Notes under the pieces: generated by a model | Told to the model about the DNA's origin: nothing | What the model saw: the letters and a program-made list of their open reading frames with translations, nothing else | The model's database searches: none | Translations under genes and position numbers: made by a program | DNA from: a virus | Lineage: Duplodnaviria; Caudoviricetes | Virus record (IMG/VR): IMGVR_UViG_3300032288_001600 | Span: 1 to 42,167 of that record | Length of the DNA: 42,167 nt | Reading direction: 5' to 3' (one strand) | Shown here: positions 1 to 42,167 of the stretch, piece after piece | How the letters are laid out: every line of letters starts with the position of its first letter | Position numbering within the stretch: the stretch's first letter is position 1

Positions 1-18
1 ATTCTGAACACCATGCTG
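1..18 (+). repeat. Terminal direct repeat (assembly overlap of a circular or circularly permuted genome)
   Basis: ATTCTGAACACCATGCTG at 1-18 is identical to 42150-42167, and the ORF starting at 41445 continues in frame into 1..1269. Confidence 0.95.
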
Positions 19-1269
19 GCAGCGGACAAGATCAAGGACGCCAAGGAATACTACGAAAAGAATTCCGAGGAGATCGACCCCGAAAAGCGCGACGACTTCA
101 AGAAAGCGCTCAACACCGCCGGTGTGGCCGAAGAGTCCATCAAGCTGGCGCGTGCCATGTCCATCATGAACAATGGCCAAAGCCTCGTGCAACAGCGCGA
201 AGAACTCGACCAGATGCTGGAAAAGGGCGACATCACCGCTGCCACACACTCTGCCACCATGCAGCAGCTCGTGCAGTTGCACACCATCAAGAAGGCCGAG
301 CAGTCCGAGCAAACCGCAGGGCAGGCCACCAATCTGGAATTGAGCCTCAAGGGCAAGGGCGGACTCACCTCGCAATTGACCACGCTGGACACCATGTTCA
401 AGAACGGCCAGATCACCGCCGAGGTGCGAGACAACACGCGCCAGCGCTTGGAGCACAACTACCAGTTGCAAAAGGCTGTGCAAGCCGAGGGCGAGAAGTC
501 CATCATTGGCAATGCCACCGACTGGTTCGTGCAGCACCCAGGAGCCAACATTCTGGATTTCCAGAAGGCCAATCCCGGCGCGTACAACGCACTCAAAAAC
601 AACGGGCACTTGAGCGGCATCGTGTCCTTTGCGCGGGCCAACAAGGTCGACACCGATCCTGCGGTGTGGGCCAGTGTCATGACCAATCAGCAAGAGCTGA
701 AATCCATGACGCCCACGGACATCTACAACAAGTACCGCTTGAAGCTGGACGACGCGCACCTGGACCGCCTCTACGCCATGAACGCGGCGTTGAACGGCAG
801 CAAGGATGAGCAGCACCTGTCGATCATGAGCACCTCGGAGATGGTCAAGGATTCAGCAGTGCGCATGGGTGTATTGCCTGCGTCTGGCAAGCCCGGCGAC
901 TCGCAATCCAAAGCCTTCAACGAATTCCAAAATCAGATCGATGCCAAGGTGGCTGCATTCGAGACCACCACACTGCAAGGCAAGCGCAAGGCCAGCCAGG
1001 AGGAGCTTAAAAAGATCCTCCAAGAGGTGGAGATGGACAAGGTCTATCAACGCCGCACGTTCATGCCCGACAAGCAAGTGCCTCTGATCACCGTGCCTGC
1101 CAACGAAATGGGCAGCGCCTACGTCAAGATCGGACCGGATGAAGTGCCCCTGGCCGCTATCCCTGCCGGGCAGCGTGCGTTGATCATCCCTGCGCTGCGC
1201 CGTGCGGGCAAGCCTATCACCGAAGAGAACATCGCGGACTTCTGGGTTCGTGGCGGCAAGAAAAAATAA
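1..1269 (+). CDS. C-terminal part of an internal virion (ejection) protein; 5' part at 41445-42167, about 657 aa in total
   Basis: In frame across the junction (…GDILNTML-AADKIKD…). Helical Ala/Gln/Lys-rich protein lying between the small internal protein gene and the giant internal protein gene, as in BPP-1/epsilon15-like phages. Confidence 0.75.
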   Translation: MLNTMLAADKIKDAKEYYEKNSEEIDPEKRDDFKKALNTAGVAEESIKLARAMSIMNNGQSLVQQREELDQMLEKGDITAATHSATMQQLVQLHTIKKAEQSEQTAGQATNLELSLKGKGGLTSQLTTLDTMFKNGQITAEVRDNTRQRLEHNYQLQKAVQAEGEKSIIGNATDWFVQHPGANILDFQKANPGAYNALKNNGHLSGIVSFARANKVDTDPAVWASVMTNQQELKSMTPTDIYNKYRLKLDDAHLDRLYAMNAALNGSKDEQHLSIMSTSEMVKDSAVRMGVLPASGKPGDSQSKAFNEFQNQIDAKVAAFETTTLQGKRKASQEELKKILQEVEMDKVYQRRTFMPDKQVPLITVPANEMGSAYVKIGPDEVPLAAIPAGQRALIIPALRRAGKPITEENIADFWVRGGKKK

Positions 1270-1279
1270 GGACACCGTA

Positions 1280-4200
1280 GTGGCAGACAACCCGTACTTC
1301 AAGCTCGTCGACCAAGACCTGGCTGCTGGCATCCCACCGGTGGTGCCCGCTGCCAATGACAACCCCTACATGGACTTGGCCAAGCAAGACTTGGAGCTGT
1401 CGCAGCAGCGCTTAAAGGGCGTGCTCGACATCGTCAGCCCGGTCAACCCGGATCACGCTGCCGAGGCTTTGAAGCTCTCGCGCACCAGCGGCTTGCCACA
1501 GCAAACCGTGCAGGACAACTTAGACGACGTGCGCCGCCAGGAGCGCGTGCGACTGCTCAATTTGCAGCGCATGATGGCCGACTCGCCCGTGCTGGCGCGT
1601 CAGTTGAACGACCCGGTGTTTGCCTCGATTGCCCAGGATCAAACCGAGCAGATGGGCAACATCGAAATGGCGAGCAGCTATGTGGGTCGCTCGTTGCAAT
1701 CGGGCGGCTTGCAGTTGACCGCAGCGGCCACCAAGCTCATGGAGTTTTTTACGCCGACCACGAGCGAAGAAGACTTAGCTACCCTGTTCAAGAACAACCC
1801 GGCAGGCTTGAAAGACATGCGCGAAAACGGCGCAGCCAGTGCGCTCTCGCGCTGGGCGCGTGCGCAGCAGACCATGGCCAACACGATCATGGAAGGCATG
1901 CCCGCCCAGGTCAAGGCCAAGTACGGCAACCTGGAATACCTCACCACCGACACCGACAACGCGGCCTACTTGTCACCGGTCAAGATGATCGGCGACGTGG
2001 TCAATTCACTGCCCACCACCATTGCGCTGATGGGCAGCATGTACCTCACCAAGAGCGCTGCCGGTAGCACGCTTGCACGCTTGGAGCCGTTGATTGGCCG
2101 CGAGGCCGCAATGCGCGAAGCCACCAAGGTTGCAGCCGAGACCATGGCCTACTACAGCGCCGTGTCGGAGGGTGCGGTGGGCTACGCCCAACAGACCAAC
2201 CAGACCCGTGCCGAGGTGGACAAGATCAGCCAGGCCACGCTGGAGAAGTCTCCCGCCTACCAGGATCTGGTCACCGTGCAGGGCTACTCGCCCGAAGCCG
2301 CACGCATTTATCTGTCCGCCACCACAGCAGAGAAGGCAGGCACGATGGCAGGTCTGGTGGACGCCATCACTAACTTCTACGGCGGTCGATTCCTGGGCAA
2401 GCTCATCAACGAGGGCGGCGCACTGGCTCCGCGCATCGGCAAGGGCTTCCTGACCGAGGGCTTGACCGAAGCGCCACAAAGCATGGGCGAGCAGTTTGCG
2501 CAGAACTTAGCCGTGCAGCAGGGCATGAACCCCGACCAGTCCTTGAGCGAGGGTGTGGGCGAGGCCGGAGCGGCAGGCTTCGTGGTGGGCGGCTTGACCG
2601 GTGGCGCATTCAGCGGCGTGTTTGGCCGTGCGCAAGAGACCGTCCAGCAGGGCCAGGAAAGCGCCATGCGGGCCAATCAGATGTTTGGCCTGCTCAACAG
2701 CTTGAACGATATGGCGAGCGCCAGCAAAGTGCGCGAGCGCGACGTGCAGACCTTCGAGGGCTTCATGCAATCCGTGGAGCAAGAGGCTGGTCCGGTCAAC
2801 ATGCTCTACATCGATCCCAAGACATTGGTGGAAACCCTGCAATCAGCCGGGGCCAACGTGCGCCAGGTGGCCGAAGGCTTGCCATCGATGGCCAACCTGG
2901 ACGAGCAGTTGAAAACCGGCACGCTGGTGGCCATTCCCGTGTCAGAGTTTGCCGCCCGCATCGCAGGCACAGACTACGCCCAAGCGCTGATGCCACACTT
3001 GCAAGGTGACCCCAGCGGCATGAGCAAGGTGCAGGCCGATGAGTTCATGCAAAACCACGGCGAGAACCTCAAGGCCGAAGTGGAAAAAGTCTTGGCCGAG
3101 CGCCAGGGCGATGAGGCTTTCAAAGGCTCGATGGAGAAGGTCAAGCAGCAGGTGCTCGATGAGATCACCAACACGCAGCGCTTCACCAAAGATGTGAACG
3201 AGAGCTACGCCACGCTGATGTCCACCTTCTACGGTGTGACCGCTGCCAAGCTGGGCATCACGCCAGAGGAGATGGCTGCACGCTATCCCATCAAGGTGAG
3301 CGCCGAGGGTGTTAACCAGGGCCAGCAGTACGACCAGGCAGGCAATCTCAAAACCGAGACGCCGCAGTTCAAGAGTTTCTTCGGCCAGAGCAAGGTGGTC
3401 GATGCCGCAGGCAATCCGCTGGTGGTCTATCACGGCACTCGACCTGGCAACGACATTGCGCAGTTTGAAGCTCCCAACAAACGCGATGGCATCTACTTCA
3501 CGCCAGATGCAAAGTATGCAGAGGGTTTCACCGAAGAGCTGTTCAGCAACTCAGAAGCAAAGGGCGCGATTTATCCGGTCTACCTCAGCGTGAAAAACCC
3601 GTATGTTGTTCGGGCGCAGGACATGGAGTCTGAAGAGGCCCAGAGCTTTTTGTATCGCGGCTTGAATCGCGCAGACCTTGAGGCTCAAGGATACGACGGT
3701 GCCATGCTCTACATCGGCGACGAGCTAGACCAAGTGATGGCCTTTAGCCCAGAGCAGATCAAGTCTGCCATCGGCAACAACGGCGACTTCGACGCGACCA
3801 ATCCCAACATCCTGATGCAGGACAACGAGGTGGCCAAGGAGTACGCCGAGGAAGACGCCAAGGAAGAGGAGATCTCCGACGACGTCGAGGCGGGCACGCA
3901 AGGCGTAGTGCCCACCACGGTGGACGACCAGGCCGTGCTGGACAGCACGTTGAAGCTCGCCAAGAGCAAGGTGTGGAACAAGGGCCGGGATCTGAAACTG
4001 GCCATCCAGGAAGCCGTCCAGAACGCCGCACAAGCCGCTGGCGTGGACGTGTCGCTACCATCCCCTCAGTCGACCGAATATCTCGTGCGCACGGGCGTGA
4101 AGGACGCCTTGTTCGCCCTTCAGCAAAACCCCAATGCCATCGGCTGGTACGACGTCAAGACACGCCAGGCGCTGTCGGTCATGTCCTTGGTGCACCCCGA

Positions 4201-7200
4201 GATCGCCACCGACCAGAATGCTCGCTTCGCATTTGTGTGGGCGCTGGCCGTGACCAGCAACGGCATGAAGGTGGGCAAGAACTTCGAGCTGGCCGAAGCG
4301 GCCTACGAGGCCTACAAGAAAACCGGCGCGATGCCTACCGACATCCAGGCAGGCCAGGCACAAAAGGCGATCAACGAATCGCTGGCGCTGTTCAATGAAC
4401 TAAAGGCTTCATGGGGCATCGATGACCTGCGCCGCTTCATGCTCACCAATTTCACCGTGGGCGAGATCGCGGCGATCAGCAAGGACTTGAAGCCCGGCGG
4501 CGAACACGCTGCCACCTTCGTCAAGGGTGCGGCCATCCTCGGCCCCAAGATCGGCAACGGGTTCTTCTCCAACCTGTACGGCAACTTCGATGCGCTCACC
4601 ATGGACCGCTGGTTGGTGCGCACCTGGGGCCGCTGGACCGGCACGCTGATCAAGCCCCAGCCAGTGCAAACTGCCAAAGCCCGCGAGCGCCTGAGTGCAG
4701 CGCGTGATGCCGTGGCGGGCGATGCCAAGCTGCAAGAGATTGTCGGCACGCAAATAACCAAGGACACGCCCGTCGACGAGCTGGCCGTGGCCATCCAAGA
4801 GGCCAGCACTGACCCCAAGCTGCGCTCGCAGATGAACGAAACCGAGGCAGGCACGGAGCTGCGCAAGGCGGGCAACAGCCTGGCCAAGTACCTCGATGGC
4901 CAAAAGGAAGCGCCAGCAGGCCCGAACGAGCGCAACTACATCCGCGCTGTGTTTGCCGACATGCTGGCCGAGCTGCAACAGCGCCCCGAGTACGCGGATC
5001 TGACCATGGCCGATTTGCAGGCCGTGCTCTGGTACGCCGAAAAGCGCCTGTACGAGACGGCAAAGTCTGATGTTGATGAGGAAGACGCAACAGAAGGGTA
5101 TACTGACGAGGACGCTCCTGACTACGCGAACGCCGCTGCTGCGGTGGCGCGTGCCAAGGGCGTGTCGGATCGCAAGATCCAGAACGCATTCAAGAAGGAA
5201 GAGCAAAATGGACGCACAGGAGATGCACGATCTGCGGATGTCGCAGGCCAAGCCCAAGCTGGCGGGCAGCAAGCCCAAGCTGTCGGCTTTACTGGCTCAG
5301 AAAAACGGCTCTTCGTCGGAGCCGTTGCAGTCCACCGCGCTCGATCCCACCGCGCAGGCAATGTCGAATCATCCGCAACTTACACGCGAGCAAGCGATAA
5401 AAGACGCGGAGACCCTGGGCTTCTAAAACCCAGATCCAAGAAAGACCTCGGCGTGACCTACACCGCCGAGTGGAAGCCCGGCAAATCCCTGGGCACAATC
5501 TTCAAAGCAAACGGCATTGCCACCCCGACGTTCTACGAACTTGTCCAGGGTGATGAGAAAAACGCACAGCGTTTTGCTGATGCCATCACTGCAAGCAAAC
5601 AAGCCAGCGGCGCAGTCGGTGCGGCGGTCTACGTCTACCCCACCCAGGACTACCAAGGCATGCGCCTGTTCTTGTCCAAGGACGGCAGCGCAGGTGTCGC
5701 GGTCAAAGCCGACGGCGACATCGTCTCCGTGTTTGCAAGCGGCGGGGCAGGGCGCTCGGTGATGGAGCTGGCGGTCGCAGTCGGTGGCACAAAGCTCGAC
5801 GCCTTCGACACTATCCTGCCCACCTACTACGCAGCGCACGGCTTTGTGGCCGCATCGCGTTTGGGCTGGGACGACTCCCAAGCGCCCGAGGGCTGGAGCA
5901 AAGAGGCGCTCGCACGCTACAACAAGGGCGAGCCAGACGTGGTGTTCATGGTGTTGGACAAGGCCTACATGAATGGCTACAGCATCAAGGACGGCAAGCG
6001 CTTGACCGACTACGACAAGGCCGTGGCCACGCAAGAGCGTTTGGTCAAGAAGTTGGCTCCGCTCAACGCGACGCTCTACCAGGGTGAGGAAGCCGCACGC
6101 GGCAAGATCGCCTTCGGCCAGGACATCACGCAAACGCCCAGCGTCATCACGCTCTTCAAGTCGGCCAACCTGTCCACGTTCTTGCACGAGTCTGGGCACT
6201 TCTTCCTCGAGGTCACCGCTGACATTGCCTCGCGTCCCGATGCGCCGAAGGAAATCCAGGACGACATGCAGACCATCTTGAAATGGTTTGGCGTGCAGGA
6301 TCTGGCCACCTGGAAGGCGATGGACCTCGAGGCGCGTCGTCCGTTGCACGAGAAGTTCGCACGCGGGTTTGAGGCCTACCTCTTCGAGGGCAAGTCGCCC
6401 AGCATGGAATTGAACGGCATCTTCCAGCGCTTCCGCGCCTGGCTGGTCAACGTCTACAAGCAAGTGGCCAAGCTCAACGTCGAGATCGATGACGAGATCC
6501 GTGGCGTGTTTGATCGCATGGTGGCCAGCACTGAGGCGATCCAAGAAGCCGAGCAGGCCCGCACCTACGTGCCACTGTTTACCACCAAGCCGCCCTTCAT
6601 GACCGATGAGGAGTGGCTGGCCTACCAGCAGTCCGACGCACAAGCCTCGCAAGACGCGGTGCAATACCTCGAGCAGCGATCTTTGCGCGACATGCAGTGG
6701 GTGTCCAACGCCAAGGCGCGTTTGATGAAGGCCATGCAAAAGGAGAACAGCGCCACACGCAAGGACGTGCGCCGCGAGGTCGAAACCGAGGTGATGGCCG
6801 AGCCGGTCTACCGTGCTCGCGAATTCTTGAAGCGCGGCACGGTCGATGGCCAGCCGGTCGAGGGCGGCTACAAGCTCTCCATCGCTGAGATCGAGTCCAT
6901 GTACGGGGACAACCCCATCGTGGGCATGATCAAAGAGCGCCTGGGCTTTGGCAAGTACGGGATGCTCGGCACAGACAACGGCATTCACCCCCAGCAGGTG
7001 GCCGACATGTTTGGCTTCAGCTCCGGTGACCACCTGGTGCGCTCGCTCCTGGAAGCGCCCGACCCTGCCGGTGTGATCAACGAGCGCACGGACGCTCGCA
7101 TGCTGGAGCGCTACGGCGATTTGAACAGCCCCGAGGCGCTGTCCAAAGCAGCCGACGAGGCCATCCACAACGACGCACGCGCCAAGTTCGTGGCCACCGA

Positions 7201-9817
7201 AGCCAACGCCCTGGCCAAGGCCACGGGTCGCCCCAAGATCCTGGCCGCAGCGGCCAAGGACTTTGCCCAGCAGTTGATCGCCAGGTTGAAGATTCGCAAC
7301 ATCCGGCCTGGCCAGTACGCAGCCTCCGCCTCGCGTGCAGCCAAGAACGCAGCCAAGAGCAAAGACCTGATCGAAGCCGCGACCGAGAAGCGCAACCAGT
7401 TGATCAACACCTATGCTGCCAAAGCAGCCTTCGAGGCCCAGCAAGAGGTGATCCGTGCGGTGCGCTACTTCCGCCGCTTCGAGAGCAAGAACATCTACAA
7501 GTCGGTGCATGTGGACTACCTGGAGCAGATCCACGCGCTGCTCGAGCGCTTTGACCTGCGCACCAGCACCACGCTCACCGAGATCGACAAGCGGGCCTCC
7601 CTCATTCGCTGGGTGGAATCGCAACGCGCCAAAGGCATCGAGCCTGTGATCGCGCCTGAGCTGCTCGATGAGGCCTACAAGATCTCCTACAAGGACATGA
7701 GCCTGGAAGACTTCCGTGGCTTGGTCGACGCGGTCAAGAACATCGAGCACCTGGGCAGACTCAAAGACAAGCTCTTGAAGATCCAGGATCAGCGCGAATT
7801 CCGCGCCACGGCCACCGAAGCAGGGGAGGTGATTCGCGAGAACGCCACCACCAGCATCCCGCAGCAGTTGGAAAAGGTCGGCATCCAGGACGCGGTGACT
7901 TCCACGGGCCGCGAGGTGTTTGCATTCCACCGCAAGTTTGCAAGCCTCATCCGTCAGATGGACGGCTTCAAGGACGGCGGCAAGCTGTGGTCAATCTTCT
8001 CGCGCCCCATGAACGAGGCCGGGGCGATGGAGGCCACCATGCGCGAGCAAGCCACCGTCAAACTGGGCGAACTCTACAAGCTGCTGGGCAAGGTCAACTT
8101 GAAGCAGAAGCTCTTCATCCCAGAGATCGGCGGCAGCTTGTCCCTGGAAGGACGCCTGGCCATCGCGCTCAACATGGGCAACGAGACCAACATGCGCCGC
8201 GTGATGGAGGGCGAGAACTGGAATCCGGCCCAGGTCAACGCGGTGATCGGAAGCCTCACCCGCGAGCAGTGGAACTTTGTGCAGGGCACATGGGACTTCT
8301 TGAATAGCTACTGGCCAGAGATTTCCGCCAAAGAGCGACGCATGACCGGCATCACCCCTGAGAAGGTCGAGGCCCGTCCCTTTGTCGTGACGTTGAAAGA
8401 CGGCACACAGATGTCCTTGAACGGTGGCTACTACCCCATCAAGTACAACCCCGCACGCTCGAGCAAGGCCGAGGCCGACACCGCAGCCGAGGTGTTGAAG
8501 CAAATGGAGCGCGGCCTCTACACCCGGGCACAGACCGCACGCGGTCACATTGAGGCTCGTGTGGAATCCGTGGGCCGACCCATGCGCTACGACTTAGGCG
8601 TGATCGACCAGCACTTGAACCAGGTGATCCATGATCTGAGCTGGCACGAGTACCTGGTGGACGCCAACCGCTTGCTACGCTCCGACCCTGTGGACAGCGC
8701 CATCCGTGAGCACTACGGCCCCGAGGTGTTGAGCACCATGCGCCACATGATGGAAGACATCGCCATTGGCGAGATTCCCACCATGAACGTCGTGGAGCGC
8801 GGTGTGCGCTGGGTGCGCTCTGGTGTGTCCATTGCATCGATGGGCTGGAATCTGATCACCGCCTTCACTCAACCCCTGGGCCTGACCCAGTCGATGGTTC
8901 GCGTGGGGCCAAAGTGGGTGGCCAAGGGCATGGGCCGGTGGCTGCGCGATGCGTCCAGCATGGAGTCCACCGTGCAGTGGATCACCGGCAAATCGGAGTT
9001 CATGCGCGTGCGGGCCAAGACCCAGCAGCGCGAGATCAGCGAGATTCGCAACACCATCCAAAAGGGCGAGACCCGCTCGGCGGTGGAAGGCTCGTTCTTC
9101 TACCTGATCGGCAAGCTCCAGCTCGTGGCCGACGTGCCAACCTGGTTGGGCATGTACGAGAAAGCCATGGCGGAAAACCCCGACGAGGCGCGTGCGATTG
9201 CCATGGCCGACCAGGCGGTGCTCGACTCCCAGGGCGGTGGCCAGATCAAGGACTTGTCGCAGGCCCAGCGCGGCAACGAGTGGCAAAAGCTGTGGACGAA
9301 CTTCTACTCGTTTTTCAACGTCACCTACAACCAGTTGGCCGAGACCGTGGGCGAGACTCGCCTGGTAGGCCCCAGCCGCTTGCCGCTGCTGGCCGTGGAC
9401 GTGCTGATGCTCACCGTGGTGCCCGCGACGCTGGGCTTTTTCTTGAAGGCGGCGTTGAAAGGCAAAGACCTGGACGACGAGGACAAGTTGGCCAAGGAGC
9501 TGGTGGCCGAGAACATCTCCTACCTGATGGGCACAATGATTGGCCTGCGCGAATTGAACGCCGCCGTGTCTGGCTCCATGGGCTACGAAGGCCCAGCCGG
9601 TGCGCGGTTCTTTGCTGACGTGGCCAAGCTGGTCAAGCAAGCCGAGCAAGGTGAGGCGGACGAAGCCTTCTGGCGTGCAGCCAACGAGCTGGGCGGGGTG
9701 CTGTTGCACTACCCAGCCTTGCAAATCGACCGTACCGTGCGGGGCATCATTGCCATGTCGGACGGCTCGACCGAGAACCCCATCGCACCGTTGGTCGGCC
9801 CACCGCCGAAGAACTAA
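1280..9817 (+). CDS. Giant polyvalent internal virion protein (~2,845 aa): LPD22-like N-terminus, ADP-ribosyltransferase, HhH-GPD-like, GNAT-like and zincin metallopeptidase domains
   Basis: GTG at 1280 after TAAGGA. ART-like motifs VYHGT/GIYFT/VYLSVKNP/GYDG/QIKSAIGNNG (~3350-3815). HhH-like motifs GPKIGNGFFSNL…TMDRW…DLQAVLW (~4130-5055). GNAT-like DGDIVSVF…KLDAFD…YYAAHGF (~5560-5960). TFLHESGH…HEKFARGFE (~6100-6530). Confidence 0.85.
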   Translation: MADNPYFKLVDQDLAAGIPPVVPAANDNPYMDLAKQDLELSQQRLKGVLDIVSPVNPDHAAEALKLSRTSGLPQQTVQDNLDDVRRQERVRLLNLQRMMADSPVLARQLNDPVFASIAQDQTEQMGNIEMASSYVGRSLQSGGLQLTAAATKLMEFFTPTTSEEDLATLFKNNPAGLKDMRENGAASALSRWARAQQTMANTIMEGMPAQVKAKYGNLEYLTTDTDNAAYLSPVKMIGDVVNSLPTTIALMGSMYLTKSAAGSTLARLEPLIGREAAMREATKVAAETMAYYSAVSEGAVGYAQQTNQTRAEVDKISQATLEKSPAYQDLVTVQGYSPEAARIYLSATTAEKAGTMAGLVDAITNFYGGRFLGKLINEGGALAPRIGKGFLTEGLTEAPQSMGEQFAQNLAVQQGMNPDQSLSEGVGEAGAAGFVVGGLTGGAFSGVFGRAQETVQQGQESAMRANQMFGLLNSLNDMASASKVRERDVQTFEGFMQSVEQEAGPVNMLYIDPKTLVETLQSAGANVRQVAEGLPSMANLDEQLKTGTLVAIPVSEFAARIAGTDYAQALMPHLQGDPSGMSKVQADEFMQNHGENLKAEVEKVLAERQGDEAFKGSMEKVKQQVLDEITNTQRFTKDVNESYATLMSTFYGVTAAKLGITPEEMAARYPIKVSAEGVNQGQQYDQAGNLKTETPQFKSFFGQSKVVDAAGNPLVVYHGTRPGNDIAQFEAPNKRDGIYFTPDAKYAEGFTEELFSNSEAKGAIYPVYLSVKNPYVVRAQDMESEEAQSFLYRGLNRADLEAQGYDGAMLYIGDELDQVMAFSPEQIKSAIGNNGDFDATNPNILMQDNEVAKEYAEEDAKEEEISDDVEAGTQGVVPTTVDDQAVLDSTLKLAKSKVWNKGRDLKLAIQEAVQNAAQAAGVDVSLPSPQSTEYLVRTGVKDALFALQQNPNAIGWYDVKTRQALSVMSLVHPEIATDQNARFAFVWALAVTSNGMKVGKNFELAEAAYEAYKKTGAMPTDIQAGQAQKAINESLALFNELKASWGIDDLRRFMLTNFTVGEIAAISKDLKPGGEHAATFVKGAAILGPKIGNGFFSNLYGNFDALTMDRWLVRTWGRWTGTLIKPQPVQTAKARERLSAARDAVAGDAKLQEIVGTQITKDTPVDELAVAIQEASTDPKLRSQMNETEAGTELRKAGNSLAKYLDGQKEAPAGPNERNYIRAVFADMLAELQQRPEYADLTMADLQAVLWYAEKRLYETAKSDVDEEDATEGYTDEDAPDYANAAAAVARAKGVSDRKIQNAFKKEEQNGRTGDARSADVAGQAQAGGQQAQAVGFTGSEKRLFVGAVAVHRARSHRAGNVESSATYTRASDKRRGDPGLLKPRSKKDLGVTYTAEWKPGKSLGTIFKANGIATPTFYELVQGDEKNAQRFADAITASKQASGAVGAAVYVYPTQDYQGMRLFLSKDGSAGVAVKADGDIVSVFASGGAGRSVMELAVAVGGTKLDAFDTILPTYYAAHGFVAASRLGWDDSQAPEGWSKEALARYNKGEPDVVFMVLDKAYMNGYSIKDGKRLTDYDKAVATQERLVKKLAPLNATLYQGEEAARGKIAFGQDITQTPSVITLFKSANLSTFLHESGHFFLEVTADIASRPDAPKEIQDDMQTILKWFGVQDLATWKAMDLEARRPLHEKFARGFEAYLFEGKSPSMELNGIFQRFRAWLVNVYKQVAKLNVEIDDEIRGVFDRMVASTEAIQEAEQARTYVPLFTTKPPFMTDEEWLAYQQSDAQASQDAVQYLEQRSLRDMQWVSNAKARLMKAMQKENSATRKDVRREVETEVMAEPVYRAREFLKRGTVDGQPVEGGYKLSIAEIESMYGDNPIVGMIKERLGFGKYGMLGTDNGIHPQQVADMFGFSSGDHLVRSLLEAPDPAGVINERTDARMLERYGDLNSPEALSKAADEAIHNDARAKFVATEANALAKATGRPKILAAAAKDFAQQLIARLKIRNIRPGQYAASASRAAKNAAKSKDLIEAATEKRNQLINTYAAKAAFEAQQEVIRAVRYFRRFESKNIYKSVHVDYLEQIHALLERFDLRTSTTLTEIDKRASLIRWVESQRAKGIEPVIAPELLDEAYKISYKDMSLEDFRGLVDAVKNIEHLGRLKDKLLKIQDQREFRATATEAGEVIRENATTSIPQQLEKVGIQDAVTSTGREVFAFHRKFASLIRQMDGFKDGGKLWSIFSRPMNEAGAMEATMREQATVKLGELYKLLGKVNLKQKLFIPEIGGSLSLEGRLAIALNMGNETNMRRVMEGENWNPAQVNAVIGSLTREQWNFVQGTWDFLNSYWPEISAKERRMTGITPEKVEARPFVVTLKDGTQMSLNGGYYPIKYNPARSSKAEADTAAEVLKQMERGLYTRAQTARGHIEARVESVGRPMRYDLGVIDQHLNQVIHDLSWHEYLVDANRLLRSDPVDSAIREHYGPEVLSTMRHMMEDIAIGEIPTMNVVERGVRWVRSGVSIASMGWNLITAFTQPLGLTQSMVRVGPKWVAKGMGRWLRDASSMESTVQWITGKSEFMRVRAKTQQREISEIRNTIQKGETRSAVEGSFFYLIGKLQLVADVPTWLGMYEKAMAENPDEARAIAMADQAVLDSQGGGQIKDLSQAQRGNEWQKLWTNFYSFFNVTYNQLAETVGETRLVGPSRLPLLAVDVLMLTVVPATLGFFLKAALKGKDLDDEDKLAKELVAENISYLMGTMIGLRELNAAVSGSMGYEGPAGARFFADVAKLVKQAEQGEADEAFWRAANELGGVLLHYPALQIDRTVRGIIAMSDGSTENPIAPLVGPPPKN
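5208..5426 (+). CDS. Putative overprinted 72-aa protein nested in the +1 frame of the giant gene
   Basis: AGGA RBS 8 nt before ATG 5208. The host frame becomes a low-complexity linker and its GC3 falls to ~44% (32/72 by hand count), while nested-frame GC3 is ~76% (55/72). Ordered-looking C-terminus HPQLTREQAIKDAETLGF. Confidence 0.65.
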   Translation: MDAQEMHDLRMSQAKPKLAGSKPKLSALLAQKNGSSSEPLQSTALDPTAQAMSNHPQLTREQAIKDAETLGF

Positions 9818-9818
9818 T

Positions 9819-9851
9819 GGTGCGCGTATCAACCCGTATTTCGCACAGACT
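9819..9851 (+). promoter_or_regulatory. Putative activator-dependent late promoter, copy 1 (tail fibre operon)
   Basis: GGTGCGCGT-N18-CAGACT in the intergenic gap; same spacing as four other copies. Confidence 0.7.
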
Positions 9852-9880
9852 ATCGCCTGTGCTTGCCAAGGAGTAGAGCT

Positions 9881-11452
9881 TTGACGATCTCATCAGAAAC
9901 CCGAAAAGCAGGGCCGTACACCGGCAACGGCGTCACGACCACGTTTCCGTTTTCGTTCAAGGTTTTCACGACCTCCGACGTGCTGGTGGTGCGCACCAAT
10001 CTGACACCTACCGAGAGCACGTTGACGCTGGGCACGGACTACACCGTCGCACTAAACTCAAACCAAAACTCCAACCCAGGCGGCACGGTCACGCTGACTT
10101 CAGCGCTGACCACTGGCTTCTTGCTGACACTGACATCGCAAGTGGGCTACTTGCAGCCGACCGACCTGACCAACCAGGGCGGCTTCTATCCCACGGTGAT
10201 CAATGACTCGCTCGACCGGTTGACCATTCTCACGCAGCAGCTTGATGAGGAAGTGAGCCGCGCCGTCAAGACCAACATCTCCAGCAGCGTGACCGCCGAT
10301 GAGCTGCTCGACTCCATCGTGGCCGACGTGGCTGCGGCAGCGTTAAGCGCCGACCAGGCAGCAACCCAGGCCACAGCCGCAGCAAGCAGCGCCAGCGCGG
10401 CCTCCACAAGCGCCAGCGCGGCCAGTACATCGGCAGGTAGTGCAGCCACCTCGGCAGCGGCTGCTGCGGCCTCTGCGGCCACTGGCATGTACAGCGCCGT
10501 GCAGGATAAGTCGGCCAACTACAGCGTGGTGGCAGGCGACGCTGGTGATCTGATTCGCGTGACCACCACCAGTGGCGGCATCACCATCACGCTGCCCGCA
10601 ATCAGTGGCGTGGGCGATGGCTTCAAGGTGGCCATCGTCAAGTGGACGGGCGACACCAACGCGGTCACCGTGTCACGCTCTGGCAGCGACACCATCAACG
10701 GTGCGATCAGCTATACATTGAGCGGCCAATACAACAGCGCGACCTTTGTGGCCGACCTGGAAACCGCACAGTGGTTTGCGGTCGCCTCCGGCATTGGCAC
10801 TACCAACGCGGTGGTCGATGTGTTCAGCGGCACTGGATCACAGACAGCCTTCACGCTCTCGGGCGACCCTGGCAGCAAGAACAACACCGAGGTGTTCATC
10901 TCTGGCGTGTATCAGCAGAAGGTGAAGTACTCGATCAGCGGCACGACCTTGACGTTCGTCACCGCCCCACCAAGCGGCACCAGCAACGTCGAGGTGGTGT
11001 GGGTGCAGCCACTGGCCATTGGCGTGCCAAGCGACGGCACGGTCACTGCGGCCAAGATGGCAGCGGGTGCAGCAGTGGGCAACATTGGCTACACACCGGT
11101 CAACCCCGCCGCAGCCAACAGCTTTTCAGCAGCTCAACGTGGTGCGATTGTGGCGCTCACCGATGCGGCCACCATCACACCCGACTTCGCTGCGGCCAAC
11201 AACTACAGCGTCACCTTGGGCGGCAACCGCACCCTGGCCAACCCGACCAACGTCGTGGCAGGGCAGAGCGGCATCATCGTCATCACACAGGACGGCACAG
11301 GCTCTCGCACGCTGGCCTATGGCAGCAACTGGAAGTTCGCCAGCGGCACAGCTCCAACACTCACCACCACCGCGAGCGCGGTGGACGTTCTGGCCTACTA
11401 CGCTGAAAGCTCCACGCGCATCACGGCTCGACTGATCGGAGACGTCAAGTGA
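9881..11452 (+). CDS. Tail fibre / proximal tail fibre protein
   Basis: TTG start after AAGGAG. The N-terminus GNGVTTTFPFSFKVF…DRLTILTQQL resembles the T7 gp17-type tail attachment domain, followed by an Ala/Ser-rich coil and Thr/Gly-rich beta domains. Confidence 0.85.
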   Translation: MTISSETRKAGPYTGNGVTTTFPFSFKVFTTSDVLVVRTNLTPTESTLTLGTDYTVALNSNQNSNPGGTVTLTSALTTGFLLTLTSQVGYLQPTDLTNQGGFYPTVINDSLDRLTILTQQLDEEVSRAVKTNISSSVTADELLDSIVADVAAAALSADQAATQATAAASSASAASTSASAASTSAGSAATSAAAAAASAATGMYSAVQDKSANYSVVAGDAGDLIRVTTTSGGITITLPAISGVGDGFKVAIVKWTGDTNAVTVSRSGSDTINGAISYTLSGQYNSATFVADLETAQWFAVASGIGTTNAVVDVFSGTGSQTAFTLSGDPGSKNNTEVFISGVYQQKVKYSISGTTLTFVTAPPSGTSNVEVVWVQPLAIGVPSDGTVTAAKMAAGAAVGNIGYTPVNPAAANSFSAAQRGAIVALTDAATITPDFAAANNYSVTLGGNRTLANPTNVVAGQSGIIVITQDGTGSRTLAYGSNWKFASGTAPTLTTTASAVDVLAYYAESSTRITARLIGDVK

Positions 11453-13776
11453 GCGTGATCAACGCTGTCCCGCTACTGGCCGCCGCCGGTGGCGACTATC
11501 AGATCAGCCGCAGTGTGCGTCTGCGGGCAAGTGCAGGTGCTTATTTCAATCGGACGCCTGCTAGTGCTGGAAATAGGAACACATGGACATGGAGTGCATG
11601 GATTAAACGGGGGACGCTTGGTACGTACCAAACAATTCTTGCCGCATACCCATCCTCGACAGTTTACGCATACTTGCAGTTCAACTCGTCAGATCAAATT
11701 CGCTATGCATCTACAAATAGCGGTGCAAGCCTAACTACTACTGCCGTTTATCGCGACCCTTCCGCTTGGTATCACATTGTCTTTGTATATGACGATACTC
11801 AAGCGACATCAAGCAACCGTCTAAAGCTGTATGTCAATGGTCAGCAAGTCACTTCCTTTGGAACTGCTGCATACCCAACGCTGAATTTCGGCGACTACAT
11901 TAACAGTGCGAACGTTCATAATCTTGGCAGATTTCCCAGTGGAGTGGAGCCCATAGACGGCTACATGACCGAAGTCAACTTCATCGACGGCCAGGCACTC
12001 ACGCCATCGTCATTCGGTGAGAACGACTCGATCACCGGCGTGTGGAAGCCTAAGAAGTACACCGGCACATACGGCACCAACGGCTTCTATCTGAACTTCA
12101 GCGACAACAGCGCAGCCACCGCAGCGGCGATTGGCAAGGACAGCTCAGGCAACGGCAACAACTGGACACCGAACAACATCAGCGTGACTGCTGGTGTGAC
12201 GTATGACTCGATGCTCGATGTGCCGACGAACTGGGCTGATGGTGGCAATGGGCGGGGTAACTATGCAACGTTGAATCCCATAAATTCTTTGGCAACTTTA
12301 ACAAATGCTAATTTAAATTATTTATCTTCCGCTATTGTTCCGGGGCCAGCGTATTCAACCATAGGAATGATTAGTGGAAAATGGTATTTTGAATATACAT
12401 TAACAGCTACAAATTGTTTTGTTGGTGTTTGGGGTAATGGTAATGCTGGAATGCCTACTGGCGCATATCCAACTTATTATTGGGATATTGGGGCATCAAC
12501 CGCAAGTGCTTTAGCTTTAGAAAAAACATCAGGTAGTGCTTCTGGAACATTAGGAAGTTTAGCGGCTAGTGATGTCTATGGTATTGCTTTAGATATAGAC
12601 GGTACAACTATCTATTTTTACAAAAACAACACGCTTGTTCAAACAGTTACAGGCATGACGTTTACAGGGCCATTGTTTTTTGTATGCGGCTCATGGTCAA
12701 GTGGAACTTCGGCTTCTGGAAATGCAAACTTCGGCCAACGCCCATTCACCTACACCCCACCCACAGGCTTCAAAGCACTGAACACGCAGAACCTGCCTGA
12801 TGCGACGATCAAAAAGGGAAGCCAATATTTTGATGTGACGACCTACGCAGGAGACGGCACATCGCCACGCACAATCACAAATGGAAATGGCCTTGGCTCT
12901 GATCTTGTGTGGGTCAAAGATCGGAGCGGGACATTCTGGCATCAGCTTATGAACACCGTAGTTGGTGCTGGCAAGTCGCTGGCAACCAACTCGACGGGCG
13001 CTGAACTGACCAACGACTTCAACGGCTATCTTTCTGCTTTCACTTCAAATGGGTTTACCGTAACTGCTGGCTCCACCGACATTGCCTCTTTCAACAAGAG
13101 CGGTGACGCGTACGTTGCTTGGCAATGGAAGAAGGGCGCGACGCAGGGCTTCGACATCGTGACCTATGCAGGTCAGAACTCGTCTGGTCGCACGGTTGCT
13201 CACTCGCTCGGCGTCAAGCCTGCGATGATTATCATCAAGAACAGGTCTGGCGCGTATAACTGGAACGTGCAGCATCAATCCTTGTCTGGTGGTGTTGCCG
13301 CTAACTCAAGCACGTTCACGCTTTCAAGCTACACAGCAAACTTAGCATTGAACACAACACAAGCCGCTGGCGCTTACACATACGACCAGCAAGTTGATGG
13401 TGTTGGTTTCAATTTGATCGCTTACCTGTTCGCAGAAGTCGCAGGCTTCTCCAAGTTCGGCAGCTACACAGGCAACGGGTCTGCTGATGGGCCGTTTGTG
13501 TACTGTGGGTTTAGGCCGCGTTTCCTTCTGTACAAAGACGCATCTTCGGCAACGAACGGATGGGTGATTTTTGACTCGGCGCGAGACACCTACAACATTG
13601 TCGGTAACTATTTGCAGCCCAACACATCAGCGGCTGAAGGTTCTACTGGCTCGTTAGATTTCACATCCAACGGATTCAAAGTCAGATTTGCTGGAGGTTC
13701 ATTAAACACCAGTGGCAACACAATCATCTTTGCCGCATTCGCCGAAAACCCATTCAAGAACTCACTCGCGAGGTAA
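11449..13776 (+). CDS. Tail fibre / receptor-binding protein with concanavalin A/LamG-like and SPRY-like domains
   Basis: WTWSAWIKR…RDPSAWYHIV…KLYVNG (LamG-like); SGKWYFE…GIALDID…IYFYKNN (SPRY-like); GTG start overlaps the upstream stop. Confidence 0.8.
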   Translation: MSVINAVPLLAAAGGDYQISRSVRLRASAGAYFNRTPASAGNRNTWTWSAWIKRGTLGTYQTILAAYPSSTVYAYLQFNSSDQIRYASTNSGASLTTTAVYRDPSAWYHIVFVYDDTQATSSNRLKLYVNGQQVTSFGTAAYPTLNFGDYINSANVHNLGRFPSGVEPIDGYMTEVNFIDGQALTPSSFGENDSITGVWKPKKYTGTYGTNGFYLNFSDNSAATAAAIGKDSSGNGNNWTPNNISVTAGVTYDSMLDVPTNWADGGNGRGNYATLNPINSLATLTNANLNYLSSAIVPGPAYSTIGMISGKWYFEYTLTATNCFVGVWGNGNAGMPTGAYPTYYWDIGASTASALALEKTSGSASGTLGSLAASDVYGIALDIDGTTIYFYKNNTLVQTVTGMTFTGPLFFVCGSWSSGTSASGNANFGQRPFTYTPPTGFKALNTQNLPDATIKKGSQYFDVTTYAGDGTSPRTITNGNGLGSDLVWVKDRSGTFWHQLMNTVVGAGKSLATNSTGAELTNDFNGYLSAFTSNGFTVTAGSTDIASFNKSGDAYVAWQWKKGATQGFDIVTYAGQNSSGRTVAHSLGVKPAMIIIKNRSGAYNWNVQHQSLSGGVAANSSTFTLSSYTANLALNTTQAAGAYTYDQQVDGVGFNLIAYLFAEVAGFSKFGSYTGNGSADGPFVYCGFRPRFLLYKDASSATNGWVIFDSARDTYNIVGNYLQPNTSAAEGSTGSLDFTSNGFKVRFAGGSLNTSGNTIIFAAFAENPFKNSLAR

Positions 13777-13779
13777 CCC

Positions 13780-14205
13780 ATGTTCACGCTCAACGGACAA
13801 CCACTTGGCATCGATGTGCCATTCACCACGCCCGATGGCACGCAGTACCCGGCCAACTGGCTTCGCCTTGCAAGCGCTGGTGAGAAAGCCGCAATAGGTA
13901 TTGAAGAAGTCAACGACCCCGAGCCGTATGACGACCGCTTCTACTGGGGGCCAGGCAATCCAAAAGACCTGGAGATGGTGCGCTCGATGCTCGCCAGCCA
14001 GATCAAAGCCACGTCCTACAGCCTGCTCGCACCCACCGACTACAAGCTCGTGCGCAAGGTCGAGACCGGTGAGGATGTCGACCAGGCCACACTCACCTAT
14101 CGCACAGCGGTACGCGCCGCTCACACAGCCAACCAGGCATTGATCGAAAACGCCACCAGTGTCGAGCAGCTCGCTGCTCTTCAACTGACTTGGCCCACCG
14201 AGTAA
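13780..14205 (+). CDS. Probable tail fibre assembly protein
   Basis: Follows the fibre gene; motifs QYPANWL…YDDRFYWG…LLAPTDY…YRTAVR…WP typical of fibre-associated chaperone-like proteins. Confidence 0.6.
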   Translation: MFTLNGQPLGIDVPFTTPDGTQYPANWLRLASAGEKAAIGIEEVNDPEPYDDRFYWGPGNPKDLEMVRSMLASQIKATSYSLLAPTDYKLVRKVETGEDVDQATLTYRTAVRAAHTANQALIENATSVEQLAALQLTWPTE

Positions 14206-14241
14206 CAAGCAGCACAGAGCTAGAAAGAGTAGGGACGATGA

Positions 14242-15264
14242 TTGGCACTGACACAAGTAACTAACGACATGCTCGCCTTTGATGGTGGCGCATTTTCATT
14301 TAGAAACAGAATAATCAACGGCGATGGAAACATCGCACAACGCAGCTCAAGCGCCAGCTTGACGGGTGTCGTGTCTTATCTTGCGCAAGACAGGTGGGCC
14401 GCTCGCCAGACAGGAACACCAAACGCTGCGATCTACAAAAACACCACCGTCGTTCCAACTGGTTTTTCAAGCTGCATTCAACTCTATCGCCCAAGTGGTT
14501 CGACCGCGACAGGCGTCTTGGAGCTGCTGCAAGCAGTGGAGTCAGTGAACTCTATTTCTTTGCAAGGAAGCTCTGTAACTCTGAGTTTCTACGCAAAAGC
14601 CGGGGCAACTTTTTCGGCAAGCGGAAGCAACATCGGGGCGACCTTGTTTACTAGCACTGGCACCGATCAAGGTGCTGCGAGCATGGGAGGTTGGACGGGG
14701 ACAACACAGCCCATCAGTGCTACTCAAACCATCACAACAACGTGGACGCGATACACGTTCACCGGGACTGTGCCAGCGAACGCAACACAAGTTGGAATTT
14801 ACATCTATTGGACGCCAGTAGGAACTGCTGGTGCGGACGACGGCCTGTACATTACAGGCGTTCAGCTTGAGGCTGGGCCATCGGCAACACCATTCGAACG
14901 CCGACCCTACGCTGTTGAGTTGGCCATGTGTCAGCGTTACTACTGGCGCTTGCCATCAGCAACGGTTGGTCAGAATTTGGGAATGGGCTTTTGCGAAACC
15001 ACCACTCGAGCAAGGCCCTTCTTTTATTTACCCGTGGCCATGCGTGGCATCCCAACAATTGGATACAGCGCGGCGGGTGACTTTACGCTCAGAGGCACGA
15101 CAACCAACGTGACCTGCAATTCCATCACAGCGGTTGGCTTGACCAACCAAACATTTGCCATTGAAGCAAACACGGCAACAGCACATGGCGGTGTGGCTGG
15201 TGGATGCGCATCATTCAATGCGTTGTTCACAACCAGTTGGATTGATGCAGCAATAGAACTCTAA
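14242..15264 (+). CDS. Tail-associated protein with carbohydrate-binding-like beta-sandwich
   Basis: FRNRIING…QR…DRW…VTLSFYAK…ITGVQLEAG…ATPFERRP…ELAMCQRYY, motifs common in phage tail CBM-like proteins. Confidence 0.7.
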   Translation: MALTQVTNDMLAFDGGAFSFRNRIINGDGNIAQRSSSASLTGVVSYLAQDRWAARQTGTPNAAIYKNTTVVPTGFSSCIQLYRPSGSTATGVLELLQAVESVNSISLQGSSVTLSFYAKAGATFSASGSNIGATLFTSTGTDQGAASMGGWTGTTQPISATQTITTTWTRYTFTGTVPANATQVGIYIYWTPVGTAGADDGLYITGVQLEAGPSATPFERRPYAVELAMCQRYYWRLPSATVGQNLGMGFCETTTRARPFFYLPVAMRGIPTIGYSAAGDFTLRGTTTNVTCNSITAVGLTNQTFAIEANTATAHGGVAGGCASFNALFTTSWIDAAIEL

Positions 15265-15283
15265 GCAGTAAAGAAAGCAGTAG

Positions 15284-15505
15284 ATGGACAATCAGCAACT
15301 CTTCAACATTGTGGTCAGCATTGCAGGCTTCTTGGCCGTGTTTGTGTTCAACAACATGACCAAGCAGATTCAGCGCTTGGAGGACAAGGTGAACAACTTG
15401 CCGCATGACTATGTGCAGAAGGACGACTACCGCTCCGACATCAAGGAAGTCAAAGACATTTTGAAACAGATCTTCGAGAAACTCGATTCCAAGGCGGACA
15501 AATGA
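15284..15505 (+). CDS. Small membrane protein, possible holin or lysis-module protein
   Basis: 73 aa; N-terminal hydrophobic helix followed by a coiled coil ending KLDSKADK; first gene of the lysis region. Confidence 0.6.
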   Translation: MDNQQLFNIVVSIAGFLAVFVFNNMTKQIQRLEDKVNNLPHDYVQKDDYRSDIKEVKDILKQIFEKLDSKADK

Positions 15506-15508
15506 GCT

Positions 15509-16222
15509 ATGCCGCTCACGATTGCGCTCGCAGCCGTTGCCCTGGTCAAGAACATCCAGGATGGGTGCGAGCTGTACAAGCAGGCCAAGGAATCGTTTGT
15601 CGAGATCAAGGAGACCTACGATGAAGTGGCTGGAATCGCTCAAGAGGTTCACGGATTCCTTGGGCCAATCATTGCGTTTTTCAAGCGAAAAATTGCACCT
15701 CCAAAGCCACCTCCTTCGCCTGCACGTGGAGCTAAGAAGTCTGCTTTTGTTGCGGTCAATGAGACAAAGGTTAAAGCAGACATCGTCAAAAATCTCAGCG
15801 AGTTTTTCACGCTCCAAGAAAAGTTAGCCGCCAAGATCCGCGAGGAGGAAGAGCAATCACAAAGCGTCTACGACCCAGACCAGAACCACAACATCGCAGC
15901 GATGAACCGGGTGCTGGCGCTGCAAGAGATGGCCAAGCTAGAGGTGACGATACGAGAGACCATGGTGTACCAGTCGCCCCCTGAGATGGGAGCGCTGTAT
16001 TCCGAGGTGTTCAAGATGCGTGAGGTGATTCGAGCAGAGCAAGAGCAGGCGCGGTTGAAACAGGAAGCAAATGATCGGTACAGGGTATGGCGACAAAACC
16101 AGCGACAAGGAAAACTGCGAGTGCGAATCGCAGTCCTCCTGGCGGCAATCTTCCTAGTTGGATACCTCCACCTATGGCTTCAAATTCTGCGCCTCAAGAC
16201 TCCGACGACACCGCCTTTTTGA
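15509..16222 (+). CDS. Hypothetical coiled-coil protein with C-terminal TM segment
   Basis: 237-aa ORF with phage-like codon usage and a hydrophobic stretch IAVLLAAIFLVGYLHLWL. Confidence 0.7.
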   Translation: MPLTIALAAVALVKNIQDGCELYKQAKESFVEIKETYDEVAGIAQEVHGFLGPIIAFFKRKIAPPKPPPSPARGAKKSAFVAVNETKVKADIVKNLSEFFTLQEKLAAKIREEEEQSQSVYDPDQNHNIAAMNRVLALQEMAKLEVTIRETMVYQSPPEMGALYSEVFKMREVIRAEQEQARLKQEANDRYRVWRQNQRQGKLRVRIAVLLAAIFLVGYLHLWLQILRLKTPTTPPF

Positions 16223-16392
16223 TTGTCATCTTCACGCTGGTGGTGCTGCTCTTGGGGCTGACACCGGTGGTGGTGGACATGTACCTGGAGACGCAAGTGG
16301 CGCTTCGAGAATTGAGGGATGAAAAAAAGAACCTGCAAAAGATGCGGCGCGAGATGGAACAGCAACAAAGAAAGGAAAGAAAAGATGAGTAA
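16087..16392 (+). CDS. Hypothetical membrane protein overlapping the upstream gene
   Basis: TM segment FLIVIFTLVVLLLGL plus a charged coiled-coil tail. Fills the 16222-16385 gap; the start is uncertain. Confidence 0.55.
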   Translation: MATKPATRKTASANRSPPGGNLPSWIPPPMASNSAPQDSDDTAFLIVIFTLVVLLLGLTPVVVDMYLETQVALRELRDEKKNLQKMRREMEQQQRKERKDE

Positions 16393-16711
16393 AGCCCTGC
16401 AACACGACTCCGAGTTCAACCAGTTTGATTCCGATGGAGATGGCGTGGTGACCGATGAGGAGCTGGCGCGTTCCGAGCGCATGATGATGATCGAGAACAT
16501 GGACAAGCTCGCCGATCAGCAGCGCATCATGGCGTGGTTTGCATTGATCCTGCCTGCATTCATCATCGTCTACTTGGCCTCCGAGCTGGTGGATCTGGCC
16601 AAGGTGAACGCGGTCAATGGCCTGGCCACCACCTACTGCGCAGCCATGGGCACGATCATCGTGGCCTTCATGGCAGCAACGGCCTACGCACGCGGGAAGA
16701 TGCACGAATGA
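16385..16711 (+). CDS. EF-hand-containing two-TM membrane protein (holin candidate)
   Basis: ATG at 16385; EF-hand loop DSDGDGVVTDEE; two hydrophobic segments; directly upstream of the spanins and endolysin. Confidence 0.65.
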   Translation: MSKALQHDSEFNQFDSDGDGVVTDEELARSERMMMIENMDKLADQQRIMAWFALILPAFIIVYLASELVDLAKVNAVNGLATTYCAAMGTIIVAFMAATAYARGKMHE

Positions 16712-17151
16712 GGCTCGCCCTCATCGCGGCAGTGATCGCCTTCGCGGCGGGCTTCCTGGTCCAGGGCTGGCGCAAGGATTCTCAGATCGCGGAGATCGAA
16801 GCCGCCAATTCAAAAGCCCAGGCCGAGGCCGCAGCGCAAGCCGCAGCCGACACCGCACGCATGCAAAAGGACAAAGACAATGCACTACGACAAGCCACCA
16901 TCAAAGCCGCTCAGAACGCGCTTGCTGCCAATGCTGCTCGCACTGAGCTTGACCGGCTGCGCCAGCATGCGGACGCCACCGCCGCCGCAATGTCCGGCGC
17001 TACCTGCACCTCCGTCCGAGAGCACGCCGCAGCCCTCAACACCGTATTCGGAGAGTGTGTTGCAACTCTTGAAGGCATGGCGCGAAAAGCTGATGGCCAC
17101 GCCCTTGATCAGCGAACACTGAGTGATTCTTTTCCAAGGAGTAAACCATGA
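16708..17151 (+). CDS. Rz: Rz-like inner-membrane spanin
   Basis: ATGA overlap with the upstream stop. N-terminal TM (MRLALIAAVIAFAAGFLVQGWR) then an Ala-rich coiled coil with Cys; contains a nested lipoprotein ORF. Confidence 0.8.
   Translation: MRLALIAAVIAFAAGFLVQGWRKDSQIAEIEAANSKAQAEAAAQAAADTARMQKDKDNALRQATIKAAQNALAANAARTELDRLRQHADATAAAMSGATCTSVREHAAALNTVFGECVATLEGMARKADGHALDQRTLSDSFPRSKP
16880..17122 (+). CDS. Rz1: Rz1-like outer-membrane spanin lipoprotein, embedded in Rz
   Basis: +1 frame inside Rz; AAGGA RBS; lipobox LTGC; proline-rich mature part PPPPQCPALPAPP. Confidence 0.8.
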   Translation: MHYDKPPSKPLRTRLLPMLLALSLTGCASMRTPPPPQCPALPAPPSESTPQPSTPYSESVLQLLKAWREKLMATPLISEH

Positions 17152-17576
17152 ACTTAACGCCCAACTTCACGCTCGAGGAGCTGACCCACACGGATCACCG
17201 CGAGTTCGACAACACGCCCAACGACGAGGAGCTGGCCAACCTCGTTCGCCTGGCCGACTTCCTGGAGCAGGTCAAAGCGCTGCTCGGTGGCAAGACCATC
17301 ATCGTGAACTCTGCCTTCCGCTCGGCTGAAGTCAACCGGGCCGTGGGTTCGACCGACAAATCACAACATCGGCGTGGCTGCGCAGCCGACATCCGCGTGC
17401 CAGGCATGACACCGGACGAGGTGGTCTCGGCCATCATCAGTTCGGGCATTGGCTACGACCAGGTGATCCGCGAGTTTGATCGCTGGACGCATGTGTCCAT
17501 CCCCAACACTGAGGACACCGCGCCGCGCTCAATGGCACTCATCATCGACAAGTCGGGCACACGCGCCTACGCATAG
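17148..17576 (+). CDS. Endolysin, peptidase M15A-like zinc peptidase
   Basis: NFTLEEL…SAFRS…VNRAVGS…SQHRRGCAADI…WTHVS (His/Asp/His Zn ligands). Confidence 0.9.
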   Translation: MNLTPNFTLEELTHTDHREFDNTPNDEELANLVRLADFLEQVKALLGGKTIIVNSAFRSAEVNRAVGSTDKSQHRRGCAADIRVPGMTPDEVVSAIISSGIGYDQVIREFDRWTHVSIPNTEDTAPRSMALIIDKSGTRAYA

Positions 17577-17634
17577 CAGTTGCCTTGGGCCGTGGGGACG
17601 TCTCCTCCCTCACTTACGCGGCCCCGGGTCTTTG

Positions 17635-17663
17635 GCCCCGGCCTTCGGGTCGGGGCACTTTTT
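17635..17663 (+). terminator. Rho-independent terminator ending the late/lysis operon
   Basis: GCCCCGGCC-TTCG-GGTCGGGGC then ACTTTTT, between convergent genes. Confidence 0.85.
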
Positions 17664-18131
17664 CTAGGCACGGCGCTGGTTGGCCGCAGCGTCGTACTGG
17701 GCCAGCTCCTTGTAGACCTTGTCCAGCTCCGCCTTCAACGCATCGCGCTCGCGCTCCACGTCCTTTGCGACCGAGCGCTCATAGGGCAGGGCCAGCAGCA
17801 TGCCAGGCGTGTAGCGCTGACCGTTGGGTGCCCACAGGTTGCCGAACTTATCAAAGCGCCAGTCCTTCCATTCACCCATTTGCTGGTAGGGTAATTGGCC
17901 ATGGGTGGCCGCACGCAAGGTGATCAAGGCTGCGTCCGGAATCCTGGATGTGCCTGCGATCCAGCGCATGAGGGTTGTGCGGTGGATGTTGAGCAGCGAG
18001 AGCGCAAAGCCCTCGCCACCCAAGTGGTCAATCAGATCGACCAGCTCCTGGCGGTGTTCGGTTGCACGGCGTTCGCGCACGGGAACGTGCGGGATTTGGA
18101 TGCGTGCGCGGCGTAGTTTTGGGGTGTCCAT
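17664..18131 (-). CDS. xafT: XafT-like Xer recombination activation factor (HTH + DUF3653-like domain)
   Basis: HTH-like ALSLLNIHRTTLMRWIAGTSRIP followed by WKDWRFDKFGNLWAPNGQRYTP, matching the DUF3653-type W.GW.F..G.L..P.G...P pattern. Start lies ~56 bp from a dif-like site. Confidence 0.7.
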   Translation of the reverse strand: MDTPKLRRARIQIPHVPVRERRATEHRQELVDLIDHLGGEGFALSLLNIHRTTLMRWIAGTSRIPDAALITLRAATHGQLPYQQMGEWKDWRFDKFGNLWAPNGQRYTPGMLLALPYERSVAKDVERERDALKAELDKVYKELAQYDAAANQRRA

Positions 18132-18145
18132 GGGGGTCTCGTTTG

Positions 18146-18183
18146 TGTTGAGATTAGACCAACTACTTGAGAATGTCCACGGT
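18146..18183 (-). promoter_or_regulatory. Putative xafT promoter overlapped by tandem operator-like sites
   Basis: Minus strand TGGACA (18174-18179)-N17-TAATCT (18151-18156). Operator-like TGTTGAGATTAGACCAACT (18146-18164) and ACTTGAGAATGTC… (from 18165). Confidence 0.55.
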
Positions 18184-18187
18184 GCAA

Positions 18188-18215
18188 ACTGCGCATAATG
18201 TATATTAAGTTTTTC
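18188..18215 (+). other. dif: dif-like XerC/XerD recombination site (putative attP)
   Basis: ACTGCGCATAA-TGTATA-TTAAGTTTTTC versus E. coli dif GGTGCGCATAA-TGTATA-TTATGTTAAAT: XerC arm 9/11, spacer 6/6, XerD arm 6/11. Confidence 0.85.
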
Positions 18216-18316
18216 TCAATACTCTGTGATTTCAATACCATCCCAGAGGCAAATTAGTTTTGCTATATCACTATGCTACCGTGGTGTGAGCATATTGCAC
18301 GAGACCCCTTAGAACG

Positions 18317-18397
18317 TCAAGCAAAACAGAGCACTACAGCAGCACAGAAAAGCACGCCGCAAACGAAGCCATAGGTGAAGTGGTTGTAATCGCGCAT
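18317..18397 (-). CDS. 26-aa hydrophobic micropeptide (MRDYNHFTYGFVCGVLFCAAVVLCFA)
   Basis: AGGAG RBS directly after the helicase stop; single TM-like segment; too short for the ORF track. Confidence 0.55.
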   Translation of the reverse strand: MRDYNHFTYGFVCGVLFCAAVVLCFA

Positions 18398-18406
18398 GAA
18401 AGTCTC

Positions 18407-19999
18407 CTAGTCGTGGATTGAGGTTTCCTCAATTTCAAAGGTGTAGCCTTTGATCTCGGGGTACTTGGTTGCGAAGTTCACGAGGATCTTCGTGGGGGTG
18501 GCCAACTCGTCGCTCATGCGTAGAGCTTGATTGACCAGAATGGGGGCGGGCAGGTCGCAGCGCTTGTTCCACCAGGCGACTGCCTTGCTGCGAGCGTAAC
18601 CCTGGTGCTCCAGGCACACGTACTCGGACACCGAGCGGATGCCGCAGTAGTAGGTCACGCGCAGCGTGTCGACACCGCTCTTGCCGTGGTGTCGCATGTA
18701 CTCCACCTTGCTGACCGTCATCTCGACCGGGGGCACTTCGGTGGACAGGATCGCGCCGACGTGGTGCACCTTCTCTGCCTCGCGCTCGATCACCGGGAAC
18801 TTGAACCCACACTCGGGGCAGGTCTGAGACATAATCGGCACATGGCTCGAGCAAGTCGGGCAGGTCTTAACCGGGGCTTCTCCGGGTGGGCCTTTTTTAC
18901 CCTTGCGCGGGGGGATCACCTGATCGATGAAACCGTGTCGGCGTACATTCCCCCCAAAATCCAGGACCAGGCAGTCGGCCTTGCCCTCATGCAGGCGCAG
19001 CCCACGGCCCACCATCTGCACGTACAGGCCAGGTGAAAGGGTAGGGCGCAGCATCACCACAGCGTCGGTGGCCGGGTGATCAAAGCCCGTGGTCAGGATC
19101 GAGCAGTTGACCAGGGCACGCAGCTCGCCAGACTTAAACCTGCGGATCTGTTCGTCGCGCTCGGTGTTGGACATCTCCCCGCTCACGTAGGAGCTGGCGA
19201 TGCCGCGACGACCCAATGCTGCGGCCATTTGGCTGGCGTGCTCCACGGTCACACAGAAGATCAACCAGGCCTCGCGCTGCGCACAGCGCTGCACGATCAG
19301 CTCCGCGTGATGCTCGACCAGCTTGATGGCGCTCATGCGCTCACCCAACTGGCCCAGGTTGTACTCGCCACCTACGGTGCGCACGCCTTCCAGGTCGACA
19401 TCGTCGCCGTGCTTGGAGGTCAGGTTGGACAAGAAGCCCTGGCCAATCAGGTCGGCCACGTTGGCCTCGTAGCTGATGCCGTCGAAGAGCGCCCCATCTC
19501 CCTCGTGCAATACCCCCGAGTCCAAGCGATAAGGGGTCGCCGTGAGGCCGATCAGCTTGGTGTAGGGGTTAGCCGCCAGGCACGCGTCCAGGAGCTTCCT
19601 GTACATGCCATCGCTCTTGTGTGGGATCAGGTGCGCCTCATCGATGATGATGAGATCAAAGCGCCCATGGAACTGGGTCTTGTTGTAGATCGACTGGATG
19701 CTGGCCACGGTCACGGGCTTCAACTGTCGCTTGCCCAGGCCTGCCGAGTAGATGCCCACGGGCGCATGGGGCCACACACGCTTGATGGCCTTGGCGTCTT
19801 GCTCGACCAGCTCCTTCACATGCGTCACCACCAAGATCTGGGTGTCGTGGTATTCGGAGCAGGCGCGTCGAATGAACTCAGCGAGGATCACCGACTTGCC
19901 GCTGCCGGTGGGCGTGACGATCAGCGGGGCATTCTTGCCCGCACCGAACCAGTCGTAGATCGACTGGATGGCGTCGGTTTGATACTCGCGAAGTTTCAT
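18407..19999 (-). CDS. SF2 DEAH helicase with Zn finger (RadD/YejH-like)
   Basis: LREYQ, PTGSGKS, DEAH, TATP, LTTGFD, QMVGRGLR, CPTC…CPEC. Confidence 0.92.
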   Translation of the reverse strand: MKLREYQTDAIQSIYDWFGAGKNAPLIVTPTGSGKSVILAEFIRRACSEYHDTQILVVTHVKELVEQDAKAIKRVWPHAPVGIYSAGLGKRQLKPVTVASIQSIYNKTQFHGRFDLIIIDEAHLIPHKSDGMYRKLLDACLAANPYTKLIGLTATPYRLDSGVLHEGDGALFDGISYEANVADLIGQGFLSNLTSKHGDDVDLEGVRTVGGEYNLGQLGERMSAIKLVEHHAELIVQRCAQREAWLIFCVTVEHASQMAAALGRRGIASSYVSGEMSNTERDEQIRRFKSGELRALVNCSILTTGFDHPATDAVVMLRPTLSPGLYVQMVGRGLRLHEGKADCLVLDFGGNVRRHGFIDQVIPPRKGKKGPPGEAPVKTCPTCSSHVPIMSQTCPECGFKFPVIEREAEKVHHVGAILSTEVPPVEMTVSKVEYMRHHGKSGVDTLRVTYYCGIRSVSEYVCLEHQGYARSKAVAWWNKRCDLPAPILVNQALRMSDELATPTKILVNFATKYPEIKGYTFEIEETSIHD

Positions 20000-20310
20000 T
20001 TGTCGTTCAGTGTTTCGTCGCTGCCCATCACGCCGTCGACGATCTCGCCTGCGATGGCGAAGTAGCCAATGCCGTCGACGATGTTGTCCTTGTGGTTAGG
20101 GTTGACCTGCATGCGTGCGATCTTGAAGAGCACCATCATCATGGCCACATCAGCGGCATCGATGGCGACGTCCTTCTCCATCTCACCTGAGAGGTACACC
20201 GACCAGTACTCAGCGATCAGGGCGTGCGTGTTCTCGGGTGCGCCGTGGATGTTCTGGCGGTCGCGGCAGATGGTCTGCTCTGCTTGTTGTAGGTACTGGG
20301 CGCGGTTCAT
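19996..20310 (-). CDS. DUF6378-like phage protein
   Basis: DRQNIHGAPE…IAEYWSVYL…DVAMMMVLFKIAR…HKDNIVDGIGY motif pattern. Confidence 0.75.
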   Translation of the reverse strand: MNRAQYLQQAEQTICRDRQNIHGAPENTHALIAEYWSVYLSGEMEKDVAIDAADVAMMMVLFKIARMQVNPNHKDNIVDGIGYFAIAGEIVDGVMGSDETLNDK

Positions 20311-20320
20311 TGGAGTCTCC

Positions 20321-21424
20321 TCAGAATGGGGGTTGGTCGTTGTTCTTTGATCCCACGATGCGCGAGTCGGGGAACTCTTGCTTGATCTGGGCGGTGAGTG
20401 CGTCGTTGACGATGCTGCGCACAGTCAGTGGCAGCTCGGCGCTGGTGAGGCACATGACGATGTCGTTGGTCATGTTCTCCTCGCTGCGGTCGGCATCCTC
20501 GGTGACGTTGGCAAAGATCACGCCGCTGTCGCGGTCGCGGTACTTGATCCAGTCGCTGCCTGCATCGAGCGGCTCGGCCCAGTTGATGAGCGGTGGAATG
20601 AATAGATGCGAGCGGCATCCAATGCGCTGCTCGTCATAGGAGAGCAGGCGCTGCTGTGATGCGCACGACCACTTGGCATCGGCCACCGGGGAGGCGTGCA
20701 CGCAGGTGCGGCAGTTCTTCTGCGCCACCTGCTCGGTGTGACACACATCGTAGTGGTCGCAGAACTTGCACAGATACCAGGCCGGGTTGTCGTTGATGCG
20801 TGGCGGTGGCTCATCGGCATCGATGATCTGCTGGGCCTTGGCCAGCAATTCGTCGAAGACCTTCTTGTCAAAGTGAATCCACTCGCTCCACAGCTCGTCG
20901 GTGTTCTTGTTCACCGCGAGGTAAAGCGCACGCTCCAGCTCGGCCAGGCCCATGTAGAGAATCATCTGAGCGTAGTGCTCGGGCTTGTGCTCTTGCACGC
21001 CCTTGGCGACCAGCTCCTTGAAGGACTTCTCGCCGTGGGTCTTGAACTCGATGATGGCCCAGGTCTTGGGAGCCTCTGGCAGGCCGCGACCAATGGCGTC
21101 GCACGATCCACCCAGGTGACCATTGACCGCAGCGAAGCGGTGCTGCTGCTTGGTGTCGGGGTCTTTGTCGTACACCTCCGCACCGATGCCGCGCAGCTCA
21201 TCGAGGAAGCGCACTTCCTCGCGGTGGCCGGTGTTGAACAAGCGCTTCATGCGGCCATCGAACTGCTTGGCGCTGGCCCAGCGGAACGAATACCACAGGG
21301 CACGCTTGCACTCTTTGCCAAGCTGAGAGCAGCCCAGGTGTGGCCTGGGTGCGTCGTCTTGCGAGTCGTACCAGCGCACGATGGCGTCGCTGGTGGTGTT
21401 CATCTGGGCGGGGATCTTGGCCAT
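20321..21424 (-). CDS. Cas4-like PD-(D/E)XK exonuclease
   Basis: HLGCSQLGKECKRALWY; GSCDAI…IEFKT; HYAQMILY; C-terminal CKFC…C cluster. Confidence 0.85.
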   Translation of the reverse strand: MAKIPAQMNTTSDAIVRWYDSQDDAPRPHLGCSQLGKECKRALWYSFRWASAKQFDGRMKRLFNTGHREEVRFLDELRGIGAEVYDKDPDTKQQHRFAAVNGHLGGSCDAIGRGLPEAPKTWAIIEFKTHGEKSFKELVAKGVQEHKPEHYAQMILYMGLAELERALYLAVNKNTDELWSEWIHFDKKVFDELLAKAQQIIDADEPPPRINDNPAWYLCKFCDHYDVCHTEQVAQKNCRTCVHASPVADAKWSCASQQRLLSYDEQRIGCRSHLFIPPLINWAEPLDAGSDWIKYRDRDSGVIFANVTEDADRSEENMTNDIVMCLTSAELPLTVRSIVNDALTAQIKQEFPDSRIVGSKNNDQPPF

Positions 21425-21425
21425 G

Positions 21426-21638
21426 TCAGTTGGGCACAAAGATCTTGCTGTTGCCACCGGTCATGACGATGGGTGAGTCTTCCTCGAGCGCACCGGTGAT
21501 GGCGTTCAACGCGACCGCACCCATGCGCTGCGCTTGCGTGAAGTCTTGCTGACCAGGCACAACCACCGGGTCGGTGATCATGCGAACGTCGACCGATCCC
21601 TCGGCGGTGTCTTGAACTGTGATGATGATGATGGCCAT
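21426..21638 (-). CDS. Hypothetical protein (70 aa)
   Basis: Fills the gap between neighbouring minus-strand genes in the early operon. Confidence 0.6.
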   Translation of the reverse strand: MAIIIITVQDTAEGSVDVRMITDPVVVPGQQDFTQAQRMGAVALNAITGALEEDSPIVMTGGNSKIFVPN

Positions 21639-21647
21639 GGCGTGCTT

Positions 21648-21896
21648 TCAGAGTTTGTATTTCGGGGCGCAAGTCACATCGACAACGATGTCAGCGGTGA
21701 AGCCATTGATCTTGCGTTTGGTGTAGATGACAACGGCGCGGGTGTTGTTGGCCTCGCATTCGTTGATGGCGAGGATGACCTCGTTGCGTGACATGCCCTG
21801 AATGTCCTTGTCCAGGGTCAGCGTTTGTTCGACGGGCTTGGTTGTGATGCAGGCGGAAAGCAAAAGCAACAGCGCCGGGGCGAGAATTATTTTCAT
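21648..21896 (-). CDS. Small lipoprotein (82 aa)
   Basis: GGAGGA RBS; signal peptide MKIILAPALLLLLSAC with lipobox LSAC. Confidence 0.75.
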   Translation of the reverse strand: MKIILAPALLLLLSACITTKPVEQTLTLDKDIQGMSRNEVILAINECEANNTRAVVIYTKRKINGFTADIVVDVTCAPKYKL

Positions 21897-21913
21897 GTTG
21901 TCCTCCGGGAGAT

Positions 21914-21929
21914 GGGGGCCGAAGCCCCC
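21914..21929 (-). other. GC hairpin with UUCG loop and no U-tract (mRNA-stabilising or pause element)
   Basis: GGGGGC-TTCG-GCCCCC on the minus strand just after the ssb stop codon. Confidence 0.55.
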
Positions 21930-21936
21930 GGGTTGA

Positions 21937-22437
21937 TCACGCTGCGGCTTTTTTCTTCCACACCGGTGTGCCACCACCGGCTGCTGGCGCATTGACTGCG
22001 GGTTGCATGGGGGCGGGTGCAGCGGCGGGAGCCGATACACCACCAGAGGCCGCGCTGTAGGACTTGACGCGGTTTTGCGCCTCGTACCCATCGCGACCGT
22101 CCTCGATGGTCACATCGAGCACCAGTGGGATGTTGTGGAGCTGTTCGCTGTCGGTCAGGTGCAGCACGTTGGTGGCCATGCACAAGGCGTTCAAAGACTC
22201 CATCGCGATCTTCTCAGCGGTCTTGTTCTGGTTGCGGATGTTCAAGCGGTCGAAGATCTTGCGACCTTTGCCGCTGCCATCGATCACCTCAAAGGTGATC
22301 TGCAAGTACTCGCCGGTCATGTTCTTGGTCTTCTTCATTTCGCTGGCAATGGCCATGCACAGGTACTTGCCCTTGGGGAGCACGTCGTAGGTGTTGGTGG
22401 GCATTGAGGGGTCGGCTTGGTAGTTGAGTTGTGCCAT
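21937..22437 (-). CDS. Single-stranded DNA-binding protein (DUF669-like)
   Basis: YDVLPKGKY…GEYLQITFEVIDG…GRKIFDRLN…QNRVKSY, Ala/Pro tail ending PVWKK; lies beside a Sak4-like ATPase. Confidence 0.85.
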   Translation of the reverse strand: MAQLNYQADPSMPTNTYDVLPKGKYLCMAIASEMKKTKNMTGEYLQITFEVIDGSGKGRKIFDRLNIRNQNKTAEKIAMESLNALCMATNVLHLTDSEQLHNIPLVLDVTIEDGRDGYEAQNRVKSYSAASGGVSAPAAAPAPMQPAVNAPAAGGGTPVWKKKAAA

Positions 22438-22458
22438 GGTGAAAGTTCCTTTGGTTGG

Positions 22459-23196
22459 TTAGTTGGCGGGGGTGATGGCGGACGAGAATGCGTCCCACGT
22501 CAGCGGCATGCTGTCGGGCAGGCCGTAACGATTCTTGGCGAGGTATGCGGGCTTCTCGTTGGCGTACATCAGGCGCTCACCGGTGGTGATGCCGCGACGC
22601 ACTTCCTTGTTGAAGCCGACCTCAGTTTCTTTCGTGAGCACGCGGTAGTTGCAGAACAACACCGCGTCGCACCACTCTTGCACCAGGGCCGAGCTGCGGG
22701 CCTGGAGCTTGGGTTGGTAGCGCTCGTAGGGTTCGGTCTCGGGCGAGTCAAAGCGCTTGATCTCGGTGTGTGCGATCAGCACGCTGGCCATGCCCTTGTC
22801 ATCGCGCAGCGCAGCCAGGCCATCGAGGATGTTTCGCCAGTAGTCGGCAGCGATCACCGCGCCCTTGCCGTAGGCCAGCTCCTTGGCGTCGTGCTTGGCG
22901 TTGATGTCCACCCAAATCAGGTTGTCCAACCAGTCCAGCGAGTCGATGACGACCGTGCCGAACTTGTGATCTTCCGAATACAGTGTGCTAATCGCATCAA
23001 GCACGTCCTGGTAAGAGGTGGCCAGGGGGAAGTGATCGATCTCCAAGCGGCCCAGGCCGTCCTCGGTGAGGATAAAAATCGGGTCGGGTGCACCGGCTCC
23101 GAAGGTGGTCTTGCCAAGGCCGTGCGGCCCGTAGATCATCACGCGGGGGGCTTTGACGCCCTCGCTGCGCTTGATCGAGTTCAAGTTGAATGCCAT
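22459..23196 (-). CDS. Sak4-like AAA ATPase (AAA_24) annealing recombinase
   Basis: IYGPHGLGKTT, VVIDSLDWL, EWCDAVLF, AKNRYGLP. Confidence 0.88.
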   Translation of the reverse strand: MAFNLNSIKRSEGVKAPRVMIYGPHGLGKTTFGAGAPDPIFILTEDGLGRLEIDHFPLATSYQDVLDAISTLYSEDHKFGTVVIDSLDWLDNLIWVDINAKHDAKELAYGKGAVIAADYWRNILDGLAALRDDKGMASVLIAHTEIKRFDSPETEPYERYQPKLQARSSALVQEWCDAVLFCNYRVLTKETEVGFNKEVRRGITTGERLMYANEKPAYLAKNRYGLPDSMPLTWDAFSSAITPAN

Positions 23197-23227
23197 GTTG
23201 AATTCCTTTCAGTTGGCGGGTTGGTGG

Positions 23228-23620
23228 TTAGGCTTTGATTGACACAGCGGTCTTGGCTGGCGCGACGGTGATGGCTTTGGCCAGCATCGCCCAGACTTCG
23301 GGTTCGTTGTTCTTGAGGAACTTGGCACCGGTCTCGTCGAGTTTGGTTTCGACTTTCAGCGGGCGCATGTTGGCGGGCAGCGCACCGCAGATCTGCATGA
23401 GCTGATCCATGTCCGCTTTGTAGGTGAGCTTGCCGGTGATGGTGACCTTGAGGCCGTTGCCCAGTTCGTGGGTTTCAGCGCCTTCTTCGCGGTTGCCAAA
23501 GAGCGCAATGATTTGCTCCTCGATCTGCACGCGTTGTTTGTTGGCCTCGGCTTCGGCCTTCTTGGCAGCAACCAGTTGCTCGACGAGTTGCTCGGGGGTG
23601 ATGTTCAGTTTGGTAGCCAT
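23228..23620 (-). CDS. Hypothetical protein of the recombination module
   Basis: AAAGGA RBS, ATG at 23620; coiled-coil N-terminus; first gene after an operator-controlled promoter. Confidence 0.8.
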   Translation of the reverse strand: MATKLNITPEQLVEQLVAAKKAEAEANKQRVQIEEQIIALFGNREEGAETHELGNGLKVTITGKLTYKADMDQLMQICGALPANMRPLKVETKLDETGAKFLKNNEPEVWAMLAKAITVAPAKTAVSIKA

Positions 23621-23666
23621 GGTGTTTCCTTTCGTTTGTTGCGTGGCTGTCATTACCACGATGGGG

Positions 23667-23696
23667 ATCATACATGATGTTGAGTTAATCCCAACA
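23667..23696 (-). promoter_or_regulatory. Early leftward promoter with 19-bp operator
   Basis: Operator TGTTGAGTTAATCCCAACA (23678-23696); minus strand TTGGGA-N16-TATGAT. Confidence 0.7.
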
Positions 23697-23712
23697 TCGA
23701 GGTCAAAAAAAG

Positions 23713-24090
23713 TCAGAAGTTCGTGAAGCGGTTGATGTCGAAGCCATCGGGCCAGTCGCCCAGGCGCGGGCCAATCAGGTCGCCTTTGCCGCTGCGTGGC
23801 AGGTACATGGCAATGCAGTCTTGCTCGAGCGTCTCGGCCATCGCGTAGATCAGCGAGCGAATCGAGTAGACCATGTTGCCCTGGACGTTCACGCGCACCA
23901 CCAGGTTCTGGTGCAGCTCGATCTGGTCAAGGGTAGGGTGCTCGACCTCGATGTCGTGGCGGCGTGCCTCGACCGGCCCCAGGCCTGCGGCGTCCAAGAT
24001 GTCGAGCGCCAGGCTGGCGCGGCGTTGCGCGTCGGCCAGGCTGTTGCGTGCTCCGCGCACGTCCAGTCGGATGTTGAGTTCGACGATCAT
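23713..24090 (-). CDS. Early protein, weakly SAM-lyase-like (125 aa)
   Basis: AGGAGG RBS; LEQDCIAMY…GDLIGP…W..F motif. The ORF is solid; the function call is tentative. Confidence 0.6.
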   Translation of the reverse strand: MIVELNIRLDVRGARNSLADAQRRASLALDILDAAGLGPVEARRHDIEVEHPTLDQIELHQNLVVRVNVQGNMVYSIRSLIYAMAETLEQDCIAMYLPRSGKGDLIGPRLGDWPDGFDINRFTNF

Positions 24091-24308
24091 GCGCTGGCCT
24101 CCTGGTTGACGTTGACGTATTGCGAGTCGCTCCACACTTGCAGGCGCTCGATGATCACGGGGTCGCGAGTGCTGCGTTTCGCCTGGCGCAGTGCATCGGT
24201 GTGGTCCTTTGCGCCGATCATGATCCAGCCAAAGCGGCCCTGGTAGCGGTAGGACACCAGGCCGTTGACGGCCAGGGGTTTGTCGTGGATGGTGGTGGGC
24301 TGGTTCAT
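24087..24308 (-). CDS. Hypothetical early protein (73 aa)
   Basis: Translationally coupled by ATGA overlaps on both sides; SYRYQGRFGWIMIGA…ALRQAKRS. Confidence 0.7.
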   Translation of the reverse strand: MNQPTTIHDKPLAVNGLVSYRYQGRFGWIMIGAKDHTDALRQAKRSTRDPVIIERLQVWSDSQYVNVNQEASA

Positions 24309-24400
24309 GATGACCACCATGCGACGAGCAGTGCAGCCAGGCCAACGGCAATGACGATGGCCACCAGGTAGTCCAGTGCGGTTTCGGTGTAGTGGTTCAC
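24305..24400 (-). CDS. 31-aa single-TM micropeptide (MNHYTETALDYLVAIVIAVGLAALLVAWWSS)
   Basis: GTG start overlaps the upstream TGA and its TGA overlaps the downstream ATG; exactly fills the gap. Confidence 0.7.
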   Translation of the reverse strand: MNHYTETALDYLVAIVIAVGLAALLVAWWSS

Positions 24401-24840
24401 AGGCCAGCCCTCGCGATAGCCGCTTCCATGCGGTTGTTGGCACGCTCGCTCTTGATGAGCTTGGCGGCATCACGTTGCAAGCCATCAATCACGCTGTCGC
24501 GCAACAGGTCGGAGATGTCCTCGTCGCCGATGTAGGCGTGGTAGAGGTTGAAGCTGTAGGGGTCGAAATAGCAATCGAGCATGTAGGGCATGTCGGAAGG
24601 CTCGAGCTGGTAGTTGACCAGGTCATCGTGCTCGAGGTCGCGGCTGGCTTTGGCGGCTGTGTGCTTGGCGCATTTGTTGGCGTAGGCCTTGGCTTTTTCT
24701 TCGGTGTCAAACCACACAAAGGGTGGCAAGAATTCTTTGGCGTCGTCGTCGTACAGGCGGACCAAGAATGAGAAGTTGCCCTTGAAGACAATGGCGTCAA
24801 CGCCGTCGACTGCGTTGCGTGAGGTGTAGATGTTTTCCAT
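24397..24840 (-). CDS. Hypothetical early protein (147 aa), first gene of the leftward operon
   Basis: AAAGGA RBS and ATG at 24840, downstream of the operator/promoter at 24889-24918. Confidence 0.75.
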   Translation of the reverse strand: MENIYTSRNAVDGVDAIVFKGNFSFLVRLYDDDAKEFLPPFVWFDTEEKAKAYANKCAKHTAAKASRDLEHDDLVNYQLEPSDMPYMLDCYFDPYSFNLYHAYIGDEDISDLLRDSVIDGLQRDAAKLIKSERANNRMEAAIARAGL

Positions 24841-24888
24841 GTTGCTGTCCTTTCGTTTGTTACGTGGCGATGATTGCCCACGGAACGA

Positions 24889-24918
24889 ATCATACAACAT
24901 GTTGAGAATGTCTCAACA
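24889..24918 (-). promoter_or_regulatory. Early leftward promoter (PL-like) with perfectly symmetric 19-bp operator
   Basis: TGTTGAGA-ATG-TCTCAACA (24900-24918); minus strand TTGAGA-N16-TATGAT. Confidence 0.8.
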
Positions 24919-24947
24919 CTAGGGACAAACCCTTAGAACGTCTGTTT

Positions 24948-25538
24948 TCAGATGGGCTGTATCCACAGGGTGCGTGCTGTCCAGGCGATCTCTCGATTCT
25001 CGAGCACGGTGTTGTCGCAAGTGAGCAGCAGGTTGAACAAGTCCTTCTTGTACCCGCGCCGCACGATGGCCATCACGAGTCCGCCGTCCTTGAAGGCCAC
25101 CAGGCACATCTTGTCCAGGCACTCAGCGGCCTGGCCCTGTGCGCCGTCGATGAAGTAGAGCCAGCCATCTTGCGGGCTGTTGACGATGCGAAGCTGCAAG
25201 ACAAACGAGCCAGAAGGCACGTCAGCCGGGGCGTTGACCGTGTCGTGTGTGCCCCTGGGCAGCAGGCTCACCGCGCAGTGCTTGCCGATGAATCCAGCGA
25301 TGGGAACTTTCCTCACGTCGTCCATGACCTCGATGCCTGCCTGGCGCATCACCTCGGTGACCGGCAGCAGGAGGTGACCGGCAATGGCGCGGGCTTCCTC
25401 CATGGTCATGCGTCGTTTGCCCGCGAGCATGTAGGACACGCTGGCCGGATCGAGGCCCATTTTCTTGGCGAGCTGGCGCTGGGATATTCCAACGGACTTG
25501 AGTTTGTCCTTGAACCAATTCTGATCGATGGGTGGCAT
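24948..25538 (-). CDS. CI-like repressor (XRE HTH + degenerate S24-like C-terminal domain)
   Basis: GISQRQLAKKMGLDPASVSYMLAGKRRM HTH; divergent from a Cro-like gene; beta-rich C-terminal domain lacking a clear GDSM…K catalytic motif. Confidence 0.85.
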   Translation of the reverse strand: MPPIDQNWFKDKLKSVGISQRQLAKKMGLDPASVSYMLAGKRRMTMEEARAIAGHLLLPVTEVMRQAGIEVMDDVRKVPIAGFIGKHCAVSLLPRGTHDTVNAPADVPSGSFVLQLRIVNSPQDGWLYFIDGAQGQAAECLDKMCLVAFKDGGLVMAIVRRGYKKDLFNLLLTCDNTVLENREIAWTARTLWIQPI

Positions 25539-25569
25539 ACCGCAGGTGTGTTTTAGAATCCGCTCAATA

Positions 25570-25588
25570 TGTTGCGCCCCTACCAACA
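25570..25588. promoter_or_regulatory. Operator-like site in the cI-cro intergenic region
   Basis: TGTTGCGCCCCTACCAACA matches TGTTGAGA-N3-TCTCAACA at 12 of 16 positions. Confidence 0.6.
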
Positions 25589-25641
25589 TAGAGTCAAGTG
25601 TGGTCAAATTCACACTGTGTAGCAATCTGGAGAAGTCCCCC

Positions 25642-25878
25642 ATGCCAAACCCCAAACATGCAATGCAACCCGCCCGAGCGGTGATAGACCGCTTCGGTGG
25701 CTGTCGCCCATTGGCCCGCGTGCTCGACATCAATCCCTCAACGATCAGCAGATGGACTACTTCCACCGCACGACGCGGTACGAATGGACGCATCCCCCAG
25801 AAGTACTGGGGCCAGATCTGCATGGCTGCGCAGGATCAGGGGTTCACTGTCACCGTGAACGATTTGGCCGGAATGTAG
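25642..25878 (+). CDS. Cro-like HTH protein (78 aa)
   Basis: GGAG RBS; VIDRFGGCRPLARVLDINPSTISRW…GRIP; divergent from the repressor. Confidence 0.85.
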   Translation: MPNPKHAMQPARAVIDRFGGCRPLARVLDINPSTISRWTTSTARRGTNGRIPQKYWGQICMAAQDQGFTVTVNDLAGM

Positions 25879-25904
25879 AGATTTACTCAACATCGTGTAA
25901 TAAT
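25874..25904 (+). promoter_or_regulatory. Operator and putative promoter upstream of the primase-helicase
   Basis: TGTAGAGATTTACTCAACA (25874-25892, 14/16 match), followed 5 nt later by TAATAAT, the same layout as the leftward promoters. Confidence 0.65.
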
Positions 25905-26025
25905 GTAAATGCCAGCGCTGAGACCCTTGGCTGATCCCCTTGGGTTGTTGTCCTCCCTGTCCCAACTTTCAGCGCTGGCACCTTTGATCGGAGACGGACG
26001 GGAATAAAAAAAAGGACAGGTGACC

Positions 26026-27918
26026 GTGGAAACATCAGCTTCAGAGATTGCCCGCCAGCTAGGCGGAGCCAAACGATCCGGGGACAACTGGTCGTGCCGG
26101 TGCCCAGCACACGACGACAGGCAAGCGAGCCTGTCAATCAAAGACACAGACGATGGCAAGCTCCTCGTGCGCTGCCACGCAGGGTGTGAACAAAGTGATG
26201 TCATCAATGAATTGAAGATTCTTGGTTTGTGGCCAGGTCAATCAAGAACCAAGCCAGTGCCTAAGTCGCTGCCTCCACCGGTGGTCGTCGAGCTGCCTAC
26301 AACACCCAGCACCAACAGCAAAATTGTCGCGACCTACGACTACGTCGACGAGGATGGAAAGCCTTTGTACCAGGCCGTGCGCTTCGAGCCGAAGACTTTC
26401 CGGCAGCGTCAACAAGCCCCTGACGGCACATGGAAGTGGAGCCTGACCGGGGCGCGTCGTGTGATCTACCGGCTCCCGCAGGTGATCCAGGCCGTGGCCA
26501 CAGGGCAGACAATCTACATCTGCGAGGGCGAGAAGGACGTGCACACCGCTGAAAGCCTGGGCCTGGTGGCCACCTGCAACGCCATGGGGGCGGATAACGG
26601 AAATGGCAACAAGTGGTTTGCGGAGTTTGCGCAGTACCTCAAAGGGGCCAACGTCGTGGTCATTCCAGACCAGGACGAACCAGGCATCCGACACGCTGAG
26701 TGGGTCATATCGACACTCAATGGCGTGGCGTCTAGCGTCAAAGTGTGCAACCCTGCGGCAGGCAAGGATTTGTCAGATTGGGTGCAAGCCGGGGCAAATC
26801 GCTCGGACATTGAGGCCAGCCTGGTCGACGCCTTCGAGGTCGATGGCCACGCCGCAGCGCCCCGCGAGGGCTTCCAGTTCCTGGACGTGGCCGACCTCAT
26901 CACCGACATCAAACCCATCGATTGGCTGGTGCGCGACTACTTCGAGCGCGACGCCATCAGCTTGATCTACGGCCCGCCAGGCTGCGGCAAATCGTTCTTC
27001 GCCATCGACATCGCGGCCAGCATCGCGCTGGGCGAGGATTGGCTGGGCCACAAGGTGCGCAGCGGCCCGGTGTTCTACATCGCAGGCGAGGGCCACAACG
27101 GCTTGGCCAGGCGCTTCAAAGCCTGGGAGGTCTCACGCGGTGTGCCGATCCCAAGGGGGCGGATTTTCAAATCAGCCGGGGCGCTGTCCATCCTGGACGA
27201 GGACGCGGTGCTGGAGATGGTGGGCGTGATCCAGGCCACCATCGAGGTCACCGGCGAGATCCCCGCCACGGTGGTGGTGGACACGCTGGCGCGGAACTTC
27301 GGCGCAGGAGATGAGAACAGCACCGAGGACATGTCCCGATTCATCATGCACGTCGACCGGCACTTGCGCCAGCGCTGGAGCTGCAACGTGCTGATCGTTC
27401 ACCACAGTGGCCACAACATGGAGCGTGCTCGCGGCAGCTCTGCACTGAAGGCAGCGGTCGACTCCGAGATCGAGGTGACCAAGGACGAGGCGGGCAACGT
27501 CAAGATCAAGGCCACCAAGATGAAGGACGCCGAGCTGCCCGACGAGCTGCTGCTCAAGTTGAAATCGGTCGAGCTGCCAGGCGTGGTGGACGAGGACGGC
27601 AACCCAGTCACCAGCGCGGTGTTGCAGCCCGCAGGCAACCTGGCTGCGTCCGTCGTGGCCGAACGTACCGACGGCAGCAAGATCACCGCCAAAGAGGCGC
27701 TTGAGGTGCTCGACCGTGGCTGGCTCTCCGAGCGTGACCTGGGCGAGGCACTCACATGCAGCCGACGCCAGGTGCGCAACGTCATCACGGCGCTCAAGAA
27801 CTACAAATTCATCGACGACAAATCGCTGACCGAGACGGGCCGCGCTGCGCTGTCCAGGCTGGGCCATGAACTCAAACAAAAACACGTCCCGATTTACAAG
27901 CGGGCAGACTTAGATTGA
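26026..27918 (+). CDS. Primase-helicase (Zn-binding + TOPRIM + RepA/AAA_25-type helicase)
   Basis: CPAHDD…CHAGC; CEGEKD; IPDQD; GPPGCGKS; VVDTLAR; HHSG…RGSS. Start is GTG 26026 or 26020. Confidence 0.92.
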   Translation: METSASEIARQLGGAKRSGDNWSCRCPAHDDRQASLSIKDTDDGKLLVRCHAGCEQSDVINELKILGLWPGQSRTKPVPKSLPPPVVVELPTTPSTNSKIVATYDYVDEDGKPLYQAVRFEPKTFRQRQQAPDGTWKWSLTGARRVIYRLPQVIQAVATGQTIYICEGEKDVHTAESLGLVATCNAMGADNGNGNKWFAEFAQYLKGANVVVIPDQDEPGIRHAEWVISTLNGVASSVKVCNPAAGKDLSDWVQAGANRSDIEASLVDAFEVDGHAAAPREGFQFLDVADLITDIKPIDWLVRDYFERDAISLIYGPPGCGKSFFAIDIAASIALGEDWLGHKVRSGPVFYIAGEGHNGLARRFKAWEVSRGVPIPRGRIFKSAGALSILDEDAVLEMVGVIQATIEVTGEIPATVVVDTLARNFGAGDENSTEDMSRFIMHVDRHLRQRWSCNVLIVHHSGHNMERARGSSALKAAVDSEIEVTKDEAGNVKIKATKMKDAELPDELLLKLKSVELPGVVDEDGNPVTSAVLQPAGNLAASVVAERTDGSKITAKEALEVLDRGWLSERDLGEALTCSRRQVRNVITALKNYKFIDDKSLTETGRAALSRLGHELKQKHVPIYKRADLD

Positions 27919-27928
27919 AAGGGCGAGC

Positions 27929-28120
27929 ATGATTTCCAGAGCCATCTTTTTAAGCGCCTTCATCGGTTGGAGCGGGGCCAACCTGCTGCCACCCGAACCA
28001 CCCACCGCTGCGCAGCTCATGGCCAAGGCCAGGCAAAAGTCCCGCAGCGCGGTGTGCGACAAGAAAAAGAAAACCAAGACCGTGCGAGAGCTGTGCAAAC
28101 AATGGGGAGAACCAACATGA
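27929..28120 (+). CDS. Hypothetical protein (63 aa)
   Basis: Hydrophobic N-terminus and basic C-terminus; coupled to the next gene by ATGA. Confidence 0.55.
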   Translation: MISRAIFLSAFIGWSGANLLPPEPPTAAQLMAKARQKSRSAVCDKKKKTKTVRELCKQWGEPT

Positions 28121-28344
28121 CAGATGACGAAATCATTGAGATGGCTAGACAGGCTGGATGTGTTGAAGACAAGCATTACAAAGGCGAAGTCATCTTCATC
28201 AGCAATGACGCGCTTGAACGCTTTGCCAAACTGGTAGCCGCCAAAAAACAAGAAGACATCATTCAAATCATCAAAGAAACACCATTCAGTAATTGGTTTC
28301 AAGCTGATGTGATTGAAGCCATCAGAGCCAGAGGTGAAGCATGA
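28117..28344 (+). CDS. Hypothetical protein (75 aa)
   Basis: GGAGA RBS; MTDDEIIEMARQAG…LERFAKLVAA…AIRARG, a small-phage-protein pattern; ATGA overlaps on both sides. Confidence 0.75.
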   Translation: MTDDEIIEMARQAGCVEDKHYKGEVIFISNDALERFAKLVAAKKQEDIIQIIKETPFSNWFQADVIEAIRARGEA

Positions 28345-28820
28345 GAAAACGATCCAAGTACAAACCCAAGGGCGTGCGCTTTGACGTCATGGCCTACATC
28401 AAGCAAGGCATGCAGCGCATGGCCAGCCACCCGGCAGCGTTGGATTTGCGCATCAAGAACCACCAGGCCTTGACCAGCATCGTGCGTGGCACGGGCACCA
28501 GGGACGACGTGGATGTCCTCATCAACGCCTTCAACGTGACCGAGGCCCTGGCCAAAAAGATCGAGCTGGGCGACCAGTACACCATCGAGATCCAGGGTGG
28601 CCAGGATGCGCTCTTCACCATGGCCAGGCGCTGCGTGGACAAAAACCGGTTCATCTTCACCGGCCCCGAGATGCAGGCCGTGAACCTCGCCATGGAGATC
28701 CACGACGCGCAGTTGGACGAGGTCAGCGTGGCGGATCTGGAGCGGGCGCTGGAGTACGTGGTCGAGCAGATTCGCAACAAGCGGGCGAGGGTGGTGATGC
28801 TGGAGGCACAGGCCAAATGA
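28341..28820 (+). CDS. Hypothetical protein (159 aa)
   Basis: GAGG RBS, high-GC3 codon usage, basic N-terminus MRKRSKYKPK. Confidence 0.8.
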   Translation: MRKRSKYKPKGVRFDVMAYIKQGMQRMASHPAALDLRIKNHQALTSIVRGTGTRDDVDVLINAFNVTEALAKKIELGDQYTIEIQGGQDALFTMARRCVDKNRFIFTGPEMQAVNLAMEIHDAQLDEVSVADLERALEYVVEQIRNKRARVVMLEAQAK

Positions 28821-28838
28821 ATAAAAAAGCACTCCACG

Positions 28839-29023
28839 TTTTGGTCACGCAAGGCCGTACCAGCTTAAAAAATAGGCAGCGTACCAGTTGCGTACCACTT
28901 TTTGAAAACCGCCCGCAAAGCCCCGTGGATACTGGGTTTGACTGGTACGCTAGACCGTGACCAAAAAAAGTTATCCACTGGTACGGTGGTACACACCTTT
29001 AAAGGTGTACCACCACGGACCAG
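28839..29023. repeat. Putative replication origin: GTACC/GGTAC iterons, nested inverted repeats, central palindrome
   Basis: CGTACCA(G/C) at 28856, 28880, 28891; inverse CTGGTACG at 28942, 28978; palindrome at 28985-29014; TTATCCAC at 28971; non-coding, downstream of the primase-helicase operon. Confidence 0.65.
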
Positions 29024-29048
29024 CGTTTCAGTTTTGGTTTCATTTTTT

Positions 29049-29081
29049 GGTGCGCGTAACGAACCATGTGGTTCGTATGAT
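29049..29081 (+). promoter_or_regulatory. Putative late promoter, copy 2
   Basis: GGTGCGCGT-N18-TATGAT. Confidence 0.75.
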
Positions 29082-29111
29082 GTTGCCATCACAACTTGAA
29101 TGGAGGGCAGT

Positions 29112-29351
29112 ATGGCCAAAAAAACTTGCACGGTATGTGGAGTTGAAAAGCAGACCGATCAATTTCAACTTCGGTACGTTAACGAGAACCAGGAACCAAT
29201 TTATCGAAACAACTGCAAAGCATGTCGAAACGTGTTGGATCAAAAGTACAGAGAGCGGATCAGGCGGTGGGCCAACGCTCAGTATGCCGAGACCAAGCGT
29301 TTGGCCGAGCTGGGCAGGAAATACGAGGCCATGCTGAAAGACACCACATGA
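29112..29351 (+). CDS. Small Zn-ribbon protein
   Basis: GGAGG RBS; CTVC…CKAC. Confidence 0.75.
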   Translation: MAKKTCTVCGVEKQTDQFQLRYVNENQEPIYRNNCKACRNVLDQKYRERIRRWANAQYAETKRLAELGRKYEAMLKDTT

Positions 29352-29725
29352 ACAGATTGAACATCACTTTGCCCTATCCGCCATCAGGCAATCACATGTG
29401 GAAACACACCAAGGGTGGAAGCCACTACCTCACCACCAAAGCACGCGACTACTACGCCGATGTGCGCCTGGCTGTGTGGCAACAAGGCAAGCACATCAAC
29501 ATCGACCAGCATGTGAGCGTGCAGTGCATCTTCTACCCGCCAGACAAACGACGCCGAGACCTGGACAACGCCTGGAAGGTGATCTCCGATGCGCTGACCA
29601 GGGCCAACGTGTGGCAGGACGATCACCTGATCCGCCAGCTGCTGCTGGAGTGGCAAACTCCAGTCAAAGGCGGAAAAGTCTTTGTTTCCATTGCCTTGCG
29701 TGATGAGATTGTCGTAACATCTTGA
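29348..29725 (+). CDS. rusA: RusA-like Holliday junction resolvase
   Basis: LPYPPSGNHMW…YPPDKRRRDLDN..K…DAL…DD. Confidence 0.92.
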   Translation: MNRLNITLPYPPSGNHMWKHTKGGSHYLTTKARDYYADVRLAVWQQGKHINIDQHVSVQCIFYPPDKRRRDLDNAWKVISDALTRANVWQDDHLIRQLLLEWQTPVKGGKVFVSIALRDEIVVTS

Positions 29726-29738
29726 GAATTAACCAATA
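29701..29738. promoter_or_regulatory. Tandem operator-like sites upstream of the small HTH gene
   Basis: TGATGAGATTGTCGTAACA (13/16) directly followed by TCTTGAGAATTAACCAATA (11/16); possible promoter TTGCCT-N18-TAACAT. Confidence 0.5.
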
Positions 29739-29748
29739 TCGGAGCGGC

Positions 29749-29997
29749 ATGGCAACACGAATGATCGCGGTCAACGAACACGGCAAGCGCATCGGTGAGG
29801 ATCACCAGCATGCCAAGCTCACCAACGAACAAGTGGATCGCATTCGCGATCTGCACGAAGACCACGGTCTGAAGTATTCACAGCTCGCCGAGATGTACGG
29901 CGTCAGCAAATCGATGATCGCAGGCGTGTGCCAATACCGTCGCCGCGCACAAACCCCATTCGGTTGGAAGAAGCTGGAGCCAGACGATGAAGTTTGA
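29749..29997 (+). CDS. Small HTH DNA-binding protein, candidate late-gene activator
   Basis: AKLTNEQVDRIRDL…LKYSQLAEMYGVSKSMIAGV (HTH); directly upstream of terS. Confidence 0.75.
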   Translation: MATRMIAVNEHGKRIGEDHQHAKLTNEQVDRIRDLHEDHGLKYSQLAEMYGVSKSMIAGVCQYRRRAQTPFGWKKLEPDDEV

Positions 29998-30553
29998 CGA
30001 CGTCACCGACTTGGTGGTCAAGGGCGAAGCCAAAGAACGGCCATTGACGCCCAAGCAGCAGATGTTCGTCCGCGAGTACCTGGTCGATCTAAACGCCAAG
30101 CAAGCGGCCATTCGTGCAGGCTACAGCGCCAAAACAGCGGAGGAGCAAAGCTACCAGCTCATTCGGAAAACTTCGGTTCAACGCGCAATCCAGGCTGGCA
30201 TGGACAAGCGAGCGGTGAGCGTTGACATCAGCGCAACACGGGTGCTGAACGAAATCGCGAAGCTCGCCTTCTTCGATCCGCGCAAGCTCCTCAACGATGA
30301 CGGCACGCCCAAGCGCGTGCACGAGCTGGACGATGAGACCGCCGCAGCGGTGGCCGGGATCGAGATCGTGACCAAGGGCAACGACGACCTGGGCTATGCG
30401 GACATCTTGAAGATCAAGCTGGCCGACAAGTCCAAGAACCTGGAGCTGCTGGGCAGGCATCTCAAACTCTTCACAGACAAGATCGAAATCGATGTCGGCG
30501 GTGAGCTGGCCCAACGCATGAAGGAAGCCCGTGAGCGCACGCGACAAGGTTGA
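29987..30553 (+). CDS. terS: Terminase small subunit
   Basis: LTPKQQMFVREYLVDLNAKQAAIRAGYS…DKSKNLELLGRHLKLFTD. Confidence 0.93.
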   Translation: MKFDDVTDLVVKGEAKERPLTPKQQMFVREYLVDLNAKQAAIRAGYSAKTAEEQSYQLIRKTSVQRAIQAGMDKRAVSVDISATRVLNEIAKLAFFDPRKLLNDDGTPKRVHELDDETAAAVAGIEIVTKGNDDLGYADILKIKLADKSKNLELLGRHLKLFTDKIEIDVGGELAQRMKEARERTRQG

Positions 30554-32060
30554 ACAAGAGCTAGTCGAGTACATGGTCGAGTGCAGCCACGACCCGCTGG
30601 GGTTTGTGCTGGGTGCATTCCAGTGGGGCAAAGGGGAGCTGGCCAAGTTCGACGGGCCCGACCAGTGGCAGCGCGAGACCTTGAACACCATCGGCGAGCA
30701 GCTCCGCGCCGGGCAGATCACCACGCAGGAAGCCATCCAGATCGCCATTGCATCGGGCCACGGCATTGGCAAATCAGCGTTGGTGTCTTGGATCATCCTG
30801 TGGGCCATGAGCACCTACGAGGACACCAAGGGTGTGGTCACGGCCAACACCGAGAACCAGTTGAAGACCAAGACCTGGGCCGAGTTGGCCAAGTGGTATC
30901 GGCTGTGCATCACCCGGCACTGGTTCGAGTTCACGGCCACGGCGCTCTTCGCCAAGTCAGCCGAGCACGAGAAGACCTGGCGCATCGACATGGTGGCCTG
31001 GTCCGAGCGCAACACCGAGGCCTTCGCGGGCTTGCACAACAAGGGCAAGCGCATCTTGCTGGTGTTCGATGAAGCCTCGGCTATTCCCGACCTGATCTGG
31101 GAGGTGTCCGAGGGCGCGTTGACCGATGATGAGACCGAGATCATCTGGTGCTGCTTTGGTAACCCAACCAAGAACGTGGGGCGCTTTCGCGAGTGCTTCG
31201 GCAAGTTCAAGCACCGCTGGAAGACACGCCAGATCGACAGCCGCACGGTCAAGATGACCAACAAGACGCAGCTCCAGAAGTGGGTCGACGACTACGGCGA
31301 GGATTCCGACTTTGTGCGCGTGCGTGTGCGCGGCGTGTTCCCGGCTGCATCGAGCAACGCGCTGCTGGGCCCCGAGGAGGTCGAGGCCGCGATGGCACGC
31401 GAGTACAAGCCCGAGATGTTCAACCACGCCGCCGTGATCCTGGGGGTGGACGTGGCCCGCCAGGGCGATGACGCCAGCGTGATCGCACGCAGGCAAGGCC
31501 AGGCTGCATTTCCGTTGAAGCAAATGCGCATCCCCGACACCATGCTGGTGGCCGCACAAGTCTCCGCGCACCAAGACGAGCACGAAGCCGACGCGGTGTT
31601 CGTGGACGCCACCGGCGGCTACGGCGTGGGCGTGGTCGATGCCATGCGACAAACCGGGCGCGACCCTATCGAGGTGTACTTCAACGGCAAGGCCACCGAC
31701 CAGCGCTACTTCAACAAACGCAGCGAGATGTACTTCGACATGGCCAAGTGGATCAAGAACGGCGGCTCGCTGCCCAACGACCCCGAGCTGGCCGAGGAGC
31801 TATGCGCTGCGACCTACTCGTTCCAGGGCGACAAGTTCCGCTTGGACGACAAGGACACGATCAAGGAAGAGATCGGGCGCTCGCCCGACAAGGCCGACGC
31901 CTTGGCGCTCACCTTTGCCTCGCCCGTGGTCAAGCGCACCTTGGCCAACCGCTACCGCAACCAGGCCAGCCGTGGCGAGTTCGACCCGTACCAGGCCATG
32001 CGGGCTGCGCGTGGTGCGCGTGAGGAGAATCACGACCCCTATAGTTCTCCAAACCGTTGA
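30531..32060 (+). CDS. terL: Terminase large subunit
   Basis: SGHGIGKS, VFDEAS, GNPT, GVDVARQGDD, RSPDKADALAL. Confidence 0.95.
   Translation: MSARDKVEQELVEYMVECSHDPLGFVLGAFQWGKGELAKFDGPDQWQRETLNTIGEQLRAGQITTQEAIQIAIASGHGIGKSALVSWIILWAMSTYEDTKGVVTANTENQLKTKTWAELAKWYRLCITRHWFEFTATALFAKSAEHEKTWRIDMVAWSERNTEAFAGLHNKGKRILLVFDEASAIPDLIWEVSEGALTDDETEIIWCCFGNPTKNVGRFRECFGKFKHRWKTRQIDSRTVKMTNKTQLQKWVDDYGEDSDFVRVRVRGVFPAASSNALLGPEEVEAAMAREYKPEMFNHAAVILGVDVARQGDDASVIARRQGQAAFPLKQMRIPDTMLVAAQVSAHQDEHEADAVFVDATGGYGVGVVDAMRQTGRDPIEVYFNGKATDQRYFNKRSEMYFDMAKWIKNGGSLPNDPELAEELCAATYSFQGDKFRLDDKDTIKEEIGRSPDKADALALTFASPVVKRTLANRYRNQASRGEFDPYQAMRAARGAREENHDPYSSPNR
32013..32045 (+). promoter_or_regulatory. Putative late promoter, copy 3 (within the 3' end of terL)
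   Basis: GGTGCGCGT-N18-TATAGT, 25 nt before the next ATG. Confidence 0.7.
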
Positions 32061-32070
32061 GAGATCCGCA

Positions 32071-32532
32071 ATGCAACCTGCGCTCACCCAGGACAGCCCG
32101 CTATCGCACATGGCCTCGCCCGAGACCGTGCGCGAGCTTGAGCGTCACCTGTTGGAGCTGCCCCAGGTTGATCTGGGTTCAGCGCACATCGTGCACGGTG
32201 GCATGTGCGCACGCACGATTTTCATTCCAGGTGGCACGGTGCTGACTGGCGCTTTGACCAACTGCGACAACATCTGCGTGATGCACGGCGACATCACGGT
32301 GACCACCGATGAGGGGTCGCTGCGCTTGACCGGCTTTCATGTGCTGCCAGCGCGTGCCGGGTTCAAGCGGGCAGGCATGACCCACGCCGACACCTATTGG
32401 ACGACGATCTTCAAGACCGACAAGACCGACGTGCACGACATCGAGAACGACATGACACCCGAGGCCGACATGCTCCAGACCAGGCGCGAGGGCATCGAGT
32501 ACGTGAAGCAACCCGCCTTAGAAGGAGAATGA
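32071..32532 (+). CDS. Cupin-like protein
   Basis: HIVHGGMCARTIFIPGGTVLTG…GDITV…GFKRAG…DTYWTT, a beta-barrel pattern common near podovirus head genes. Confidence 0.7.
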   Translation: MQPALTQDSPLSHMASPETVRELERHLLELPQVDLGSAHIVHGGMCARTIFIPGGTVLTGALTNCDNICVMHGDITVTTDEGSLRLTGFHVLPARAGFKRAGMTHADTYWTTIFKTDKTDVHDIENDMTPEADMLQTRREGIEYVKQPALEGE

Positions 32533-32533
32533 A

Positions 32534-32863
32534 ATGAGCTTTGGAATTTCCGCCGCAACCTGGGCCATGGTGGCCGCAGCCACCACCGTTGCCGGTGTTT
32601 ACGTGCAAAACGAAAGCGCCCGCAAGGCCAACAACCTTCAGCAAGAAGCCATGCAAAACGCCAAGCAAGCTGCGTTGAAGCAAGAGGCTGCGTCCGACCA
32701 GGCCTTCAACAAGGCCAACGCCAAGACCCCCGATGTGGCATCGATCATGTCCGGCGCTTCGCAGTCCGCTCGCTCTGGTGGCGGTGGCACGATGTTGACC
32801 GGCCCGCAGGGCATCGACATGGCTGCACTCAACTTGGGCAAGAGCACCTTGCTGGGCATGTAA
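32534..32863 (+). CDS. Small virion-associated protein upstream of the portal
   Basis: AAGGAG RBS; Ala/Gln-rich, ends GTMLTGPQG…KSTLLG. Confidence 0.75.
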   Translation: MSFGISAATWAMVAAATTVAGVYVQNESARKANNLQQEAMQNAKQAALKQEAASDQAFNKANAKTPDVASIMSGASQSARSGGGGTMLTGPQGIDMAALNLGKSTLLGM

Positions 32864-32866
32864 ACC

Positions 32867-34588
32867 ATGAGTGAATACACCGGCGACAACCAACCCAGCT
32901 CGAGCAAGCTGCCAAAGCGAGACAAGCTCTACACACGCTGGGGCCAGTTGAAGTCCGAGCGGGCCTCCTGGCTTTCGCACTGGAAAGAGATCAGCGACTA
33001 CCTGCTGCCACGCAGCGGGCGCTTCTTCATCCAGGATCGTGACAAGGGCTGGCGCAGACACAACAACATCTACGACTCAACCGGCACTCGCGCATTGCGC
33101 GTGCTGGCCGCAGGCATGATGTCTGGCATGACGAGCCCAGCTCGTCCGTGGTTTCGCTTGGGCATCGCTGACCCGGAGCTGATGAAGTACGCCCCGGTCA
33201 AGGCGTGGTTGCATCAGAACACGCAGATGATGTTGCAGATCTTCAGCAAGGGCAACACCTACCGCGCACTGCACTCGATGTACGAGGAGCTGGGCGCATT
33301 CGGCACGGGCGCATCCATCGTGATGGCCGACTACAACGACGTCATCCGTCACTACCCGCTGACCACCGGCGAGTACGCCATTGCCACCAACTACCGGGGC
33401 GAGGTGACCACCATCTACCGCGAGTTCCAAAAGACCGTGGCCGAGGTGGTAGGCGAGTTTGGCATTGACAAGGTCAGCTCTGCGGTCAAGAACATGCACG
33501 ACCGTGGCAGCTTGGACCAGTGGATCACCATCGTGCACGCCATCGAGCCGCGTGTGGATCGTGATCCGCGCATGAAGGACGCCAAAAACATGCCCTGGCA
33601 GTCGTGCTACTTCGAGCTGAACCAGGATGGCGACAAGTACCTGCGCGAATCGGGCTTCAAGGAGTTCCCCGCATTGGTGCCACGTTGGGCCACCAGCGGT
33701 GGCGACATCTACGGCAACGGCCCTGGCATGGAAGCGCTGGGCGACATCAAGCAATTGCAGCACGAGCAACTGCGCAAGGCACAGGCCATCGACTACAAGA
33801 CCAAGCCACCGCTGCAAGTGCCAGCCTCGATGAAGAACCGCGACATTGAAACGCTGCCAGGCGGTGTGTCGTTCGTCGACATGGCAAGCAGTGCTGGTGG
33901 AATCAAGACCGCCTTCGAGGTGAACCTGGATCTCAATCACCTGCTGATGGACATTGGCGACGTGCGCGAGCGCATTCGTGGTTCGTTCTACGCCGACTTG
34001 TTCTTGATGCTGGCCAACCAAACCGATGCACGCATGACCGCGACCGAAGTGGCCGAGCGCCACGAAGAGAAGCTCTTGATGCTTGGCCCGGTCCTCGAGC
34101 GCCTGCACAACGAGCTGCTCGACCCCATGATCGAGATGACCTTCTCGCGCATGGTGGAGGCGGGCATCGTGACACCACCACCGCCCGAGCTGCAAGGTAT
34201 GGAGATCAACGTGGAGTTTGTCTCCATGCTGGCCCAAGCACAACGCGCCGTGGCCACCAATGGTGTGGACCGCTTCGTGGGCAATCTCGGAGCCGTGGCA
34301 GGCATCAAGCCTGACGTGCTCGACAAGTTCGATGCGGACAAGTGGGCCGATGAGTACAGCGAGATGCTGGGCATCAGCCCCGAGTTGATCGTGCCAAGCG
34401 ACCAGGTCGCCTTCATCCGCCAAGAGCGGGCCAAGGCACAGCAGGCCGCACAACGCTCGGCGATGCTCAACCAAAACGCGGACACCGCAAACAAGCTCGC
34501 CGGTGCCAACACCGGTGGGCAAAACGCCCTCACCGATGTGATGGGCATGTTCTCTGGCTACAACTCACCCGGCCCAACAGGAGTTTGA
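32867..34588 (+). CDS. Portal (head-tail connector) protein
   Basis: 573 aa; PARPWF, YGNGPG, MTATEVAERHEEKLLMLGPVLERL motifs of the T7/BPP-1-type connector. Confidence 0.95.
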   Translation: MSEYTGDNQPSSSKLPKRDKLYTRWGQLKSERASWLSHWKEISDYLLPRSGRFFIQDRDKGWRRHNNIYDSTGTRALRVLAAGMMSGMTSPARPWFRLGIADPELMKYAPVKAWLHQNTQMMLQIFSKGNTYRALHSMYEELGAFGTGASIVMADYNDVIRHYPLTTGEYAIATNYRGEVTTIYREFQKTVAEVVGEFGIDKVSSAVKNMHDRGSLDQWITIVHAIEPRVDRDPRMKDAKNMPWQSCYFELNQDGDKYLRESGFKEFPALVPRWATSGGDIYGNGPGMEALGDIKQLQHEQLRKAQAIDYKTKPPLQVPASMKNRDIETLPGGVSFVDMASSAGGIKTAFEVNLDLNHLLMDIGDVRERIRGSFYADLFLMLANQTDARMTATEVAERHEEKLLMLGPVLERLHNELLDPMIEMTFSRMVEAGIVTPPPPELQGMEINVEFVSMLAQAQRAVATNGVDRFVGNLGAVAGIKPDVLDKFDADKWADEYSEMLGISPELIVPSDQVAFIRQERAKAQQAAQRSAMLNQNADTANKLAGANTGGQNALTDVMGMFSGYNSPGPTGV

Positions 34589-34589
34589 C

Positions 34590-34913
34590 ATGGCATTGGT
34601 ATCCCTCAAGCAAGAAGGCGACGAAGACATCGCCGCCTACCGTCCCAACCAATACGGCTACGGCACTGAGATCAGCTTGAATGCAGAGCAGTGCGAGGCG
34701 CTGGGCATCAGCAAGATGATGCGTGCCGGGCAGACCGTGACGCTGCGAGCCATGGGTGTGGTCACACGCTCCACCGAGGAGCTGGAAGCCTCCACCGATT
34801 CGGGTGGCAAGGACGTGTCGATGTGCATTCAGTTGACCGAGATCGAGGTCAAGGCCACGGGTGGTGCAAATGCAGGCAAGGCCGCGCAGATGCTCTACGG
34901 CGAAGACGATTGA
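34590..34913 (+). CDS. Hypothetical head-module protein
   Basis: AGGAG RBS; YGYGTEISL…IQLTEI…LYG. Confidence 0.75.
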   Translation: MALVSLKQEGDEDIAAYRPNQYGYGTEISLNAEQCEALGISKMMRAGQTVTLRAMGVVTRSTEELEASTDSGGKDVSMCIQLTEIEVKATGGANAGKAAQMLYGEDD

Positions 34914-34915
34914 TT

Positions 34916-34948
34916 GGTGCGCGTAATCCAACACCAACAGACTAAATT
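34916..34948 (+). promoter_or_regulatory. Putative late promoter, copy 4 (scaffold/capsid operon)
   Basis: GGTGCGCGT-N18-TAAATT; the next ATG is only 6 nt after the -10, so the mRNA may be leaderless. Confidence 0.75.
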
Positions 34949-34954
34949 CCCTAC

Positions 34955-35299
34955 ATGAGCAACTTTGATCCGCTGGATCTACGAGGACAAGAACGCGCCA
35001 AGGAGCAATCCGACGAGCGCAACAAGCTCGTCCTCGATCAAGAGAAAGATGATTTCAAGTGGCTCATGGGAAGCAAGAGAGGACGTCGCATAGTGTGGCG
35101 TCTGCTGGAGCGTACCGGTGTGTTTCGTACCTCGTTCACGGGCAACAGCGAGACCTTCTTCCGGGAAGGTCAGCGCAATGTCGGTCTGATGCTCATGGCT
35201 CAGATTCACGAGGTGTGTCCAGACCAGTACGCAGTAATGCTCAAGGAGCAATCAAATGTCAGAACCAACGCTGATGACCGACGCCACAACGACCACTGA
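34955..35299 (+). CDS. Bbp19-like head protein
   Basis: DFKWLMGSKRGRRIVWRLL…FFREGQRNVGL; lies between portal and scaffold. Confidence 0.85.
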   Translation: MSNFDPLDLRGQERAKEQSDERNKLVLDQEKDDFKWLMGSKRGRRIVWRLLERTGVFRTSFTGNSETFFREGQRNVGLMLMAQIHEVCPDQYAVMLKEQSNVRTNADDRRHNDH

Positions 35300-35930
35300 C
35301 GGCGCAACATCGCAACCCGCAACCACCGACGCAGCAGCGGCTCCGGCCAACACAGCGCCAGCGGACGCGGGACAACAGCAGCAAACCTCTGCGGCAGATT
35401 CAACCCAGGATGCAGCAAACACTGCCGAGGGTGATGGCCAAGCGGGCGACAAGGGAACGACGGACACCAAGCCTGACGTCCCAGAGAAGTATGAGTTCAC
35501 CATGCCTGAGAACGTCAAGATGGACGAGGCAGCGGTGAATGCCTTCTCGGAATTCGCCAAGGAAGCCGGATTAAGCCAAGAGGCCGCGCAGAAGATGATC
35601 GACAAGATGGCCCCCGCCATGCAGGCACGGCAAGCCGAATCGCTCAATGCGATCCGCGAATCTTGGGGAGAGTCTTCCAAAGCCGACAAGGAGTTCGGGG
35701 GCGACAAGCTCACGGAAAACCTGGCGGTGGCCAAGAAGGCAATGGACGCCTTTGGGACGCCAGAACTGCGCTCGCTGCTCAATGAGTCTGGTCTAGGGAA
35801 TCATCCCGAAATCATTCGGGCTTTTTACCGGGCCGGTAAGTCAATCAGTGAAGATCGTTTTGTGCCCTCGGGCCAGGGCGGTCGCACAGGGGGGAAAGAT
35901 CCAGCGTCTTCCCTGTATCCGAATCAGTAA
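35256..35930 (+). CDS. Capsid scaffolding protein
   Basis: Disordered Thr/Ala/Gln N-terminus; PEKYEF…GLSQEAAQK…GLGNHPEIIR…ISED…LYP; directly before the major capsid gene. Confidence 0.85.
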   Translation: MSEPTLMTDATTTTDGATSQPATTDAAAAPANTAPADAGQQQQTSAADSTQDAANTAEGDGQAGDKGTTDTKPDVPEKYEFTMPENVKMDEAAVNAFSEFAKEAGLSQEAAQKMIDKMAPAMQARQAESLNAIRESWGESSKADKEFGGDKLTENLAVAKKAMDAFGTPELRSLLNESGLGNHPEIIRAFYRAGKSISEDRFVPSGQGGRTGGKDPASSLYPNQ

Positions 35931-35949
35931 CTCGAAAGGAAAATAAACC

Positions 35950-36969
35950 ATGGCAACCTTGTCTACCACCGCCCTGACCCTCGCGGACTGGGCCAAACGC
36001 ATTGACCCCGAAGGTCGTGTACCCGTCGTCGCTGAACTGCTCTCCCAGTCCAACGAAATTCTCGAAGACGCCGTCTTCATGGAAGGCAACCTGCCAACCG
36101 GCCACCGCGTTGTCATCCGCACCGGCTTGCCCACCGTCTACTGGCGTGCCATCAACCAAGGTATCCCCACCAGCAAATCGACCACTGCACAAGTGGACGA
36201 GAGCTGCGGTATGTTGGAAGCCTACAGCGAGGTCGACAAAGACTTGGCCGAGTTGAACGGCAACACCGCTCAGTTCCGCTTGTCCGAAGACACCGCCTTC
36301 CTTGAGTCCATGAACCAGACTCAAGCGCAGACCATGTTCTACGGCAACCCCGGCACTGACCCCAAGCAATACCTGGGTTTGGCCTCACGCTACAGCTCTT
36401 TGTCTGGCGGCAACGCGCAGAACATTTTGTCTGCCGGTGGCTCTGGCTCCGACAACACCTCCATCTACTTGGTGGTGTGGGGCGACCAGACCGTGTTCTG
36501 CCCCTTCCCTAAAGGCTCCAAGGCTGGCTTGATCCACGAAGACCTCGGTTTGAACACCGTGTGGGATTCTGCTGGCGCTCGCTACCAAGCCTACCGCACC
36601 CACTACCAGTGGAAAAACGGCCTGGTCGTCAAAGACTGGCGCTATGTTGTTCGCATCGCGAACATCGACGTGTCCGACTTGATCGGCCAAACCGGCACAC
36701 AAGCCTCCACCGCTGCCACCAACATCATCAAGCTGATGGCCCGCGCTTTGTATCGCATCCCCAACATGTCCATGGGACGCCCCGCGTTCTACATGAACCG
36801 CACTGTGCACTCTGGCATGGCCTTGGCCGCGCTGGACAAGAGCCAGTACGTGTTGAAGATCGAGCAAGGCTTGACTCAGTTTGGCCAACCCAATAGCTGG
36901 TTGTCCTTCCTGGGCGTACCTTTGCGCCGCGTTGATTCGTTGTTGAACACCGAATCTGTCGTGTCCTAA
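35950..36969 (+). CDS. Major capsid protein (BPP-1/epsilon15 type)
   Basis: TLADWAKR…ELLSQSNEIL…EGNLPTGH…RTGLP…DWRYVVRIANID…GVPLRRVD; strong AAAGGA RBS. Confidence 0.95.
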   Translation: MATLSTTALTLADWAKRIDPEGRVPVVAELLSQSNEILEDAVFMEGNLPTGHRVVIRTGLPTVYWRAINQGIPTSKSTTAQVDESCGMLEAYSEVDKDLAELNGNTAQFRLSEDTAFLESMNQTQAQTMFYGNPGTDPKQYLGLASRYSSLSGGNAQNILSAGGSGSDNTSIYLVVWGDQTVFCPFPKGSKAGLIHEDLGLNTVWDSAGARYQAYRTHYQWKNGLVVKDWRYVVRIANIDVSDLIGQTGTQASTAATNIIKLMARALYRIPNMSMGRPAFYMNRTVHSGMALAALDKSQYVLKIEQGLTQFGQPNSWLSFLGVPLRRVDSLLNTESVVS

Positions 36970-36996
36970 TCCATCGAAACGAAAGGAAACTGAACC

Positions 36997-37431
36997 ATGA
37001 TTACCGATAAATTCCTGCGCGTTTCGGACGCGCAAGCTCTCACCACTACCGCAGTGTCGACCGACAAGGTTGACCTGTCACAAGCCCGCGACATTGGCGA
37101 AGGCGATGACCTGTACATGGTCTTCACCGTCGGCACTGCCTTGGCTGGCGGCACATCGGTCAACTTCCAAGTGACCGTGGCTGACGATGCTGCATTGAGC
37201 ACCAACGCCACCACCATCGGCATGTCTGGTGTCATCGCAACTGCTTCGCTGGTTGCTGGTGCACAGTTCAGCGTGCGACTGAATCCTCAGATCGCATCGT
37301 TGGGCCGTCGCTACTTGGGTGCCACCTACACCATCGTGGGTACGTTCACTGCCGGTACAGTTACTGCCGACATCGTGACCGACATCCAGGACGGCAAGAA
37401 GTTCTACGCTTCTGGCTTCAGCGTGGTCTAA
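36997..37431 (+). CDS. Capsid cement/decoration protein (Bbp16-like)
   Basis: MITDKFLRVSDAQ…STDKVDL…RDIGEG…RYLGATYT…GTVTA; directly after the major capsid gene. Confidence 0.85.
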   Translation: MITDKFLRVSDAQALTTTAVSTDKVDLSQARDIGEGDDLYMVFTVGTALAGGTSVNFQVTVADDAALSTNATTIGMSGVIATASLVAGAQFSVRLNPQIASLGRRYLGATYTIVGTFTAGTVTADIVTDIQDGKKFYASGFSVV

Positions 37432-37458
37432 ACCTACAAAACCTGAGAGGAGAAAACA

Positions 37459-37650
37459 ATGGCGCAATACCGCGTGCTCACAAAATCGTTCATCAACAAT
37501 GCCATCCGCGAAGAGGGCGATGTCGTCGAATACGACGGCCAGCCTGGCTCAAATCTGGAATTGATCGAGGACGACAAGCCCAAGTCCCAAAAGGGCAAGG
37601 GCAACAAGGGCGCGGTTGCGTCCGAATCTCAGGAGCAGGACGGGGAGTAA
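37459..37650 (+). CDS. Small hypothetical virion protein (63 aa)
   Basis: AGGAG RBS; YRVLTKSFINN…EGDVVEYDG.PGSNLE. Confidence 0.75.
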   Translation: MAQYRVLTKSFINNAIREEGDVVEYDGQPGSNLELIEDDKPKSQKGKGNKGAVASESQEQDGE

Positions 37651-37676
37651 TCCTCCCCTTCTGCGGGTTGAACCAG

Positions 37677-37701
37677 AGGGGGGCACGCGCCCCCCTTTTT
37701 T
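37677..37701 (+). terminator. Rho-independent terminator after the capsid genes
   Basis: AGGGGGGC-ACGC-GCCCCCC-TTTTTT. Confidence 0.85.
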
Positions 37702-37714
37702 CTAAAGGCACGTC

Positions 37715-38383
37715 ATGGCATCTGAAGTCGACATCTGCAATTTAGCGCTGGGCCATCTGGGCGATTCAGCCACCGTGTCCAGCATCGATCCCCCCGAGGG
37801 CAGCGCTCAAGCCGAGCACTGCGCACGTTTCTACCCCATCGCACGCGACTCACTCCTCGAGTTGCATGCGTGGAACTTTGCCACCACACGCGCCACCCTG
37901 GCGCTGCTAGGTTCAGCCTGGCCCGAGTGGCAATACTGCTACGCCACCCCAGGCGATGCGGTCAATATCCTGGCCATCCTGGCAGACAATGCCACCGATG
38001 ACTACAGCGTGGCCAACAACTACGGCTTCACGCAAACCGGCCTCCCGCTCGTGGGTTCTGGCACATACACCCCACAGACCTACTCGCAAGAGACCTTGTC
38101 AGACGGCACGCTGGTGATCTACACCAACCAGGAAAACGCCGTGTGCCGCTACACCCGCACCATCACCGACACCACCGTGTTCTCGCCGCTGTTTGTCGAT
38201 GCGCTCGCCTGGTACTTGGCGAGCTACCTGGCTGGACCCATCATCAAGGGCGATGCCGGTGCAGCCGAGGCCAAGCGCTGCATGGCCAATGCCGTGGGCA
38301 TGATGAGTAAGGCCACCGTGTCGGACGCCAATCAGCGTCGCACCAATATCGCCCAAAACGTGGGCTGGATCGCAGGACGCTAA
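37715..38383 (+). CDS. Tail adaptor (tail tubular protein A-like)
   Basis: MASEVDICNLALGHLG…YPIARDSLLE.HAWNFA…FSPLFVDAL…LA. Confidence 0.88.
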   Translation: MASEVDICNLALGHLGDSATVSSIDPPEGSAQAEHCARFYPIARDSLLELHAWNFATTRATLALLGSAWPEWQYCYATPGDAVNILAILADNATDDYSVANNYGFTQTGLPLVGSGTYTPQTYSQETLSDGTLVIYTNQENAVCRYTRTITDTTVFSPLFVDALAWYLASYLAGPIIKGDAGAAEAKRCMANAVGMMSKATVSDANQRRTNIAQNVGWIAGR

Positions 38384-38386
38384 CCC

Positions 38387-40834
38387 ATGGCCAACATTCG
38401 CACGCTCACTCGCTCCTTCGGTGGTGGCGAACTCACGCCCGAGTTCTTTGGCCGCATCGATGACGCCAAGTACCAATCGGGCCTGGCGTTGTGTCGCAAC
38501 TTCATCACGCTGCCCCATGGGCCTGCGGCCAACCGCCCAGGATTTGCCTACGTGCGAGCGGTGAAGACCAGTGCCAAGCGCACCCGGTTGATCCCCTTTG
38601 CCTACAGCACCACGCAAACCATGGTGCTCGAGTTTGGCGACGGCTACGTGCGATTCCACACTCAAGGGGCCACGCTTAACGTGGGCAGCGTCACCGCCTG
38701 GGTGACCTCTACGGCCTACGTGATCGGTGATCTGCGCTCCAACGGAGGCACGAACTACTACTGCACCACCGCGCACACTTCGGGCACATTTGCCACCGAC
38801 CTATCAGCAGGCAAGTGGTATGCGTTGACCGGCACGATCTACGAGATCCCCACGCCCTACGCTGAAGCGGACCTTTTCGACCTGCACTACGTGCAATCAG
38901 CCGACGTGCTGACGATCTGCCACCCTAACTACGCACCGCGTGAGCTGCGCCGTTACGGGGCCACCAACTGGCAACTGGCCACCATCTCGTTCACCTCCAG
39001 CCTGGCCGCACCCACGGGCGTGTCGGCAGCCGCGACCGGCTCGGGCACAGTGAGCTACAAGTACGTGGTCACCGCCGTGGGCGACAACGGCATCGATGAG
39101 TCGCTCGCATCCTCTATTGCCACCGTGAGCAACAATCTGCTCACCACCGGCAACTACAACACCGTGAGCTGGACCGCCGTGTCTGGAGCCAAGCGCTACA
39201 ACGTGTTCAAGTTCTCAGGTGGCTTGTACGGTTACATCGGCCAATCCTCGGGCACGACCTTCGTGGACGACAACGTGACCGCCGACATGGGCAAAACACC
39301 GCTGGAGTCCTACAACCCGTTTGCAAGCTCTGGCAACTACCCAGGGGCGGTGTCCTACTACGAGCAGCGTCGCTGCTTTGCAGGCACGACCAACGCACCG
39401 CAGAACATTTGGATGACACGCACGGGCACGGAATCCAACATGAGCTACGCGCTGCCCATCCAGGATGATGACTCGATCAACTTCCGCGTCGCAGCGCGTG
39501 AGGCCAACACGATCCGACACATCGTGCCGCTCACCAACCTGGTGCTGCTCACAAGCTCCGCAGAGTGGCGCGTGACCAGTGTCAACTCGGATGCCATCAC
39601 ACCGACCACCGTGTCGGTTAAACCACAGTCCTATGTGGGCGCATCCAACGTGCAGCCCGTGGTGATCAACAACCAGATGATCTACGCCGCTGCACGCGGT
39701 GGCCACATGCGCGAGCTGGCCTACTCCTGGCAAGCCTCGGGCTTTGTCACCGGCGACTTGTCGCTGCGTGCCCCGCATCTGTTTGACAACCTCACGGTTT
39801 CCGACCTGTGCTACGCCAAGGCTCCGCAGCCCATCGTGTGGGCCGTGTCGTCCAATGGCAAGCTCTTGGGTCTGACCTACGTGCCCGAGCAGCAGGTCGG
39901 TGCGTGGCATCAGCACGACACCGATGGCACTTTCGAGAGCTGCTGCGTGGTCGCAGAGGGCAACGAGGACGTGCTCTACGTCGTGGTCAAGCGCTTGATC
40001 AATGGCAGCTCAGTGCGCTACGTCGAGCGCATGAGTTCGCGTCAGTTCACCACCCAGTCGGACGCCTTCTTTGTGGACTCGGGTGTCACCTTCAACGCAG
40101 CCAACACGAGCGCCACCACGGTCACCGTGACCGGTGGCACGCTGTGGAACGGCAGCGAGGATCTGACCATCACGGCCAGCGCGGCATTGTTTGCCTACCC
40201 TGGCACGACCGACGTGAATGACGCCATCGTGTTCACCGACGCCGATGGCACGAGCTACCGCCTCACCATCTATCAAACCAACAGCACCACCGTGGCCAAG
40301 GCCCGCGTGGAAGGCACGCTGCCTGCGGCCTACCGCAACACCGCCACCGCGTCGTTCTCCTTTGCACGCGACTCGATCAGTGGACTCACCTGGCTTGAAG
40401 GCAAGACGGTCAACATCCTGGCCGATGGCGCGGTGCACCCGCAGCGCGTGGTCACCAGTGGCGCGATCAGCCTGGTGCGGGCCTCGAGCAAGGTGCAGAT
40501 CGGATTGCCCATCACGGCGGATCTGAACACGCTGCCTTGGTGGGCGCAGGTCGATGCAGCCTTTGGCCAGGGGCGCACCAAGAACGTCAACAAGGTGTGG
40601 CTGCGTGTGTATCGCAGCTCGGGCATCTTTGCTGGTCCCGACTCGGACAACCTAACCGAGGCCAAGCAACGCTCGACTGAAAACTACGGGTTGCCACCGG
40701 CGCTTAAATCGGACGAGATCCAGATCAACATCACCCCGCAGTGGAACAACTCGGGCCAGGTGTTTGTACGCCAGGCCGACCCGCTGCCCCTCACGGTGGT
40801 ATCGATGACGCTGGAAGTTGCGATTGGCGCATAA
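38387..40834 (+). CDS. Tail nozzle (tail tubular protein B-like)
   Basis: 815 aa; SFGGGELTP…GR.D, YVQSADV, YPGAVSYYEQR, W-H-H motif, Q..PLPLTV at the C-terminus. Confidence 0.9.
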   Translation: MANIRTLTRSFGGGELTPEFFGRIDDAKYQSGLALCRNFITLPHGPAANRPGFAYVRAVKTSAKRTRLIPFAYSTTQTMVLEFGDGYVRFHTQGATLNVGSVTAWVTSTAYVIGDLRSNGGTNYYCTTAHTSGTFATDLSAGKWYALTGTIYEIPTPYAEADLFDLHYVQSADVLTICHPNYAPRELRRYGATNWQLATISFTSSLAAPTGVSAAATGSGTVSYKYVVTAVGDNGIDESLASSIATVSNNLLTTGNYNTVSWTAVSGAKRYNVFKFSGGLYGYIGQSSGTTFVDDNVTADMGKTPLESYNPFASSGNYPGAVSYYEQRRCFAGTTNAPQNIWMTRTGTESNMSYALPIQDDDSINFRVAAREANTIRHIVPLTNLVLLTSSAEWRVTSVNSDAITPTTVSVKPQSYVGASNVQPVVINNQMIYAAARGGHMRELAYSWQASGFVTGDLSLRAPHLFDNLTVSDLCYAKAPQPIVWAVSSNGKLLGLTYVPEQQVGAWHQHDTDGTFESCCVVAEGNEDVLYVVVKRLINGSSVRYVERMSSRQFTTQSDAFFVDSGVTFNAANTSATTVTVTGGTLWNGSEDLTITASAALFAYPGTTDVNDAIVFTDADGTSYRLTIYQTNSTTVAKARVEGTLPAAYRNTATASFSFARDSISGLTWLEGKTVNILADGAVHPQRVVTSGAISLVRASSKVQIGLPITADLNTLPWWAQVDAAFGQGRTKNVNKVWLRVYRSSGIFAGPDSDNLTEAKQRSTENYGLPPALKSDEIQINITPQWNNSGQVFVRQADPLPLTVVSMTLEVAIGA

Positions 40835-40867
40835 GGTGCGCGTGTGGCCCTGGTAACAGGGTATTTT
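40835..40867 (+). promoter_or_regulatory. Putative late promoter, copy 5 (internal virion protein operon)
   Basis: GGTGCGCGT-N18-TATTTT, directly after the nozzle stop codon. Confidence 0.7.
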
Positions 40868-40893
40868 CTGGGGTATTGAAAGAAGGCGCAGCC

Positions 40894-41445
40894 ATGTCAT
40901 TTGCCATTTCAGCAATCACTATCCAAGGAGCCGGAGTCTTGAGCAGCGCCATGGGCGCTCGCAACGCCGCCATTGGCCAGCGAAATGCGCTCAACTTCCA
41001 GGCCGACATGTCGGACATCAACGCCCGCATGGCTGAACAATCAGCCCAGTCGGCGTTGCTCGCAGGACAACGCCAGGAGCAACGCGTGCGCATGCAAGCT
41101 GCCCGCGTGAAAGGCTCACAGAAGACCTCGCTTGCCGCCAACGGCATCGACATTGCAGGCTCGGACTTGTCCGCCCGCATCCTGGGCAGCACCGAGTTCA
41201 TGGCTCAGTCCGATGCGCTCACCATCAACTCCAATGCCACGCAACAAGCCGAGGCGATGCGCATGCAAAAGGTCAACGCCAGCAATGACGCCAACTTGAA
41301 GCGTGCCACCGCCGAGGGCATCAGCCCTGACTCGGCCTTCTCCTCGAGCCTGATCAGCGGCGCTTCGCAAGTGTCCAGCAACTGGTACATGATGAACAAG
41401 TCTGGCGCGTTTGACCAGGGCTTGAAAAACTGGGGCTTCAAATAA
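40894..41445 (+). CDS. Small internal virion (ejection) protein, 183 aa
   Basis: ATG at 40894; Ala/Gln/Ser-rich with Q..SLAANGID..GS motif; located after the nozzle gene. Confidence 0.8.
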   Translation: MSFAISAITIQGAGVLSSAMGARNAAIGQRNALNFQADMSDINARMAEQSAQSALLAGQRQEQRVRMQAARVKGSQKTSLAANGIDIAGSDLSARILGSTEFMAQSDALTINSNATQQAEAMRMQKVNASNDANLKRATAEGISPDSAFSSSLISGASQVSSNWYMMNKSGAFDQGLKNWGFK

Positions 41446-42167
41446 TGCCACGCGTTCCAACCTACGACGACTTCCAAGCCTCACCCCAGGTGCTGGGCCC
41501 CACTCGTGTCGATGCACCCATGTCGCCTGCCATGGCCGCGATCCCCGGCCAACAGCAACAGCAGTACGGCCAGGCGCTCCAGCAAAGCGGAAATGCGCAA
41601 GCGCAGATCGCGCTAGACATCCAAAAGGATGTGAACGATGCCGCGACCAAAGAAGCCGACAACGCCGCAGCACAAGCGGTCAACACGCTGCTGCACGACC
41701 CCAAGTCGGGCTACCTCAACACCCAGGGCAAAGAGGCGCTAGAGCGGCGCGAGGATGCACAAAAGTACATCCAGGATTCGCTCGACAAAGCAGGGGAGAG
41801 CCTGACCAACGACATGCAGCGACGCATGTTCACGGATGTGGCACGTCGTCGCCTGCTGATGGCGCAAGAGCAGATCAATGTGCACGCTGCTGCGCAGACC
41901 AAGGTCTACAACGAGACCGAGACCACCAAGCGCATCGACAACTCGCGCAAGGACGCCGTGGCCAACTGGGCGCTGTGGAACACCGGCAAGGTGCTTGAAG
42001 ACGGCACGAAAGAACCCAACGCTTTCAGCACCGCCAAGGCCACCATGCTGGCCGAGGCCAATCACCTGGCTGCGATGAAAGGCTTTGGCCCCGACTCGGA
42101 AACCGCCAAGAGCTTGCGCTTGGGCCAGACCACAACCTTGCATGGCGACATTCTGAACACCATGCTG
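41445..42167 (+). CDS. N-terminal part of the internal virion protein that continues at 1..1269
   Basis: TAATG overlap; MPRVPTYDD…LHDPKSGYLNTQGKEAL…; open to the end of the window (not in the ORF track). Confidence 0.85.
   Translation, partial: MPRVPTYDDFQASPQVLGPTRVDAPMSPAMAAIPGQQQQQYGQALQQSGNAQAQIALDIQKDVNDAATKEADNAAAQAVNTLLHDPKSGYLNTQGKEALERREDAQKYIQDSLDKAGESLTNDMQRRMFTDVARRRLLMAQEQINVHAAAQTKVYNETETTKRIDNSRKDAVANWALWNTGKVLEDGTKEPNAFSTAKATMLAEANHLAAMKGFGPDSETAKSLRLGQTTTLHGDILNTML
42150..42167 (+). repeat. Terminal direct repeat, copy of 1-18
   Basis: Exact 18-bp match. Confidence 0.95.

Follow-up and report, generated by a model that had tools for sequence, protein, structure and literature searches.

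The embedded spanins Rz/Rz1 of lambda exemplify small functional partners whose gene lies inside a larger phage gene, in its +1 frame, and GNAT enzymes serve as toxins in type II toxin–antitoxin systems, in which the antitoxin carries a ribbon-helix-helix (RHH) DNA-binding domain. MuF polymorphic toxins are virion-associated proteins whose variable effector domain has a small gene as its partner; in the part of the survey by Jamet et al. (2017) used here, the small gene is an ORF of its own, located after the toxin gene, in 89.4% of 191 cases (PMC5576092). The Rpn toxin has an intragenic antitoxin, RpnS, a small inhibitor encoded as a gene within a gene with an internal ribosome-binding site, and extra separate antitoxin copies also occur in this system (Koonin commentary, PMC10400984); the Rpn/RpnS study itself is that of Zhong et al. 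(PMC10327210). Phage polyvalent proteins, as described in passages of Iyer et al. (2017, PMC5512222), include a phage GNAT family next to ART domains. The word 'overlap' does not occur in the main text of that paper, and 12 passages from it contain neither nested genes nor per-domain inhibitors. A phage GNAT acting on the host is known from the phiKMV-like phage LUZ19, the Rac acetyltransferase of which acetylates host proteins (PMC7552054, in part).

Here we describe a small gene nested in a polyvalent gene of a 42-kb phage record, the whole of which (42,167 nucleotides) we call the window. The record is about 98% complete and has podophage-type head genes elsewhere in its sequence. The carrier gene encodes LPD22, ART-PolyVal and GNAT domains and an HExxH motif, as do the proteins in those passages of PMC5512222. 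As in the MuF systems covered by the excerpted survey, a small gene partners a variable effector domain of a virion-associated protein, and a GNAT of this type is also found in three Microbacterium phage minor capsid proteins. Co-occurrence with one effector domain and the existence of orphan copies likewise correspond to the MuF type. By contrast, the small gene is not a stand-alone ORF placed right after a C-terminal toxin, the arrangement reported in that survey: it lies upstream of an internal effector domain, out of frame and inside the carrier gene. This nested upstream position means that an internal domain can have a partner. Whereas RpnS is in frame, forms the toxin's own C terminus and belongs to bacterial defence (PMC10400984), the gene described here is in the +1 frame, has a separate sequence unrelated to that of its presumed partner and lies on the phage side. 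Rac is encoded by a free-standing gene, and the available part of PMC7552054 mentions no inhibitor; domain B, in contrast, sits inside a giant gene. We conclude by analogy that the small gene resembles one half of a toxin–immunity pair, yet it falls outside both the positional definition of MuF systems and the in-frame definition of Rpn. The lambda spanins differ from it in being a lysis lipoprotein pair with no effector–inhibitor relation and no host capture. We did not find nested genes in polyvalent virion proteins described in the literature, of which subscription journals were poorly covered, and an out-of-frame partner gene nested upstream of an effector domain would be a new variant of the toxin–immunity kind. 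The features discussed below are collected in Table 1.

Table 1 Features of the window and of related loci (positions without a locus prefix are those of the window)
Feature	Position	Strand	Basis or remark
Host frame: giant polyvalent gene for a virion (ejection-type) protein of 2871 aa	1202..9817	+	Pfam LPD22, ART-PolyVal; PHROG 9880; podophage head genes in window
ART-PolyVal domain	3401..3790	+	Control domain; lacks a conserved nested gene; swapped for other DNA in a relative
Upstream domain A, DUF7178 look-alike	4070..5206	+	HhH-GPD label unconfirmed; not the partner of the small gene
Shine-Dalgarno (SD)-like AAGGAAGAG of nested gene	5195..5203	+	SD-like motif ahead of the start in 15/23 aligned homologues
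Host-frame 'linker' overlapping nested gene	5207..5428	+	Lowest GC3 in host gene; poor codon fit
Nested +1-frame gene, 72 aa	5208..5426	+	Predicted four short helices, no compact core
Most conserved C-terminal module of small protein	5343..5423	+	DP....M..HPGLTRE.A..MA..GF; tandem-repeated in some free-standing proteins
Downstream GNAT-fold domain B, inferred partner	5447..6076	+	Structure model, fold matches, co-occurrence
Second +1 family, 62 aa	L132:2850-3038; also L136, L138, L140, L233-L267; DC33 L312:6850-7038		
47-aa +1 ORF, unannotated	L313:2298-2441 (Barnstormer)		Inside minor capsid gene, before GNAT domain

The nested frame and its conservation

The nested frame opens with an ATG at 5208 and closes with a TAA at 5424–5426, confirming an earlier note on this DNA that had described a 72-codon +1 ORF with an RBS-like sequence upstream. 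Among ATG-started +1 and +2 ORFs of at least 30 amino acids in this gene, this start is the only one that matches our list of SD motifs. Across the overlap, GC3 of the host frame is 32/74 (0.43), lower than in any other window of the gene (mean 0.81, s.d. 0.08); from the amino acids, 58.8/74 would be expected, and none of 20,000 resamplings was as low (minimum 44). GC3 of the nested frame is 0.76, so that the hand counts of the earlier note, about 44% and below the flanks for the host and about 76% for the nested frame, were close to the measured values. No sigma-70-like promoter was detected in positions 4700–5800 of the window. That the +1 frame is open carries no significance by itself, as 93% of synonymous host-codon resamplings remain open, and the case for a nested gene therefore rests on homologues. 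Longer versions starting at 5070 or 5076 were rejected, since neither start has an SD and many homologues have a +1 stop just ahead of the aligned ATG.

We fetched loci by domain (75 with the upstream and 54 with the downstream domain) and built a codon alignment of the window and 22 hand-picked diverse loci having both domains (23 sequences). The start codon occupies one column in all 23 (22 ATG, 1 GTG), and all 23 share the terminal stop. There are no +1 stops in 1,662 overlap codons, compared with 101/3,145 and 82/4,335 in the two flanks. The earlier note had named the loss of the RBS or ATG and +1 stops in homologues as evidence against a gene; starts and open frames are retained throughout, whereas an SD-like motif, counted by eye, is missing in 8/23. 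Synonymous divergence of the host frame is 0.25 in the overlap and 0.57 ± 0.016 in the flank null (0/300 resamples), a reduction that the same note had suggested looking for. Amino acid identity in the overlap is higher for the +1 protein (0.49) than for the host frame (0.43), the reverse of the flanks (0.31–0.32 versus 0.62–0.68). The nested frame has a codon fit (CAI) of 0.55, higher than in any of 234 shadow-frame windows, whereas the host frame reaches 0.29. These comparisons indicate that the nested ORF is almost certainly a real gene and that both frames of the overlap are, as judged from sequence, under selection. Of the two frames, that of the small gene is probably older, as its codons match the usage of the carrier gene and those of the host 'linker' do not.

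A profile made from 16 sequences of the small protein matches 248 clusters at 50% identity, which supplies the homologues that the earlier note had proposed to seek; among the 150 clusters listed, most are 60–100 aa long. A search with the single sequence retrieved only 2 close relatives, and the deep alignment of the family is too variable for locus search. Conservation is concentrated in the C-terminal module. The protein is lysine-rich, with K32 kept in 73% of 128 sequences, and its model consists of four short helices with no compact core (pTM 0.36). As regards a possible RHH fold, the model is all-helical and has no strand, and the protein has no match in Pfam or PHROGs; the best Foldseek match of the model against the PDB has an E value of 4.9. 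Among Atlas features, the best match (0.82) is unnamed, and the nearest named ones are scaffold proteins at 0.75–0.76, which is chance level.

In L044 (3861–3863) and L050, which lie outside the 23-sequence alignment and on the same contigs as L096 and L092, a stop interrupts the host frame where the overlap ends, and the nested frame continues for 10 codons, as a natural variant or an assembly error. A deletion in L007 (1204–1506) has left the upstream domain continuous with the nested frame; this too may be natural or an assembly artefact.

Neighbouring domains and further nested ORFs

The small gene lies between two domains that the earlier note had labelled HhH-GPD-like and GNAT-like. The first label was not confirmed: domain A has no Pfam match and no PDB sequence match below E 0.9; its Atlas look-alike is DUF7178 in 25/30 matches. 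The second was borne out by the predicted model of domain B (pLDDT 96.5) and structure comparison. The best VIA match is 1y9k (Z 10.5, r.m.s.d. 2.8, 129 aligned), the best 50 VIA matches are all acetyltransferase-type entries and the best Foldseek E value is 1.2e-3; no Pfam GNAT match was found in 45 members. Viral fold matches comprise polyvalent proteins and Pseudomonas phage proteins (LKD16, MPK6 and Alpheus). On the predicted structure, domain B belongs to the GNAT fold, with acyl-CoA-dependent transfer as its putative activity.

To identify which domain the small gene follows, we used 129 loci picked by domain rather than by peptide, which form 47 clusters at 85%. The small gene is present in 25/25 clusters with both domains (24 clearly, L117 weakly), in up to 9 of 13 GNAT-only clusters and in none of the 7 informative clusters with only the upstream domain (9 in total, 2 truncated), and domain A was rejected as the partner on this count. 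The GNAT-only cases comprise 3 clear ones, called by a profile that does not contain them, and 6 weak, position-matched +1 ORFs, 5 of which rank in the top 5 of 312 segments (E 3e-4 to 0.8) although their similarity is weak. No partner was detected in the other 4 GNAT-only clusters (L109, L121, MuF-fused L126 and solo L127), beside the further MuF-fused copies L128 and L129, or beside the solo GNAT of a Streptomyces phage (L314), the one examined of 158 such records. All 63 loci fetched with the peptide are phage; 62 have domain B, and the remaining contig ends 70 nt past the peptide. We conclude from this distribution that the small gene accompanies the GNAT domain in carrier proteins that differ from one another. 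The expectation that it travels with a domain when modules are swapped was thus correct, with the downstream GNAT rather than the upstream domain as partner. Such co-inheritance with domain B can arise from physical linkage alone.

The ART-PolyVal domain served as a control. A +1 ORF over it (3402–3593) was rejected, with stops in 24/28 distinct homologues and no shared peptide; the domain is without a conserved nested gene, which shows that such genes do not accompany every domain. This region of the window (3336–3818) shows a second GC3 dip (0.60), and a close relative has about 448 other bases in its place, a clean module swap. In four loci (L053:3561, L057:2236, L060:3630 and L067:3561), the upstream domain is followed by a peptidase-like domain, and the linker shares a different, acidic +1 ORF with an EVDWDLL motif.

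A survey of 208 long frames in the fetched loci for further nested ORFs yielded a second, unrelated +1 family, a 62-aa gene with a strong SD and a dip in host GC3. It lies directly before another unnamed domain, which has no Pfam match and looks ART-like to us. Other +1 ORFs occur ahead of the same ART-like domain type in L202/L206 and L074, and single candidates with an SD are found in polyvalent linkers of L073 (3585–3737 and from 4113), L116 (2617–2778) and L303 (upstream of an ART domain). Both nested families are present, unannotated, inside one CDS annotated as hypothetical in the cultured Limnohabitans phage DC33 (PQ492659.1). The available part of the DC33 paper (PMC12195039) has no occurrence of 'overlap', 'polyvalent' or 'proteom'. 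DC33 is reported to be lytic, and a need for self-protection is therefore not obvious. The GenBank taxonomy line of PQ492659.1 reads Inoviridae, whereas the paper describes a short-tailed dsDNA Caudoviricetes phage. In the Microbacterium phages Barnstormer, UtzChips and Caron, a GNAT domain ends the minor capsid protein, and an unrelated 47-aa +1 ORF with an SD lies just before it. Between Barnstormer and Caron, host third positions differ at 3/48 sites in the overlap versus 40/275 and 29/202 in the flanks.

Copies outside the giant phage gene

Scanning three collections for the motif, we obtained 27 loci. In 10 of these, the gene is nested before a GNAT domain; the other 17, which we call orphans, have no giant frame and no intact GNAT. 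The old host frame has acquired stops inside the gene in 7/17 orphans (up to 8–9 stops), and in others a fossil of it ends 5–42 codons later. One orphan (L207), 318 bp long, has 94% identity to a phage locus (L089) and covers no more than the gene, 50 nt upstream and 37 nt downstream. Genome sampling added orphans in G391, G058, G612 and G538 at low rates (3/401, 3/301, 2/401 and 2/401 genomes, each including the seed genome, with two matches doubtful). Two orphans are frameshifted (L205 and L212). We rejected G1215/L311, which matches at E 8e-4 inside a long unrelated ORF, and left G1017/L310 as doubtful.

The genomic settings of the orphans vary. They include a type I-E cas (CRISPR) operon (G003), a type I restriction and integrase island (G058, a partial copy with a decayed GNAT start), AAA_25 primase elements (G391, G538 and L210) and tRNA genes (G612, G005, L208 and L211); others adjoin ordinary genes, such as that for a TonB receptor. 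GNAT-domain matches are absent from all 7 orphan-bearing genomes, which are MAGs and may be incomplete, and present in both of the 2 genomes with nested copies. The gene occurs as two tandem copies in G612 and as three tandem modules in G538. Two or three tandem C-terminal modules or tandem gene copies were also seen in P0095, P0141 and P0142, and in L219, L231 and L230/L232.

We built a tree from 33 nested copies and the 15 orphans whose start is clean; it has few columns and weak resolution. The orphans require at least 4 and about 10 changes of label, and a single orphan clade is rejected (AU p about 1e-77). Orphan–orphan dN/dS values are 0.17, 0.06, 0.22 and 0.6; two further pairs are saturated and one has no synonymous change. 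By these sequence measures, the orphans are polyphyletic, with dN/dS mostly below 1, and the small gene has left the phage gene repeatedly and persists alone in bacterial DNA.

A candidate inhibitor of the GNAT domain

We propose that the small protein is an inhibitor of GNAT domain B and that hosts and satellites capture its gene, a reading to which we assign a probability of about 0.55. The GNAT domain would be packaged, injected and acetylate a host protein early in infection, a role as effector on host proteins that we infer by analogy with the polyvalent proteins of PMC5512222 and with Rac (PMC7552054). The small protein would be translated from the same late mRNA via its own ribosome-binding site, bind the GNAT domain during synthesis of the giant protein and keep the newly made enzyme quiet during assembly; once it was stripped, or if it was left unpackaged, the injected enzyme would be active. 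Small gene and GNAT would form one cassette, and bacteria or integrated primase–integrase elements that picked up the small gene alone would make the cell ready in advance for the injected enzyme. Retention together with one enzyme in phage and also in isolation, in part next to defence loci, is what immunity genes show; it is a poor fit for an activator or a chaperone. The retention of orphans in bacterial genomes without a GNAT lends the immunity idea indirect support.

Several other readings have to be weighed against inhibition. Orphans that are selected without a GNAT, solo and MuF-fused GNAT relatives that lack the small gene and the physical nature of the linkage would all agree with an independent accessory factor, for superinfection exclusion or host modulation, that rides with the GNAT on one recombining cassette and is kept by bacteria for that activity. 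We regard this as unlikely, because the upstream domain, although equally adjacent, never keeps the small gene (0/7), because a different nested ORF takes the same place before the GNAT of actinophage minor capsid proteins and because two domain types each have a nested family of their own. If the small protein aided the GNAT as a positive cofactor or a targeting adaptor, or served it as a decoy substrate, rather than blocking it as an antitoxin, the same co-occurrence would be seen, and the abundance of lysine, the retention of K32 and the short, apparently flexible helices of the model would suit such a role. Yet an activator would be useless to a genome that lacks the enzyme, where orphans are nevertheless kept under selection, and a decoy would still act as an inhibitor; we consider this reading improbable.

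A chaperone role, which the earlier note had also raised, though for a toxic domain, would have the small protein assist in folding or packaging the giant virion protein; this fares worse still and is in our view quite improbable. The gene follows one swappable domain and not the carrier protein, and the orphans persist in bacterial loci without virion genes; co-expression from a late gene would be natural for a chaperone, and scaffold proteins are its nearest named Atlas clusters, although at chance level. Least credible is that no protein is made and that the signal reflects linker composition or an RNA element. The open frame expected from the host residues is compatible with this, but start, stop and amino acid motif have been conserved in spite of drift in the host frame, and orphans maintain the +1 frame with dN/dS below 1 while the old host frame gathers stops. 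On such sequence comparisons, this reading appears largely refuted already.

More tentatively, polyvalent virion-injected proteins may in general be built of effector cassettes, each with an antidote overprinted just upstream, and bacteria and satellites may repeatedly capture these antidotes as a new class of anti-phage defence. A nested inhibitor would, if real, explain how a phage can make and package a host-directed enzyme without poisoning its own production, and some low-complexity linkers of polyvalent proteins would be the out-of-frame shadow of genes that annotation misses. The orphans suggest a route to defence in which the phage's own antidote is captured, by way of genes of about 70 codons that catalogues would miss.

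Follow-up and report, generated by a model that had tools for sequence, protein, structure and literature searches.

A dif-like site and a XafT-like gene in the integrase slot of a freshwater podovirus: candidate integration by host XerCD

How might a tailed phage that carries an immunity switch and no recognisable integrase become a prophage? The question is raised by a phage genome whose isolation setting is freshwater (IMG/VR record IMGVR_UViG_3300032288_001600; the 42,167 nucleotides analysed are referred to here as the window), in which a first-pass annotation had noticed a dif-like sequence beside a small gene resembling the Xer activation factor XafT and had proposed that the two replace an integrase module. 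XafT is described as activating XerD directly, without FtsK or flanking DNA, and as driving both integration and excision (PMC6744903). We think it probable (roughly 0.8) that the phage follows a TLC-type route, in which host XerCD and a phage-encoded activator together integrate it at the host dif, and lysogeny at that site is what we infer from the comparisons below.

A self-closing podovirus-type genome with a candidate attachment cassette

The window is a podovirus-type genome that, as had been claimed, closes on itself: an exact 18-nt terminal repeat gives a circle of 42,149 bp, and a 42,204-bp contig bearing the same protein is, by arithmetic, that unit plus a 55-nt overlap. The record is entered in IMG/VR as linear and 98% complete. 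The features to which the argument refers are the following.

17148..17576, plus strand: M15 peptidase endolysin at the end of the late operon (Pfam PF08291 and phrog_894)
17635..17656, plus strand: terminator-like hairpin, seen in the sequence, between the convergent endolysin and activator genes
17664..18131, minus strand: Xer-activation-factor-like gene of 155 aa (HTH, DUF3653, long C-terminal helix ending in an AAN motif)
18146..18164, no strand assigned: operator-like palindrome between the putative attP and the gene start, with 3 mismatches to TGTTGAG-N5-CTCAACA
18188..18198, plus strand: XerC arm of the putative attP, seen in the sequence and facing the activator gene; inner CGCATAA kept in relatives
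18199..18204, plus strand: TGTATA, the 6-bp central region; the common proteobacterial dif spacer has the same sequence
18205..18215, plus strand: degenerate XerD arm TTAAGTTTTTC, with T at position 1 and G at position 5 kept; 6/11 match to TTATGTTAAAT
18407..19999, minus strand: superfamily-2 helicase, the last large gene of the early operon (Pfam/PHROG); in relatives an integrase lies downstream of it
24900..24918, no strand assigned: perfect operator-like palindrome TGTTGAG-N5-CTCAACA, an inverted repeat with near-copies at 23678, 25570 and 25874
24948..25538, minus strand: cI-like repressor (HTH_3, E 4.5e-8; start codon by eye)
25642..25878, plus strand: Cro-like gene divergent from cI (P22_Cro, E 1.6e-4; start codon by eye)
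30531..32060, plus strand: terminase large subunit (phrog_2, E 6e-44)
32867..34588, plus strand: podovirus-type portal, or head-tail connector (PF12236, E 5e-188)
35950..36969, plus strand: major capsid protein of phiV10/BPP-1 type (PF20911)
42150..42167, plus strand: exact repeat of bases 1-18, which closes the circle in frame at a unit length of 42,149 bp

Terminase, portal, capsid and tail tube genes are all present, which makes this a tailed phage (Caudoviricetes) with a phiV10/BPP-1-type virion. Across 52-53 selected ORFs out of 298 listed, Pfam and PHROG scans recognised terminase, portal, capsid, tail, lysis, primase, Sak4, Cas4-type exonuclease, helicase, cI-like and Cro-like genes. 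The ORF at 1202-9817 encodes a polyvalent protein of ejection type, 2871 aa long, in which LPD22 and ART-PolyVal domains are recognised. The virion gene set and its order (portal PF12236, GP7 capsid, Bbp16, Bbp19) are shared with BPP-1, phiV10 and DC33, and the capsid protein is 86.5% identical to that of zth2-2, 83% to that of Limnohabitans phage DC33 and 58% to that of phiV10. The label 'BPP-1-like' given at first thus suits the virion module but not the replication module, which differs from that of BPP-1. The DC33 record (PQ492659.1) is classed under Inoviridae despite a 39-kb genome and a podovirus-type virion module.

Two further claims about the genome, a cI/cro switch with operators and the absence of an integrase, ParAB or protelomerase, were borne out. 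The divergent cI-like and Cro-like genes are accompanied by operator-like palindromes: the consensus TGTTGAG-N5-CTCAACA, drawn from the window itself, is matched 11 times when up to 3 mismatches are allowed, where 20 shuffles give 1.65 matches on average. Six-frame searches of the window gave no match to PF00589 (tyrosine integrase), PF00239 (resolvase) or PF13614 (ParA), with controls positive in 13-14 of 14 genomes, and neither a recombinase nor a protelomerase was found among the 52-53 ORFs scanned with Pfam and PHROG; at this scope, ParA and protelomerase, the features looked for as marks of a plasmid prophage of P1/N15 type, were not matched.

The candidate attachment site, at 18188-18215 on the plus strand, reads ACTGCGCATAA TGTATA TTAAGTTTTTC and is identical at 21/28 positions to E. 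coli-type dif, for which we used a 28-mer that also occurs in loci retrieved here. The description of its XerC arm and spacer as nearly intact holds; that of its XerD arm as degenerate holds in part, the arm deviating from TTATGTTAAAT but only moderately, with 6 of 11 positions matching. For comparison, the XerD arm of TLC is reported to deviate at 8 positions (PMC9226527). The 17-nt core of the site occurs nowhere else in the window when up to 2 mismatches are allowed, and 0 of 100 shuffles gives a match. Its spacer is also found in chromosomal dif sites, which may not be the dif of the host. A blastn search with the site was uninformative among the 60 of 256 matches listed, and 4/5 of the other viral contigs matching the 17-nt core are low-GC and unrelated. 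Nine viral contigs (L006, L007, L072, L082, L087, L114, L122, L126 and L127) have dif-like cores without an activator match; several have, by eye, terminase- or portal-like ORFs, and L006 and L127 each hold two close copies of the core. Some of these cores may be chance matches of a 16-17-nt pattern.

The start codon of the 155-aa gene lies 56 bp from the XerC arm, and the end of the gene adjoins the hairpin at 17635-17656, which itself follows the M15 endolysin. The resemblance of its product to HTH-DUF3653 proteins of XafT type, which had been proposed from a short stretch of residues, was confirmed by profile comparison. The protein matches Pfam DUF3653 (PF12375) at residues 87-123 with an E-value of 3e-4 and 21.3 bits, against a gathering cut-off of 22.4, and has a weak Cro-type HTH match at residues 32-84; an ortholog 85% identical to it (L001) scores 25.7 bits to DUF3653, above the cut-off. 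The NCBIfam model VC1465_fam (NF040522) is matched with E 1.5e-6 and 28.2 bits, below its curated cut-off of 70. When the subfamily of the window protein was aligned by hhalign with named VC1465/DUF3653 proteins, the probability was 98.5 (E 2e-15), the targets being 15 database proteins of Xanthomonas VC1465 and Aeromonas DUF3653 type, a set from which TLC XafT was absent. Within the closest subfamily (35 aligned members), marked by a C-terminal AAND motif, DUF3653 is matched in 30/35 and VC1465_fam in 35/35; a profile search returned 3,647 representatives at E 0.001 or better, and in the top ESM Atlas clusters DUF3653 is found on 13-42% of members. An AlphaFold2 model (pLDDT 88) predicts an HTH, a short strand-rich region and a long helix. 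Foldseek returned nothing from the PDB at E 0.001 or better, the rows being at HTH level, and among viral models it matched two uncharacterised proteins of uncultured tailed phages; the isolated phages searched for relatives of the protein gave weak PM2-type matches or none. Judged by sequence, the protein is a divergent homolog of the XafT/VC1465 family that is not a formal member by cut-off.

Such a gene can also occur in other settings. Homologs are found in Paraburkholderia and Burkholderia multivorans chromosomes, with cluster mates on 11-13 kb contigs; these may be non-tailed and were not counted as support, nor does the argument draw on the unpublished genome G151. Five loci (L204, L208, L210, L216, L218) combine a more distant HTH-DUF3653-like gene with replication-initiator-like and tyrosine-integrase-like ORFs and have no dif within 1.5 kb, and the three of them placed in our tree form a clade of their own. 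Since HTH-DUF3653-like genes thus occur in integrase-bearing elements without dif, the gene alone is no proof of Xer use, and its association with the site has to be considered.

Gene, site and slot across a family of loci

Two subfamily alignments were used to scan IMG/VR and yielded 56 and 9 loci, which reduce to 59 distinct contigs once repeats are removed; all but L266, a contig whose seed had come to light by its dif core, were recovered through the protein alone. Upstream of the gene, at no more than 4 kb, the core CGCATAATGTATA is present exactly in 47/59, with up to one mismatch in 51/59 and with up to two in 55/59, always with its XerC arm toward the gene and never on the opposite strand. 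The 8 loci without a TGTATA core at one mismatch still have XerC-arm-like sites with altered arms or spacers. The motif TTATGCG occurs 88 times in the 212 kb upstream of these genes and 3 times in the 362 kb downstream, and a weight matrix scores the window at 31.7, compared with at most 12.1 for shuffled loci and at most 7.4 for 11 control phage stretches. These loci are related: when their proteins are clustered, 46 groups remain at 95% identity and 25 at 80%, so that none of the counts is one of independent events. Freshwater metagenome contigs from other studies carry related strains with gene and site on one contig; one of the sequencing runs, X1, may be that from which the window itself comes.

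As far as it was sampled, the family is also one of tailed phages without tyrosine integrases. Of the 59 records the 30 longer ones were tested, with PF00589 in 0 and a portal in 23; the 17 among them of at least 90% completeness all encode a podovirus portal, and 0/17 has PF00589. In the loci inspected, the activator gene follows the early operon and is convergent with lysis or tail genes, and the cassette is carried by two backbones, one with a DNA polymerase and SNF2 and the other that of the window itself. In a tree of 45 selected proteins, a single clade (99/98, midpoint root) takes in all but one of the 20 tailed-phage rows, or 19, and 7 AAND proteins of unassigned genomic context. A distant HTH-DUF3653-like gene in L099 (G007, 8976-9445) lies 35 bp from a dif-like site, in a tailed-type phage fragment that is 46% complete and has a different gene set; its position outside the main clade suggests a separate acquisition.

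What occupies the corresponding position in relatives that lack the cassette is informative. Eight viral loci share the window's helicase, and none of the eight has a dif-like core; 4 are long enough to include the slot that separates early operon and lysis genes, and each of these has a tyrosine integrase in it, three of them over the PF00589 cut-off and the other (L043) truncated, with a weak N-terminal match only. L049 has in addition a DUF4224 xis-like gene. Two of the loci belong to complete genomes with terminal repeats (G008 and G009), both integrase-bearing, the capsid protein of G009 being 91% identical to that of the window, and BPP-1 is annotated at the corresponding slot with helicase, xis and int. 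With an integrase in the slot of relatives and a dif-like site plus activator gene in that of the window, the two are alternatives in one slot, and the proposed replacement of an integrase module by the cassette is upheld by this comparison.

The XerD arms of these sites provide a more mechanistic argument. The site search pattern did not include this arm, and a canonical version was found in 0/61 sites. Among 27 distinct arms, which are related by descent so that a binomial test overstates the case, G5 is present in 24, T1 in 15 and one or the other in 27/27, the window arm keeping both; positions 6-11, on the other hand, match dif in only 2-6 of the 27. According to the saturation mutagenesis of Miele et al., XafT-driven integration takes almost any arm with T1 or G5, whereas the FtsK-driven reaction needs near-canonical arms (PMC9226527). 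The retention of T1 or G5 in agreement with the XafT rule is, in our view, the strongest sign that these are live, activator-dependent attachment sites. The spacer tells a similar story: the main site keeps the chromosomal spacer and extra sites vary theirs, which would point to a host dif as partner rather than to self-resolution.

Extra sites are not rare. Two or more XerC-arm cores are present in 21/59 loci, and 2-4 directly repeated dif-like sites lie upstream of the activator gene in L250, L254, L259, L264, L266 (the contig L123/G006, at 5890, 6830 and 7495), L268, L269, L271, L274, L287, L302 and L304. Some of the repeated sites have TGTATA as spacer and others differ (TCACGA, CGGCGC and others), and the accessory genes that they bracket include DNA methyltransferase-like ORFs. 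It is tempting to consider a larger scheme, to which we would give somewhat less than an even chance, of a widespread group of aquatic podoviruses that have exchanged int/xis more than once for a dif-attP and activator, that lysogenise at the replication terminus with repressor-controlled excision via the operator, and that collect accessory genes (DNA methyltransferases and others) by Xer recombination between direct dif-like repeats with differing spacers, the whole forming a phage-borne cassette array at attP driven by the host recombinase.

Integration at dif and competing explanations

If the phage integrates as TLC-phi is understood to do, XerC would bind the intact arm of the circularised genome and the phage activator, in place of FtsK, would bridge to XerD and activate it despite its poor arm; a full crossover between attP and chromosomal dif could then proceed across the matching TGTATA spacers. 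In the integrated form one end of the prophage would have the activator gene next to a canonical dif, restored by the crossover, and the degenerate arm would pass to the opposite end and there resist FtsK-driven excision, a role proposed for such an arm in the gonococcal island (PMC9226527). The crossover would also separate the activator gene from the early operon. Near this gene no sigma-70 promoter was found; the palindrome at 18146-18164 makes control of the gene by cI/Cro possible, and motifs similar to it, seen by eye in L001, L286, L294 and L307, likewise suggest repressor control. The immunity repressor might then silence the activator in the lysogen, with induction triggering excision, although this is the weakest and most speculative step.

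The predicted layout can be seen in small non-tailed elements with related genes (L200, L201, L205, L207 and G901). The element in G901 (C22, ~1,247,800-1,259,350) is 11.5 kb long, has by eye a PM2-type capsid-like ORF, and is flanked by a canonical dif beside the activator gene at one end and by a site with a degenerate XerD arm at the other.

An integrated copy of the tailed phage itself was sought in several ways. A pattern scan of GTDB across all species gave 34 matches, all with chromosomal-type TTAAGT arms and no phage genes; these loci (L009-L042) lie in gammaproteobacterial genomes, many of them Steroidobacteraceae, their dif being a variant that has TTAAGT in its XerD arm, and L032 matches the window site by eye at 23/28 positions. 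Metagenome scans by protein and by pattern found no integrated tailed copy, nor did five profile searches of 151-401 genomes each (151 of the G003 class; 401 and 401, largely overlapping, of the G159 order; 401 of the G003 family; 401 of the G159 family), where the G159 order and family are taken, from their dif type, as Burkholderiales and Comamonadaceae-like. The flanks inspected were short for the first G159-order matches listed, and comprised in addition five longer regions and 5/6 and 5/5 of the matches of the family-level searches; those with recognisable content hold filamentous, PM2-like or small elements, and none match tailed-phage proteins. Because GTDB has one genome per species and many MAGs, this is weak evidence of absence. 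Contigs of 8 sequencing runs showed no junction or loose end at the site among the rows listed; one X7 contig (depth 3.9) stops precisely at 18199, where the spacer begins, and offers no further letters. The prophage junctions at dif that the first-pass annotation had suggested looking for were found neither in GTDB nor in the metagenome scans nor in the 8 runs, and its proposal of a dif and XafT cassette serving lysogeny at dif stands on its comparative predictions (homology, no recombinase, shared slot, gene-site link) but not on a junction.

Published dif sequences, with those of the GTDB scan, bear on the choice of host. In those of Rhodoferax, Acidovorax, Leptothrix, Methylibium and Polynucleobacter an arm or the spacer differs from the phage site, and dif sites that fit it are those of Bordetella, Thiobacillus, Methylobacillus and many of Steroidobacteraceae type, as far as the scan and the compilations extend (PMC2731167; PMC3025954). 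A host among the Comamonadaceae is disfavoured by these poorly fitting sites. In some small elements (G1157:C1, ~4,607,000-4,616,400; G1182:C13, ~1,044,400-1,045,900; L183) the degenerate site carries the host-type ACGA XerC arm, and such arms being common to host and element suggests that the XerC arms of attP sites track the host.

Three other explanations deserve consideration. The first is a pathway variant of the main model, in which integration at dif takes a XerC-first route with a XafV-like factor and is finished by replication. XafV is reported to be a structural homolog of XafT, to be encoded beside attP and to act on XerC-initiated reactions (bioRxiv 10.64898/2026.06.12.731946), and the XerC arm is the conserved one here; the restriction of XafV to such reactions means that a XerD-first route is not assured. 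We nevertheless consider the variant rather unlikely, as the phage spacer matches dif fully and would allow both strand exchanges, while in VGJ and CTX the overlap regions are described as prohibiting the second exchange (bioRxiv 10.64898/2026.06.12.731946), and as the XerD arm follows the XafT rule.

Improbable in our estimation is a second explanation, that site and activator serve to resolve dimers or concatemers of the circular phage genome itself, whether it replicates lytically or persists as a plasmid-like prophage, with no integration at all. Every copy seen is an intact circular form and no prophage has been found, XafT is reported to be active on dif x dif and not only on attP x dif (PMC6744903), and a cI/cro switch would fit either kind of lysogeny. 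Self-recombination, however, leaves the spacer unconstrained, yet TGTATA is exact in those 47 loci and varies at accessory sites; moreover, ParA (PF13614) was not found in the window, and the cassette replaces an integrase in place. Finally, we regard it as highly improbable that the protein does no more than regulate transcription and that the dif-like site was left, as a relic or landing pad, by a small Xer-dependent element that entered an integrase-less phage, for while the HTH fold, the related genes in integrase-bearing elements without dif, the naming of P15/XafT as 'transcriptional regulators' (PMC12715192) and the arrays suggesting Xer traffic into these phages are all compatible with it, orientation and slot are fixed in two different replication backbones, T1/G5 is selectively retained, gene and site are intact in strains from independent studies, and integrase and cassette are mutually exclusive.

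Should integration at dif by XerCD and a phage activator prove correct, a sizeable family of tailed phages would be temperate although integrase-free; its members would be classed as lytic by lifestyle predictors and lysogeny surveys based on integrase counts, and their borders would escape prophage finders. The family's natural variants of activator and attP arm are numerous, the arms agree independently with the T1/G5 rule determined in Vibrio, and the set would make the mechanism of XafT testable outside that genus. The arrays of dif-like sites, in turn, point to a gene-capture route for phages.

Comparison with known Xer-exploiting elements

Microviruses that integrate at dif exist. The Xer-exploiting elements named in recent accounts are filamentous phages, satellites, small non-tailed dsDNA phages and islands (PMC12715192; PMC11630473), and where prophages at dif are described they are filamentous or tailless, tailed ones being described as using their own integrases (PMC11630473). 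We found no literature example of a tailed phage using XerCD at dif, in a search that covered subscription papers sparsely; the supplement of PMC6744903, with 179 DUF3653 proteins and 250 genome hits, may list some.

Among tailed relatives, BPP-1 (Rauchvirus) differs in encoding its own integrase and DNA polymerase, both absent from the window's gene set, and DC33 and zth2-2 share the virion module only, with neither a dif-like site nor a match to the integrases of the relatives. Acinetobacter pdif modules, in which dif-like sites reportedly bracket accessory genes, differ from the phage arrays in being features of plasmids; the arrays here are direct repeats. The gonococcal genomic island is likewise a large element having a dif-like site with outer XerD-arm changes (PMC9226527), but is presented as being without a XafT-like gene (PMC6744903). 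VGJ-phi resembles the window in that XafV, a XafT-like activator, is encoded directly beside attP, and is unlike it in being a filamentous ssDNA phage that is XerC-first, with overlap regions that do not match (bioRxiv 10.64898/2026.06.12.731946).

The likeness to TLC-phi and its XafT (VC1465) in V. cholerae is closer. The attP described there has an intact XerC arm, a dif-identical spacer and a degenerate XerD arm (PMC6744903; PMC9226527), the HTH and DUF3653 gene lies on the XerC side and the arm bears the T1/G5 signature, and four sequence features of TLC-type IMEX are present in the window: the attP with its spacer, an arm with T1 or G5, an HTH and DUF3653 gene and no recombinase of its own. 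TLC-phi is, however, a small rolling-circle satellite, as opposed to a 42-kb tailed phage that is self-sufficient and has a cI/cro switch, and the window protein, a predicted activator, belongs to a separate subfamily below the curated cut-offs. The closest precedent for the swap of an integrase for a dif site is found in the PM2-like, double-jelly-roll, dif-type Vibrio prophages with P15/P16: in these dsDNA phages, integrase modules alternate with modules of dif and a XafT homolog, placed beside lysis genes and a variable region (PMC12715192). They are small and non-tailed (PM2 being 10 kb), with attL and attR documented in that account, whereas the virion encoded by the window is a tailed one.
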